Origin: a virus | Taxonomy: Duplodnaviria > Heunggongvirae > Uroviricota > Caudoviricetes | Length of the DNA stretch: 41,509 nucleotides | IMG/VR virus record: IMGVR_UViG_3300028364_000020 | Span: 1 to 41,509 of that record | Strand: one strand, 5' to 3' | Part shown: piece by piece, positions 1-41,509 of the stretch | Layout: the number at the start of each line of letters is the position of its first letter | Numbering within the stretch: position 1 is the stretch's first letter | Notes under the pieces: model-generated | The model's input: only the letters and a program-made list of their open reading frames with translations | Databases searched by the model: none | What the model was told of the DNA's origin: nothing | Made by a program: the position numbers and the translations under genes

Positions 1-873
1 TAACCATTCATCTTCGAAAATATGTATTAATTGAATCCCTAATTCTTCACATAAATTAGTTTTATTTAAATGATAATTTGTGTCAACTTTATTTTCAGAA
101 TGCCAATAAAGACCATTAAATTCAATCGCTACATTATGTGATGGGATATAAATATCTATTTGACTTGGTTTGATTACCGAGAAAGAAGAGGTTATTGTTT
201 CAATTCCGATACCAGTTAAAAATTCGTTTAGCTCAATTTCTAATTTAGAGATTGAACTACTACATTTATTACAACCATGTTTACTTATGTGGTCATAAGG
301 TAGTTGCTCAAAAATCCCATGTTTTTTGCAAATTATTTTAACTTTAGTTTGTGAATTAACATAATCAACCAATGAATAATCGTATAGGTCGCCATGAGCC
401 TCAATAGCATCAGAAATAAAATTTTCTTTTGTTTTATTAAATGTTTTCTTTCGTTTATCGATAGAACATTTATTACAACCTTTACCCCTTACATGACCAG
501 AAGGGATTTGTTCAAATATACCATGAACTGGACAGATTATTTTAATTTTAATATCTGAAGAAATATAATCGACTAATGAGTAATCGTATTTATCATTGTG
601 TTTCTTTTTGGCCTTATCTAAAAATACATCAGAACTTGATATTTTATTTATTAATTTAGATGGATTATTTTTTTTTAATGAATTATTAACACATTCTTTA
701 CAACTTTTTTTACCTCTAAGGTGCTCGGCTGGTGCTTGGTCAAAAAAACAAAGATGTTTATTACAAAATATTTTAATTTTAGTCTTAGAATCAACATAAT
801 CAATGTTTGAGTAATTATATTGATTATAAAATTTTAATTTAGCTTTATTAATAAATTTTTCTTGTTTTTCCAT
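1..873 (-). CDS. Zn-finger-repeat / Vsr(DUF559)-like putative homing endonuclease, truncated at the window edge
   Basis: Not in the ORF track. ATG at 873 (minus), open for 291 codons to position 1. Three C-x2-H(G)-x-F-x-Q...H...C-x2-C repeats, then IDIYIPSHNVAIEFNGLYWHSE...LIHIFEDEWL, paralogous to the ORF at 34858-36540. Confidence 0.8.
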   Translation of the reverse strand, partial: MEKQEKFINKAKLKFYNQYNYSNIDYVDSKTKIKIFCNKHLCFFDQAPAEHLRGKKSCKECVNNSLKKNNPSKLINKISSSDVFLDKAKKKHNDKYDYSLVDYISSDIKIKIICPVHGIFEQIPSGHVRGKGCNKCSIDKRKKTFNKTKENFISDAIEAHGDLYDYSLVDYVNSQTKVKIICKKHGIFEQLPYDHISKHGCNKCSSSISKLEIELNEFLTGIGIETITSSFSVIKPSQIDIYIPSHNVAIEFNGLYWHSENKVDTNYHLNKTNLCEELGIQLIHIFEDEWL

Positions 874-923
874 CTTTTTTTTATTAGTAGATATTTATAA
901 TTAAATAACAATAGTTAGTTATG

Positions 924-953
924 CAAATGTACTAATAAATATTAAAAAAACAA
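924..953 (-). promoter_or_regulatory. Bacteroidota-type primary-sigma promoter for the antisense nuclease gene
   Basis: Minus strand TTG (953-951), 19-nt spacer, TACATTTG (931-924), matching the TTG-N19-TAnnTTTG consensus, about 50 nt upstream of ATG 873. Confidence 0.7.
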
Positions 954-961
954 AAAAAATT

Positions 962-1450
962 ATGGCTGATTTATTAATGAAAATGCCCCTTCCATACGAA
1001 CCTAAGAGAAAAAATCGTTGGATGATTACCTTCCCAGCAGACTTAGGAATTCAACAATGGTGGTTAGCTTCTGCATCAAGACCTTCAATCACACAAAATG
1101 AAGTTGAAATACCTTTCATCAATACATCTACATGGGTTATTGGTAGATTTAGTTGGGAAACAATTGACGTTACTTTCCGTGACCCAATTGGACCATCTGC
1201 AACTCAAGCGATTATGGAGTGGGTTCGTTTACATTCTGAGTCAATCACTGGTCGTCAAGGTTATGCTGCTGGTTATAAGAGACCAGTTGAACTTGAAATG
1301 CTTGACCCTACTGGTGTAGTTGTTGAAAAATGGTTATTAGATGGAACTATGCTTACAAATGTGGCATTTGGTGATTTATCGATGGATGATGATGGAATTG
1401 CTGAAATTGTAGCTACATTAAGATTCGATAGAGCAATTTTATTGTTTTAA
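962..1450 (+). CDS. Tail tube protein (T4 gp19-like)
   Basis: 162 aa. PKRKNRW...WETIDVTFRDPIGPSATQAIMEW...AFGDLSMDDDGIAEIVATLRFDRA pattern typical of myovirus tube proteins; upstream of the tape measure gene. Confidence 0.85.
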   Translation: MADLLMKMPLPYEPKRKNRWMITFPADLGIQQWWLASASRPSITQNEVEIPFINTSTWVIGRFSWETIDVTFRDPIGPSATQAIMEWVRLHSESITGRQGYAAGYKRPVELEMLDPTGVVVEKWLLDGTMLTNVAFGDLSMDDDGIAEIVATLRFDRAILLF

Positions 1451-1612
1451 TTTATTAAAGGCTTGTAAATATTTCTTTAGTTTTTTGTTAAAAATAACAA
1501 ATATATTAAAGAAATTTTTATTTTATGGTATTTTTAAAGAATTCAAAACATTGGATTCAGTTAGACTACACAGAAGTCAAAAGCATGGTATAAAATTTAA
1601 GATTAAATAAAA

Positions 1613-2272
1613 ATGAGAAAAATAGATAAACAAATTAACATAATTAAATCAAATCTTTTATGTGAACAAAGGTATTTAGAGAGATTAGATAATTCAGATA
1701 ATTCAAGAATTAAACAATTATACTCAAGTTATTTAGATACATTTTATTCAAGTTCTCAAATTAAAGATATTGTTTATCATGGAACTAAAGCTAAGGAGTT
1801 TGATAGGGGTTATTTTAGGGTATCAGATGATGGTACTTTTGGGCCTGGGGTTTATTTTTTTAAAGAAAATAGTAATACTAACAACGGGAGTTTTGGTGAT
1901 ACCACAATTTTTGCTAAAATACTAACTAGAAAACCATTTGACGCAACTAATGGTGGTTGGGGAAAGTTAGCTGATGAATTAAGAAACCACCCCGAATACG
2001 TAGCTAGTGAACCTAACTATAGTTTAACTAGATTTATTAGTTCGTACTTAAGGAAAGGTGGTTACGATAGTATAATTGGTAATTATGCGGGTAATATTAT
2101 TTACACTATTATGTCTCAACATATGATTAGGGTGTTAGGTGATGATGATGATATTTCAGCATTTATTAAATACATTGAAGAAAATAGAGAGAATTTAGAT
2201 AACAAAGAAATAAAAATAGGGGTAGATGAATTATTTGAATCAAACCCAAAATTAAATAATTTAAAATTATAA
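1613..2272 (+). CDS. ADP-ribosyltransferase-like (ART-PolyVal-like) protein with shared N-terminal leader; possible virion-internal protein
   Basis: IVYHGT...F...DGTFGPGVYF and GGYDSII motifs. First 22 aa identical to the next ORF. Confidence 0.5.
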   Translation: MRKIDKQINIIKSNLLCEQRYLERLDNSDNSRIKQLYSSYLDTFYSSSQIKDIVYHGTKAKEFDRGYFRVSDDGTFGPGVYFFKENSNTNNGSFGDTTIFAKILTRKPFDATNGGWGKLADELRNHPEYVASEPNYSLTRFISSYLRKGGYDSIIGNYAGNIIYTIMSQHMIRVLGDDDDISAFIKYIEENRENLDNKEIKIGVDELFESNPKLNNLKL

Positions 2273-2340
2273 AAATGAGAAAAATAGATAAACAAATTAA
2301 CATAATTAAGTCAAATCTTTTATGTGAACAAAGGTATTTA
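1613..2340 (+). repeat. 66-nt direct repeat (1613-1678 and 2275-2340) encoding MRKIDKQINIIKSNLLCEQRYL
   Basis: 65/66 identical, with one synonymous AAA/AAG change; the upstream ATAAAA is also shared. Confidence 0.95.
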
Positions 2341-2982
2341 ACAAATAAAGGTGTTATTAATGAATCTGATGAAGAGCAAATTCAGGAGTTATCACCAAAT
2401 CTTAGATTTAAAGCTAGTGAAAAAGCGAGAATTGAGGCTAGAAAAAGTGATAACGATTTAACTACTAATAAAAGACATAACCAAGATATGACTATAAGTT
2501 CGCAGATAAATCAAAGCATTATTCGTGAACTTGAAGGTATAGCAACACAAGTTCTATCTACAGTTGAAGTTGGTAAACAGACATGGGCTAAGACCCCAAG
2601 TGTTGGTATCAGTTTTATTAGTAATGAAAACGAAGAAAATAGTAGAGATAAAAGATATACTCTTAGTATAACAAAAGATGAAGTTAGTATTCTATATGAC
2701 CAAGGTATACGTTTCCCTGATAACTTACTTAGAAGACTTGAGCGTATTACCATTAAAATTCAAAATGATGAAATCCCAGACAACAAAACTAAATATAAGG
2801 TAAATGATGTTATCACTTGGGTTGGTGATGACCAATTTGATAGGGACGGAGATGTAAGGGCTAAGGCTGGAGATGTTGGTAGGGTTCTACGTGTAAGCGA
2901 TGATGAATTAACCGTTGAGTTTAATAAAAGAGGTTTTGAAATTAGACCTCACGAAGCAATAATTTATATCGCTAAAAAATAA
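2275..2982 (+). CDS. Hypothetical protein with shared leader and a C-terminal SH3/KOW-like beta domain
   Basis: 235 aa ORF. C-terminal YKVNDVITWVG...AGDVGRVLRVSDDELTVEF pattern resembles SH3-type barrels. Confidence 0.55.
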   Translation: MRKIDKQINIIKSNLLCEQRYLTNKGVINESDEEQIQELSPNLRFKASEKARIEARKSDNDLTTNKRHNQDMTISSQINQSIIRELEGIATQVLSTVEVGKQTWAKTPSVGISFISNENEENSRDKRYTLSITKDEVSILYDQGIRFPDNLLRRLERITIKIQNDEIPDNKTKYKVNDVITWVGDDQFDRDGDVRAKAGDVGRVLRVSDDELTVEFNKRGFEIRPHEAIIYIAKK

Positions 2983-2986
2983 AAAA

Positions 2987-3014
2987 TAAAAGCCACCTAA
3001 CTAGGTGGTTTTTT
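2987..3014 (+). terminator. Rho-independent terminator
   Basis: AGCCACCT-AACT-AGGTGGTT stem followed by a T run, directly after stop 2982. Confidence 0.85.
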
Positions 3015-3088
3015 ATTGTGTTCTATTTACAAAAAATTTACTTTATATATACTTATAATAAATAAAGTAAAATAAAAAAAGTTTTAAT

Positions 3089-4351
3089 ATGGCAACAAAT
3101 AAACCTAGTGTTATACCTACAAAAGAACAAATTAATGAGAGCTTGTCGGACCAAGATAGAAAAAGAGCTTATGAAACTGAAAAAGAGTTAGTTACTAACG
3201 AAATTTATGGTTCATCAAATTTAATCGACACACCATATAAGCATATGGATGCTGTAGAAAAAATGAAAGAAAGGACCATGAATCAACTAAACCAAATAAA
3301 GAATGGTGAAGAGGTTTTAGATGCGTCAAAAAGTGAACCAAAAACGGGTATGTCTTATAGTAAAGTCAGTTATGATAAGAACGAAGAACAAATCATTGCC
3401 AGAGATGAGCAAATAAGAAAAAACATAGAGCGAACAGAGAAATTCCAAAAGATAACTAACGAGGCTCAAACTAGACATATTAGAGAACAAGAAAATAAAA
3501 ATAAACTTAAAGAAGAACCTGTACGTATGGAAAATAATTTTAATAATGAAAATAAATATGAGCAACCTAAACCTAAGTCTAGTTCTGATGATTATATTTT
3601 TGAATTGAGTCAACCGAACTATAATGCACCTTTTGATGTAATTCCATTACCGTCTAAGGGTAAACAATATAGAAATAAAAAACCAAGCATTAAGTTGGCT
3701 TATATGACAACGGCTGATGAAAATATTCTTACTAGCCCAAACTTATTACAAAGTGGTGAGTTTTTAGAAATTTTAATAAATAGAAAGTTAATGGAACCTT
3801 ATTTAAGATATAAGGATTTATTAGTTGGTGATAGAAATGCCATTATGATTTGGTTGCGAGCAACTGGTTATGGTGAAATGTATCCAGTTACGATTTTAGA
3901 TGAGGATAACATACCATTTGATACTATAATAAACTTAAACGAATTAAAAACAAAAGAAGGGATTGTAGATGCTGATGAAGATGGTTTATATAGTTTTACT
4001 CTCCCATTAATGCAAGTTAACTTAAGATTTAAGCTTTTAACTTGTGGGGATATAGATGACTTAGATAAAATTTCAGAAAAAGATAGAGAAGCTGGTGTTA
4101 TCGTGGATAATTCTTCACTTTATAGACTTAAAAAAATGATTGTTGAAGTGAATGGTTCGACTAATCGAGAAAACATAGATGATTTAGTTAATTCAATTAG
4201 AATACCTGATGGTAAGGCATTAAATAAATACATTGACGATGTTGAATCAAATATTGATTTGAATATTAATATTCAGACTCCTGGGGGTGGGTCAGTGGCC
4301 ACATTTCTTCCCCTTAACTTCAACTTTTTTTGGCCTGACATCAAGTTATAA
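3089..4351 (+). CDS. Baseplate hub / tail assembly chaperone (T4 gp26-like C-terminal part, long charged N-terminal extension)
   Basis: DVIPLPSKGKQY...YMTTADENILTSPNLL...LLVGDRNAIMIWLRATGYG...LPLNFNFFWP; located between the tube and tape measure genes. Confidence 0.65.
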   Translation: MATNKPSVIPTKEQINESLSDQDRKRAYETEKELVTNEIYGSSNLIDTPYKHMDAVEKMKERTMNQLNQIKNGEEVLDASKSEPKTGMSYSKVSYDKNEEQIIARDEQIRKNIERTEKFQKITNEAQTRHIREQENKNKLKEEPVRMENNFNNENKYEQPKPKSSSDDYIFELSQPNYNAPFDVIPLPSKGKQYRNKKPSIKLAYMTTADENILTSPNLLQSGEFLEILINRKLMEPYLRYKDLLVGDRNAIMIWLRATGYGEMYPVTILDEDNIPFDTIINLNELKTKEGIVDADEDGLYSFTLPLMQVNLRFKLLTCGDIDDLDKISEKDREAGVIVDNSSLYRLKKMIVEVNGSTNRENIDDLVNSIRIPDGKALNKYIDDVESNIDLNINIQTPGGGSVATFLPLNFNFFWPDIKL

Positions 4352-4610
4352 AATACCCTTATTAGAAGAGATTTTTATTTGTACTCAATATTTAAAAGGT
4401 GTAACATATAATGATGTTTTATCAATGCCAGTTTATGAACGAAAATATTTTATTGGTTTATTGACTAAAGATGTAACAGCAAGAGAGGAGCAAGCTATAA
4501 AATTAAGAGAACAATCAGAAACAAAAAGCGGAAAAGGTAATAGAAACACTAGGGTTGGTGGCGACACATTAAAAAATAAAATGAATAACGGTGAAATACC
4601 ATTAATATAA
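4287..4610 (+). CDS. Overlapping short ORF, probably the frameshift-accessed C-terminal extension of the chaperone (G/GT-like)
   Basis: Overlaps the end of 3089-4351 in the +1 frame. The only early start is a GTG inside the upstream gene. T7 run at 4325-4331 links the two frames. Confidence 0.6.
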   Translation: MGQWPHFFPLTSTFFGLTSSYKIPLLEEIFICTQYLKGVTYNDVLSMPVYERKYFIGLLTKDVTAREEQAIKLREQSETKSGKGNRNTRVGGDTLKNKMNNGEIPLI

Positions 4611-4637
4611 AAAATAACCTCTAATGAGGTTATTTTT
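4610..4637 (+). terminator. Rho-independent (possibly bidirectional) terminator
   Basis: Perfect inverted repeat AAAAATAACCTC-TAAT-GAGGTTATTTTT. Confidence 0.85.
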
Positions 4638-4671
4638 ATTTTAACTATATTTATAGATAAAACACCATTAT

Positions 4672-6090
4672 ATGGGAAATAAAAAAATTAAAATAACTGA
4701 ATCACAATATAAAAGAATTCTAAATTTATTAGTAGAAGCACCTTTTAGTAATGTTGTGGGTAATATCGCAAAAGTGGATGATATTATTACTATTTCTCGT
4801 AAAAATAGTAAAAATAATTTTAAAGTTATTGATAATCTTTCGGGTCATATCACAATGGACAACATTGATAAAAACTCAGTTAATATTAATTTTAGATATT
4901 ATATGGTATCCACTTCACTTAATGGAGACAATTTATCATTAAAGAGAGCTAATAAAGTAAAAGATAAAGATAAATTAGAGAATCCAAGTAGTTGGGAAAC
5001 CACAACGATAAATGATATAGTTAGTATTCAAATATCTAGGGATGGTTCTGTAATAGATAATGTTGATGGATTAGGTGTTAGTAGTGAAATAAATAGTGAA
5101 GAAGTTATTGGTACTAAAATAGGTTATTTATTGGATAACCTTACAGAGGGTAAAGGAGTTAAAATAGTCATGAAGAACACCTTTGTTTTATTTTGTTGTA
5201 TTTCAAGAACTCAAAATATTTTTGGGTTAGAAATTTCAAAAAATAATTCGTTTCCTAAATTAAGTGAATGGGATAACTTTTCATTAACTATAAAAGGTAA
5301 TAGTGATGATGATGGTATTAGTTTGTTTGAACAAAATAAAGACATTTTCATTCCTTCCAACGATAATTCATCATTTACAATAAAGGTTAAAGCATTTAAA
5401 GGTACTGAGAATAAAACATTTAATTTAAGTGGAGTAGTTGAAGTGGGTGTAACTGGGTCGTGTGATAAAGAAGACGTAGAAAATGATAAAGATGCTGGAG
5501 ATGAAGAAGATTCATTATCAAAAGAAGAAGAAGAAGAAAAATTAACAAAAGATGGAAAAGAAATATATCAACAAATTTTATCCGACCCATTTATGAAAAA
5601 AGCATTTTATTCACAACCTACTTTTTGGCAAGCTTTTGTTGGTGAGTTAACGGGTAAAAAAGCACCAGGAAATGGAATCATAACTGCCTTGAATATGGTC
5701 AGTAGATATAGTGAAACTAAATTAACAGAAGTAATAGGTGATGGTTTTAATTTATCAAAGGGTTCTGAAATTATATTTACACCAACTAGACCAATTTCCA
5801 TTGATTATAAAAAGAATAATAGTAACGAAACACTTGAATTGAAAACAGACAAAGAAATAAAAGGTGCGATATCAAAAAACTCTGTTAATGGTTTAACTTT
5901 TTATGTTAACATAGATGATGATTATGAGTTAAGAGTGATTATTTTTGGTAAAACAGATTTAGAAAATAAGAAAAAATGTAAGATATCAATAGGTAAATTG
6001 GTTTATGACCAATTTACTAAATCTAGTAACGAAAAAGAAGAATCATTATTATTTTTGAAATCAAAAGGTTATACGGAACCAAAAAAATAA
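4672..6090 (+). CDS. Hypothetical protein (472 aa), possible virion protein
   Basis: Long ORF with no recognised catalytic motif; N-terminal KKIKITESQYKRILNLLVE leader and an acidic linker. Confidence 0.6.
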   Translation: MGNKKIKITESQYKRILNLLVEAPFSNVVGNIAKVDDIITISRKNSKNNFKVIDNLSGHITMDNIDKNSVNINFRYYMVSTSLNGDNLSLKRANKVKDKDKLENPSSWETTTINDIVSIQISRDGSVIDNVDGLGVSSEINSEEVIGTKIGYLLDNLTEGKGVKIVMKNTFVLFCCISRTQNIFGLEISKNNSFPKLSEWDNFSLTIKGNSDDDGISLFEQNKDIFIPSNDNSSFTIKVKAFKGTENKTFNLSGVVEVGVTGSCDKEDVENDKDAGDEEDSLSKEEEEEKLTKDGKEIYQQILSDPFMKKAFYSQPTFWQAFVGELTGKKAPGNGIITALNMVSRYSETKLTEVIGDGFNLSKGSEIIFTPTRPISIDYKKNNSNETLELKTDKEIKGAISKNSVNGLTFYVNIDDDYELRVIIFGKTDLENKKKCKISIGKLVYDQFTKSSNEKEESLLFLKSKGYTEPKK

Positions 6091-6096
6091 CTAACT

Positions 6097-8616
6097 ATGA
6101 CAGATAAACAACGTGAAGATTTAACGGAAGATTTAAAAAAACAAGCTGAATTAGAGAGAGAAATAGGTTCTAGTATTGAGGCCTATCTTGACAAAATGAA
6201 AGAATATAAAAAAATTCTTTCAGAAATAAACAAAAACAGAAAAAGAGAAGCTGAATTAGCGAAAATTATTGAGGATGCTGGTGCTAGTGGAAATGAGGAA
6301 GCTCAAATAAAGCTTGGCATCTTGAAAAATCAGACCAGTCTGATGGAAAAGCAAGCTGCTATAAATGGAAACGCACTAGCCTCAATAAGTAAACAAGGTT
6401 TAGTTTCTGCTAAAATTTTTGGTGGTTTAGGTAAAGCAATTGCTGGTTTACCACAAACTATAAAAAAGGTTTATTCATCGTTACAAGCATCAAAACTATT
6501 TGACTTAGATAAAGCGATTAAACAATCAGCTTTATCCATGGGTGTTTTAAGTGGTCAAAGTGGTGGGTTTAGAACAACAATTAAAGCGGCATCATTTGAG
6601 ACAAATAAAATTGGTATAGGCATTGAGAAAATGGCTAAAATGCAGTCCGACTATAGTGAAGAACTTGGAAGGTCGGTCCAATTAAGTAGTGATAGTTTAA
6701 TTGCTATGGGTAGGCTTGCTGCTGCAACTGCGTTAGGTGTTGAAGGGGCTTCTAAATTAAGTGCTGAAATGGACCAACAAGGTCTTTCAGCACAAAAAAC
6801 TAGTGAGTTCATTGAGCAAGCAATGAATGATGCTAGTGCAATGGGTTTAAATGCAAGTAAAGTCGTTAAAAACATTGCGAATAATACTAAAATGCTAAAT
6901 CGCTATAATTTCCAAGGTGGTGTTAAAGGTTTAGCGACTATGGCTAAAACTGTAGCAAAACTGGGTGTCGGGATGGAATTTGCATCAAATTTTGCAGATA
7001 AATTATTTAATGTTGAAGGAGCGGTAGATATGTCAGCCCAATTACAAGTTATGGGTGGTGAATGGGCTAAATTAGGTGACCCATTTCGTTTGATGTACAT
7101 GGCTCGTAATGATATGGCAGGTTTGACTAAAGAATTAGGTAACGCTGCCGCTGCATCCGCACATTTTAACGAAAACGGGGAAATACAAATAGGTGCTAAA
7201 GAAATGCATAAATTAAGAATAATAGCAGAACAAACTGGTGCTTCGTATGACGATTTAGTCACAGCTGGTAAGAATGCTTTTAAATTAAAAAGTATTGGTA
7301 GTCAAATATTTGCGGGTGCTTCAGATGAAGAAAGAGAATTTATTTCAAATATGTCTGAAATAAATGATGGTAAAGCAACGGTTATGATTAATAGTAGCCC
7401 AACTTTAATTAATCAATTAAATAAAGGAACGGTAAATGCTTTAATGAAAGAACAAGAAAGTCTTAATGAAAGAGCTAAAAATGCCAGGACTTTTGACGAT
7501 GCTTTAAATAACACAATAAATGGTATAAAACAGTTTTTACTTCCAATAATCGAAGTAATGAACACAAAGTTAATACCAAAATTGGATAGTTTTGTTGATA
7601 GGTTTGAAAAAGGAAAGTTTGGTGAAAAAATAGAGAAAATAGCTACTGTGGTTGGAGAGTTTATTTCAGTTGTTGGTGGGTTTATGATAGACAACCCTAT
7701 TAAGTCAGCTATTGCGTTATTCTTAGCTGATAAACTAAAATGGATTAGTAGTGGAATGCTATTGGGTACTGGATTTAACAAGGTAGCTAGTGTTGGTGGT
7801 GCTCCTGGGGGTGATATTACTGATGCGTTAAGCAACGGTAGAGGTAACGGTAAAGGTTTTAATATGAAGAGAACCACCGATGCTTTTAAGGGTGGTGGTA
7901 TGAAAGGTGGTATGAAATCTTTAGGTAGACAAGCTAGTTCATCAATGAAAGGATTAGGTGGTGGAAAAGGATTATTAAAAGGTTTAGGAAAAGCTTCTGG
8001 TGTTTTATCAATTGCTGGTGCTGGAATGGATGGATATGAAAACTTAACAAGCGATAAATTAGATACTGGTGAAGCTTTAGCTAAAACTCTAGACCAAAAT
8101 AAATTTATGGCTAGTGGTGCGGCTATTGGTGCTCTATTTGGTGGCGTTGGGGCAATTCCTGGTGCTGGAATCGGTGCTTTGATTGATTGGGCGGTGAATT
8201 CAGCTGGTGGTGATGATGCTTTGATTGGGAACCACATTGGAAGTGGTTATGGTGATAAAGGTCAAGCTTTGAATGATGGGATTATTGGTAGTCCTACTAA
8301 TAAACTTGGTTCTGATTTTTCAAAAGGACGTGGAATAATTCAAGGTGGTAAAATAACACCAATTGATAACAAAGATGACTTATTAGCTATGAAACCAGGT
8401 GGAATTGTTGACCAAGTATCTAAAAATCAAGGTAGTACTGTAATTACACATAAATTTGATGACTTGAAAGTGAGTGGAGAAATAAAAATAACTATACCAG
8501 ATAATCCAGGAATAGCAATAGACCTAATGAAAGACCCAAATTTTGTAAGGGAAATAACCGTTGCTATTCAATCTCAACTTGAAAGGAATATAAATGGAGG
8601 AAAAAATAAAGGATAA
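6097..8616 (+). CDS. Tail tape measure protein
   Basis: 839 aa, helical and Ala/Gly/Lys-rich, with a C-terminal glycine zipper (GAAIGALFGGVGAIPGAGIGALI); position in the tail module. Confidence 0.8.
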   Translation: MTDKQREDLTEDLKKQAELEREIGSSIEAYLDKMKEYKKILSEINKNRKREAELAKIIEDAGASGNEEAQIKLGILKNQTSLMEKQAAINGNALASISKQGLVSAKIFGGLGKAIAGLPQTIKKVYSSLQASKLFDLDKAIKQSALSMGVLSGQSGGFRTTIKAASFETNKIGIGIEKMAKMQSDYSEELGRSVQLSSDSLIAMGRLAAATALGVEGASKLSAEMDQQGLSAQKTSEFIEQAMNDASAMGLNASKVVKNIANNTKMLNRYNFQGGVKGLATMAKTVAKLGVGMEFASNFADKLFNVEGAVDMSAQLQVMGGEWAKLGDPFRLMYMARNDMAGLTKELGNAAAASAHFNENGEIQIGAKEMHKLRIIAEQTGASYDDLVTAGKNAFKLKSIGSQIFAGASDEEREFISNMSEINDGKATVMINSSPTLINQLNKGTVNALMKEQESLNERAKNARTFDDALNNTINGIKQFLLPIIEVMNTKLIPKLDSFVDRFEKGKFGEKIEKIATVVGEFISVVGGFMIDNPIKSAIALFLADKLKWISSGMLLGTGFNKVASVGGAPGGDITDALSNGRGNGKGFNMKRTTDAFKGGGMKGGMKSLGRQASSSMKGLGGGKGLLKGLGKASGVLSIAGAGMDGYENLTSDKLDTGEALAKTLDQNKFMASGAAIGALFGGVGAIPGAGIGALIDWAVNSAGGDDALIGNHIGSGYGDKGQALNDGIIGSPTNKLGSDFSKGRGIIQGGKITPIDNKDDLLAMKPGGIVDQVSKNQGSTVITHKFDDLKVSGEIKITIPDNPGIAIDLMKDPNFVREITVAIQSQLERNINGGKNKG

Positions 8617-8680
8617 ATCTATTGAAAATCAATTACTTATGTTTTTTAATAAAATAAATGAAAATAATATATAAATATAC

Positions 8681-8711
8681 TTGTTTATTTAAAAAAAAAA
8701 TCGTAATTTTG
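8681..8711 (+). promoter_or_regulatory. Bacteroidota-type primary-sigma promoter
   Basis: TTG (8681-8683), N20, TAATTTTG (8704-8711). Confidence 0.55.
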
Positions 8712-8713
8712 TA

Positions 8714-8788
<75 letters not shown>

Positions 8789-9015
8789 TATAAAAAATAA
8801 TAAATAATTAGTTATAAACTTTTTATTTATTATTTTTTTTTATATTTCTTCCAATTAATTAACTATTTATTTTTTAAAAAACTGATATAGTATAGTATTG
8901 TTAACGTAGTTAATAAAACATATAAAAATATATAATATTGTCATTCAGATAAAACTTATTTTTAAAATAAAATATATTTTTTTGTCTTTTTCATTTTATC
9001 TATATATTTATTAAT

Positions 9016-9165
9016 GTGGATACAAAAATAAATAAAACAAACGAAATTCATTTAAGAATCACGGATTCTGTTAAAACTGAATTGCAGAAATATTGTTTGG
9101 AAAACAATATTGGTATGTCTAAATTAATTACTAAATTGATTATAAAAGAATTAGAAAATAAATAA
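9016..9165 (+). CDS. Small ribbon-helix-helix (CopG/Arc-like) DNA-binding protein
   Basis: Not in the ORF track. GTG start, 49 aa: ...NEIHLRITDSVKTELQKYCLENNIGMSKLITKLIIKELENK. Stop TAA overlaps the tnpB ATG (TAATG). Confidence 0.7.
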   Translation: MDTKINKTNEIHLRITDSVKTELQKYCLENNIGMSKLITKLIIKELENK

Positions 9166-10331
9166 TGATTAGGACCTCTAAACATATTATATCAAATGCT
9201 AGTCAAGGGAAGCGAGCTTCCCTTGACCAACTATTTATTGATTATAAACATGATTTAGAAATATATATTAATTATATAATAGAAGGTATATTACCCCTTA
9301 AACCTAATTTATCTAGTAAATTACTTCCTACAGAAGTAATAAAACATAGTAGATATAAACAAATAATTTATAAACAAGCATCAGAAATTATAAGAAGTCA
9401 ATTAGATAAAAGCAAAAAGAAAAGATATTCATCATATAAAAAAACATATGCATATATGATGAAGAATCATCCTGATTCTTCATTCTGTAAAACTAAATTT
9501 TCTGACTTATCATTAAATAATATATTAAAAACTAAATATTTCACTAAACCTAATCTAAATAATGTTAGTATTAATTTAGATGAAAGATTTTTTAACATAC
9601 AAAATGGGAACCATTTTGATAACTTTGTTAATCTTAAATTACCTTATTTTAATGAAAAGGGCACTCGTGCCCTACAAATAAATATACCATTTAATCATCA
9701 TAAACATTCAAACCAATTTAAACATAATACATTTAAATTAAGAAATAACATACAAATTAAGAAGGTAAAAAATAATTATTATATTGCATTAATTTGGGAA
9801 AAAGAGATTGATATTAAAACCAATGGCAAAGCCATTGGAATTGATATGGGTTATAAAAAATTAATTGTTACATCTGATAATCAAGTTATTAATGGTGATT
9901 TAAGTGATATATATTCTAAGATAAGTAGATGTAAACAAGGTAGTAATGGATTTAAACGAAGTTTAAATCATAGAGATAATGAAATAAATAGATTATGTAA
10001 TTTAATTAACATCGAAGATGTTAATTATATAATAATAGAAGATTTAGTATCAGTTAAGACTGGTAAAAAATATTTTACAAATAAAATACAAAGATGGTCT
10101 TACGCCAAGACCATTGATAAAATAAATAGAATATGTGAGGATAACGGTATTATGCTGGTGAAGGTTTCACCAGCATATACCTCACAAACATGTTCTAGTT
10201 GCGGTCATGTAGATAAGAAGTCTCGCCAAGGCGAGACCTTCAAATGTACAAGTTGTAAATATGAAATAGATGCAGATTATAATGCAAGTATTAATATTTA
10301 TGATAGAGGGATTTATAGTTCCTCTAACTAA
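9165..10331 (+). CDS. tnpB: TnpB-like RNA-guided nuclease (IS200/605/607 OrfB family)
   Basis: RuvC-I AIGIDMG, RuvC-II IIIEDL, Zn finger TSQTCSSCG...FKCTSC, RuvC-III DADYNASINI; all three acidic catalytic residues are present. Confidence 0.9.
   Translation: MIRTSKHIISNASQGKRASLDQLFIDYKHDLEIYINYIIEGILPLKPNLSSKLLPTEVIKHSRYKQIIYKQASEIIRSQLDKSKKKRYSSYKKTYAYMMKNHPDSSFCKTKFSDLSLNNILKTKYFTKPNLNNVSINLDERFFNIQNGNHFDNFVNLKLPYFNEKGTRALQINIPFNHHKHSNQFKHNTFKLRNNIQIKKVKNNYYIALIWEKEIDIKTNGKAIGIDMGYKKLIVTSDNQVINGDLSDIYSKISRCKQGSNGFKRSLNHRDNEINRLCNLINIEDVNYIIIEDLVSVKTGKKYFTNKIQRWSYAKTIDKINRICEDNGIMLVKVSPAYTSQTCSSCGHVDKKSRQGETFKCTSCKYEIDADYNASINIYDRGIYSSSN
10304..10326 (+). other. Hairpin at the tnpB 3' end (candidate element right end / omega-RNA stem)
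   Basis: TAGAGGGA-TTTATAG-TTCCTCTA, 8-bp stem with one G-T pair. Confidence 0.5.
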
Positions 10332-10394
10332 AAAAAACTAAATTTATATATTTTTATATGAAATTAGTAACTATTTATATAAAAATAAATATTT

Positions 10395-13300
10395 ATGCCA
10401 ATTTACTATAATACAGCATCTCCTTCATATTCAACAAAAAATACAATAAATGGTGTTACAGTTGATTACGGGATTAGGGATTTTTTATTAAATTTAAATC
10501 TCCCCCCAAGCTATCCTACTATTTCAACTTCTTTAAATGGTAGTCCAAGGATTGGTGAACCATTATTGGATTTAACCGTAAATAATAATGTTAACGTAAT
10601 TCCTAATTTTTTACCATTAGAAACAAATGGTATTATTTTCAAGGATAACAACATTTCCGTAAACACTTTCCAAAATACAGCATCAACAGCAAATGATTTA
10701 TTAGGTGTTCAATATTTACCTTCAAATCCAGATTCAAATTGGCCAAATACACCAATATCTTATCCAATTGGTGTTAACGAAAGTATTATTGAATATGGTT
10801 TATTAGCTAAAACTAAGTTAGCTGAAACAAAAAATAAAAATCTTAAAAAGAACTTATATAAAGATGAATCACAACAATTAGATGTAGCTGATTTTATCGT
10901 CAATGACCAAGTAAATTTTACAAACCAAATATCTGGTTATTTAGATGAAAAAGGTGGTTTGAATATTGGTGGTGGGGGTGCGATAAAAACAGCAAATATC
11001 ATTGGTAGTGTTTTAAGTGGACAAGGATTGGGTTTTGGTAGTGGTGGTTTAACTACTAGTTTTAATATTAGGTCTTCAATAGCTGGTAGATTACTAGGTG
11101 CAACTGGGATTATCAATGATACCAAACTTGGCATGGTTGGTGGACAACAATTAGCCTTAGCTTTAGCTAATAATGCAGCATTTAATGTTCAACAAGAACT
11201 ATTGGGTGCTTTAAATGTTAAAGACAATATTTTAAGTCTTATTAAAGGCGATGGATTAGTCGGTTTAAGACCTACTTATAAGATTACGGTACCAAGTACT
11301 ACTGGTGGACGAATTTTGGACACAGCGGGCAAAATACTAGGCTTTACGATACCAAGAAGTTATTTAGGTGATGCTGGTTCTATTTTTCAAACAGAAAATG
11401 GGGATTCAGAGAATATTGATAGAGCAAATGAGATGCTTAAATATACTGGTAGTGGTCAAGCATTGGCGTTAATTAGTAATTTTAAAGCCAACTTAGATGG
11501 TATTAGTAACGGTGGGGTAGACTCACCTTTAAATAGTGTATTTAGAAGCGGCTATAGTCCAGCTTATTCAAATAATAAGGGAGATTATTCCAAAGACGCA
11601 ATATCTTCACCAAACCTTTATGCTTACAGTAACGGACAAGGACATTTTGTTAATTTATTGAGTAGTATGGAGTTTGGGGTTACTGGTGGTGTTATACCAA
11701 GTTTAAGTTATAATAGAGAACAAAAAGTAATAGAGTCTGGATTTTTAAGCCCAGAAGAAATAGGTGCTGGACCAAGAGGTAATAGTGGATACGAAAACAG
11801 AAAAGTAAGTGATGTTAACTTTACTTGGACATCTACAAATGGTGAGGCTGTAAATACCATAAATGAACTAATATTACCAGATAATTTTAGATTTATACAA
11901 GATATAATTGGTCGAAATGATGAACTTGTAGGTGATAGAAAATCTTTATTAATTAAAACCCAAAAACTATTCAACAGTAAAGGTATGATTAATATCATTA
12001 CAGCTAAAGGGGATATGGATAAAAAATCATCTCAAATACAGACAGCCAACGGTAAAGGTTTTTCCAAAGGTAATGCAGTATTAAAAGCTTCATTATTTAA
12101 CGAACAAGGTAGATATAAAGGTGAAGAGAACATATCAGCTAATGATACTTATTGTAGAAGTTGGACCACTCTTGATAGATACGATAGAGTTAAAAAGTTA
12201 GTTAGAAGTGGTACCGATGGTATTGATAATAAGGGTGCAACTACAGTAAACGGAATTAATACTACAGTTCCATATCGTAATAATACTCAAGGGTCAATAT
12301 TAAGTGAATTTGGTATTCCAAAAATAACACCTTACACTGATGACATACCTACAGACCCAAAACAATATATGTTTTCTATTGAAAACCTTGCTTGGGCTGA
12401 TAGTAATACTTTATTGCCTAGGTCAGAGCGTGGCCCAGGAGACCTACTAACTGGTAAAAAAGGTAGAATCATGTGGTTTCCACCATATAATATTAACTTT
12501 AGTGAAAATAGTAGTTTAAGTTGGGAAACAAGTAATTTTATTGGGCGTGGAGAACCAATATACACTTACAATAATACTGAAAGAACAGGTAATTTATCAT
12601 TTCAAATTATTGTTGACCACCCTAGTTATATAAATAGTTTTAGAGGGGAAGAAGGACCAGATGACAGTTATATGGCTTCATTTTGGGCTGGATGTATTGA
12701 CCCAGATAGTAAATTTAGTGAAAAATTAACACCATCCCAAATTAGCGATATAGTTAAATCAACACCAATAAATGAAGATGTTAAAGTTATTGAAGAAGAA
12801 GTGGTACCCACAGATATATCAGTTTATTTTCCTAACGATAACGCAGCTATTGAATTATTATATGAAAACGGTCTTAATAACAAAACAGATTCAACACCCA
12901 TAGATTATTCAGTCAATGAAAACGGTGAAGACCAAGGACTTGGAAATTATATGGCTAATTACACCCCTGGTGCCAGAAACAACAGCATCCAATCCGATGG
13001 TGAAGGTTGGCCAGACAGATATAATTTTGGGTTAAATTATTCTGAAAATATTGAAGAAAAACGAAGCCCAGCAACTTCACCAACAATTGTTTGTGCAGAT
13101 AGTCAAGTATTAAATGGTTATTTTGACCCTAAACTTGTTGAATTAATGACAAAACATTTAATTGAAGTATCACCAAACTTTATTGCTACGATAACTGGCT
13201 ATGCTAGTAGACAAGGAAATATTGTTTATAATAATAAATTAGCTAAAGATAGAGCAATTAATCTAAAGGAAGACATTAAACAAAGATGGTGGCCATCAAT

Positions 13301-14729
13301 AAAAGCTGGTTCACCTAAATTAACTGACGCTGACTTTGATAAAAGGTTTATTATTGGTGAAACGATAGAGATTCAATCAATTGGCTGCATTCCTTGCGAA
13401 GGAATACCAAAATTAAGACAAGCGGCAGAGTGTCCTACCGATTCATTAGCTTGTAAACAAGACAGGGTAGCCAAAGTATCGTTTATTTACAGTAAAGACA
13501 TTGCTGGTGAAGACTTACCTAAAAAAGAAGTAATTAATGACGATAATAACAATAGAAGAATAAATAATAAAATAAGTGGTAAATATTACAATGAAACTTT
13601 ATATTTTGACAAATTAACTGATGAAGACCCATTAGTGTTTGATAGTTTTAGACAAAAAATAAAATATTTTCACCCAGCTTTCCATTCGACTACACCAGAA
13701 GGATTAAATTCTAGGTTAACTTTTTTATTACAATGTACTAGACAAGGACCAACTATGGAAGAACAAGGTGCGACAAATTTAGCATTTGGTAGACCACCGA
13801 TATGTATTTTAAGAATTGGTGATTTTTATAATACTAAAATAGTGATTGATAACGTTAGTATTGATTATGAGCCATTGGTTTGGGATTTAAATCCAGAGGG
13901 TATTGGTGTCCAACCAATGATTGCCAATGTTAGTATGAGTTTTAAATTTATTGGTGGTTCTACCCTTATGGGGCCAATTAACAAATTACAAAATGCGTTA
14001 TCGTTTAACTATTTTGCAAACACACAAGTTTACGACCCTAGAGCTGATTACATATCAAAAGATAAACCAATGATTGCCCCAGCTAAAGTTAGTGAGATAG
14101 CACCAGTAATTGATGAACCATTTAATGGGATTGAATTAGCAGGAGTCGAAATAGTTAATACATTTAGACCATGGTATTTACACAATGGAATAAAAGATAT
14201 ATCTGAAATAGAAAAAGATGAAAACGGTATGGAAATTATTGATAATGAAAATATAAATCAAGAAAAAGAAAATGAAACGGAAGTCTCACAAAGTGGTCAA
14301 TCGACATCAGTAAACACTGATTTAGAAGTTACTGTTAGTGATTATGATATTCTGAAAAATTTTTTAACGTTAAAAAAAGATTATTTTACGATTCAGATAA
14401 GTACATTTAACACTTTAGGTGGTAAATTTGGGTTTGATTCTAATCAAGAATTATCAAAAGAATATGACGTAAAAATAACTTTAAATTCTAATGTAACAAC
14501 AATGAATTCATTAGAATTAGTATCGTTTAAACTTAAAAATATTACAGAAGAAAACAATACGGTATTTTTATCTGAAGTAAAAAATTGGGGTGCTATTATA
14601 GGTGATTTCGCTATTGAACCAAGTAATAAATTAACTTTCGTTATTTCAATACCAGAATTAGATATAAAGTTTTTTTACGATAGAAAATATTTACGTGATT
14701 CAAAGACCTTGATTGATTTCGTAAATTAA
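10395..14729 (+). CDS. Large baseplate / tail-tube initiator-like protein with inserted OmpA-like domain
   Basis: Tube-initiator-like segments (WFPPYNINFSENSSLSWETSNFIGRGEPIYTY; FGRPPICILRIGDFYNTKIVIDNVSIDY) flank SVYFPND...ITGYASRQG...NNKLAKDRA...DRVAKV (OmpA_C-like). Confidence 0.65.
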   Translation: MPIYYNTASPSYSTKNTINGVTVDYGIRDFLLNLNLPPSYPTISTSLNGSPRIGEPLLDLTVNNNVNVIPNFLPLETNGIIFKDNNISVNTFQNTASTANDLLGVQYLPSNPDSNWPNTPISYPIGVNESIIEYGLLAKTKLAETKNKNLKKNLYKDESQQLDVADFIVNDQVNFTNQISGYLDEKGGLNIGGGGAIKTANIIGSVLSGQGLGFGSGGLTTSFNIRSSIAGRLLGATGIINDTKLGMVGGQQLALALANNAAFNVQQELLGALNVKDNILSLIKGDGLVGLRPTYKITVPSTTGGRILDTAGKILGFTIPRSYLGDAGSIFQTENGDSENIDRANEMLKYTGSGQALALISNFKANLDGISNGGVDSPLNSVFRSGYSPAYSNNKGDYSKDAISSPNLYAYSNGQGHFVNLLSSMEFGVTGGVIPSLSYNREQKVIESGFLSPEEIGAGPRGNSGYENRKVSDVNFTWTSTNGEAVNTINELILPDNFRFIQDIIGRNDELVGDRKSLLIKTQKLFNSKGMINIITAKGDMDKKSSQIQTANGKGFSKGNAVLKASLFNEQGRYKGEENISANDTYCRSWTTLDRYDRVKKLVRSGTDGIDNKGATTVNGINTTVPYRNNTQGSILSEFGIPKITPYTDDIPTDPKQYMFSIENLAWADSNTLLPRSERGPGDLLTGKKGRIMWFPPYNINFSENSSLSWETSNFIGRGEPIYTYNNTERTGNLSFQIIVDHPSYINSFRGEEGPDDSYMASFWAGCIDPDSKFSEKLTPSQISDIVKSTPINEDVKVIEEEVVPTDISVYFPNDNAAIELLYENGLNNKTDSTPIDYSVNENGEDQGLGNYMANYTPGARNNSIQSDGEGWPDRYNFGLNYSENIEEKRSPATSPTIVCADSQVLNGYFDPKLVELMTKHLIEVSPNFIATITGYASRQGNIVYNNKLAKDRAINLKEDIKQRWWPSIKAGSPKLTDADFDKRFIIGETIEIQSIGCIPCEGIPKLRQAAECPTDSLACKQDRVAKVSFIYSKDIAGEDLPKKEVINDDNNNRRINNKISGKYYNETLYFDKLTDEDPLVFDSFRQKIKYFHPAFHSTTPEGLNSRLTFLLQCTRQGPTMEEQGATNLAFGRPPICILRIGDFYNTKIVIDNVSIDYEPLVWDLNPEGIGVQPMIANVSMSFKFIGGSTLMGPINKLQNALSFNYFANTQVYDPRADYISKDKPMIAPAKVSEIAPVIDEPFNGIELAGVEIVNTFRPWYLHNGIKDISEIEKDENGMEIIDNENINQEKENETEVSQSGQSTSVNTDLEVTVSDYDILKNFLTLKKDYFTIQISTFNTLGGKFGFDSNQELSKEYDVKITLNSNVTTMNSLELVSFKLKNITEENNTVFLSEVKNWGAIIGDFAIEPSNKLTFVISIPELDIKFFYDRKYLRDSKTLIDFVN

Positions 14730-14812
14730 TTTATAGGTTATAAAAAAGTAATCCATGATACTTGAGACAAAGCGTCCTTTATCTGGTACAACATGTTAAA
14801 AAAACAAATAAA

Positions 14813-15133
14813 ATGAACGAATATTTCGATAGATATAGTAGATTTAGAATTAATGAAAATATTTCACCAATTCCAGGTATTAAAATACCACTTTCTGGTG
14901 AAGATAAAAGTATGGTATATAAACAAGGCTTAACTAGACTTGACAAATTAAGTAATTTGTATTATAATAATCCGTATAGTGGTTGGCTAATCATGTTAGC
15001 CAATCCACAATACGGTGGGTTAGAATTTAACATACCAGATATGTCCATGATTAGGATTCCTTTCCCATTCGAAAGTGCAATCAATAGATACATGGGGGAA
15101 GTTAAAAATCATAAATTATTATATGGAGAATAA
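14813..15133 (+). CDS. LysM-like baseplate wedge protein (T4 gp53 / P2 gpX-like)
   Basis: TRLDKLSNLYYNNPYSGWLIMLANP motif. ATG 14813 after an A-rich leader is preferred over the track start at 14762. Confidence 0.75.
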   Translation: MNEYFDRYSRFRINENISPIPGIKIPLSGEDKSMVYKQGLTRLDKLSNLYYNNPYSGWLIMLANPQYGGLEFNIPDMSMIRIPFPFESAINRYMGEVKNHKLLYGE

Positions 15134-18100
15134 AATAGGGTGTAGTGCTGGTAAGTTAACAATAGTTGACCCAAACGATAGAGATGGGTTTGATTCAAGT
15201 AATAATATGTCAGTTCCTTTAGAGGATTTAAACATATCTGTTATTTTAAGAACAAGTAGAAAGGCTAGAACAGTATTAAGCACAACAGGTGAAAGTAGTT
15301 CGGTAGAAAGTTCTAGTAAAATATCTGTTAATTTCATTGAAGGAAGTGAAACAGGAGCTGGTAAATCACTAACAACTAAGTATACTGATTTAACTACGGT
15401 ATTTGATAAAGGAACATTAAATAGTGAAACTTTAGGTATCACAAATATCGATATTTCTTTTAATCCATCAATGGCACCAATGATTAGTATTGATTTCGTT
15501 GATGTGAGAGGTAGCTCTATTTTTCAAAACGAGGAAAATATTTCTGGTAATAATTCAGGGAATAAATATGGCGTTTTTTTTCAATTACCATACCCGTTAT
15601 TTGAGTTGGAGATAAAAGGTTATTACGGTAAGCCAGTAACTTACTGTCTTCATATGCTTAAATTTAACGCTAAATTTAATTCAAAAACTGGTAACTTTGA
15701 AATTCAATGTCAATTTGTTGGTTATACTTATGCTATGTTATCGGATTTAATTATTGGGTATATGAAAGCAATACCATATACTGAAATCGGTAAATCGATA
15801 TATGCCGCCATAAATTTAAAAAGAACTTCAAAAATTTTAGATTTAAACGAGTTAATGATTGCCATTGGTAAAATAAATGAAGGTATCCCAAAAATATCAA
15901 ATAATTCTGATGCGTCAAAAAATCTCAATAGTATAAACGAGGCATTAAAACTAATAGATGAAATTAAAAATAATCTAAATATTCTAGGTGTTGCTTTAGA
16001 TGTTATTCCAGAGTTAGCTAGACCTGAATTTACTTTCATTATAAAACCTAATAATAAAAAACCTGATATAGTTAATAAAGCCATCAACGATTATACTTCA
16101 ATGATTTCATTAAATATAGAAAAATTTAACAAACTAACAACTAATATTGTTACCCTTAAATTAATTGATTTTACTGATTTAACTACAATTGGAATAGACA
16201 AAGGTTTAACAGTATTTGAAACTAAAAAATCTTTATCTGGGTCTGAAACCGATGATTATTTAACTGGGGTAATTGGGTCATTTGATGGTATGTTACAATA
16301 CAAAAAAAATATAAATAATTATCTGAATAAATATTATAAAAATGGTTTAAGTGACGATTTAGTTTTTGATGCGTATAATTTAACTAAAATATATAAAACG
16401 TTAGCTAACAGCGTTAACGAACTGAAAAAAACCGAAAAAAATACAAAGATGGTTTTGGCCGAGGAATTAAAAAATTCTTTTAGCAATAACTTAAGTTTTG
16501 AACCAACGGTCAAAAATATAACAGAGATTTTCACTGTAGCTATTGAGGTAATGATGGAAACTATCTATACTGTATCTAATGCGGCAGAACTAAATATAAC
16601 CAGAACTGAAGAATTAGCAAAAAAATTCACAACCGATTTAGTTAGTTCTACAGACATTAAAAAAAATAGCATAAATAAAAATAAATTCTTTGCTTGGCCA
16701 GATTATAAAGAAAAAGAGATTGACGGTAATTTTGTTGATAAATATCTTGGTGATTATGGCGTTTTGGAAAACCCTCAATTAGTTGATGAATTAAACTTTA
16801 TTGATGATTTATTAAAAGCATTTATAATTTCTCAAGAATTAACCAATCAAGTAGAAACAGAAATAGCTACGATTGAAACAACTTGGTTCCCAGTAAACCC
16901 ATTAGATACTAAATTATTTAATGAACAAGAACCGTATGCCAGAACAACTTATACCACTAAAGAAGAAGTGATACGTATGATTATACACAGAGGTATAACA
17001 TTTCTAGGTTATACTAATGGTAGTAACACTTTAGATGTCGAGAATAAAGAAATTGAGGTAATGGCTAAAATAGAAGTTGATGCGATAGTAAGAAACATCA
17101 CAAATAAAACCCTTTTGCAGTCAATTTCTCAATTAAGTTTAGAAGATTATATTAATGTAAAAATAGATAAAAATGATGGTTTTAAAAATTTATTAATAAA
17201 AGCCGAAAATAACTACATATACGCTAACCCAAGGGCTGAAAGAAGGGAAAGCATAATACCAATTAGCGATACCTTTAGTGGTGAATGGTTAATTTCCCCA
17301 GATGAGTTAAAAGAAAAAGCTAGGTGGGATAATAATGCTAATAAAGCAACAGATAGTTTCTTTTTAACCAACTATCACGGTGATGGATTATCAAATAAAA
17401 AACCAATTGATGGAAGTATGTATATGAAAATAATCCCTGTTGATTCATTTAAAAATAACGTAAAATTATTTCCAACCTCAGATAATATTGAAACTGAAAG
17501 TTTGTTTGATTTAGCTAAAATGTCAGATGACACAGTGGATTCAACAGCTGGCTATAATTCATTTGGTGGTTCTTTGGGTATTCAAGAATATGTTAAAATG
17601 GATTTTGGTGGTAGTATTGGGTCAAAACTACCTTTAATGTACGTCTTTTACAGAAATTCAGCCAGTAAAGGTTTAAGTAGAAGCAGAAAATTATCGGCAG
17701 ATAAGATTACACCACTCAAGACAAAGTATGATTTTGATAAAGAAAGTCTGATGACTACTAGAAGTACACCTAAAGAAAAAGAAAAATTTTTTTTAGATAA
17801 TGAAGATAATGTTTTACATGAAGATATCGGGCTTAATAGAGAATTATTTAATGCGTTAATTAATGGTGATACATCAATTACCTTCCCATATTTTGAACAA
17901 CCAGCATTCGATACTAGTTTTACTACTGGTTTTGGCACTGAAGAATATAGGAGTAGTACTGATAATCATTCTTTTTCATTATTTGGTAGTAAATTTTATT
18001 ATGGTCAGAGTAGAGCAAAGATTGAATCTCAAGATGGAAGTATTTATTTCTGTGGAAATTATTCCAAAGCCTTTTTGTTTTTAAACAACTTACCTTGGAA

Positions 18101-21100
18101 TACATCAGATGGTTCACCTTTTGAAGTAAACGAAATAAAACATTTATTCAATCAAAAAGCTGGGTTCATTCATTCTCCAAGACTATGGTGTGCTTGGGTT
18201 GGGAGCATATTATGGAGATTATCTTCAGAGGACCCAATCATTGAGGGCGGTTTATTAATTGGTGGTGGTTCTGGTGTTAGTGATGGAAACAGAACCAACG
18301 ATAACCCTAAAGACCCCATATTTTGGAGTAAAAATGGTGAAACACTTTGGGATGTAACTTTTGGTGGCAACCATGATAGGGACGAGTTGTTACAGTGGCT
18401 AGAATGGGGTCTATCGTTAGGTAAAGATTACGTAAACATTGATAAAGATTCTCTCTTTAGAAGATTACCTATTCAAGTAATTGAAGAATTTAAAAACTCT
18501 TTTTTCAGTTTTGTTAATGGAACTGATGATAAGGTAAGTTGGAATGAACTTAAAAATGAACTAGAAATTTTTTCAGGCAACTCTACTGAGTTTAATTCAT
18601 TTTTAAATACCATAAAAAACGCTGTAAATGAAAAAAACGACACGATAAGTGTTGTTAACTATATAAATGACAAATTTAAAAGTAAAAATTATGTTATAAT
18701 GACACCTATTGGCCCCCCAAGAAATGAATCGAATGTGTCTAGTCGGGATAACGATTATTTAGCTTTAGAAATGGGTGGTAACTATGCCACTAATTCTGGG
18801 GTTAAGGCATTAATCGATGCTATGAAACAAGAAGTTATTATCGTTAACAATAATTATAAAATATGGAGGGATGAAACTGACTCTGGTAATAACAGATACA
18901 TAAACTCCGTTTCTGTCGCATCATTTAACATATATTTATCGGCTCTAATTACTGAAATAAAAACACAAATTGACTCTTTTTCACCAACATTAATTAAAAG
19001 AAAAATTGAACAACAAGTTTTTGGGACAACAGATGAGAGTGTAATTAAATTTATTTTATATACAACATGTAAAAACATAAACGATAAATGGTTAGCTGGA
19101 GCTACCGACCCAAAGAATTTAATTTTTCAATGTGGTGATAGTAGTAGTAGAAGTGTGAGGAGTAAGGTAGATTTAGAACTTGCCAAAAATAATGGTCGTG
19201 ATACACCAAGTCTTATTGATAGTTTTAGATTTGTCAGTAGGTCATTTCAAGACATAGGCGACAAATTATTTATCAACCCTATACCTGTTAATAACTATTT
19301 AATAAAATCACCTAACACTTCTGCATATGACGCTATTAGTGGGTTATTGGATTCAAATAAATTTGTTTTCAATGCATTACCTACTTTTGTGAACTACAAA
19401 GACCCTGAAAACCTTAAAGCCATGTTTGGGACATACCCAAATTACGAAGAAGCAATAGCAAACGGTTCATGCGGACCTAACTTTGTTTGTGTTTATGCTG
19501 GACAACCATCAAAACATTTAGATTTTAATAATTCAGAATATGGTAATGATAGTTTTGATTTTGAGTGTAATGATGGAAACGTTTCTACCGATGCACCAAA
19601 TGATTTCACTACCGATATATCAGATGGGGAAGACCCAGTTGCAGTGTTTAAAGTTGCTTATGGTCAACAAAATCAAAATATATTTAAAGATATTTTATTA
19701 GACCAAAGTGAATTTATCGAAACTGATGAGTCTTTACAAATTCAAGAGGACATTTCACAAAAAGGTGGTCAAACTAATAGGTCTTTAGCTGGACAAAATA
19801 TTTTTAATGTATATTCAGTCAGAAGTTACAAAGCACAAGTTGAAATGATGGGTAACGCCATGATTCAACCTATGATGTATTTTCAATTGGACAACATACC
19901 CATGTTTCATGGTGCTTATATGATTACAGGAGTAAAACATAATATAAAACCAAATTATATGTCAACAGTATTTACTGGTACAAGGACTAGATATTCTGAC
20001 ACACCATTGATTACGGCATATGATTTATTTATGTCACTTACTGATTCAATAGATACGGAAAATGCTGGGACTGGTGTTATAGATGGTGAAACTGGTAGTT
20101 TTAAAACTGGAAGTTATGCACCAATAATCCAAACAATAATAGAAAATGGTAGTCTTAATTCAATAATAGAAAGTAATAATATAACTTTAACTAAAATAGA
20201 TAAAATAAAATATATTAGTTTTGAATTAGACCCAGATAAAAGAATGCTTACTGAGGCTGCTGTACCATTAACTAATATGTTAACTGATTGGGGTAAATGG
20301 ATGAGTGAAAACGATTTCACACCAGTTTCTGGTTCTGGAGATAACGCTATACATGCATATATAACCTCTATGTATAGAGTGAGACCCAAACAAAACTCAC
20401 CACATGGTTGGGGTATTGCTGTTGATTTACAAATGTTTAGGCGAAATGGTTCGGAAGGTATTTTTAGAAATGAATTCACCACTGGTAGCCCAGCTAAATT
20501 TTTTAATTTTGAAGAAAACCCAGCAATTGGTTGGTTATATAGAAATTCTTACAAATATGGTTTCGTACAACCATATTGGGCCAACGATGGTCAAGGATTA
20601 GGTAAAGTAAATGGTGAAGAACACTGGCATTGGGAATATCATGGTAAATCAGCTATTTGTATGTTAAGGAATAGACCAATACCAGGTGCTGGAGGCAATA
20701 AAGCCTCTGACAATCCATTGTCTGAAATAAAAGAAGAATTAATTAAACCATTTGTTAAAAACCCTAAAGGCAAAGATGGAAAAGAAGCGGTATACATTGG
20801 GTGTAATTATAAGACAATCAACGCCAGTGATAGACAAAATGGTATAGAAGGAGCGATTGGGTGTAAATCACCAAAATATGATTTTAAATTCCAAAATCCA
20901 ATCCCAGAACCTACACTAATTGGTTATAATACGACAGTTAATAAAATTAAATTAATAACATCCGATATTGGGTTAGGTAAGGCTGTTTTTGCTATTATGT
21001 TTGCGGAAGCTAGTAAAAATGCAGAAAGAACTAGCTTCAAATCAGCTGGTGGTTTTAATTATTCTGGTGTTCAGACGGATGGTGGTAAATGGGGTTCACC

Positions 21101-21374
21101 TGGGATTACTGGTCAATATTGTAGAGTTGATAGTGGCGGTAAAACAAGAGCGTTTGCTGTATTTGATGATGATGATGGTTTCTTAAAATTTATGGTTGAT
21201 AGAGTCAGAAGTAAAGGATTCAATAGTGATAATGCTAATGATTGGGTAACAACATATATTAATCGATGGTGGTCACCAGCGGATAAAGCTAATTTTAATT
21301 TAGGAACACCTACATTTAATCAAAAATTAGCTATTTATAATTCAGCTATTAAAAGATGGGACCAATTTGCATAA
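15123..21374 (+). CDS. Baseplate hub protein with C-terminal M15-type Zn peptidase and lysozyme-like domains
   Basis: About 2,083 aa from ATG 15123. Hub-like end segment (KAQVEMMGNAMIQPMMYFQLDNIPMFHGAYMITGVKH); ITSMYR...SPHGWGIAVD...EEHWHWEY (M15); AIMFAEA...FNYSGVQ...FAVF (GH73/lysozyme-like). Confidence 0.7.
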   Translation: MENKIGCSAGKLTIVDPNDRDGFDSSNNMSVPLEDLNISVILRTSRKARTVLSTTGESSSVESSSKISVNFIEGSETGAGKSLTTKYTDLTTVFDKGTLNSETLGITNIDISFNPSMAPMISIDFVDVRGSSIFQNEENISGNNSGNKYGVFFQLPYPLFELEIKGYYGKPVTYCLHMLKFNAKFNSKTGNFEIQCQFVGYTYAMLSDLIIGYMKAIPYTEIGKSIYAAINLKRTSKILDLNELMIAIGKINEGIPKISNNSDASKNLNSINEALKLIDEIKNNLNILGVALDVIPELARPEFTFIIKPNNKKPDIVNKAINDYTSMISLNIEKFNKLTTNIVTLKLIDFTDLTTIGIDKGLTVFETKKSLSGSETDDYLTGVIGSFDGMLQYKKNINNYLNKYYKNGLSDDLVFDAYNLTKIYKTLANSVNELKKTEKNTKMVLAEELKNSFSNNLSFEPTVKNITEIFTVAIEVMMETIYTVSNAAELNITRTEELAKKFTTDLVSSTDIKKNSINKNKFFAWPDYKEKEIDGNFVDKYLGDYGVLENPQLVDELNFIDDLLKAFIISQELTNQVETEIATIETTWFPVNPLDTKLFNEQEPYARTTYTTKEEVIRMIIHRGITFLGYTNGSNTLDVENKEIEVMAKIEVDAIVRNITNKTLLQSISQLSLEDYINVKIDKNDGFKNLLIKAENNYIYANPRAERRESIIPISDTFSGEWLISPDELKEKARWDNNANKATDSFFLTNYHGDGLSNKKPIDGSMYMKIIPVDSFKNNVKLFPTSDNIETESLFDLAKMSDDTVDSTAGYNSFGGSLGIQEYVKMDFGGSIGSKLPLMYVFYRNSASKGLSRSRKLSADKITPLKTKYDFDKESLMTTRSTPKEKEKFFLDNEDNVLHEDIGLNRELFNALINGDTSITFPYFEQPAFDTSFTTGFGTEEYRSSTDNHSFSLFGSKFYYGQSRAKIESQDGSIYFCGNYSKAFLFLNNLPWNTSDGSPFEVNEIKHLFNQKAGFIHSPRLWCAWVGSILWRLSSEDPIIEGGLLIGGGSGVSDGNRTNDNPKDPIFWSKNGETLWDVTFGGNHDRDELLQWLEWGLSLGKDYVNIDKDSLFRRLPIQVIEEFKNSFFSFVNGTDDKVSWNELKNELEIFSGNSTEFNSFLNTIKNAVNEKNDTISVVNYINDKFKSKNYVIMTPIGPPRNESNVSSRDNDYLALEMGGNYATNSGVKALIDAMKQEVIIVNNNYKIWRDETDSGNNRYINSVSVASFNIYLSALITEIKTQIDSFSPTLIKRKIEQQVFGTTDESVIKFILYTTCKNINDKWLAGATDPKNLIFQCGDSSSRSVRSKVDLELAKNNGRDTPSLIDSFRFVSRSFQDIGDKLFINPIPVNNYLIKSPNTSAYDAISGLLDSNKFVFNALPTFVNYKDPENLKAMFGTYPNYEEAIANGSCGPNFVCVYAGQPSKHLDFNNSEYGNDSFDFECNDGNVSTDAPNDFTTDISDGEDPVAVFKVAYGQQNQNIFKDILLDQSEFIETDESLQIQEDISQKGGQTNRSLAGQNIFNVYSVRSYKAQVEMMGNAMIQPMMYFQLDNIPMFHGAYMITGVKHNIKPNYMSTVFTGTRTRYSDTPLITAYDLFMSLTDSIDTENAGTGVIDGETGSFKTGSYAPIIQTIIENGSLNSIIESNNITLTKIDKIKYISFELDPDKRMLTEAAVPLTNMLTDWGKWMSENDFTPVSGSGDNAIHAYITSMYRVRPKQNSPHGWGIAVDLQMFRRNGSEGIFRNEFTTGSPAKFFNFEENPAIGWLYRNSYKYGFVQPYWANDGQGLGKVNGEEHWHWEYHGKSAICMLRNRPIPGAGGNKASDNPLSEIKEELIKPFVKNPKGKDGKEAVYIGCNYKTINASDRQNGIEGAIGCKSPKYDFKFQNPIPEPTLIGYNTTVNKIKLITSDIGLGKAVFAIMFAEASKNAERTSFKSAGGFNYSGVQTDGGKWGSPGITGQYCRVDSGGKTRAFAVFDDDDGFLKFMVDRVRSKGFNSDNANDWVTTYINRWWSPADKANFNLGTPTFNQKLAIYNSAIKRWDQFA

Positions 21375-21397
21375 TTTAAAATAATTTAGTAACTTTG
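21366..21397 (+). promoter_or_regulatory. Bacteroidota-type primary-sigma promoter (possibly giving a near-leaderless mRNA)
   Basis: TTTG (21366-21369), N20, TAACTTTG (21390-21397); ATG at 21402. Confidence 0.6.
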
Positions 21398-21401
21398 CTT
21401 T

Positions 21402-22037
21402 ATGAAAATAGCAAATATAGTCTCAACACATTCAGTAAATGTAAGTAAAGCATTTAATATTGTGGGTTCCATGGATGAAATCATCCATGGAATACCCACT
21501 TTAATTTTAGGGTTTTATTATGTGAACAATAATTATCCAGATTTTGATATTTTGGAGAGAAAATTGGGTGAAAACCTATATTGGACATTCAAAAAAACAG
21601 AAAGAAGAGATAAATACGAGGAAGATTTGAGATGGTTTGTTAATTTAGTGGTATCACAATTATTTGATAAAATTTCATATGTTTTTGTAGACGTAATACA
21701 ATTTTCAGACATTACCATTAAAAAAATAGTGAAAAAATTCTTTAATATGGAGAATAAAATAAGCTATCAAAATGGTCAAATGATTTATATATATGCGGAA
21801 AATATTATACTAGGGATAGATTTAAAATTATTGAGATTTGTAGGTATAAATGTTTCTAAGATTAAAAATAAAATTAAGGCTAAAAGTTCTGTGTTTTTCA
21901 CAGATGATACCATATTTATAGAGGATAAAACTAATATAACTGGACTTGAAAATAATGTTCGTTATACACCATTTTTATTTTCAATAACAAACAATGAAGA
22001 AAACAGTCCTACTAGCATCATTCATAAATCCAAATAA
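21402..22037 (+). CDS. Hypothetical protein
   Basis: 211 aa ORF on the coding strand with a promoter just upstream; no motif recognised. Confidence 0.6.
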   Translation: MKIANIVSTHSVNVSKAFNIVGSMDEIIHGIPTLILGFYYVNNNYPDFDILERKLGENLYWTFKKTERRDKYEEDLRWFVNLVVSQLFDKISYVFVDVIQFSDITIKKIVKKFFNMENKISYQNGQMIYIYAENIILGIDLKLLRFVGINVSKIKNKIKAKSSVFFTDDTIFIEDKTNITGLENNVRYTPFLFSITNNEENSPTSIIHKSK

Positions 22038-22398
22038 AATCGATTATTTTCTAAACTATTTAGAAAATGATTTTAATATAAAAAAAAATAAAGTTTTTAT
22101 ATTTAAAAATATAGATGATGACTCAAAACTAATTTTTACTTTTAGAGTAAACGTATTGAAGGATGAACCAATAAATATAAAAGAAATGTTCCCAAATTCA
22201 ATCATAATCCATAAAAGATTAAACGTTTTATACACAATAAATGGTTTAAATCTTTTAATAAAAGAAAAATATCCAGACACCTATGATTTTATTGAAAACA
22301 AAACAGTAAAATTAAATTGGAGTGAATACAATAATAAAATAATATTAATTAGTAATAAAGAACTTAAAATTTTAAGTATAAGTCGAGTTTTTAATTAA
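21994..22398 (+). CDS. Hypothetical protein
   Basis: 134 aa ORF overlapping the previous gene end; no motif recognised. Confidence 0.55.
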   Translation: MKKTVLLASFINPNKIDYFLNYLENDFNIKKNKVFIFKNIDDDSKLIFTFRVNVLKDEPINIKEMFPNSIIIHKRLNVLYTINGLNLLIKEKYPDTYDFIENKTVKLNWSEYNNKIILISNKELKILSISRVFN

Positions 22399-22447
22399 AT
22401 TAAGATATTTATATATAACAATAATTTAAATAAAAAATTAATTTAAT

Positions 22448-22636
22448 ATGGAAGATAAGAAACAAAATAACAAAAAAACACAACTAAATAGTGATTTAGA
22501 CGAATTTTTAGATACTACCAATGAATATAAACCAAATTGTCCTGATGGTGTTTGCATTATCAAAGGTGATAGAAGTTTGGTTGAAAGAATAAATAAAAAA
22601 ATAATTACAGAAGACGGAAGACAACTATTATACTAA
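22448..22636 (+). CDS. Small hypothetical protein (CPDGVC motif)
   Basis: 62 aa; stop overlaps the next ATG (TAATG). Confidence 0.55.
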   Translation: MEDKKQNNKKTQLNSDLDEFLDTTNEYKPNCPDGVCIIKGDRSLVERINKKIITEDGRQLLY

Positions 22637-23421
22637 TGTTTAAAAAAACTAAACTAAACCCAGAATTACTGAAAGAAGAATTGAAACGTTTTAAAGTATT
22701 AGAAAGTTATGATTTCTACCAAGAAAGGAAAGAAGAACCAAAGTACGATGAGGGGTTATACGAAGCTGAAGAAGAAGAAGAAACAAATGAGGATTTACCA
22801 CCTACAGATAATGAACCTGATAGCGACATAGATATGGCAGCTGCTGGTGAAATTGGTGATGAACTAGGGTTAGATGCTGACCCAGAAGCCCCAGTTGGAG
22901 AACTCCCAGAACCAGAAGCGGAACCAGAAGGAGAGTTAGAACCAGAGACTCCAGATGAATTAGGAGAACCTATGGAAGAACCAGTTGATGACGAAGTAGA
23001 GATTGACGTTACTTCTTTAGTTCAAGGCTCAGAAGAAGCTAAATCAGCGGCAGAAGAAGCCAGTAAAAACTCAGAAATGTTGTTATCAAAATTAAGTGAT
23101 TTAGAAAACAGAATTGCTAAAATGGATGCCGTTTCAAGTAAAATTGAAAATTTAGAAAAAGAAATTATAAAAAGAAACCCAACACCAGTTGAAAAACTAG
23201 AGATGCGTTCACTAGATTCATTTCCATACAGCCAGAAATTAACTGACTATTGGAAAGATAAAGAAGGAGCATATGATGTTATGGGTAATGAAGAAATAAA
23301 AAAGAAAGAATACGTTCTTAAAAAAAGTGATGTAGATTATTCTTACAGTGAACCAAACGTTAAAAAAAGTTTTGGTTTTGACGATAATAAATTCGAAGAA
23401 GAAGATGATAACGAATTTTAA
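22636..23421 (+). CDS. Very acidic protein with Pro/Glu linker and coiled coil, possible scaffold/core protein
   Basis: Glu/Asp/Pro-rich middle part and heptad-like LSKLSDLENRIAKMDAVSSKIENLEKEI segment; function inferred only. Confidence 0.45.
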   Translation: MFKKTKLNPELLKEELKRFKVLESYDFYQERKEEPKYDEGLYEAEEEEETNEDLPPTDNEPDSDIDMAAAGEIGDELGLDADPEAPVGELPEPEAEPEGELEPETPDELGEPMEEPVDDEVEIDVTSLVQGSEEAKSAAEEASKNSEMLLSKLSDLENRIAKMDAVSSKIENLEKEIIKRNPTPVEKLEMRSLDSFPYSQKLTDYWKDKEGAYDVMGNEEIKKKEYVLKKSDVDYSYSEPNVKKSFGFDDNKFEEEDDNEF

Positions 23422-23432
23422 ATAAAAAAAAG

Positions 23433-23462
23433 TTGTTAAAAATATTTTTATTAGTATCTTTG
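23433..23462 (+). promoter_or_regulatory. Bacteroidota-type primary-sigma promoter upstream of the replication block
   Basis: TTG (23433-23435), N19, TATCTTTG (23455-23462). Confidence 0.7.
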
Positions 23463-23554
23463 TATGTAATTATTACGATACGATTTACTTTTAAATAAAA
23501 TTAATTATATTTATATGTAATTACACATAAGCATAACAAATAAAGCAAAAAAAC

Positions 23555-24436
23555 ATGAGCACAGGACAAGACAAATTACTAGCTATGATAGCACAGTACG
23601 AAAAAAACAACTCACCAAAGTTTGAGAAAAAAGAAGTAAAGGTTTATGATTTAGCCAACTACTTTACAACTTATCTCCCAAAAGGAACAAACTCAGCCAC
23701 AAAACAAATCAGAATTATCCCTACGGAAAGTGGTTCACCTTTTCAAGATTTTTTTGGACATAAAGTTCAAGTAGATGGTGAATGGAAAACATTTGCATGT
23801 TTAAAAGCCGAAAATAATGAAGCGTGTCCATTTTGTGAAGCACGAGAAGCATTGATGGCTACTGGTAAAGATTCTGATAGAGAATATGCAAAAAAGTACA
23901 ACCAAAAACAAATGTATATTGTTAAAGTAATTGATAGAGAGAACGAAGCAGATGGAGTTAAATTCTGGAGATTTAATCACAGTTACAGTAAAGATGGTGT
24001 TTACGATAAAGTTATCGGTATTTTAAATGCGATTAAAAAAGATATTACTGACGAAGAAACTGGTCGTGATTTATTATTAACAATCACTAGAAACTCAAGA
24101 GACATCGCAATCGTATCTGGGATAGCTACTTTGGACCCAACCCCATTAACTTTAGACCCAGCACTTAAAGAATTGTGGGTAAATGATACTAGAACTTGGA
24201 GAGATGTTTACGCTGAAAGAAATTACGAATATTTAGAAATTATAGTAAATGGTGGAATTCCTGTATGGGACAAAGAAGAAAAGAAATTCGTAAACAGTTT
24301 AACCAAAGACAAGGTAGAAGAAACTAAAGATGTTAATTCAGGTATTGAAAGCGTTAAAAACAAAATGCAACTTACCACTACCGCTGTAGAAGAAAATAAA
24401 GTTGATGTAGATGAAAATGATGATTTACCATTTTAG
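23555..24436 (+). CDS. Single-stranded DNA-binding protein (T4 gp32-like)
   Basis: IRIIP...FACL...CPFCEA Zn-site pattern, YIVKVIDRENEADGVKFWRF, acidic tail ending DDLPF. Confidence 0.85.
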   Translation: MSTGQDKLLAMIAQYEKNNSPKFEKKEVKVYDLANYFTTYLPKGTNSATKQIRIIPTESGSPFQDFFGHKVQVDGEWKTFACLKAENNEACPFCEAREALMATGKDSDREYAKKYNQKQMYIVKVIDRENEADGVKFWRFNHSYSKDGVYDKVIGILNAIKKDITDEETGRDLLLTITRNSRDIAIVSGIATLDPTPLTLDPALKELWVNDTRTWRDVYAERNYEYLEIIVNGGIPVWDKEEKKFVNSLTKDKVEETKDVNSGIESVKNKMQLTTTAVEENKVDVDENDDLPF

Positions 24437-24459
24437 TGAACCTAAAATAAAATAAAACA

Positions 24460-24487
24460 AAAAAAGAGGTGTATAACCTCTTTTTTT
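24460..24487 (+). terminator. Rho-independent terminator
   Basis: AAAAAAGAGGT-GTATA-ACCTCTTTTTTT. Confidence 0.85.
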
Positions 24488-24520
24488 ATCTAAAATAATT
24501 AAATTTTAAAAATAAGTTAA

Positions 24521-25633
24521 ATGATTAAAAAGCATCCAGAAAAGAAACCATTAACCAAAGTTGGGTTTAGTAACAAAGATTTCAAAAAAAGTATTGGGTT
24601 AGGTGAACAAGTAGTTAAGGAAAAAGAATTAACATGGTTACCTTTCAAAAAAGCATTCCATGACGCTGTCGGATTACCAGGAGTACCAAGAGGTTATACA
24701 TCACAATTTAGAGGGTTTTCAGACGTTGGTAAATCAACTGGAATTTATGAATCGTTAGCTGGTGCCCAAAAAATAGGTGACTATTGTATAATCATAGACA
24801 CTGAAGGTAGTTTTAATTGGGAACACGCCAGACTAGTTGGTTTTAATTTTAATGAAACAGTAGACGAAGAAACGGGTGAGATTTTAGACTACGATGGTGA
24901 CGACTTTATGTATTTTGGTGGTAGTGATTTATTAGCATTATATCAAAACTTTGATTATAAAGACGCTAAAATGAAAACTACACCTCAAAGATATATCCCA
25001 GTTGTTGAAGACGTTGCAAAATTAATAAACGAGTTGTTAGATAAACAAGAAAAAGGTGAGTTACCATACAATTTAGTCTTTCTTTGGGATTCAATTGGTT
25101 CTATAGGTTGTTATCAAGGTGCGGTTTCAAACACGAACAACAATCAATGGACTGCTGGAGCACTTAAAAGAGAATTCGAATCAATATTAAATTTTAGAAT
25201 ACCAGCTTCAAGACGTGAAAGTTCTTTATACACAAACACATTTGTTGCGGTTCAAAAAATATGGTTAAGACCTAATGCGGTCGGACAACCAACGGTTATG
25301 CATAATGGTGGTGAAGGATTTAAATACGGTGTAAGATTAATTTTCCACATGGGTGGTATGACAACTTCATCAAGTAAAAAATTAGATGCTGTAAGTGGTG
25401 GTCAAAGCTATAATTTTGGTGTCAGAACTGATATTAAGTGTGTTAAAAACCACGTAAATGGAATCGAATATTCTGGTTCTATTTGTTCAACACCACACGG
25501 TTTTTTAAATCCAGATGAAAAAAACAATTATGTTAAAGTTAATAAAGACTTTATCAATGCTAAGTTAGGTACTAATTTTGAAGAATTCGAAGTTACGGAA
25601 GAAACTATCCCTGAAGAAAGCTTCAGTAAATAA
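24521..25633 (+). CDS. recA: RecA/UvsX-like recombinase
   Basis: Walker A GFSDVGKST, IIDTEGS, FLWDSIG and GGEGFKY motifs. Confidence 0.85.
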   Translation: MIKKHPEKKPLTKVGFSNKDFKKSIGLGEQVVKEKELTWLPFKKAFHDAVGLPGVPRGYTSQFRGFSDVGKSTGIYESLAGAQKIGDYCIIIDTEGSFNWEHARLVGFNFNETVDEETGEILDYDGDDFMYFGGSDLLALYQNFDYKDAKMKTTPQRYIPVVEDVAKLINELLDKQEKGELPYNLVFLWDSIGSIGCYQGAVSNTNNNQWTAGALKREFESILNFRIPASRRESSLYTNTFVAVQKIWLRPNAVGQPTVMHNGGEGFKYGVRLIFHMGGMTTSSSKKLDAVSGGQSYNFGVRTDIKCVKNHVNGIEYSGSICSTPHGFLNPDEKNNYVKVNKDFINAKLGTNFEEFEVTEETIPEESFSK

Positions 25634-25671
25634 AAAAAAACAAAAGAATATTAATTTTTAAATTATTTATT

Positions 25672-26724
25672 TTGAATAAAAGACCACCAAAAAACGGTGA
25701 AGTAGTAAAAAAAATACAAAACACTTTACTCATAGATGGTTCAGCATTGTTTAAAACTAGTTTTTTTGGAGCTAAAAATAGTTATAATAATAATGGGCAA
25801 CATATAGGCGGTATTTACCAATTTATTACTATATTAAGGATGTTACTATCAGAAGACGTATATCATAGAGTATACGTCTTCTGGGATGGTAATTTCAGTG
25901 GTAAACTAAGGTATGATATATACAAACCATACAAAAGTGATAGAGGTAAAGATTACATCAACGGCACTAAACCAATAGATGAATCCGAACTATTACAAAG
26001 AGAAGTTGTTTGGGAATATTTAAATGAAATGTATATCAGACAGTTAAAGGATGATATAATAGAGGGTGATGACTTTATCGCTTATTATTGTTTAAATAAA
26101 AAAGAAAACGAAAAAATAACCATAGCGACTAACGATAGAGATATGGCTCAGTTAGTTAAGGAAAAAATAAAAATTTATTTCTTAGATTTGAAAAAATACG
26201 TTGGGATAGACAATTTTTCTTCGTACTTTTGTTACCATAGAGACAATGCTGTACTAATGAAAACAATAATTGGCGACAATTCTGATTCAATTAAAGGTAT
26301 AAAAGGTGTTGGGGAAAAAACGCTAATAAAATTATTCCCAGAAATAACTAACCGAAAGTTCTCTATTGAAGAGTTATTAGTTGAGGCTAAGATATTAAGC
26401 GATGAAAGAGTTTTAACTAAAAAGAAACCTTTATTGGCTTTAGAAAACTTACTATATTCCATTACAGATGGTGTTCAAGGTACTAAGGTATATGAAATAA
26501 ATAAACAATTAGTTGACCTTAGTTCTCCAATGATGACTAATAAAGGAATAGCTAATTTAGAAACCTTGATTGAAGGGACATTAGATGATAGTGGTAGAGA
26601 ATTAAAAAACGTACTATCTTTTATGAAAAGAGATGGTTTAGATATAGTAATTGGTGAATATAGATATCCTGATTATTTAGTTCCGTTTAAGAACTTAATT
26701 GCAAGAGAAAAAATAAAATTTTAA
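25672..26724 (+). CDS. 5'-3' exonuclease / flap endonuclease (T4 RNase H-like)
   Basis: LLIDGS, VFWDG, YKPYKSDR, EGDDFIA, TNDRDMAQL, GDNSDSIKGIKGVGEKT motifs; TTG start. Confidence 0.9.
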   Translation: MNKRPPKNGEVVKKIQNTLLIDGSALFKTSFFGAKNSYNNNGQHIGGIYQFITILRMLLSEDVYHRVYVFWDGNFSGKLRYDIYKPYKSDRGKDYINGTKPIDESELLQREVVWEYLNEMYIRQLKDDIIEGDDFIAYYCLNKKENEKITIATNDRDMAQLVKEKIKIYFLDLKKYVGIDNFSSYFCYHRDNAVLMKTIIGDNSDSIKGIKGVGEKTLIKLFPEITNRKFSIEELLVEAKILSDERVLTKKKPLLALENLLYSITDGVQGTKVYEINKQLVDLSSPMMTNKGIANLETLIEGTLDDSGRELKNVLSFMKRDGLDIVIGEYRYPDYLVPFKNLIAREKIKF

Positions 26725-26747
26725 TATAAATAATTAATAATAAACAA

Positions 26748-27221
26748 ATGGAAAATAACAAAGAAGCGTTTAAAAAATTCGACAATGATAGGTTTGAATT
26801 TATCCTTTATGTAAACAATAATATTGTTTGTCAACGAGGTTTTCATATTTTTGATTTTGATGAAAACATGACAAACATGAAAGAAATGTTAGATGAAGTT
26901 TCAGGTATGCATTTAAACGATTTAGGTAGATTAGGTATAATCCCTACATTTTTAAAAAAACAATCGAATGATTATATGTGGTCCAATTACAACCCGTACA
27001 TTGACCAATCGCAAGAAACTTATAAATCACCACCAAAAAAAATGGATGAGTTTAAGTTTCAATTTCTTTTAGATAAAGAAGTTCGTGGGGAATCAATCTT
27101 TCCAAATGAGTTTTTTCACTTATCATTAAAAGTGAATGTAAACATAAAAGAGATAATCCCAGAAATAATTTATGAAATTAGAGAATGTTTTAGTAATAGA
27201 AAATTTACTAATAAAAGATAA
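26748..27221 (+). CDS. Hypothetical protein
   Basis: 157 aa ORF between the exonuclease and helicase genes. Confidence 0.6.
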   Translation: MENNKEAFKKFDNDRFEFILYVNNNIVCQRGFHIFDFDENMTNMKEMLDEVSGMHLNDLGRLGIIPTFLKKQSNDYMWSNYNPYIDQSQETYKSPPKKMDEFKFQFLLDKEVRGESIFPNEFFHLSLKVNVNIKEIIPEIIYEIRECFSNRKFTNKR

Positions 27222-27262
27222 ATTTATATCAAAGTTTGAATTAATAATTAAAAAAATGATAA

Positions 27263-29584
27263 ATGGCGGTGTTAGATAGAGATAGTTTTGGTTATTTAGG
27301 TTACGATTATCAAATTAGACTAATTGCACAATTTATAACGGATAGAAAATTTAGTGAATCTATTTTAGATATCGTTGACCCAAATTATTTTGCTGACTCG
27401 TATTTGAAAATAATTGTTGCTACAATTAAAGATGCACATAGAATTGATAACATAGTACCAGATATTGGTAGTCTACAATTTAGATTATTAGAAGAAGTTA
27501 AAGACGATATACAACAAAAATACGTCATTGCACAACTTAGAAAAATACAAGAAGCCGATTTAAATGATACATTAAAAGTCCAAGACATGGCTATGAGGTT
27601 TTGTAAACAGCAAGACATGTTGAAGACTTTAGTGAATGTTGAAAAACTAAATAAAAGTGGTGGATTGGATAATTTCGACCAAATCGAAGCTATGTTAAGA
27701 AAATCACTCGAAGTTGGTGATAACAAAGACCAAGGAATGAGTGTCTATGACAACATAAGTAGTGTTTTAGATGTTGATTTTAGGAAACCAATACCAACTG
27801 GTATTTCTGGGTTAGACGAAATAATGGATGGTGGTCTATCCAAAGGTGAATTAGGTGTTATATTAGCACCATTTGGTGTTGGTAAAGCACAAGGTGTTTC
27901 GAGTAAAATTTATACTCCAAGTGGTTATTGTTTAATGGGTGATATTAAAGTTGGTGATAGGGTAATTAATAGGTTAGGTAGACAAACAAATGTTACTGGG
28001 GTTTACCCACAAGGTATCAGACCAATTTACCAAGTAAAGTTTAATGATGGAACATCAACAATGTGTGATAAAGAACACTTATGGTCAGTTAATCAACAAA
28101 CTAAATTGGACCCAAACGATGATTTTACTGTTATGAAAACCAGTGATATTATTGAAAAGTTAAATTCTGACCCTAAAGGTGAGTTTAACTATAAGATTCC
28201 AACAGTTAAACCAGTTATTTTTGACGAAAAAGAATTACCGTTAAACCCATACCTTTTGGGGTTATTAATAGGTGATGAATACTTCAAGTCTTCTATAATA
28301 GTAACTAAAGATTTTGAACTGATAGAATACATTAAACAAAGTATGAGTGGTGATTCAACATACGGTGTTGAAATGTATAAAGATGATGTTATCGTAACCA
28401 TAAATCAAATCACCGATGTAATAAAAAAACTTGGGTTATTTGATTCGTCATCTAATAATAAATTTATACCTAAAGAATATCTATATAACTCAATTAACAA
28501 TAGACAAGAGATTCTACAAGGGTTATTAGATAACGATGGTAGTGTTGGAAAAGATGGTAGTGTTGGATATAATACCGTTTCTAAACAGCTATGTGATGAC
28601 GTTAAAGAATTAGTTCTATCTTTGGGTGGTTCTTGTTTAGTTTCTAATAAAGTAGGGGAATTAACTTATAGATTAGTTATTTCATTTCCTAAAGAAAATG
28701 GTGTAGTTCCATTTAAATTAAACAGTAAGTTAGTCAGAGTGGTTAATAACGATAACCACTCTGACAATAAGTTCATAGAAAGTATTGAATATTCACATGA
28801 TGAAGAAGCTAAATGTATTATGGTTGATGACCCAGAGCATTTATATGTTACAGACGATTTTATCGTCACACATAATACAACAATGATGACAAAAATAGCG
28901 AATACTGGAGCTAATGATGGTTATAATGTTTTACAAATATTTTTCGAAGATAACCCAAAAGTTATTCAAAGAAAACACTTATCTTGTTGGACAGGCATCC
29001 CTCTAAATGATTTGTCGTCACATCATGATGAAGTTATGACGATTGTCGCTGAAAAACAAAAGCTAGGTGATTTAAGATTAGTAAAATTTTCAAGCGATGG
29101 GACAACAATACCTATGATTAGACAATATATCCGAAAATTAATCGCACAAGGGTTTAGACCAGACTTAATCTTATTAGACTACATAGATTGCGTTGAACCA
29201 TCAAGAAAATTTGATGATATAAACGCTGGTGAAGGAAGTGTAATGAGACAATTTGAGACGTTGTTATCTGAACTAGATATGGCTGGTTGGACAGCGGTTC
29301 AAGGAAATCGTTGCGTGCGAATAGATACTGAGGTTCAAATAATTAGGTTGGGTAAAACAGAAATAAAGAATGTTATTGAGGGTGATGAAATATTAACAAA
29401 TGATGGGTATAAAAAAATTACTACTGTTTTTCCAATAGAAAAACAACCAGTTTATAAAATTAAATTAAAGTCTGGTAAGGAAATATTTGTTTCTAGTAAA
29501 CATGAATTCCCAGTTAAATGTGGTAAATTAAGGTCAATATCTACTGGGTTAAGTGTTGGTGATAAATTATTAACTAAAAAATAG
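27263..29584 (+). CDS. dnaB: Replicative helicase (DnaB/T4 gp41-like), N-terminal fragment; contains a contiguous intein and ends in a split-intein N half
   Basis: IPTGISGLDEIMDGGL, Walker A APFGVGK|T, LILLDYID, WTAVQGNR followed by CVRIDT... intein start. Confidence 0.9.
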   Translation: MAVLDRDSFGYLGYDYQIRLIAQFITDRKFSESILDIVDPNYFADSYLKIIVATIKDAHRIDNIVPDIGSLQFRLLEEVKDDIQQKYVIAQLRKIQEADLNDTLKVQDMAMRFCKQQDMLKTLVNVEKLNKSGGLDNFDQIEAMLRKSLEVGDNKDQGMSVYDNISSVLDVDFRKPIPTGISGLDEIMDGGLSKGELGVILAPFGVGKAQGVSSKIYTPSGYCLMGDIKVGDRVINRLGRQTNVTGVYPQGIRPIYQVKFNDGTSTMCDKEHLWSVNQQTKLDPNDDFTVMKTSDIIEKLNSDPKGEFNYKIPTVKPVIFDEKELPLNPYLLGLLIGDEYFKSSIIVTKDFELIEYIKQSMSGDSTYGVEMYKDDVIVTINQITDVIKKLGLFDSSSNNKFIPKEYLYNSINNRQEILQGLLDNDGSVGKDGSVGYNTVSKQLCDDVKELVLSLGGSCLVSNKVGELTYRLVISFPKENGVVPFKLNSKLVRVVNNDNHSDNKFIESIEYSHDEEAKCIMVDDPEHLYVTDDFIVTHNTTMMTKIANTGANDGYNVLQIFFEDNPKVIQRKHLSCWTGIPLNDLSSHHDEVMTIVAEKQKLGDLRLVKFSSDGTTIPMIRQYIRKLIAQGFRPDLILLDYIDCVEPSRKFDDINAGEGSVMRQFETLLSELDMAGWTAVQGNRCVRIDTEVQIIRLGKTEIKNVIEGDEILTNDGYKKITTVFPIEKQPVYKIKLKSGKEIFVSSKHEFPVKCGKLRSISTGLSVGDKLLTKK
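27887..28876 (+). mobile_element. Contiguous class 3 intein (330 aa) with LAGLIDADG endonuclease, inserted in the helicase P-loop
   Basis: Ala1 (AQGV), block B EHLW, block F KCIMV, block G THN|T; LLGLLIGDE and LQGLLDNDGS endonuclease motifs. Confidence 0.9.
29312..29581 (+). mobile_element. Split intein N half (90 aa), helicase
   Basis: Cys1 CVRIDTEV, block B VSSKHEF, ends LSVGDKLLTKK then TAG. Confidence 0.9.
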
Positions 29585-29647
29585 TGTAAATATTTCTATT
29601 TCTGTTACTATTTAATTAGTAAGGATTATGGAGTTAAAAAAAAATAA

Positions 29648-29788
29648 ATGATAGAACACAATTTAAACTTAGACGATTTTGAGTTAGATGAAATTGAATC
29701 AATAGAATTAATCGGAGAAGAGGACACCATTGATATAACAGTAGAGGAAACACATATGTTTTACGCTAATGATATCTATACACACAAT
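29648..29788 (+). mobile_element. Split intein C half (47 aa), helicase
   Basis: EDTIDITVEETHMFYANDIYTHN|S, blocks F and G with Ser+1. Confidence 0.9.
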
Positions 29789-30148
29789 AGTTCTCTTTCA
29801 GCAGAAGTGGTGGAAGCAAACCAAATGGGTGGTTCTATTAAAAAAGGTCAGATTGGTCACTTTATCGTGTCAATCGCTAAAACTTTAGACCAAAAAGATG
29901 ATGGTACAGCAACTATGGCAATACTTAAATCTCGTTTTGGTAAAGATGGTGTTATATTTCAGGATATTAAATTTGATAATTCAAGGATTCAAATCGATAT
30001 GGGTGAAAGTAAAGGTGCTAGGACAAAAAAAGAGCATACTGAAGATAAAAGTGTAAAACAGCAATTAAGAGTTAATACATTATTTGCAGCGGCTAAGGCA
30101 CAAAAAACAAAGACCGAAGTAATGGAGGGGTTAATAGTCCCAGTATAA
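29648..30148 (+). CDS. dnaB: Helicase C-terminal fragment starting with a split-intein C half
   Basis: 47-aa IntC ending THN, then SSLSAEVVEANQMGGSIKKGQIGHFIVSI...AILKSRFG, the helicase C-terminus. Confidence 0.9.
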   Translation: MIEHNLNLDDFELDEIESIELIGEEDTIDITVEETHMFYANDIYTHNSSLSAEVVEANQMGGSIKKGQIGHFIVSIAKTLDQKDDGTATMAILKSRFGKDGVIFQDIKFDNSRIQIDMGESKGARTKKEHTEDKSVKQQLRVNTLFAAAKAQKTKTEVMEGLIVPV

Positions 30149-30177
30149 ATAAATAAAAACAAACAAACAAACAAAAA

Positions 30178-31155
30178 ATGAGTAATATTAGTGGAGTAGA
30201 AGAAATAGAACCAATCTTAGTTAAAAATTCGGACCGTTTTGTTATTTTCCCAATTGAACATGAAGATATTTGGAAATATTATGAAATATCTTTAGAATCA
30301 ATGTGGACGGTAAAAGAAGTTGATTTATCTAAAGATATTGACGATTGGAATAATAAATTAACTGAAAATGAAAGGTTTTTCATTAAAAACGTATTAGCTT
30401 TTTTTGCTGCCTCAGATGGTATCGTAAATGAAAACTTGGCAGAAAATTTTTTAAAAGAAGTTCAGTATACTGAAGCATCATTCTTTTATGGTTTTCAAAT
30501 TATGATGGAAAATATACACAGTAATATGTATTCACTATTGATTGATACGTACATCAAAGACACCAAAGAGCGAAATGAATGCTTTAAGGCGATAGAATAT
30601 ATGGAACCAGTCAAGAAGAAGGCTGATTGGGCTTTAAAATGGATTGAATCCGAATCATTTGCTGAAAGATTGGTGGCTTTTGCTGCTGTTGAAGGAATAT
30701 TTTTCAGTGGTTCTTTTTGTAGTATATTTTATTTGAAATCAAGAGGTTTGATGCCTGGATTATGTGATAGCAACGCATTCATTTCAAGAGATGAAGCACT
30801 ACATTGTGATTTTGCTATTCACTTATTGAATAATCACATCGTAAACAAACCATCTAACGAAAGAATTAAAGAAATTTTCTTGTCAGCATTAGAAATTGAA
30901 AAAGAGTTTATTACCGAATCTTTACCAGTTTCTCTTATTGGTATGAATTCTGAATTAATGAAAAGATATTTAGAATTTGTTGTTGATGGTTTATTGGTTC
31001 AACTTGAATGCGACAAAGTTTTTAACACTAAAAACCCATTTGAATTTATGAACCAAATTGCTTTAAAAACAAAACAAAACTTTTTTGAAGGTCGTTCAAC
31101 AGAGTACAAATCAGCTGATTTAAGTGGACCTATTTCATTTGATGAAGAAATTTAA
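30178..31155 (+). CDS. nrdB: Ribonucleotide reductase class Ia small subunit
   Basis: [40 protein letters not shown] di-iron/tyrosyl motifs. Confidence 0.95.
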
Positions 31156-31166
31156 TAAAAAAAAAT

Positions 31167-32753
31167 ATGCAAGTAATTAAAAGAAACGGGAATAAGATTG
31201 ATTTTAACCCGAATAAAATTCTAACAAGAATTAAAAAACAATCAGAAGGATTAAAAGTAAATGCGGATGATGTATTTATTAAAGTAACACAAGGTATTGC
31301 GGATTTAATGACAACTAATCAATTAGATGACTTAATTTCTGTTGTGGCCGAATCTTTAGCAATGAATCATCCAGATTACTCAATATTAGCCGCTAATATT
31401 TCAATAACTAAACTTCATAAGGAAACTGAGGAATCGTTTATGAAAGCGACTAAAAAGATGTATAACGCTGGTCTATTAAGTGAGGTTTACTTCAATAAAG
31501 TAAAAGATAATATCGAATTAATTGAGTCAGCAATTGATTATAAAAGAGATTTTCATTTTGATTATTTTGGGTGGTGTTCTTTAAAAGATATTTATCTTCT
31601 AAAATTGAAAAACGGTTCAATCGTTGAACGACCACAACACTTATATGTTAGGGTTGCTTTAATGATAACGGGAACACCAGAAGACTTTTTAGAGAAGTAT
31701 GATGATTTAAGCTTTCAAAAAGAAAGTCCAGCAACACCTTTAAAAATTAACATTGGTACCACAATTGGACAAATTGCATCATGTAACTTATCAATAATTC
31801 CAGAGGATTCAACTGATGGTTTATTAAATATTTTATCTAGAATTGCAATTTCATCGTCAAAGGCAGAGGGTATCGGATTAGCTGTTTCTAACATGCGTTC
31901 TAAAGAAAGTAACGTTGGTAAATCTAACGGAAAAGCTGGTGGTATTTTGAAATATTTAAAAATTGTTAATGAAACACTTAGGTTTTGGAATCAACGTGGT
32001 AAACGACCAGGTTCCTGTGCAATCTACATCGAACCATGGCATAAAGATGTATTTGATGTTTTAGATATTAGAAAAAAAACAGGTGATGAAACAATGAGGG
32101 CCAGAGATTTATTTTCGGCCTTATGGAATACAGATAATTTCATGAGAGCAGTTGAATCTGGAGGAGATTGGTATCTATTTTGCCCAGATGACATAAAAGA
32201 AGCTGGTCTAAAACCATTTTATGAAATATATGGTGTTGAATTTGAAGAAGAATACGACAAAGCTGTGGCTTTAGGTATTGGAACCAAGATAAAAGCTTAT
32301 GATTTATGGTTAAAAATATTAGAAGCCCAAATTGAGACTGGTATGCCTTACATGTGTCACAAAGACCATGCTAATAAAAAATCGAACCAAAAAAACGTTG
32401 GTATGATTCATTCAAGTAATTTGTGTGTTGATGGTGAAACAATTATTAAAACAAAATATCATGGTAAGGAAGTTGATTTTAATATTTCCGATGTTGTTAA
32501 CGATTTTAATGTAGAACACGGTATAGAAGTATTAAGTTATAATATTGAAACAAATAAACCAGAATATAAAAAGATAACAAATGCTGCCTTAATGAATGAG
32601 TCAGCTGATGTTTTAAAGATAACTGATGAGGAAACTGGTAAACATATTATTTGCACACCAGAACACCAAATATTCACAAAAAATAGAGGATATGTGTTAG
32701 CTAAAGATTTAGTTGAGACTGATGTATTAGAAATATTAAATACAAAAACGTAA
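31167..32753 (+). CDS. nrdA: Ribonucleotide reductase large subunit, fragment 1 (ATP cone to SSNL) plus split intein N half
   Basis: VIKRNG ATP cone, ASCNL, RGKRPGSCAIYIEPWH, HSSNL|CVDGET. Confidence 0.92.
   Translation: MQVIKRNGNKIDFNPNKILTRIKKQSEGLKVNADDVFIKVTQGIADLMTTNQLDDLISVVAESLAMNHPDYSILAANISITKLHKETEESFMKATKKMYNAGLLSEVYFNKVKDNIELIESAIDYKRDFHFDYFGWCSLKDIYLLKLKNGSIVERPQHLYVRVALMITGTPEDFLEKYDDLSFQKESPATPLKINIGTTIGQIASCNLSIIPEDSTDGLLNILSRIAISSSKAEGIGLAVSNMRSKESNVGKSNGKAGGILKYLKIVNETLRFWNQRGKRPGSCAIYIEPWHKDVFDVLDIRKKTGDETMRARDLFSALWNTDNFMRAVESGGDWYLFCPDDIKEAGLKPFYEIYGVEFEEEYDKAVALGIGTKIKAYDLWLKILEAQIETGMPYMCHKDHANKKSNQKNVGMIHSSNLCVDGETIIKTKYHGKEVDFNISDVVNDFNVEHGIEVLSYNIETNKPEYKKITNAALMNESADVLKITDEETGKHIICTPEHQIFTKNRGYVLAKDLVETDVLEILNTKT
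32424..32750 (+). mobile_element. Split intein N half 1 (109 aa), NrdA
   Basis: Cys1 CVDGETII, block B CTPEHQIF, YVLAKDL, then TAA. Confidence 0.9.
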
Positions 32754-32754
32754 A

Positions 32755-32853
32755 ATGATAAAAATAGAAAAATTAAAAGAAAATAAAAAGGTGTATGACA
32801 TTACAGTTGAAGGTAATAGTAATTTCTTTGGGAACGGTATCTTAGTACATAAT
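32755..32853 (+). mobile_element. Split intein C half 1 (33 aa), NrdA
   Basis: MIKIEKLKENKKVYDITVEGNSNFFGNGILVHN|C. Confidence 0.9.
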
Positions 32854-33738
32854 TGTGCAGAAATTATGGAATCGACTGATTATCAGACAACTGCGATTTG
32901 TACGCTTACAAGTATCCCAGTACATAAATTTATTAAAGATGGTAAATATGACTTTATTGAGTTAGGAAGGGTTGCTCGTTCAATAACTAAATCACTTAAT
33001 ATCGCAATTGAGGTCAATGAATATTCTACAAAAGAAGGTAGAAAAGGTGGTTTAGAGCAAAGAGCATTAGGAATTGGTATTCAAGGATTAGCCGACACAT
33101 ATGCGATATTAAAACTTCCTTTTACTTCAGAAAGTGCAAGGAAATTAAATAAAAACATTTTTGAAACCATTTATTATAATGCACTTAAGGAATCTTGTAA
33201 TTTAGCTAAATCAAGTGGTTTAAAATATCATGGGTATGAAGGTTCACCTATTTCTGAGGGTGTTTTCCAATGGGAAATGTGGGGAATAAATGAAGAAGAT
33301 TTATCTGGTCTTCATGATTGGAAACAATTAAGAGAAGACATAATTAAATATGGTGTTAGAAATTCTTTAGTAACAACAGCACCACCAACTGCTAGTTGTC
33401 AAGTTATTGGAACTAGAATACAAACCGAAAACGGTGTTAAATCCTTTAAAGATATATTGGAAGAAAATAATATCGATTGGTCAGCTTTAGAGGACAACAA
33501 TTTACAACAATGGTTACCATTAAAACCTTTTAATGTAAAAACCACTAATGGTTACGAAGAAGTTGATAAAATTAAATACAATGCGTATTCAGAAGTGTAC
33601 AAAATAGAAATGGAAGATGGTTCTATTTTTGAGGCAACACCAAACCATAAGTTTAAGGTAAATAGAGATGGTCAAGAAACTTGGGTTGAAGTTAAAGACC
33701 TCTTATTAGATGACGATATTTTAAATATTTTCGAATAA
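32755..33738 (+). CDS. nrdA: Ribonucleotide reductase large subunit, fragment 2 (IntC1 - catalytic core - IntN2)
   Basis: 33-aa IntC ending VHN|CAEI, AICTLTS, LGIGIQGLAD, RNSLVTTAPPTAS|CQVIGT... intein start. Confidence 0.92.
   Translation: MIKIEKLKENKKVYDITVEGNSNFFGNGILVHNCAEIMESTDYQTTAICTLTSIPVHKFIKDGKYDFIELGRVARSITKSLNIAIEVNEYSTKEGRKGGLEQRALGIGIQGLADTYAILKLPFTSESARKLNKNIFETIYYNALKESCNLAKSSGLKYHGYEGSPISEGVFQWEMWGINEEDLSGLHDWKQLREDIIKYGVRNSLVTTAPPTASCQVIGTRIQTENGVKSFKDILEENNIDWSALEDNNLQQWLPLKPFNVKTTNGYEEVDKIKYNAYSEVYKIEMEDGSIFEATPNHKFKVNRDGQETWVEVKDLLLDDDILNIFE
33397..33735 (+). mobile_element. Split intein N half 2 (113 aa), NrdA
   Basis: Cys1 CQVIGTRI, block B EATPNHKF, WVEVKDL, then TAA. 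Confidence 0.9.
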
Positions 33739-33791
33739 CCCTCGATGTTTTGTTATCAAATAAAAAATATTAATAAATTAAGAAAAAAAAA

Positions 33792-33896
33792 ATGAAAATA
33801 AAAAAAATATCTAAAGGAGAAGTAAAACCAACATGGGATATTGAAGTACCTAATGTAAATCATTATATAATGGAAAACGGTTGTGTTAGTCATAAC
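33792..33896 (+). mobile_element. Split intein C half 2 (35 aa), NrdA
   Basis: MKIKKISKGEVKPTWDIEVPNVNHYIMENGCVSHN|S. Confidence 0.9.
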
Positions 33897-34409
33897 TCAG
33901 CTAGAGTAATTGGGGCAAACGAAGCATTTGAACCATTTACGTCAAATCTTTATGTTAGAAAAGTAACTGGTGGTGAATTTGCGATGGTAAATAAACATCT
34001 AGTAAGGGACTTAGAAGCTGAAGGATTATGGAATAGAGATATTTTACAAGAATTAATTAAAAGTGAAGGAAGTGTTCAAAATATTTCAGCAATTAGTCAA
34101 GATTTAAAAGACATTTACAAAACAGTTTGGGAGTTGTCACAAAAATCTTTAATAGAAATGTCAGCTGAAAGAGGTCCATTTATTGACCAATCACAGAGTT
34201 TAAATTTATTCTTCGCTACTCCAACGGTAGGTAAATTAACAACAGCACATTTTCTAGCTTGGAGATTAGGGTTAAAAACTGGACAATACTATTTAAGAAG
34301 TCAACCAGTTGAAATGAAAGCTAAACACTTAGCTATTGACATGAGTAAAGTAAAACAACCAGAAAAACCGACAGAAAGTCAATTTGAGTGTGAAGGTTGT
34401 TCTACGTAA
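33792..34409 (+). CDS. nrdA: Ribonucleotide reductase large subunit, fragment 3 (IntC2 plus C-terminus)
   Basis: 35-aa IntC ending SHN|SARVIGANEAFEP, FIDQSQSLN, GLKTGQYYLR, terminal CEGCST. Confidence 0.92.
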   Translation: MKIKKISKGEVKPTWDIEVPNVNHYIMENGCVSHNSARVIGANEAFEPFTSNLYVRKVTGGEFAMVNKHLVRDLEAEGLWNRDILQELIKSEGSVQNISAISQDLKDIYKTVWELSQKSLIEMSAERGPFIDQSQSLNLFFATPTVGKLTTAHFLAWRLGLKTGQYYLRSQPVEMKAKHLAIDMSKVKQPEKPTESQFECEGCST

Positions 34410-34424
34410 AATAAAACAAAAAGT

Positions 34425-34452
34425 AAAAGGGAACCAATTGGCTCCCTTTTTT
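34425..34452 (+). terminator. Rho-independent terminator after nrdA
   Basis: AAAAGGGAACC-AATT-GGCTCCCTTTTTT, one mismatch. Confidence 0.75.
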
Positions 34453-34511
34453 AATTCCTATATTTACTTATAAAAATTAAATGTTATTATATTTATAAAT
34501 TAAAGAATAAT

Positions 34512-34892
34512 ATGGCAAGATTTATAAATATAAACTACCCGTTTAAAGATAGCGATAAAGGACATTTTTTGGCTTTGAATGATAATGATACCCAAGCAGT
34601 AAAAGCTGACCTACTACATCTAATTCTTACTAGAAGAGGTCAAAGACTTTATAAACCAGATTTTGGTACAGATTTAATGAAGTTTATATTCGAACCAAAT
34701 GACGAATTAACAATGAGCGGAATTAAAGAAGAAATCCACAACGTAATAAAAGCATATTTCCCCCAATTGACAATTGATGAACTTTCAATTGTTGAATCAG
34801 AAGAAAGTGACCATGCGGCAACACTAACAATAAGATATTCAATAACAGACGATGTATTTACAACATCAGATATGATTGTTGTAAACATATAA
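34512..34892 (+). CDS. Baseplate wedge / sheath initiator (T4 gp25-like)
   Basis: DLLHLILTRRGQRLYKPDFGTDLMKFIFEP...AYFPQLTI, the gp25/GPW signature. Confidence 0.9.
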   Translation: MARFININYPFKDSDKGHFLALNDNDTQAVKADLLHLILTRRGQRLYKPDFGTDLMKFIFEPNDELTMSGIKEEIHNVIKAYFPQLTIDELSIVESEESDHAATLTIRYSITDDVFTTSDMIVVNI

Positions 34893-36540
34893 ACAAAATA
34901 GTAAAAAATTTTAAAATATATTTTTTATTACCAGAGTCATAAATTCGATAAATACCTCTTTCTAACATTATGTCATGTTCTGACTTGGTTTTATCATAAC
35001 CATCTTTAACTAACAAATCTTTTCGGTAATTAAACCTATATTTCCTTTCTTTATTTATAATATAAAAATAGCTAGGTTTCGAGTCATGAATAAATTCAAA
35101 ACCTAATTTTTCATATAAATTACCAACACTCCATCGTTTATCGGCATAACTAATAACTTCTTTTGGGTTATAATTTTTTATAAAATATTTAAATAATTTA
35201 TCGGCCCCACCAATTACACTCGTATCTAACTCATTGACAAATCTAAGTAATTCATATGAGTTTTCTTTTTTATTTTGACCTAAAATCTTTCTTAAATTAC
35301 CAAAAGTCATTAAAGAAACTAACTTGTTTTCATAATATAACCCTAACCTAATACTTGAATTACTATATCCTTGTAAATGATTATTAATTAAAAATTCTCT
35401 GACTTGTTTTGTTGATACCTCTTTTATTTCACATTTTCTACCATAAACTCTTTTTTGTGTTAAACCAAGAATATTTTTAAGTCTAGATTTAACAATATCT
35501 TGTTTATTTAACCATTCATCCTCAAATATGTGTATTAATTGAATATCTTGTTCTGAACATAATTGTGTTTTATTGAGGTGGTAATTTTTATCTTTATATA
35601 TTTCGGAATGCCAATATAACCCATTATATTCAATAGCTATTTTATGGTCTGGTAAATAAATATCTAATTCAAATGATTTTATTATTTTTCTAGTATTCTC
35701 TATAATTTTAACGTCAAGTGATTTTATAAAAGTCTTTATTTCAATTTCATGAGACGATGTACCATTATTTGAACATTTAATACAACCATTTCCTTGTCTA
35801 TGTGAATCAACCCTTTGATTAAATTCACCATGAATAGGACAAATTATTTCGACTTCACCCTGAGAGTTATTGTAGATTACTTTTGAGTAATCATATTTAT
35901 TATTATGAACTATACTACATATAGTTTTAAAAGTGTCGGTATTGTATATTTTACCTAAACATTCAAAACAACCTTGCTCTTTGGATAGATGGTTATTTGG
36001 TGTTTGTTCGAATTCACCATGAATAGCACAAATTATAGTGACTTTAGTTCTAGAATTAGTATAAACAACTTTTGAATAATCGTATTTATTGTTATGTATT
36101 TTTTGAGCTTTAGATATAAATAACTTTCCATCCATTTTAATTGTACCACCACAGTACATACATCCTCTACCAGATAAATGATTATCTGGCGTTTGTTCGA
36201 ATTCACCATGGATAGGACAAATTATTATAACCTTAGTTTTAGTGTTCTTATATATAACCTTTGAGTAATCATATTTATCACTATGTACCTCATTAGCCTT
36301 TTGAATAAAGAATTCGATTGTGTTCTTCTGTTTATCACTAGTTTTACTTGAACCACATTTTGGACAACCTTGTTTATTACAAATGTGTTTATTAGGTTTC
36401 TGTTCAAATTCACCATGCTCACTACATATTATCTTAAGTTTAGTGTTATTATCTATATAAACTGAATTAGTATAATCATATTTACTGTTATGTATTTTAT
36501 TTGATTCTAAAATAAAATCTTCTATTGTCTTTTTTTTCAT
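34858..36540 (-). CDS. Zn-finger-repeat / Vsr-like putative homing endonuclease with C-terminal GNAT-like domain
   Basis: Four IIC-x2-HGEF-x-Q...H...GC-x2-C repeats, LDIYLPDHKIAIEYNGLYWHSE, IHIFEDEW, then YELLRF...GGADKLF...VISYAD.RWS.G.LYEKLGF. ATG 36540 is preferred because the track start at 36570 lies inside the promoter element. Confidence 0.75.
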   Translation of the reverse strand: MKKKTIEDFILESNKIHNSKYDYTNSVYIDNNTKLKIICSEHGEFEQKPNKHICNKQGCPKCGSSKTSDKQKNTIEFFIQKANEVHSDKYDYSKVIYKNTKTKVIIICPIHGEFEQTPDNHLSGRGCMYCGGTIKMDGKLFISKAQKIHNNKYDYSKVVYTNSRTKVTIICAIHGEFEQTPNNHLSKEQGCFECLGKIYNTDTFKTICSIVHNNKYDYSKVIYNNSQGEVEIICPIHGEFNQRVDSHRQGNGCIKCSNNGTSSHEIEIKTFIKSLDVKIIENTRKIIKSFELDIYLPDHKIAIEYNGLYWHSEIYKDKNYHLNKTQLCSEQDIQLIHIFEDEWLNKQDIVKSRLKNILGLTQKRVYGRKCEIKEVSTKQVREFLINNHLQGYSNSSIRLGLYYENKLVSLMTFGNLRKILGQNKKENSYELLRFVNELDTSVIGGADKLFKYFIKNYNPKEVISYADKRWSVGNLYEKLGFEFIHDSKPSYFYIINKERKYRFNYRKDLLVKDGYDKTKSEHDIMLERGIYRIYDSGNKKYILKFFTILFICLQQSYLML

Positions 36541-36567
36541 ACTTATTGTTTCTTTATTATAACTACG

Positions 36568-36575
36568 CAAATGTA
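36568..36575 (-). promoter_or_regulatory. Bacteroidota-type -7 element for the antisense nuclease gene
   Basis: Minus strand TACATTTG; the same 10-mer (GCAAATGTAC on plus) occurs at 923-932. No clear -33 TTG at the canonical spacing. Confidence 0.55.
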
Positions 36576-36657
36576 CGAAAAAATAATTAATTATTTGTAA
36601 ATAAACAATTATTTACAAATAAAGTTAAATGATTATATTTATTTATAAATAATTAAG

Positions 36658-38475
36658 ATGGCAAATAAGGGAATCGGTTATACGGCAAGAAATTTCGCAG
36701 ATATACGTACTGAATTAGTAAGTATGGTTAGACAATATTATCCAGATATTTTTAACGATTTTAATGATGCATCAGTAGGTATGATGCTTTTAGAATTAAA
36801 CGCTGCCGTTGGAGATATGTTATCGGTAAATACTGATAGGATGTTCCAAGAAACGCAAATAGACTATGCTAGAGAAAGAAAGTCAGTTTTGTCAATGGCT
36901 AGAACTTTTGGGTTAAAGATACCTGGAAAAAGACCTAGTGTTACTATTGTTGATTTTAACATAACTGTTCCAATAAACGGTGATACTTTTGACCTATCAT
37001 ACACACCAATAATTAAAAGTGGTGCTCAAGTTTCTGGTGGTGGTAAAGTATTTGAAACCACATCAGACATTGATTTTTCTAATCCATTTACACTTGGTGG
37101 TATTCCAAACAGATTAATAATACCAAATTTTAATTCAAATGGTAATTTAATTAACTATACTTTAATAAAAAGAGAAATAGTAACTAACGGTTATACTAGA
37201 ATTTTAAAAAGAGTGTTAACGCAAGGTGATGTGAGACCTTTTCTTGAGATAATATTACCAGAGGACAATGTTCTATCAATTGATTCAGTTATTACCTTAC
37301 AAGGCACTAGTTTTAGTTCAGAACCAACAATAGATAAATTTGTTGATGCTAACAATAGATGGTATGAAGTAGATGCGTTGGCTGAAGATAAAATATTTGT
37401 AGAAGATATAACTAAAATATCTGACGCTTCTATGGCAAGACCAGGAAAATGGATTTCAGTCACAAAAAAATTCATCAGTGAATACACTGATTTAGGTTTT
37501 ACAAAGTTAATATTCGGTGCTGGTACGCAAGATACTAGTAGTTTAAATGAATTCGATTCAAATGCGGCTTTAGTGAATCAAATTGGTAATTTTATTAATA
37601 ATTTGTCATTGGGTACCGTTCCGAGTGCTAACAATACTATGTTTATTAGATACAGAGTAGGTGGTGGTGCTAACACTAATTTAGGTCCAAACATAATTAA
37701 TAGTCTAGGTATTTTAAATCTAATCATTAACGGTGTTGACCAAGCAAAAAATAAAGCTGTAAGGGATTCATTAAAGGTAAACAATTTATTTCCAGCTTTA
37801 GGTGGTAAAGATGCACCAAGTGTAGATGAAATAAAACACATGGTACGTTATAATTTTGCTTCTCAAAATAGAGCGGTTACAATTAAAGATTACCAGACCA
37901 GAATATCTAAAATGCCAGGAAAATTCGGTATACCCTTTAGATGCGGTGTGTTAGAAGAACAAAATAAAATAAAAATATATATTTTAGGTCTAGATAGTAA
38001 CGGTAAATTATCAAATAATTCTACTAGTGTTCTAAATGAAAATATTGTAACCTATTTAGCTGACTATAAAATGCTTAATGATTATATTCAGGTTAGTAAT
38101 GGTAGAATTGTTAATTTAGCTTTTGAGGTTGATTTATACATCGACAAACAATTCCCACAAGCTCAAATTATGAGTCAAGTCATAACTGAGATTAGAAATT
38201 ATATGGATATAAATAAATTTCAAATGGGTGATAATATATATATGTCTCAATTAATAGAACTAATTAACAATGTTGGTGGTGTGTTAAACGTTATGGATAT
38301 TAGAGTAATAAATAAGGTTGGAGGTGAGTATAGTTTAAATGAAATTTCTCAAGAATATATTGACCAGCAGACTAGAGAAATATCTTTATCTAGTGACGCT
38401 ACTGTATTTGGCGAACCAACAACAATGTTTGAAATTAAGAACCCATCAAAAGATATTCAAATTCGTGTTAGGTAA
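36658..38475 (+). CDS. Baseplate wedge protein (baseplate J / T4 gp6-like)
   Basis: RNFADIRTELV...ARERKSVLSMARTFG...YRVGGG...GGKDAPSVDEIK...ASQNRAVTIKDY. Confidence 0.85.
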   Translation: MANKGIGYTARNFADIRTELVSMVRQYYPDIFNDFNDASVGMMLLELNAAVGDMLSVNTDRMFQETQIDYARERKSVLSMARTFGLKIPGKRPSVTIVDFNITVPINGDTFDLSYTPIIKSGAQVSGGGKVFETTSDIDFSNPFTLGGIPNRLIIPNFNSNGNLINYTLIKREIVTNGYTRILKRVLTQGDVRPFLEIILPEDNVLSIDSVITLQGTSFSSEPTIDKFVDANNRWYEVDALAEDKIFVEDITKISDASMARPGKWISVTKKFISEYTDLGFTKLIFGAGTQDTSSLNEFDSNAALVNQIGNFINNLSLGTVPSANNTMFIRYRVGGGANTNLGPNIINSLGILNLIINGVDQAKNKAVRDSLKVNNLFPALGGKDAPSVDEIKHMVRYNFASQNRAVTIKDYQTRISKMPGKFGIPFRCGVLEEQNKIKIYILGLDSNGKLSNNSTSVLNENIVTYLADYKMLNDYIQVSNGRIVNLAFEVDLYIDKQFPQAQIMSQVITEIRNYMDINKFQMGDNIYMSQLIELINNVGGVLNVMDIRVINKVGGEYSLNEISQEYIDQQTREISLSSDATVFGEPTTMFEIKNPSKDIQIRVR

Positions 38476-38520
38476 TATTTTCCTTTTGTAAAATAAACAT
38501 TATATTTAATAAAAAAAAAT

Positions 38521-38859
38521 ATGGGTTGTGGATGTAAAAGTGATACTATTAGTGATAATCTTGTAGTGTCGGATAAAAAAATGAGGGGGGATGACTCCAA
38601 TATAATTAAATATATTATTAAATTTATCGGATTTTTGATTGGTTTAATGTTATTACCGATAATAATGTTGGCGGTTATATGGTTTATGTTTGATGTGATT
38701 GTTTTAAATAAAAAAGTTGATTTCGTTCAAAGTATTAATAAATGGAAAAAACTTTATAATAAAAAAGATAAAAATAACGAAGACGATTATTACGATGACG
38801 AAGATGACGAAGATGACGAATATTTAATGTTAAACGTTGAGGATATAACGAATAAATAA
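38521..38859 (+). CDS. Small membrane protein (MGCGC N-terminus, one hydrophobic segment, acidic tail)
   Basis: YIIKFIGFLIGLMLLPIIMLAVIWFMFDVIVL hydrophobic stretch. Confidence 0.6.
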   Translation: MGCGCKSDTISDNLVVSDKKMRGDDSNIIKYIIKFIGFLIGLMLLPIIMLAVIWFMFDVIVLNKKVDFVQSINKWKKLYNKKDKNNEDDYYDDEDDEDDEYLMLNVEDITNK

Positions 38860-38871
38860 AAAAAACAAAAT

Positions 38872-41509
38872 ATGTCTAACAACACTGTTAGGATTAGGAC
38901 TAAGCCTAATGGAGGGGATAAATATTTAAAGGTAAAACTAGAACAAGATTTTGATTTTATTGAGATTCTTTCACTAAAAATATCACAAGAAGATGCGTAT
39001 AGAAACTTTTGTTCTGATTACGGTGTTGTTACTGGTAGGGTGATAATGAATAGTGGTTTTGGTGTTCCAAACGCCAAGGTTAGTGTTTTTATACCAATAG
39101 ATGAAATCGATAATGAAAATTCAGAAATTAAAAACCTTTATCCTTATGACATAGTTAGTGACAAGGATTTTTTTGGGGTTAGATATAATTTACTTCCAAC
39201 CAATTCAGACAACGGAAACCCTTGTTTTACACCAATTGGTACTTTCCCATCAAAAAGAGAAATTTTAGATAACCCAGAAACATTTGAAATTTATTCAAAA
39301 TATTATAAATTTACCACAACAACAAATTACGCTGGAGATTTCATGATTTTTGGTGTACCAGTTGGTAACCATACAATTCATGTAGATGCTGATATATCAG
39401 ATATTGGTATAGCATCTCAAAGACCTTATGATAGTATTTCTCAAGGAGCACAAGTTAACTTATTCGAAACAACAACAAAATTTAAGGGTGGGACCAATTT
39501 AGATAAATTAGTTCAGGTAAAATCAGCTAATATTGGTGTTAACGTACAACCTTTTTGGGGTGATATAGACAATTGCGAGATAGGTATAACAAGAGTTGAT
39601 TTAGATTTAAATTACACCATACAACCATCAGCTATCTTTATGGGTAGTATATTTGGGGACCAAGAACAAGCAGCAGTAACTCAAAGTTGTACACCTAGAA
39701 AAGGATTAGGTATTTTGTGTCGTCAAATAAGTAGTGAAGGGACTATTGATATGATTCGTAAAACAATTAATGGTGAGATTGAAGAATTTACAGTAAACGG
39801 TGGACAACTTATTGATGAAAATGGTTCTTGGGCTTATCAAGTACCAATGAATTTAGATTATGTGATTACTGATGAATTTGGCGAACTTACGCTTTCTGAC
39901 GACCCAAATAAGGGTATCCCTACCAAGGCTTCGGTTAGATTTAAAATTAGTATGGATGATTCTATTAATCCTAATCAGAACGCTAGAGCTAAATATTTAG
40001 TTCCGAATAACCCAACAAAATCAGATGAAGTAGATTATGAGTTTGGTGTATTAACAAAAGAAACTAGTTTTAGGGATTTATATTGGAATAAAATATATTC
40101 GGTATCAAATTATATTTCAAGGTTCCAAACTAGTGGGTTTTCAGGTGGTGGAAGACAAATAACTGGAATAAAGAATGTGGATGATTGCATAGGAGATAAA
40201 ACACCGTTCCCGTATAATAAAGTGAACGTAAAATTTACTGCTTTGTTTTTCATTATCTGTCTATTAATCCAAATTGTTGGTTATATAATGTTTATAATCA
40301 ACTCAGCAATAATCACTATTATTAATACGTTGATTTACACATTAAATATTACGATAATTCGTATTATAAACCTTATTACTGGTAGCTTATGTCGTGCTGC
40401 TAGAATCATTAGGTTGCTTAAGATTCTGTGTTTTAAACCAATAACCCCATTAAAGTATGTTCCTTGTCTACATGCTACTTGTGGCGAAAATGCTAGGATT
40501 TATGCACCTGGTTGTTTAGGAGGACGCATACCAATAGGTTTAGGTAAAACTACGTTAAGTACTTTGGAAGGTGTTGATGATATATGTCATGGCACTAATG
40601 ACATATTTGATTTATGTGGTTTATCTGATTGTGTCGCTTTTGAAATGGCTAAATCTTTAGAGTTATTTAAATTCGATTTTTATAATGATTGGATTAATGG
40701 TTCTTTATATTCATTTGTTATTTCAAAATCAAAAAGAAATAAAGGACGTGAACTATTCTGCGAGTATGATTGTCGAGATTTTGGTATAAGTGCTGGTGGA
40801 GTTGACAACAATGAAGATGGTATCCCTGACAATAAATGTTTTAATAATAGGTTAGTGGATAGTTGTTTTTCTGGTGGTAAACGTTCTGAAGAGGCTGAAC
40901 AATCGTCATCAATAAGGGAAGGTTTAGTTAAAAAGAAAAACGATGAATTCTTTTATGCTGGGTCAACGCACGATGGTAGTTTGAAATTATTTGCCACTGA
41001 TATTATTTTATTGGGGTCAGTATTTGAATGCGATTGGCAAGGTGTTCCAAACTTAGTTAATGATTTAGTTTCAACAACATATAAACTACCACCAGACATA
41101 AATTTAATTGAAAATGATAAAGTAAGTGAGACTGGTCAAGTCAAAGTTGGTAACGGAGAAGATAGAAGTTTATTTTTCAACATAGACTGTTTTGGTTTAC
41201 GAAGCGACTATAGACAATGTCTAAATATGAGACATATATGCGAATACGGAGTTGAAAATGACAAAAATAGAGAAGATGAAGGTGGTAGCAAAGCTGATAC
41301 AAACATTGGTATTGACGACATTGACGTAACTGATGGTTCAAGAGTAAAATGGTTTAGAGACGCTTTTTATGCATTAAATAAAGACCGAAAAAAATGGAAA
41401 CTTGAAGAATTATATGGAAGTGGTTTTAACACAAATTTTAACCTTTTAAATGACTCTATTTATGATTTCACAGCTGTAAATCAAGTAACTGGAGAAAAGG
41501 TAAACGGTT
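38872..41509 (+). CDS. Large structural protein, truncated at the window edge (more than 879 aa), Cys-rich with an internal hydrophobic segment
   Basis: Not in the ORF track. ATG 38872, no stop to the window end (translated by hand). N-terminal GVVTGRV...GVPNAKVSVF...GDFMIFGVPVG beta-sandwich-like region; follows the baseplate wedge gene. Confidence 0.7.
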   Translation, partial: MSNNTVRIRTKPNGGDKYLKVKLEQDFDFIEILSLKISQEDAYRNFCSDYGVVTGRVIMNSGFGVPNAKVSVFIPIDEIDNENSEIKNLYPYDIVSDKDFFGVRYNLLPTNSDNGNPCFTPIGTFPSKREILDNPETFEIYSKYYKFTTTTNYAGDFMIFGVPVGNHTIHVDADISDIGIASQRPYDSISQGAQVNLFETTTKFKGGTNLDKLVQVKSANIGVNVQPFWGDIDNCEIGITRVDLDLNYTIQPSAIFMGSIFGDQEQAAVTQSCTPRKGLGILCRQISSEGTIDMIRKTINGEIEEFTVNGGQLIDENGSWAYQVPMNLDYVITDEFGELTLSDDPNKGIPTKASVRFKISMDDSINPNQNARAKYLVPNNPTKSDEVDYEFGVLTKETSFRDLYWNKIYSVSNYISRFQTSGFSGGGRQITGIKNVDDCIGDKTPFPYNKVNVKFTALFFIICLLIQIVGYIMFIINSAIITIINTLIYTLNITIIRIINLITGSLCRAARIIRLLKILCFKPITPLKYVPCLHATCGENARIYAPGCLGGRIPIGLGKTTLSTLEGVDDICHGTNDIFDLCGLSDCVAFEMAKSLELFKFDFYNDWINGSLYSFVISKSKRNKGRELFCEYDCRDFGISAGGVDNNEDGIPDNKCFNNRLVDSCFSGGKRSEEAEQSSSIREGLVKKKNDEFFYAGSTHDGSLKLFATDIILLGSVFECDWQGVPNLVNDLVSTTYKLPPDINLIENDKVSETGQVKVGNGEDRSLFFNIDCFGLRSDYRQCLNMRHICEYGVENDKNREDEGGSKADTNIGIDDIDVTDGSRVKWFRDAFYALNKDRKKWKLEELYGSGFNTNFNLLNDSIYDFTAVNQVTGEKVNG

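Follow-up and report, generated by a model that had tools for sequence, protein, structure and literature searches.

Organization of the Locus

A 7-kb block (27263-34409) carries genes for a helicase and for both RNR subunits, together with three split inteins and one contiguous intein, all encoded on the same strand. The window, that is, the whole stretch of 41,509 nucleotides that was analyzed, comes from a large uncultured lake-water phage. The helicase portion of the block and the uninterrupted nrdB gene that follows it are laid out as below.

27263-29584, plus strand: helicase N-piece ORF, 773 aa (ORF listing and translation), composed of extein 1-208, contiguous intein 209-538, extein 539-683, and IntN 684-773
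27887-28876, plus strand: contiguous intein, 330 aa, with a LAGLIDADG endonuclease domain (LAGLIDADG_3 and Hom_end matches)
29312-29581, plus strand: helicase IntN, 90 aa; Cys1, block B S-S-K-H, net charge +7
29585-29647, plus strand: helicase spacer, 63 nt, without an endonuclease ORF
29648-29788, plus strand: helicase IntC, 47 aa; own ATG, T-H-N end, +1 Ser, net charge -15
29789-30148, plus strand: helicase C-extein, 119 aa, colinear with intein-free helicases
30178-31155, plus strand: nrdB, RNR small subunit, between helicase and nrdA (Pfam Ribonuc_red_sm, E 1e-104)

The helicase N-piece gives Pfam matches to DnaB_C, LAGLIDADG_3, and Intein_splicing. Its contiguous intein is inserted in the P-loop, between GVGK and T, and is a candidate class 3 intein because it begins with Ala, carries a Trp two residues past the block B His (H-x-W) and a block F Cys, and ends in T-H-N. 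Among solved inteins it is closest to that of the DnaB helicase (6bs8; E 8e-12), with which the H-x-W and Cys positions align. The helicase IntN, directly closed by a TAG stop at 29582-29584, matches the gp41-1 intein (6qaz; E 4e-14) and scores 16.4 bits with TIGR01445, under the profile cut-off; the IntC reaches 28.3 bits with TIGR01443 (cut-off 15.6) and matches the gp41-1 C-part (E 6e-6). The spacer between these halves contains a 7-codon mini-ORF (29628-29651), the stop of which overlaps the ATG of IntC, and is weakly similar to the leader preceding the endonuclease gene of a relative, L087, in a local alignment matched by 41 of 2000 shuffles. A search of this spacer for a hairpin found none that was significant (z -1.1).

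The nrdA gene is broken twice, so that its product is encoded in three pieces.

31167-32753, plus strand: NrdA piece 1, with IntN1 at its end
31167-32423, plus strand: NrdA extein 1, 419 aa; ATP-cone, all-alpha domain, and first barrel part, ending S-S-N-L
32424-32750, plus strand: NrdA IntN1, 109 aa; Cys1, block B T-P-E-H, net charge -8
32751-32757, plus strand: first NrdA junction, TAA-A-ATG, a 1-nt gap from piece 1 stop to piece 2 start
32755-33738, plus strand: NrdA piece 2, with IntC1 at its head and IntN2 at its tail
32755-32853, plus strand: NrdA IntC1, 33 aa; own ATG, V-H-N end, +1 Cys
32854-33396, plus strand: NrdA extein 2, 181 aa, ending P-P-T-A-S
33397-33735, plus strand: NrdA IntN2, 113 aa; Cys1, block B T-P-N-H, net charge -11, then a stop
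33739-33791, plus strand: second NrdA spacer, 53 nt, A-rich, without an ORF
33792-34409, plus strand: NrdA piece 3, with IntC2 at its head
33792-33896, plus strand: NrdA IntC2, 35 aa; own ATG, S-H-N end, +1 Ser
33897-34409, plus strand: NrdA extein 3, 170 aa, with the C-terminal Cys pair
34425-34450, no strand assigned: GC-rich palindrome, terminator-like on the minus strand only (terminator scan)

IntN1 matches the NrdJ-1 intein (8ubs; E 1e-12) and exceeds the TIGR01445 cut-off (25.8 bits), IntC1 scores 43.5 bits with TIGR01443, and the Cys that follows IntC1 is the thiyl-radical Cys of the N-x-C-x-E motif. For the second NrdA intein, IntN2 and IntC2 score 35.8 bits (TIGR01445) and 22.8 bits (TIGR01443), respectively; a comparison with solved inteins returned no close relative, and no significant hairpin was detected in the 53-nt spacer (z -0.8). 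Structure prediction of IntN2 with IntC2 as a complex scored 0.84, against 0.00 for the best control, with at least 96% of contacts agreeing between runs and a partner pLDDT of at least 81. Of 80 solved complexes, 58 attain the mark applied, as do 2 of 110 mismatched pairs; similarity to split inteins of known structure may account for the pass of this pair.

ORF listing and translation reproduce the anatomy given in a preliminary description of the window: the three IntN halves (90, 109, and 113 aa) all run to a stop, the three IntC halves (47, 33, and 35 aa) all begin at an ATG of their own, and the gaps, to the base, are 63, 1, and 53 nt. Likewise, removal of all inteins, the contiguous one included, leaves a helicase of 208 + 145 + 119 = 472 aa and an NrdA of 419 + 181 + 170 = 770 aa, both colinear with intein-free homologues that are 75-88% identical. 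The three helicase extein parts join codon for codon in comparison with such homologues, e.g. L010, and the NrdA exteins abut in the same way in comparison with L016-L021; TIGR02506 is tiled by the three NrdA pieces (positions 1-295, 294-482, and 479-616).

A terminator scan of 27263-34409 gave no credible site within the block, its one plus-strand hit (27854-27870) falling inside the helicase coding sequence, and the palindrome at 34425-34450 is the sole terminator-like site downstream. No Rfam intron was found in the block. The whole would represent a phage operon for replication and nucleotide supply, probably co-transcribed, in which the genes for two essential enzymes are split and protein trans-splicing restores the products. 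None of the sequencing runs listed as containing the stretch is an RNA run.

Conservation of the Breaks and of the Inteins

The stops are borne out by independent assemblies. A contig of 13 kb that was assembled in an unrelated study (X3) is continuous over 29675-34000 and includes both NrdA splits, the first of them without an HEG. The same three breaks occur in a locus from another sample (L006), and run X4 shares the breaks of L006. The same ends are kept in 32 stand-alone NrdA middle pieces that are 45-79% identical, and across all of these the V-H-N of IntC1 and the Cys1 and block B His of IntN2 are invariant; the S-H-N of IntC2 is invariant in 5 homologues. The 63-nt helicase spacer is found only in runs that are possibly the source sample, and the helicase junction of other samples is another allele, in which stop and start overlap. 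Helicase pieces made of IntC and C-extein, of similar length, form 448 clusters.

All three split inteins keep Cys1, [T/S]xxH, the terminal HN, and a +1 nucleophile (Ser, Cys, and Ser, respectively), and five of the six halves score over the TIGR01445 or TIGR01443 cut-off. These features support the assignment of three naturally split inteins with intact catalytic residues. Estimates of dN/dS, which are rough because dS is near saturation, are 0.04-0.26 for the intein halves and 0.06-0.17 for the exteins, the exception being IntN1 compared with L008 (0.66), a relative with a different intein at a neighboring site.

Polymorphism of the Endonuclease Genes

At the sites concerned, related alleles occur intein-free (the L010 helicase, NrdA of L016-L021), split, and with an endonuclease gene. 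Phages that are ~98-99% identical (L006, run X4) have a 1.2-kb GIY-YIG homing-endonuclease gene at the first NrdA split; L087, a relative of ~79% nucleotide identity, has an insert in each of the three gaps; and L010 and L014 carry an endonuclease gene of ~1.1 kb in the second NrdA gap. A strong hairpin lies ahead of the endonuclease gene in the fractured layout of L006, L010, L087, and L089. The endonuclease-free layout is one state of a polymorphism. The preliminary description, which had presented absence of the endonuclease as setting the locus apart from known fractured genes, is thus right for the three gaps of this allele but not for the contrast, as L006, X4, and L087 carry inserts. 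Most likely, the endonuclease-free state comes late in the cycle that homing endonucleases pass through at split inteins; close relatives retain endonuclease genes in the same gaps.

The intein halves also appear to move. IntN1 is 99.4% identical in nucleotide sequence to that of L087 and its flanks only 78-80%, which points to a recent transfer between lineages. As IntN1 moved without IntC1, pairing would be family-wide rather than strictly pair-specific, leaving some room for cross-talk.

Proposed Assembly of the Fragments and Selectivity of Pairing

The pieces of the helicase and of NrdA are very probably stitched together post-translationally by the three split inteins. The helicase N-piece would first lose its LAGLIDADG-bearing P-loop intein in cis, after which its basic 90-aa IntN and the very acidic 47-aa IntC at the head of the next ORF would come together as a pair of gp41-1 type and yield a 472-aa DnaB/gp41-like helicase. 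In NrdA, IntN1 and IntC1, a pair of NrdJ-1 type, would link pieces 1 and 2 just before the thiyl-radical Cys. This residue is predicted to serve as the +1 nucleophile of IntC1, so that NrdA could have no activity until it is spliced. A third and more distant intein type, IntN2 with IntC2, would link pieces 2 and 3 inside a P-T-A-S/S motif, and the spliced product would be a 770-aa class Ia large subunit.

For correct assembly, each IntN must find its own IntC. Mutual orthogonality of the three pairs, as argued in the preliminary description, is a sound inference and logically required, because the NrdA middle piece bears both IntC1 and IntN2 and a cross-reaction would circularize or skip it. 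Selectivity likely arises from low identity between the inteins (28-34% for IntN, 29-45% for IntC) and from the opposite polarity of the helicase pair: the net charges of IntN and IntC are +7/-15 in the helicase, -8/+1 in the first NrdA intein, and -11/+1 in the second. Synthesis of neighboring halves from one mRNA probably also aids pairing. Orthogonality is consistent with this charge polarity and with the published behavior of the family members gp41-1 and NrdJ-1, which have been combined as orthogonal inteins and are among the 15 of 16 members of a tested panel found mutually orthogonal (PMC7090010). The gp41-1 IntC is negatively charged (bioRxiv 10.1101/546465), and published charge-swap work shows that charge alone does not fix orthogonality.

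An unlikely but serious alternative holds that the inteins splice without being truly orthogonal, fidelity coming mainly from kinetics and adjacent synthesis on one mRNA, with some chimeric, skipped, or circular by-products tolerated. Electrostatics cannot tell the two NrdA inteins apart, as they share charge polarity and their IntC N-termini are alike and basic; cognate halves lie next to each other, 1-63 nt apart, in a block with no credible terminator; and IntN1 seems to work with IntC1 variants 79% identical, as though recognition were not razor-sharp. Against this stand the 28-45% identity between inteins, the near-complete orthogonality of the published panel, and the persistence of the IntC1-extein-IntN2 piece in lineages down to 45% identity, which is hard to square with frequent self-circularization. 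Improbable to a further degree is a loss of splicing in some halves, which would act only as non-covalent docking domains. Docking by itself would explain the predicted IntN2-IntC2 complex, and phage Aeh1 offers a documented case in which the fragments of a phage NrdA assemble non-covalently, without an intein (PMC3045599). However, Cys1, the block B His, the terminal His-Asn, and the +1 nucleophile are kept in all three inteins, the splicing positions are invariant or nearly so over 32 homologues, which docking alone does not need, and unspliced NrdA would have ~140 intein residues interrupting its active-site loop at the first site. Finally, although the window is a metagenomic assembly whose exact 63-nt spacer occurs only in runs possibly its source, the idea that the stops arose as artefacts of assembly or sequencing, or belong to decaying pseudogenes of a phage that uses the host helicase and RNR, is close to refuted by the recurrence of the breaks in independent samples and studies, the conserved ends in ~50 middle-piece and 448 helicase C-piece clusters, purifying selection on the halves, and the position of every break at the canonical intein split point, where random stops would not fall three times.

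The account that best fits these observations, and that is held here with good if incomplete confidence, is that helicase and NrdA are made in pieces and trans-spliced, that pairing is likely selective, and that the endonuclease-free layout is a late stage of the cycle.

Comparison with Known Systems

The combination found in the window is not unique and is common in phage metagenomes: NrdA middle pieces of the three-piece type form ~50 protein clusters, a 565-kb phage encodes NrdA in four pieces, and all three split sites occur together in L006, L087 (~79% nucleotide identity), and L089 (53% amino acid identity). The closest precedent is the set of fractured genes from ocean metagenomes (gp41-1 to gp41-9, NrdA-1 to NrdA-7, NrdJ-1 and -2; Dassa et al. 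2009, PMC2677866). There too, a split intein whose halves share one strand interrupts helicase and RNR genes of phage type, the break in NrdA immediately precedes the thiyl-radical Cys, and the intein halves measure 88-105 aa (IntN) and 33-54 aa (IntC). The full fractured layout is that of the relatives L006, L010, L087, and L089, whereas the window lacks an endonuclease gene in all three gaps. Only the gp41-7 locus was reported without an endonuclease, and endonuclease loss is step III of the model of those authors (PMC2677866). They describe one split per locus, save for an extra embedded intein part in DnaE-1 (PMC2677866); the window, in contrast, has two split inteins in nrdA, giving three pieces, and packs three split inteins and a contiguous one into 7 kb.

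Among individual inteins, gp41-1 (6qaz/6riz; Beyer et al., bioRxiv 10.1101/546465) resembles the helicase intein in its host, a phage gp41/DnaB-type helicase, in the S-x-x-H block B and terminal H-N followed by Ser, and in its basic IntN and acidic IntC. The IntC of the window differs in its 47-aa length and longer acidic N-terminus, and no endonuclease gene separates the halves. IntN1 shares with NrdJ-1 (8ubs) and the NrdA-2 intein a T-P-x-H block and the same RNR active-site region, but its host is a class Ia NrdA rather than a class II NrdJ, and it precedes the catalytic Cys (L/C), whereas NrdJ-1 lies one residue later (PMC2677866); relatives such as L008 have an intein at this later, NrdJ-1-like site.

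Aeromonas phage Aeh1 (Crona et al. 2010, PMC3045599) also has a fragmented nrdA, nrdA-a / mobE / nrdA-b, from which the enzyme is reassembled. There, a mobile endonuclease gene breaks the gene and the fragments associate non-covalently without an intein, whereas the complete split-intein halves of the window predict covalent ligation. In the literature, a multi-piece layout with split inteins was found only as a laboratory design. Engineered orthogonal trans-splicing (Pinto et al. 2020, PMC7090010) and three-segment ligation (PMC12707363) likewise use several split inteins in one cell or pot, a middle fragment with an IntC head and a different IntN tail, and orthogonality against circular or skipped products. 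Those schemes are laboratory constructs; the arrangement in the window is natural, conserved, and under selection.

Architecture of the Helicase-nrdB-nrdA Block

The helicase and nrdA genes of the window are broken by split inteins, one in the helicase gene and two in nrdA (sites 1 and 2), and an intact nrdB lies between the two broken genes.

Open reading frames and spacers of the helicase-nrdB-nrdA block
27263-29584: helicase N-piece, with a 90-aa IntN at its C terminus (29312-29581), then TAG
63 nt: helicase spacer, between that TAG and the next ORF
29648-30148: helicase C-piece, beginning with a 47-aa IntC that ends T-H-N, then Ser
30178-31155: nrdB, intact, between helicase and nrdA
31167-32753: nrdA piece 1, with a 109-aa IntN (IntN1) at its C terminus
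TAA-A-ATG: junction of pieces 1 and 2, with a 1-nt gap
32755-33738: nrdA piece 2 (the middle piece), with a 33-aa IntC first (IntC1; V-H-N, then Cys) and a 113-aa IntN last (IntN2)
53 nt: spacer between pieces 2 and 3
33792-34409: nrdA piece 3, beginning with a 35-aa IntC (IntC2; S-H-N, then Ser)

The preliminary description of three IntN and three IntC halves, their gaps, and the sums of their exteins was reproduced exactly by ORF listing and translation, as was its statement that the gaps of 63, 1, and 53 nt contain no endonuclease ORF. The halves of each intein lie on separate ORFs, with a stop after each IntN and a start of its own at each IntC, and the summed exteins amount to 770 aa for NrdA and 472 aa for the helicase, the latter only when a further intein, contiguous and 330 aa long (27887-28876), is taken out as well. 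No significant hairpins were found in the window spacers, and a search of Rfam over 27000-34700 returned neither an intron nor any other RNA family. The block also contains no credible terminator, as the sole plus-strand match falls inside the helicase coding sequence and is discounted for that reason. Among the sequencing runs listed as containing the stretch, none is of RNA.

Toward the end of the helicase spacer (29618-29651) are an A-A-G-G-A motif and a mini-ORF of 7 codons (29628-29651), the TGA of which overlaps the ATG of the IntC; the mini-ORF may serve to couple translation. Beyond nrdA, a 570-aa minus-strand ORF (34858-36570) encodes several treble-clef zinc-finger repeats (DUF4379) and a Mom-like region, and its 3' end overlaps that of a gp25-like baseplate gene. 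This ORF may be another mobile nuclease-like gene beside the intein-rich block.

Intein Identity and Predicted Splicing

All three pairs fit the description of naturally split class 1 inteins of the HINT fold and are predicted from their sequences to splice. Cys1 directly follows the N-extein in each IntN (29312, 32424, and 33397), and each has a block B (T/S)-x-x-H motif, namely S-S-K-H in the helicase intein (aligned to S-E-E-H of gp41-1), T-P-E-H at NrdA site 1, and T-P-N-H at site 2. A C-terminal His-Asn and a +1 nucleophile are present in all three (T-H-N then Ser, V-H-N then Cys, and S-H-N then Ser, respectively). The splicing regions are recognized by Pfam and NCBIfam; against TIGR01443 the IntC halves score 28.3 (helicase), 43.5 (NrdA-1), and 22.8 bits (NrdA-2), all above the cut-off of 15.6, and against TIGR01445 the NrdA IntN halves score 25.8 and 35.8 bits, above the cut-off of 24.5. 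The helicase IntN falls below the latter cut-off at 16.4 bits, yet both helicase halves match the solved gp41-1 intein (E 4e-14 for IntN and 6e-6 for IntC). IntN1 in turn matches the solved NrdJ-1 intein (E 1e-12). On these matches, the helicase intein is assigned as a new member of the gp41-1 family and the first NrdA intein as a new member of the NrdJ-1 family. For IntN2, the search of solved structures gave no close relative, only repeat-protein noise and weak matches to DnaE inteins (E about 0.1).

The helicase intein is inserted between Q-G-N-R and S-S. NrdA site 1 lies at the catalytic Cys of the ribonucleotide reductase (RNR), with the intein between S-S-N-L and C-A-E-I, and is the same as the NrdA site of Dassa et al. 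2009 (PMC2677866). In a locus related to the window (L008) and in three related proteins (P0005, P0023, and P0034), the first NrdA intein is found one residue later, after N-L-C and before Ser or Cys (at L008:6688-7099, N-L-C, intein, S-E-I), the position reported for NrdJ-1. One intein family therefore uses two neighboring insertion points around the catalytic Cys.

Structure prediction for IntN2 with IntC2 gave a score of 0.84, against 0.00 for the best control; 58 of 80 solved complexes attain the mark for docking, as do 2 of 110 mismatched pairs. The contacts of the three runs agree to at least 96%, partner pLDDT is at least 81, and the end of the IntC adjoins block B and Cys1, so that the two halves are predicted to dock into one HINT domain. 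This pass may reflect likeness to, or memory of, known complexes, because split-intein complexes have already been solved. Association of the helicase pair and of the NrdA-1 pair is proposed by homology to the solved gp41-1 and NrdJ-1 inteins. The natural contiguous relative of the second NrdA intein (P0064:214-375), folded as a single sequence, reached a pLDDT of 37, too low for the model to be used.

In class 3 inteins, a block F Cys replaces the first-residue nucleophile. The contiguous helicase intein (27887-28876) looks like a member of this class, as judged from an Ala as first residue, a Trp two residues past the block B His, and a block F Cys. It ends in T-H-N, followed by Thr, carries a LAGLIDADG domain, is inserted in the P-loop (between G-V-G-K and T), and has the DnaB helicase intein 6bs8 as its best solved relative (E 8e-12). 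A fifth intein, with a PF14890 match and no stops, is encoded in the same phage record outside the window (G000:C1:65767-66111).

The Breaks in Relatives and Independent Assemblies

The breaks noted in the preliminary description recur in DNA from other sources. The three NrdA pieces tile the NrdE/NrdA model TIGR02506 (1-295, 294-482, and 479-616), and in tblastn searches the NrdA extein parts abut codon for codon, without gaps, in the related loci L016-L021; those of the helicase abut gap-free in intein-free relatives that include L010 and L017. In an unrelated 2024 study, a contig of 13 kb (run X3) is continuous across 29675-34000, and both the 1-nt junction and the second NrdA split are therefore present in that independent assembly. 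All three breaks are found in L006, a locus from another sample, although there the helicase has another spacer allele, and the genes of the related locus L087 are also split into separate ORFs.

The exact 63-nt helicase spacer was found only in runs that are possibly the source sample. In other samples, the position of the helicase split is unchanged, but stop and start overlap and the IntN allele is diverged, sharing 66% amino acid identity with that of the window inside 99% identical flanks. Compared with L006, which has a 4-nt overlap in place of the 63-nt spacer, the diverged part of the helicase IntN is its first third (window 29312-29425 versus L006:2431-2545), with a dS of 1.2 and an amino acid identity over the whole IntN of 66%. 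These alignments mark mosaic recombination inside an intein half.

Endonuclease Polymorphism and Movement of Intein Halves

The endonuclease-free state of the window is one allele of a polymorphism. A free-standing endonuclease gene between intein halves, the feature that defines a fractured gene in the sense of Dassa et al. 2009 (PMC2677866), is absent from the window and present in L006, L010, and L087. In L006 and in a 75-kb contig from another metagenome run (X4), whose exteins are roughly 98-99% identical to those of the window, an insert of about 1.2 kb separates IntN1 from IntC1, giving exactly the fractured-gene layout of Dassa et al. 2009 (PMC2677866) at NrdA site 1. The gene in L006 (L006:5802-7000, corresponding to window 32738-32754) encodes a 395-aa protein with GIY-YIG and NUMOD domains, and a strong hairpin with a 15-bp stem lies just before it (z -5.2). 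As X4 has the insert and X3 lacks it, endonuclease-plus and endonuclease-minus alleles coexist in nature.

More distant relatives display further states. L087, syntenic with the window at about 79% nucleotide identity, carries an insert in each of the three gaps: the helicase gap holds a DUF559/Vsr-like gene, site 1 of NrdA a GIY-YIG gene, and site 2 an ORF of 90 aa. L089 (53% amino acid identity) has the same three splits, with inserts in two of them. In L010-L012 and L014, site 1 is empty and an endonuclease gene lies within the second NrdA split, the insert of L010 matching a PHROG homing endonuclease. Related proteins include one with a contiguous mini-intein at site 2 (P0064) and others in which site 1 or site 2 is empty (P0080 and P0017), and in L016-L021 the genes are wholly intein-free. 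An endonuclease-less locus, gp41-7, and loss of the endonuclease as step III of a model have been described by Dassa et al. (PMC2677866). Searches for relics of a lost gene gave nothing significant when the junction at site 1 was compared with the 3' end of the endonuclease ORF in L006 (118 of 2000 shuffles reach the score) or in the site-2 spacer against the L010 and L087 leaders (99 and 128 of 2000); the helicase spacer against the L087 leader gave a weak signal (41 of 2000).

The clearest trace of movement is in IntN1. Positions 32424-32738 of the window are 99.4% identical in nucleotide sequence to L087:6885-7199, as against 78-80% in the flanking nrdA and 76-89% over the neighboring extein, IntC1, and the remainder of nrdA, with a sharp boundary at the insertion site. 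Such a pattern is the sequence signature of recent gene conversion or horizontal transfer of an IntN without its IntC partner. Most plausibly, IntN1 came with the adjacent endonuclease gene, which was later lost from the window allele, a direction that we infer. Because a half that is 99.4% identical sits in a background of roughly 79%, IntN halves would be shuffled by homing endonucleases. IntC1 of the window and that of L087 share 26 of 33 residues, and because one IntN1 serves both variants, the specificity with which IntN1 pairs with IntC1 would be that of the family and not of a single co-evolved pair.

Conservation of the Split Layout

The three-piece layout of nrdA is common in public metagenomes. 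Among the 120 best matches to the middle piece there are roughly 50 full-length homologous clusters, on contigs of up to 565 kb, and in 32 aligned middle pieces (45-79% identity) the V-H-N of IntC1, Cys1 of IntN2, and the block B His of IntN2 are all invariant. For the helicase C-piece, 448 homologous clusters of comparable length were found. Rough dN/dS values, obtained with dS near saturation, are 0.04-0.26 for intein halves and 0.06-0.17 for exteins, with the exception of IntN1 against L008 (0.66), a locus that has a different intein at the neighboring site. On L086, a 565-kb phage contig, three split inteins divide nrdA into four pieces (L086:3405-7955). There, a 68-aa ORF ends after G-G-G-K and the next begins about 270 nt on at K-R-K-G-S; this gap could represent a short intron or one more break. 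Across a broad phage clade, two or three distinct split inteins are kept jointly on essential enzymes.

Proposed Orthogonality of the Three Pairs

The reasoning of the preliminary description, that correct assembly requires mutual orthogonality, is sound, and on this logic the three pairs would be orthogonal. As IntC1 and IntN2 are on the same chain, cross-reaction between them would circularize piece 2; pairing of IntN1 with IntC2 would skip that piece. The IntN halves of the three inteins are 28-34% identical to one another and the IntC halves 29-45%, and gp41-1 and NrdJ-1 have been used jointly as orthogonal inteins (PMC7090010). The net charges of IntN and IntC are +7 and -15 in the helicase intein, -8 and +1 in NrdA-1, and -11 and +1 in NrdA-2, so that the polarity is the same in both NrdA inteins and opposite in the helicase pair. 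A basic IntN with an acidic IntC is already known for gp41-1 (bioRxiv 10.1101/546465), and published charge swaps were not sufficient alone to create orthogonality. Since the two NrdA inteins share a polypeptide and a polarity, determinants other than electrostatic "capture" would be needed. Synthesis of neighboring halves from one mRNA, over gaps of 1-63 nt with no credible terminator, may aid pairing. When the whole of piece 2 was folded with a 32-row alignment, IntC1 (residues 1-33; pLDDT 31-42) was undocked from IntN2 (pLDDT 66-89); as a low score this is no evidence against binding, and it is not counted for orthogonality.

An even chance is given here to the combined reading, in which the clade carries a co-evolved set of three split inteins (four in relatives) side by side in one cell, their orthogonality is not set by electrostatic "capture," and endonucleases keep shuffling IntN halves between lineages.

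Significance and Relation to Known Systems

Split inteins are used throughout protein engineering, where sets free of cross-reaction are both rare and prized. If the combined reading is true, the clade would offer ready-made sets of orthogonal split inteins already tested by selection and would be a natural system for learning how pairing specificity survives the exchange of intein halves. Active helicase and RNR would arise only after several protein-splicing steps, which represent a possible point of control or vulnerability. The main value of the block lies in this natural source of co-working split inteins and in a population-level picture of the endonuclease cycle.

In the searchable literature, outside of which most subscription journals lie, neither a natural gene broken by at least two split inteins nor a natural working set of three was found, and multi-fragment trans-splicing there appears to be a matter of engineering only. 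The middle NrdA piece, which begins with an IntC and ends with an IntN, has the same design as laboratory three-fragment ligation, and close relatives of the window display every stage of the published gene-breaking model, among them the empty site, the contiguous mini-intein, the endonuclease-less split intein, and the freshly transferred half.

Follow-up and report, generated by a model that had tools for sequence, protein, structure and literature searches.

Known fractured nrdA genes and split inteins

The phage-like class I nrdA genes described as fractured loci NrdA-1 to NrdA-7 (Dassa et al. 2009, PMC2677866), which include the NrdA-2 split intein, are broken in two. The split intein cuts NrdA directly N-terminal to the thiyl-radical cysteine, its IntN half is negatively and its IntC half positively charged, and the two halves are separated by a free-standing gene for a GIY-YIG or Vsr-like endonuclease. 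In NrdJ, the insertion point is located after the radical cysteine, and at the gp41-7 locus, a single split in a helicase gene, the split halves are adjacent without an intervening gene (PMC2677866). In Aeromonas phage Aeh1 (nrdA-a/mobE/nrdA-b), NrdA is fragmented by a mobile endonuclease and nevertheless functional; no intein is involved and the fragments are held together non-covalently by short tails (Crona et al. 2010, PMC3045599). The nrdA genes of Campylobacter phages CP220, CPt10 and IBB_35 contain inteins as well and were regarded as degenerating (Dwivedi et al. 2013, PMC3653736). In the laboratory, the split inteins gp41-1, gp41-8, NrdJ-1 and IMPDH-1 as well as SspGyrB are mutually orthogonal and can link as many as six units in a one-pot reaction; the middle block of such a design carries an IntC at its N-terminus and the IntN of another intein at its C-terminus (Pinto et al. 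2020, PMC7090010).

The nrdA gene of the large lake-water phage considered here resembles the Dassa loci in the position of its first cut and in the charge of its intein halves. Unlike them, it harbours a second, unrelated split intein 181 residues downstream and consequently comes in three pieces. We estimate the probability at roughly 0.85 that NrdA, the alpha subunit of class Ia ribonucleotide reductase (RNR) and thus part of an essential enzyme of DNA-precursor synthesis, is made in this phage from three polypeptides which would be joined post-translationally by two independent protein trans-splicing reactions. The middle piece has the layout of the block of Pinto et al. (PMC7090010), here in a natural gene rather than a laboratory design. 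Split inteins are familiar, as are fractured nrdA genes in phages; an essential natural enzyme dependent on two different trans-splicing reactions at a single middle polypeptide was found described only as a laboratory design. No paper describing a natural gene cut in three by two split inteins was found in a search of mostly non-subscription literature.

Organization of the nrdA locus

In the window, i.e., the whole stretch of 41,509 nucleotides that was analysed, nrdA consists of three adjacent plus-strand ORFs (F1, F2 and F3) whose ends bear split-intein halves:

30178..31155, + strand: nrdB, RNR small subunit (PF00268, E 1e-104), the partner subunit, directly 5' of F1
31167..32753 (including the stop codon), + strand: F1, N-extein 1 plus IntN1, 528 aa
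31167..32423, + strand: extein 1, 419 aa, ending SSNL (Pfam; alignment to yeast R1 residues 1-430)
32424..32750, + strand: IntN1, 109 aa, NrdJ-1-like, with Cys1 and block B TPEH (PDB 8ubs, PF14890)
32755..33738, + strand: F2, IntC1 plus extein 2 plus IntN2, 327 aa
32755..32853, + strand: IntC1, 33 aa, with block F YDITV and terminal VHN, its +1 residue being the radical Cys of CAEI (PF14890 positions 124-155)
32854..33396, + strand: extein 2, 181 aa, with CAE and the CTL cysteine, ending PTAS (human R1 alignment; gapless to the intact NrdA of contig L013)
33397..33735, + strand: IntN2, 113 aa, with Cys1 and block B TPNH
33792..34409, + strand: F3, IntC2 plus extein 3, 205 aa
33792..33896, + strand: IntC2, 35 aa, with block F WDIEV and terminal SHN, its +1 residue being the Ser of SARV
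33897..34406, + strand: extein 3, 170 aa, with the YY pair and C-terminal CEGC (barrel positions 393-523)
34425..34450, no strand assigned: palindromic hairpin, G+C-rich and bearing a T run, immediately 3' of F3 (consensus scan alone)

The initial annotation had proposed NrdA in three pieces with F2 organized as IntC1, a 181-aa extein and IntN2; its ORFs, coordinates, lengths and charges were all reproduced. Pfam profiles follow the same order, with an ATP-cone, the all-alpha domain, RNR barrel positions 1-213 and an intein N part on F1, an intein C part, barrel positions 212-462 and an intein N part on F2, and barrel positions 393-523 on F3. F1 and F2 are separated by a single nucleotide (TAA-A-ATG) and F2 and F3 by 53 nt. 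The hairpin at 34425..34450 is the sole terminator-like site that the consensus scan returned for positions 29500-35200, with none between the nrdA pieces, and nrdB and the nrdA pieces probably belong to one operon.

Neither chance nor faulty assembly accounts for the layout. In an independent assembly of 2024, produced by a different study, a single contig spans the entire stretch and differs by 21 substitutions; no insertion or deletion is listed for it, yet the table of pieces records one gap in it, and its three reading frames may all be open.

Two split inteins of different families

At site 1 (SSNL/CAEI), IntN1 begins with CVDGE immediately after SSNL and matches the NrdJ-1 intein (PDB 8ubs, chain residues 8-106) with an E value of 1e-12 over about 100 residues. 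IntC1, which reads YDITV...LVHN, matches residues 118-148 of the same chain weakly (E 0.1, outside the best matches), and its +1 nucleophile is the Cys of CAEI. Intein 1 is thus classed by its sequence as NrdJ-1-like, and it occupies the insertion point already described immediately ahead of the radical cysteine. NrdJ-1 (PDB 8ubs/9omb) is the closest solved relative of IntN1, although the present host protein is a class Ia NrdA and not a class II NrdJ. In the relatives P0005, P0023 and P0037 the intein sits one residue further, after the radical Cys, as in NrdJ (PMC2677866), whereas the present one precedes this Cys and uses it as the +1 residue.

At site 2 (PTAS/SARV), IntN2 begins with CQVIG after PTAS and IntC2 reads WDIEV...VSHN, the +1 nucleophile being the Ser of SARV; Thr occupies this position in L004, Klebsiella phage KP13-7 and Campylobacter phage PC14. 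The family of IntN2 is large and mostly split, with matches to 372 representative protein clusters. The PDB search returned no solved relative of IntN2 or IntC2, the best genuine intein match to IntN2 having an E value of about 0.15. The designer repeat proteins Cake and Scone, top PDB hits to IntN2, were rejected as spurious, their scores being sums of weak repeat matches.

Members of the intein-2 family occupy the same NrdA site in Campylobacter phages PC14, NCTC12673 and others. There, as in PC14, the IntN2-like and IntC2-like halves are contiguous and form a mini-intein, in contrast to the split form of the lake-water phage. In a predicted complex, IntN2 and IntC2 reached an ipSAE of 0.81 versus 0.02 for the best of three controls, with at least 94 % contact agreement between runs and a partner pLDDT of at least 77. 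In calibration, 51 of 78 solved complexes attained this mark, as did 2 of 108 mismatched pairs; the pass of this model may reflect memory of solved split inteins. The contiguity in PC14 and the predicted complex identify IntN2 and IntC2 as complementary parts of a single HINT domain.

The two inteins differ from each other. BLASTP detects no similarity between IntN1 and IntN2 (E 5.2); IntC1 and IntC2 are 37-39 % identical. Both hold Cys1, TxxH, the block F Asp, the terminal HN and Cys or Ser at +1. Thus, the sequence features of class 1 split inteins are present at both sites, and splicing activity itself is predicted from them.

The predicted spliced NrdA

Removal of the four intein halves leaves exteins of 419, 181 and 170 aa, which add up to a virtual product of 770 aa. 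Aligned with the intact 770-aa NrdA of the related contig L013, this product shows 81.7 % identity and no gap column, and L013 matches both junctions (SSNL/CSEI and PTAS/SARV). Essential residues are distributed over the three pieces as had been claimed, judging from alignments to yeast and human R1: F1 holds the cysteine of ASCNL along with the asparagine of SSNL, F2 the CAE motif with its radical Cys and its Glu as well as the cysteine of CTL, and F3 the YY pair together with the CEGC at the C-terminus. Site 1 lies at the tip of the active-site loop, where its cut parts the Asn from the radical Cys. All features of a class Ia NrdA are found in the assembled sequence, namely the ATP-cone, all-alpha and ten-stranded barrel domains, the catalytic Cys/Asn/Cys/Glu/Cys set, YY and a Cys pair at the C-terminus, with NrdB encoded next to it.

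Conservation and selection

Among 34 homologs of the middle piece (45-79 % identity), D15, H32, N33, C215 and H298 are invariant, and T or S is found three residues ahead of H298. Of the 120 best-matching protein clusters, no fewer than 55 have the full IntC-extein-IntN layout, at 42-79 % identity. Relative to relatives with about 80 % extein identity, dN/dS amounts to 0.06-0.17 for the exteins, 0.22 for IntN1, 0.09-0.26 for IntC1, 0.21-0.25 for IntN2 and 0.23-0.24 for IntC2, values that are rough because dS is near saturation. Comparisons with the distant relatives L017, L006 and L004 were discarded as unusable, synonymous sites being saturated. These ratios indicate that the layout is under purifying selection.

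Occupancy of the two sites in related phages

The nrdB-nrdA-gp25 gene order is common to the relatives, while the occupancy of the two sites varies. The syntenic relative L013 has no intein. Site 1 alone is occupied in L011 and L018, and site 2 alone in L010, L016 and nine clusters of 714-715 aa. Both inteins occur in L008/9/12, L017, L006 and L004/14, and both splits are also present in the cultured Klebsiella phage KP13-7. L004 and L014 contain a further upstream break, which would lack canonical splicing because Gly stands at +1.

In the strain of the present sequence, an endonuclease gene is absent from between the split halves at both sites (gaps of 1 and 53 nt), a difference from the Dassa loci and a likeness to gp41-7 (PMC2677866). 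However, a strain with 99.2-99.7 % nucleotide identity and an identical F2 protein carries a gene for a 386-aa GIY-YIG/NUMOD endonuclease between IntN1 and IntC1, which matches the Dassa arrangement. At site 2, a free-standing ORF separates IntN2 from IntC2 in L004, L006, L010 and L016; Pfam assigned none of these ORFs to an endonuclease family, that of L004 matching Mom and DUF7487 alone and the other three no family.

In the IMG/VR survey, no in-frame contiguous intein was found at either site in the 92 stretches classed, 72 of which are contiguous at both sites. Contiguous forms came only from the Campylobacter phages and from a few internal matches in the IntN2-family protein search. A DNA search of a phage collection returned only short extein matches in Tenacibaculum and Cellulophaga phages, which are uninformative with respect to architecture. 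The best reading of this distribution is that two independent "fractured gene" invasions left both splits.

Probable trans-splicing and its alternatives

How might an active enzyme arise from such a gene? The C-terminal IntN1 of F1 would pair with the N-terminal IntC1 of F2, and the C-terminal IntN2 of F2 with the N-terminal IntC2 of F3. Each rebuilt HINT domain would then carry out canonical class 1 splicing: Cys1 would undergo an acyl shift, the chain would pass to the +1 nucleophile (at site 1 the radical Cys of CAEI, at site 2 the Ser of SARV), the Asn would cyclise and a last acyl shift would follow. The product would be a 770-aa NrdA with the junctions SSNL-CAEI and PTAS-SARV, working with the NrdB encoded just upstream. 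The two inteins would represent independent mobile modules, each normally accompanied by a free-standing homing endonuclease gene between its halves. The proposal that the locus performs a natural three-part ligation is well supported by the retained catalytic residues, the gapless virtual product and purifying selection.

Pairing should be specific, since inteins 1 and 2 belong to unrelated families. The IntN halves are both acidic and the IntC N-termini both basic, so electrostatic capture should not discriminate between the pairs; with net charges of -8 for IntN1, -11 for IntN2 and +1 for either IntC, charge alone cannot tell them apart, as noted from the outset. The IntC-target-IntN topology is the one used for engineered cyclisation (SICLOPPS), and engineered tandem trans-splicing also exists. 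SICLOPPS uses two halves of the same intein, which F2 does not: IntC1 goes with IntN1, as seen where intein 1 is alone (L011), and IntN2 with IntC2, as seen where intein 2 is alone (L010). Nevertheless, the topology of F2, the similar net and local charges of the two pairs and the identity between IntC1 and IntC2 all fit a scheme in which IntN2 reacts with IntC1 to cyclise or polymerise the catalytic piece, or IntN1 with IntC2 to skip it and join F1 to F3, with the resulting products having a function of their own. We consider this scheme very unlikely. The IntN halves are unrelated in sequence, each intein occurs alone in relatives, IntN2 and IntC2 make up one mini-intein elsewhere, and split inteins of different families are orthogonal in experiments (PMC7090010). 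Furthermore, the skip product would be devoid of the radical Cys, the Glu and the second Cys, and no role is apparent for a circularised 181-aa barrel fragment. An AlphaFold2 model of the whole F2 (34 sequences) leaves IntC1 undocked on IntN2 (pLDDT 29-40 for residues 1-41, a moderate 63-87 for IntN2), which fits non-complementarity but, as a failure to dock proves nothing, is at most a weak negative argument. It is equally hard to credit that low-level non-cognate reactions yield regulatory alternative products, which would amount to natural protein-level alternative splicing. The initial annotation had considered cyclisation, skipping and alternative splicing; all three went unsupported.

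The intein halves might also act as docking domains only, with the pieces held together non-covalently and no peptide bond formed. Fragmented NrdA is indeed active without splicing in phage Aeh1 (PMC3045599), and the Gly at +1 of the upstream break in L004/L014 suggests that non-splicing joints exist in the nrdA family. However, docking needs neither Cys1, TxxH and the terminal Asn nor a +1 nucleophile, all of which are present and invariant or nearly so in the 34 homologs, and the active-site loop is severed at its tip by the site 1 cut. Assembly without ligation is therefore improbable. That the gene is decaying, shattered by mobile elements while a host or other phage gene supplies RNR, would agree with the published view of the interrupted Campylobacter phage genes (PMC3653736), and a record estimated to be about 30 % complete leaves room for a second nrdA elsewhere. 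Yet each of the three ORFs is open, an intact relative can be aligned gap-free with the exteins, dN/dS is low in exteins and inteins alike, the layout is kept down to 42 % identity across the protein clusters as well as in independent assemblies of the same strain, and an intact nrdB adjoins. The pseudogene possibility raised earlier was also addressed by searching the 105.5-kb record, in which PF02867 matches nothing beyond F1, F2 and F3. Decay is accordingly extremely improbable, and ligation of the three pieces by trans-splicing stays the preferred reading.

Implications

If trans-splicing occurs as proposed, the locus would provide a naturally co-evolved orthogonal intein pair for one-pot ligation of three fragments, one member being NrdJ-1-like with a +1 Cys and the other belonging to a large, structurally uncharacterised family with a +1 Ser or Thr. 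The occurrence of the same two splits in the cultured Klebsiella phage KP13-7 makes the idea directly testable. The series of occupancy states, from no intein through the first or the second to both, with or without endonuclease genes (even within one phage species) and contiguous or split, would then illustrate how fractured genes arise and persist. Finally, the same reading would imply that phage nrdA genes with heavy interruption, now listed as hypothetical proteins or taken for pseudogenes, may be functional.

The nrdA locus

The NrdA protein of this phage, a class Ia ribonucleotide reductase alpha subunit, is encoded in pieces by three ORFs, which we found exactly where the initial annotation had placed them:

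31167-32753, + strand: F1, ORF of 528 aa; Pfam matches, in order, to the ATP-cone, the all-alpha domain, the barrel (positions 1-213) and the N part of an intein
32755-33738, + strand: F2, ORF of 327 aa; Pfam matches, in order, to the C part of an intein, the barrel (positions 212-462) and the N part of an intein
33792-34409, + strand: F3, ORF of 205 aa; by Pfam barrel positions 393-523

F1 comprises the extein ext1 (419 aa) and IntN1 (109 aa), the N half of intein 1. The C half, IntC1 (33 aa), opens F2 and is followed by ext2 (181 aa) and IntN2 (113 aa), while IntC2 (35 aa) and ext3 (170 aa) make up F3; the three exteins add up to 770 aa. The nrdB gene lies directly upstream of F1, the F1 stop and the F2 start are one base apart, 53 bases precede the start of F3, and the only terminator-like hairpin of the locus is found 3' of F3. 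Essential residues had been assigned to all three pieces, and alignments to yeast and human R1 bear this out: F1 holds the ASCNL cysteine as well as the SSNL asparagine, F2 has the radical Cys and Glu of CAE together with the cysteine of CTL, and the YY pair and terminal CEGC fall in F3. The source contig is viral (105.5 kb, about 30 % G+C), and near-identical DNA is present in metagenomes of lake water and a salt lake from several studies. A second nrdA, raised earlier as a sign of a pseudogene, is absent from this 105.5-kb record, estimated to be only about 30 % complete, in which F1, F2 and F3 are the only PF02867 matches.

Two unrelated split inteins

Intein 1 displays a Cys1 after SSNL, the motifs TPEH and YDITV, a terminal VHN and a +1 Cys; the corresponding set in intein 2 is Cys1 after PTAS, TPNH, WDIEV, a terminal SHN and a +1 Ser. 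Judged by these residues, both interruptions qualify as complete class-1 split inteins. The joined exteins align with the uninterrupted 770-aa NrdA of a related contig, L013, with 0 gap columns and 81.7 % identity, and L013 reads SSNL/CSEI and PTAS/SARV at the junction positions (sites 1 and 2).

Sequence comparison points to two unrelated modules. IntN1 and IntN2 share no BLASTP similarity (E 5.2), and IntC1 and IntC2 (37-39 % identity) have only the generic block F/G pattern in common. IntN1 matches the NrdJ-1 intein (PDB 8ubs, E 1e-12), and intein 1 occupies the site described for the metagenomic split inteins NrdA-1 to NrdA-7, immediately ahead of the radical cysteine (PMC2677866). PDB searches returned no solved relative of IntN2 or IntC2. 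The IntN2 family is large, with 372 representative clusters matching at E <= 1e-3, of which 102 reach E <= 1e-10; among the 40 best, 36 have a match that stops no more than 10 residues from the protein C-terminus, which argues that these are split N-halves. Campylobacter phage PC14 carries a member of this family at the same NrdA site in contiguous form, as a mini-intein (APTA/C...SHN/TS) whose IntN2-like part runs on into the IntC2-like part; in the window, a stop codon, 53 bases and a start codon come at this point. The predicted complex of IntN2 with IntC2 supports their binding: ipSAE was 0.81 versus 0.02 for the best of three controls, with contact agreement between runs of at least 94 % and partner pLDDT of at least 77. 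In calibration, 51 of 78 solved complexes but also 2 of 108 mismatched pairs attained this mark, and the pass, which may stem from likeness to solved split inteins, is no proof of binding.

Conservation and site occupancy in relatives

Among the best 120 clusters retrieved with the F2 protein, at least 55 span IntC1 as well as IntN2 (42-79 % identity), and some of these come from contigs as long as 566 kb. An alignment of 34 of them shows no variation at the terminal His-Asn of IntC1 or at the Cys1 and block B His of IntN2, nor at the catalytic residues of the extein. Values of dN/dS against relatives of about 80 % extein identity, which are rough since synonymous sites are near saturation, were 0.22 for IntN1, 0.09-0.26 for IntC1, 0.21-0.25 for IntN2, 0.23-0.24 for IntC2 and 0.06-0.17 for the exteins.

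All four occupancy states were found in contigs with helicase-nrdB-nrdA-gp25 synteny, and each intein therefore appears to work without the other.

Occupancy of the two intein sites in the compared contigs
Neither site occupied: L013
Site 1 alone, halves separated by a GIY-YIG gene: L011
Site 2 alone, halves separated by an ORF: L010; likewise L016 and nine clusters of 714-715 aa
Both sites, endonuclease gene absent: L008, L009, L012, L017, window
Both sites, intervening ORFs: L006, L004, L005, L014

In same-species contigs, IntN1 and IntC1 are separated by a gene for a 386-aa GIY-YIG/NUMOD endonuclease, and this insert takes the place of the last 12 bases of IntN1; the F2 protein of these contigs is identical to that of the window (nucleotides 99.2-99.7 % identical). 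An independent 2024 assembly contains the endonuclease-free three-piece form on one contig (the record has one gap).

Intein 1 has at least two alleles. In L008, L009 and L012 and in the homologous proteins P0005, P0023 and P0037 the C-extein begins SEI or CEI, and intein 1, as judged from the C-extein start alone, appears to lie one position later, following the radical Cys. The IntN1 of these relatives is 41 % identical to that of the window, the exteins 81 %. In L006 a TnpB/OrfB_IS605-type gene (8349-9593) with a Cas12f1-like TNB domain lies directly 3' of the last nrdA piece. The nrdA of L004 (1488-4106) and L014 (1809-5074) has a further upstream break, before which an IntN-like half closes a piece of about 400 aa. 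In L004, the contig examined for this, a 68-aa IntC-like ORF ends HN followed by GGGK, hence with a Gly at +1 and without a nucleophile, and the next nrdA piece begins MKRKGS about 285 nt downstream. Either a joint that does not splice or an intron may account for this break.

The cultured Klebsiella phage KP13-7 (L095, OP617745) has the same middle piece (31 % identity over the full length), with a GIY-YIG-like ORF at site 1, so read from sequence alone, and another ORF at site 2; several of its nrdA pieces bear the annotation "hypothetical protein". Its first nrdA break (820-3106: a 292-aa piece, a 128-aa ORF, a 236-aa piece) bears no intein signature and resembles Aeh1-type fragmentation.

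Probable three-part ligation and its alternatives

The best-supported reading is that F1, F2 and F3 would be joined by two orthogonal split inteins into one NrdA. Each split would be the remnant of an independent "fractured gene" invasion, with both endonuclease genes missing in this strain. We infer trans-splicing and orthogonality; split inteins of different families, NrdJ-1 included, have joined six units in one pot without cross-reaction (PMC7090010). In the AlphaFold2 model of whole F2, IntC1 is undocked (pLDDT 29-40) and IntN2 is folded at moderate confidence (63-87), which fits three-part ligation as negative evidence only.

Cyclisation or skipping of F2 was considered earlier, together with the remark that net charge cannot separate the pairs, and this remark held: our count gave the same values (IntN1 -8, IntC1 +1, IntN2 -11, IntC2 +1), and with acidic IntN halves and basic IntC N-termini in both inteins, charge would not sort them. 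Either outcome would nevertheless need complementation between halves of unrelated inteins and would yield products without a complete active site, which makes it improbable. Non-covalent docking of the pieces by their intein halves is hardly more persuasive, as it leaves the conservation of every splicing residue unexplained. Interrupted nrdA genes of Campylobacter phages have been interpreted as degenerating (PMC3653736), and for this reason it matters that the evidence here contradicts a pseudogene: the frames are open, the exteins align without gaps and selection is purifying; we regard it as unlikely.

Other inteins and endonuclease-like genes of the phage

Upstream of nrdA, a gp41/DnaB-like helicase is also encoded in two pieces, probably joined by a third split intein of reversed charge polarity (IntN +7, IntC -15); a further intein, contiguous and bearing LAGLIDADG endonuclease motifs, lies within the N-terminal piece. 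The ORFs concerned, with another one downstream of nrdA, are:

27263-29584, + strand: helicase, N-terminal piece
29648-30148, + strand: helicase, second piece
34858-36570, - strand: ORF of 570 aa with repeated treble-clef zinc-finger units and a Mom-like C-terminal domain

With this helicase intein beside inteins 1 and 2, the infected cell would have to sort three IntN/IntC pairs. The 570-aa ORF contains a Vsr-like motif (...IEYNGLYWH..., read by eye, not by Pfam) and shares 45 % identity over 294 aa with the L004 ORF between IntN2 and IntC2. Genes of this putative free-standing, endonuclease-like kind occupy site 2 elsewhere; here the gene lies two genes downstream of nrdA on the opposite strand, and L010 and L092 likewise have one there. 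A PF14890 intein match without internal stops is located at 65767-66111 of the phage's own record, about 24 kb past the window, and at least five inteins are present in the visible 105 kb.

Split inteins and fractured nrdA genes, the parts of this locus, are of known kinds. In the searchable literature, a middle piece of the IntC-extein-IntN layout built from two split inteins was found as an engineered design only, not as a natural one. The combination seen here places two different split inteins in a single essential gene, whose middle polypeptide is thereby a natural example of this layout.
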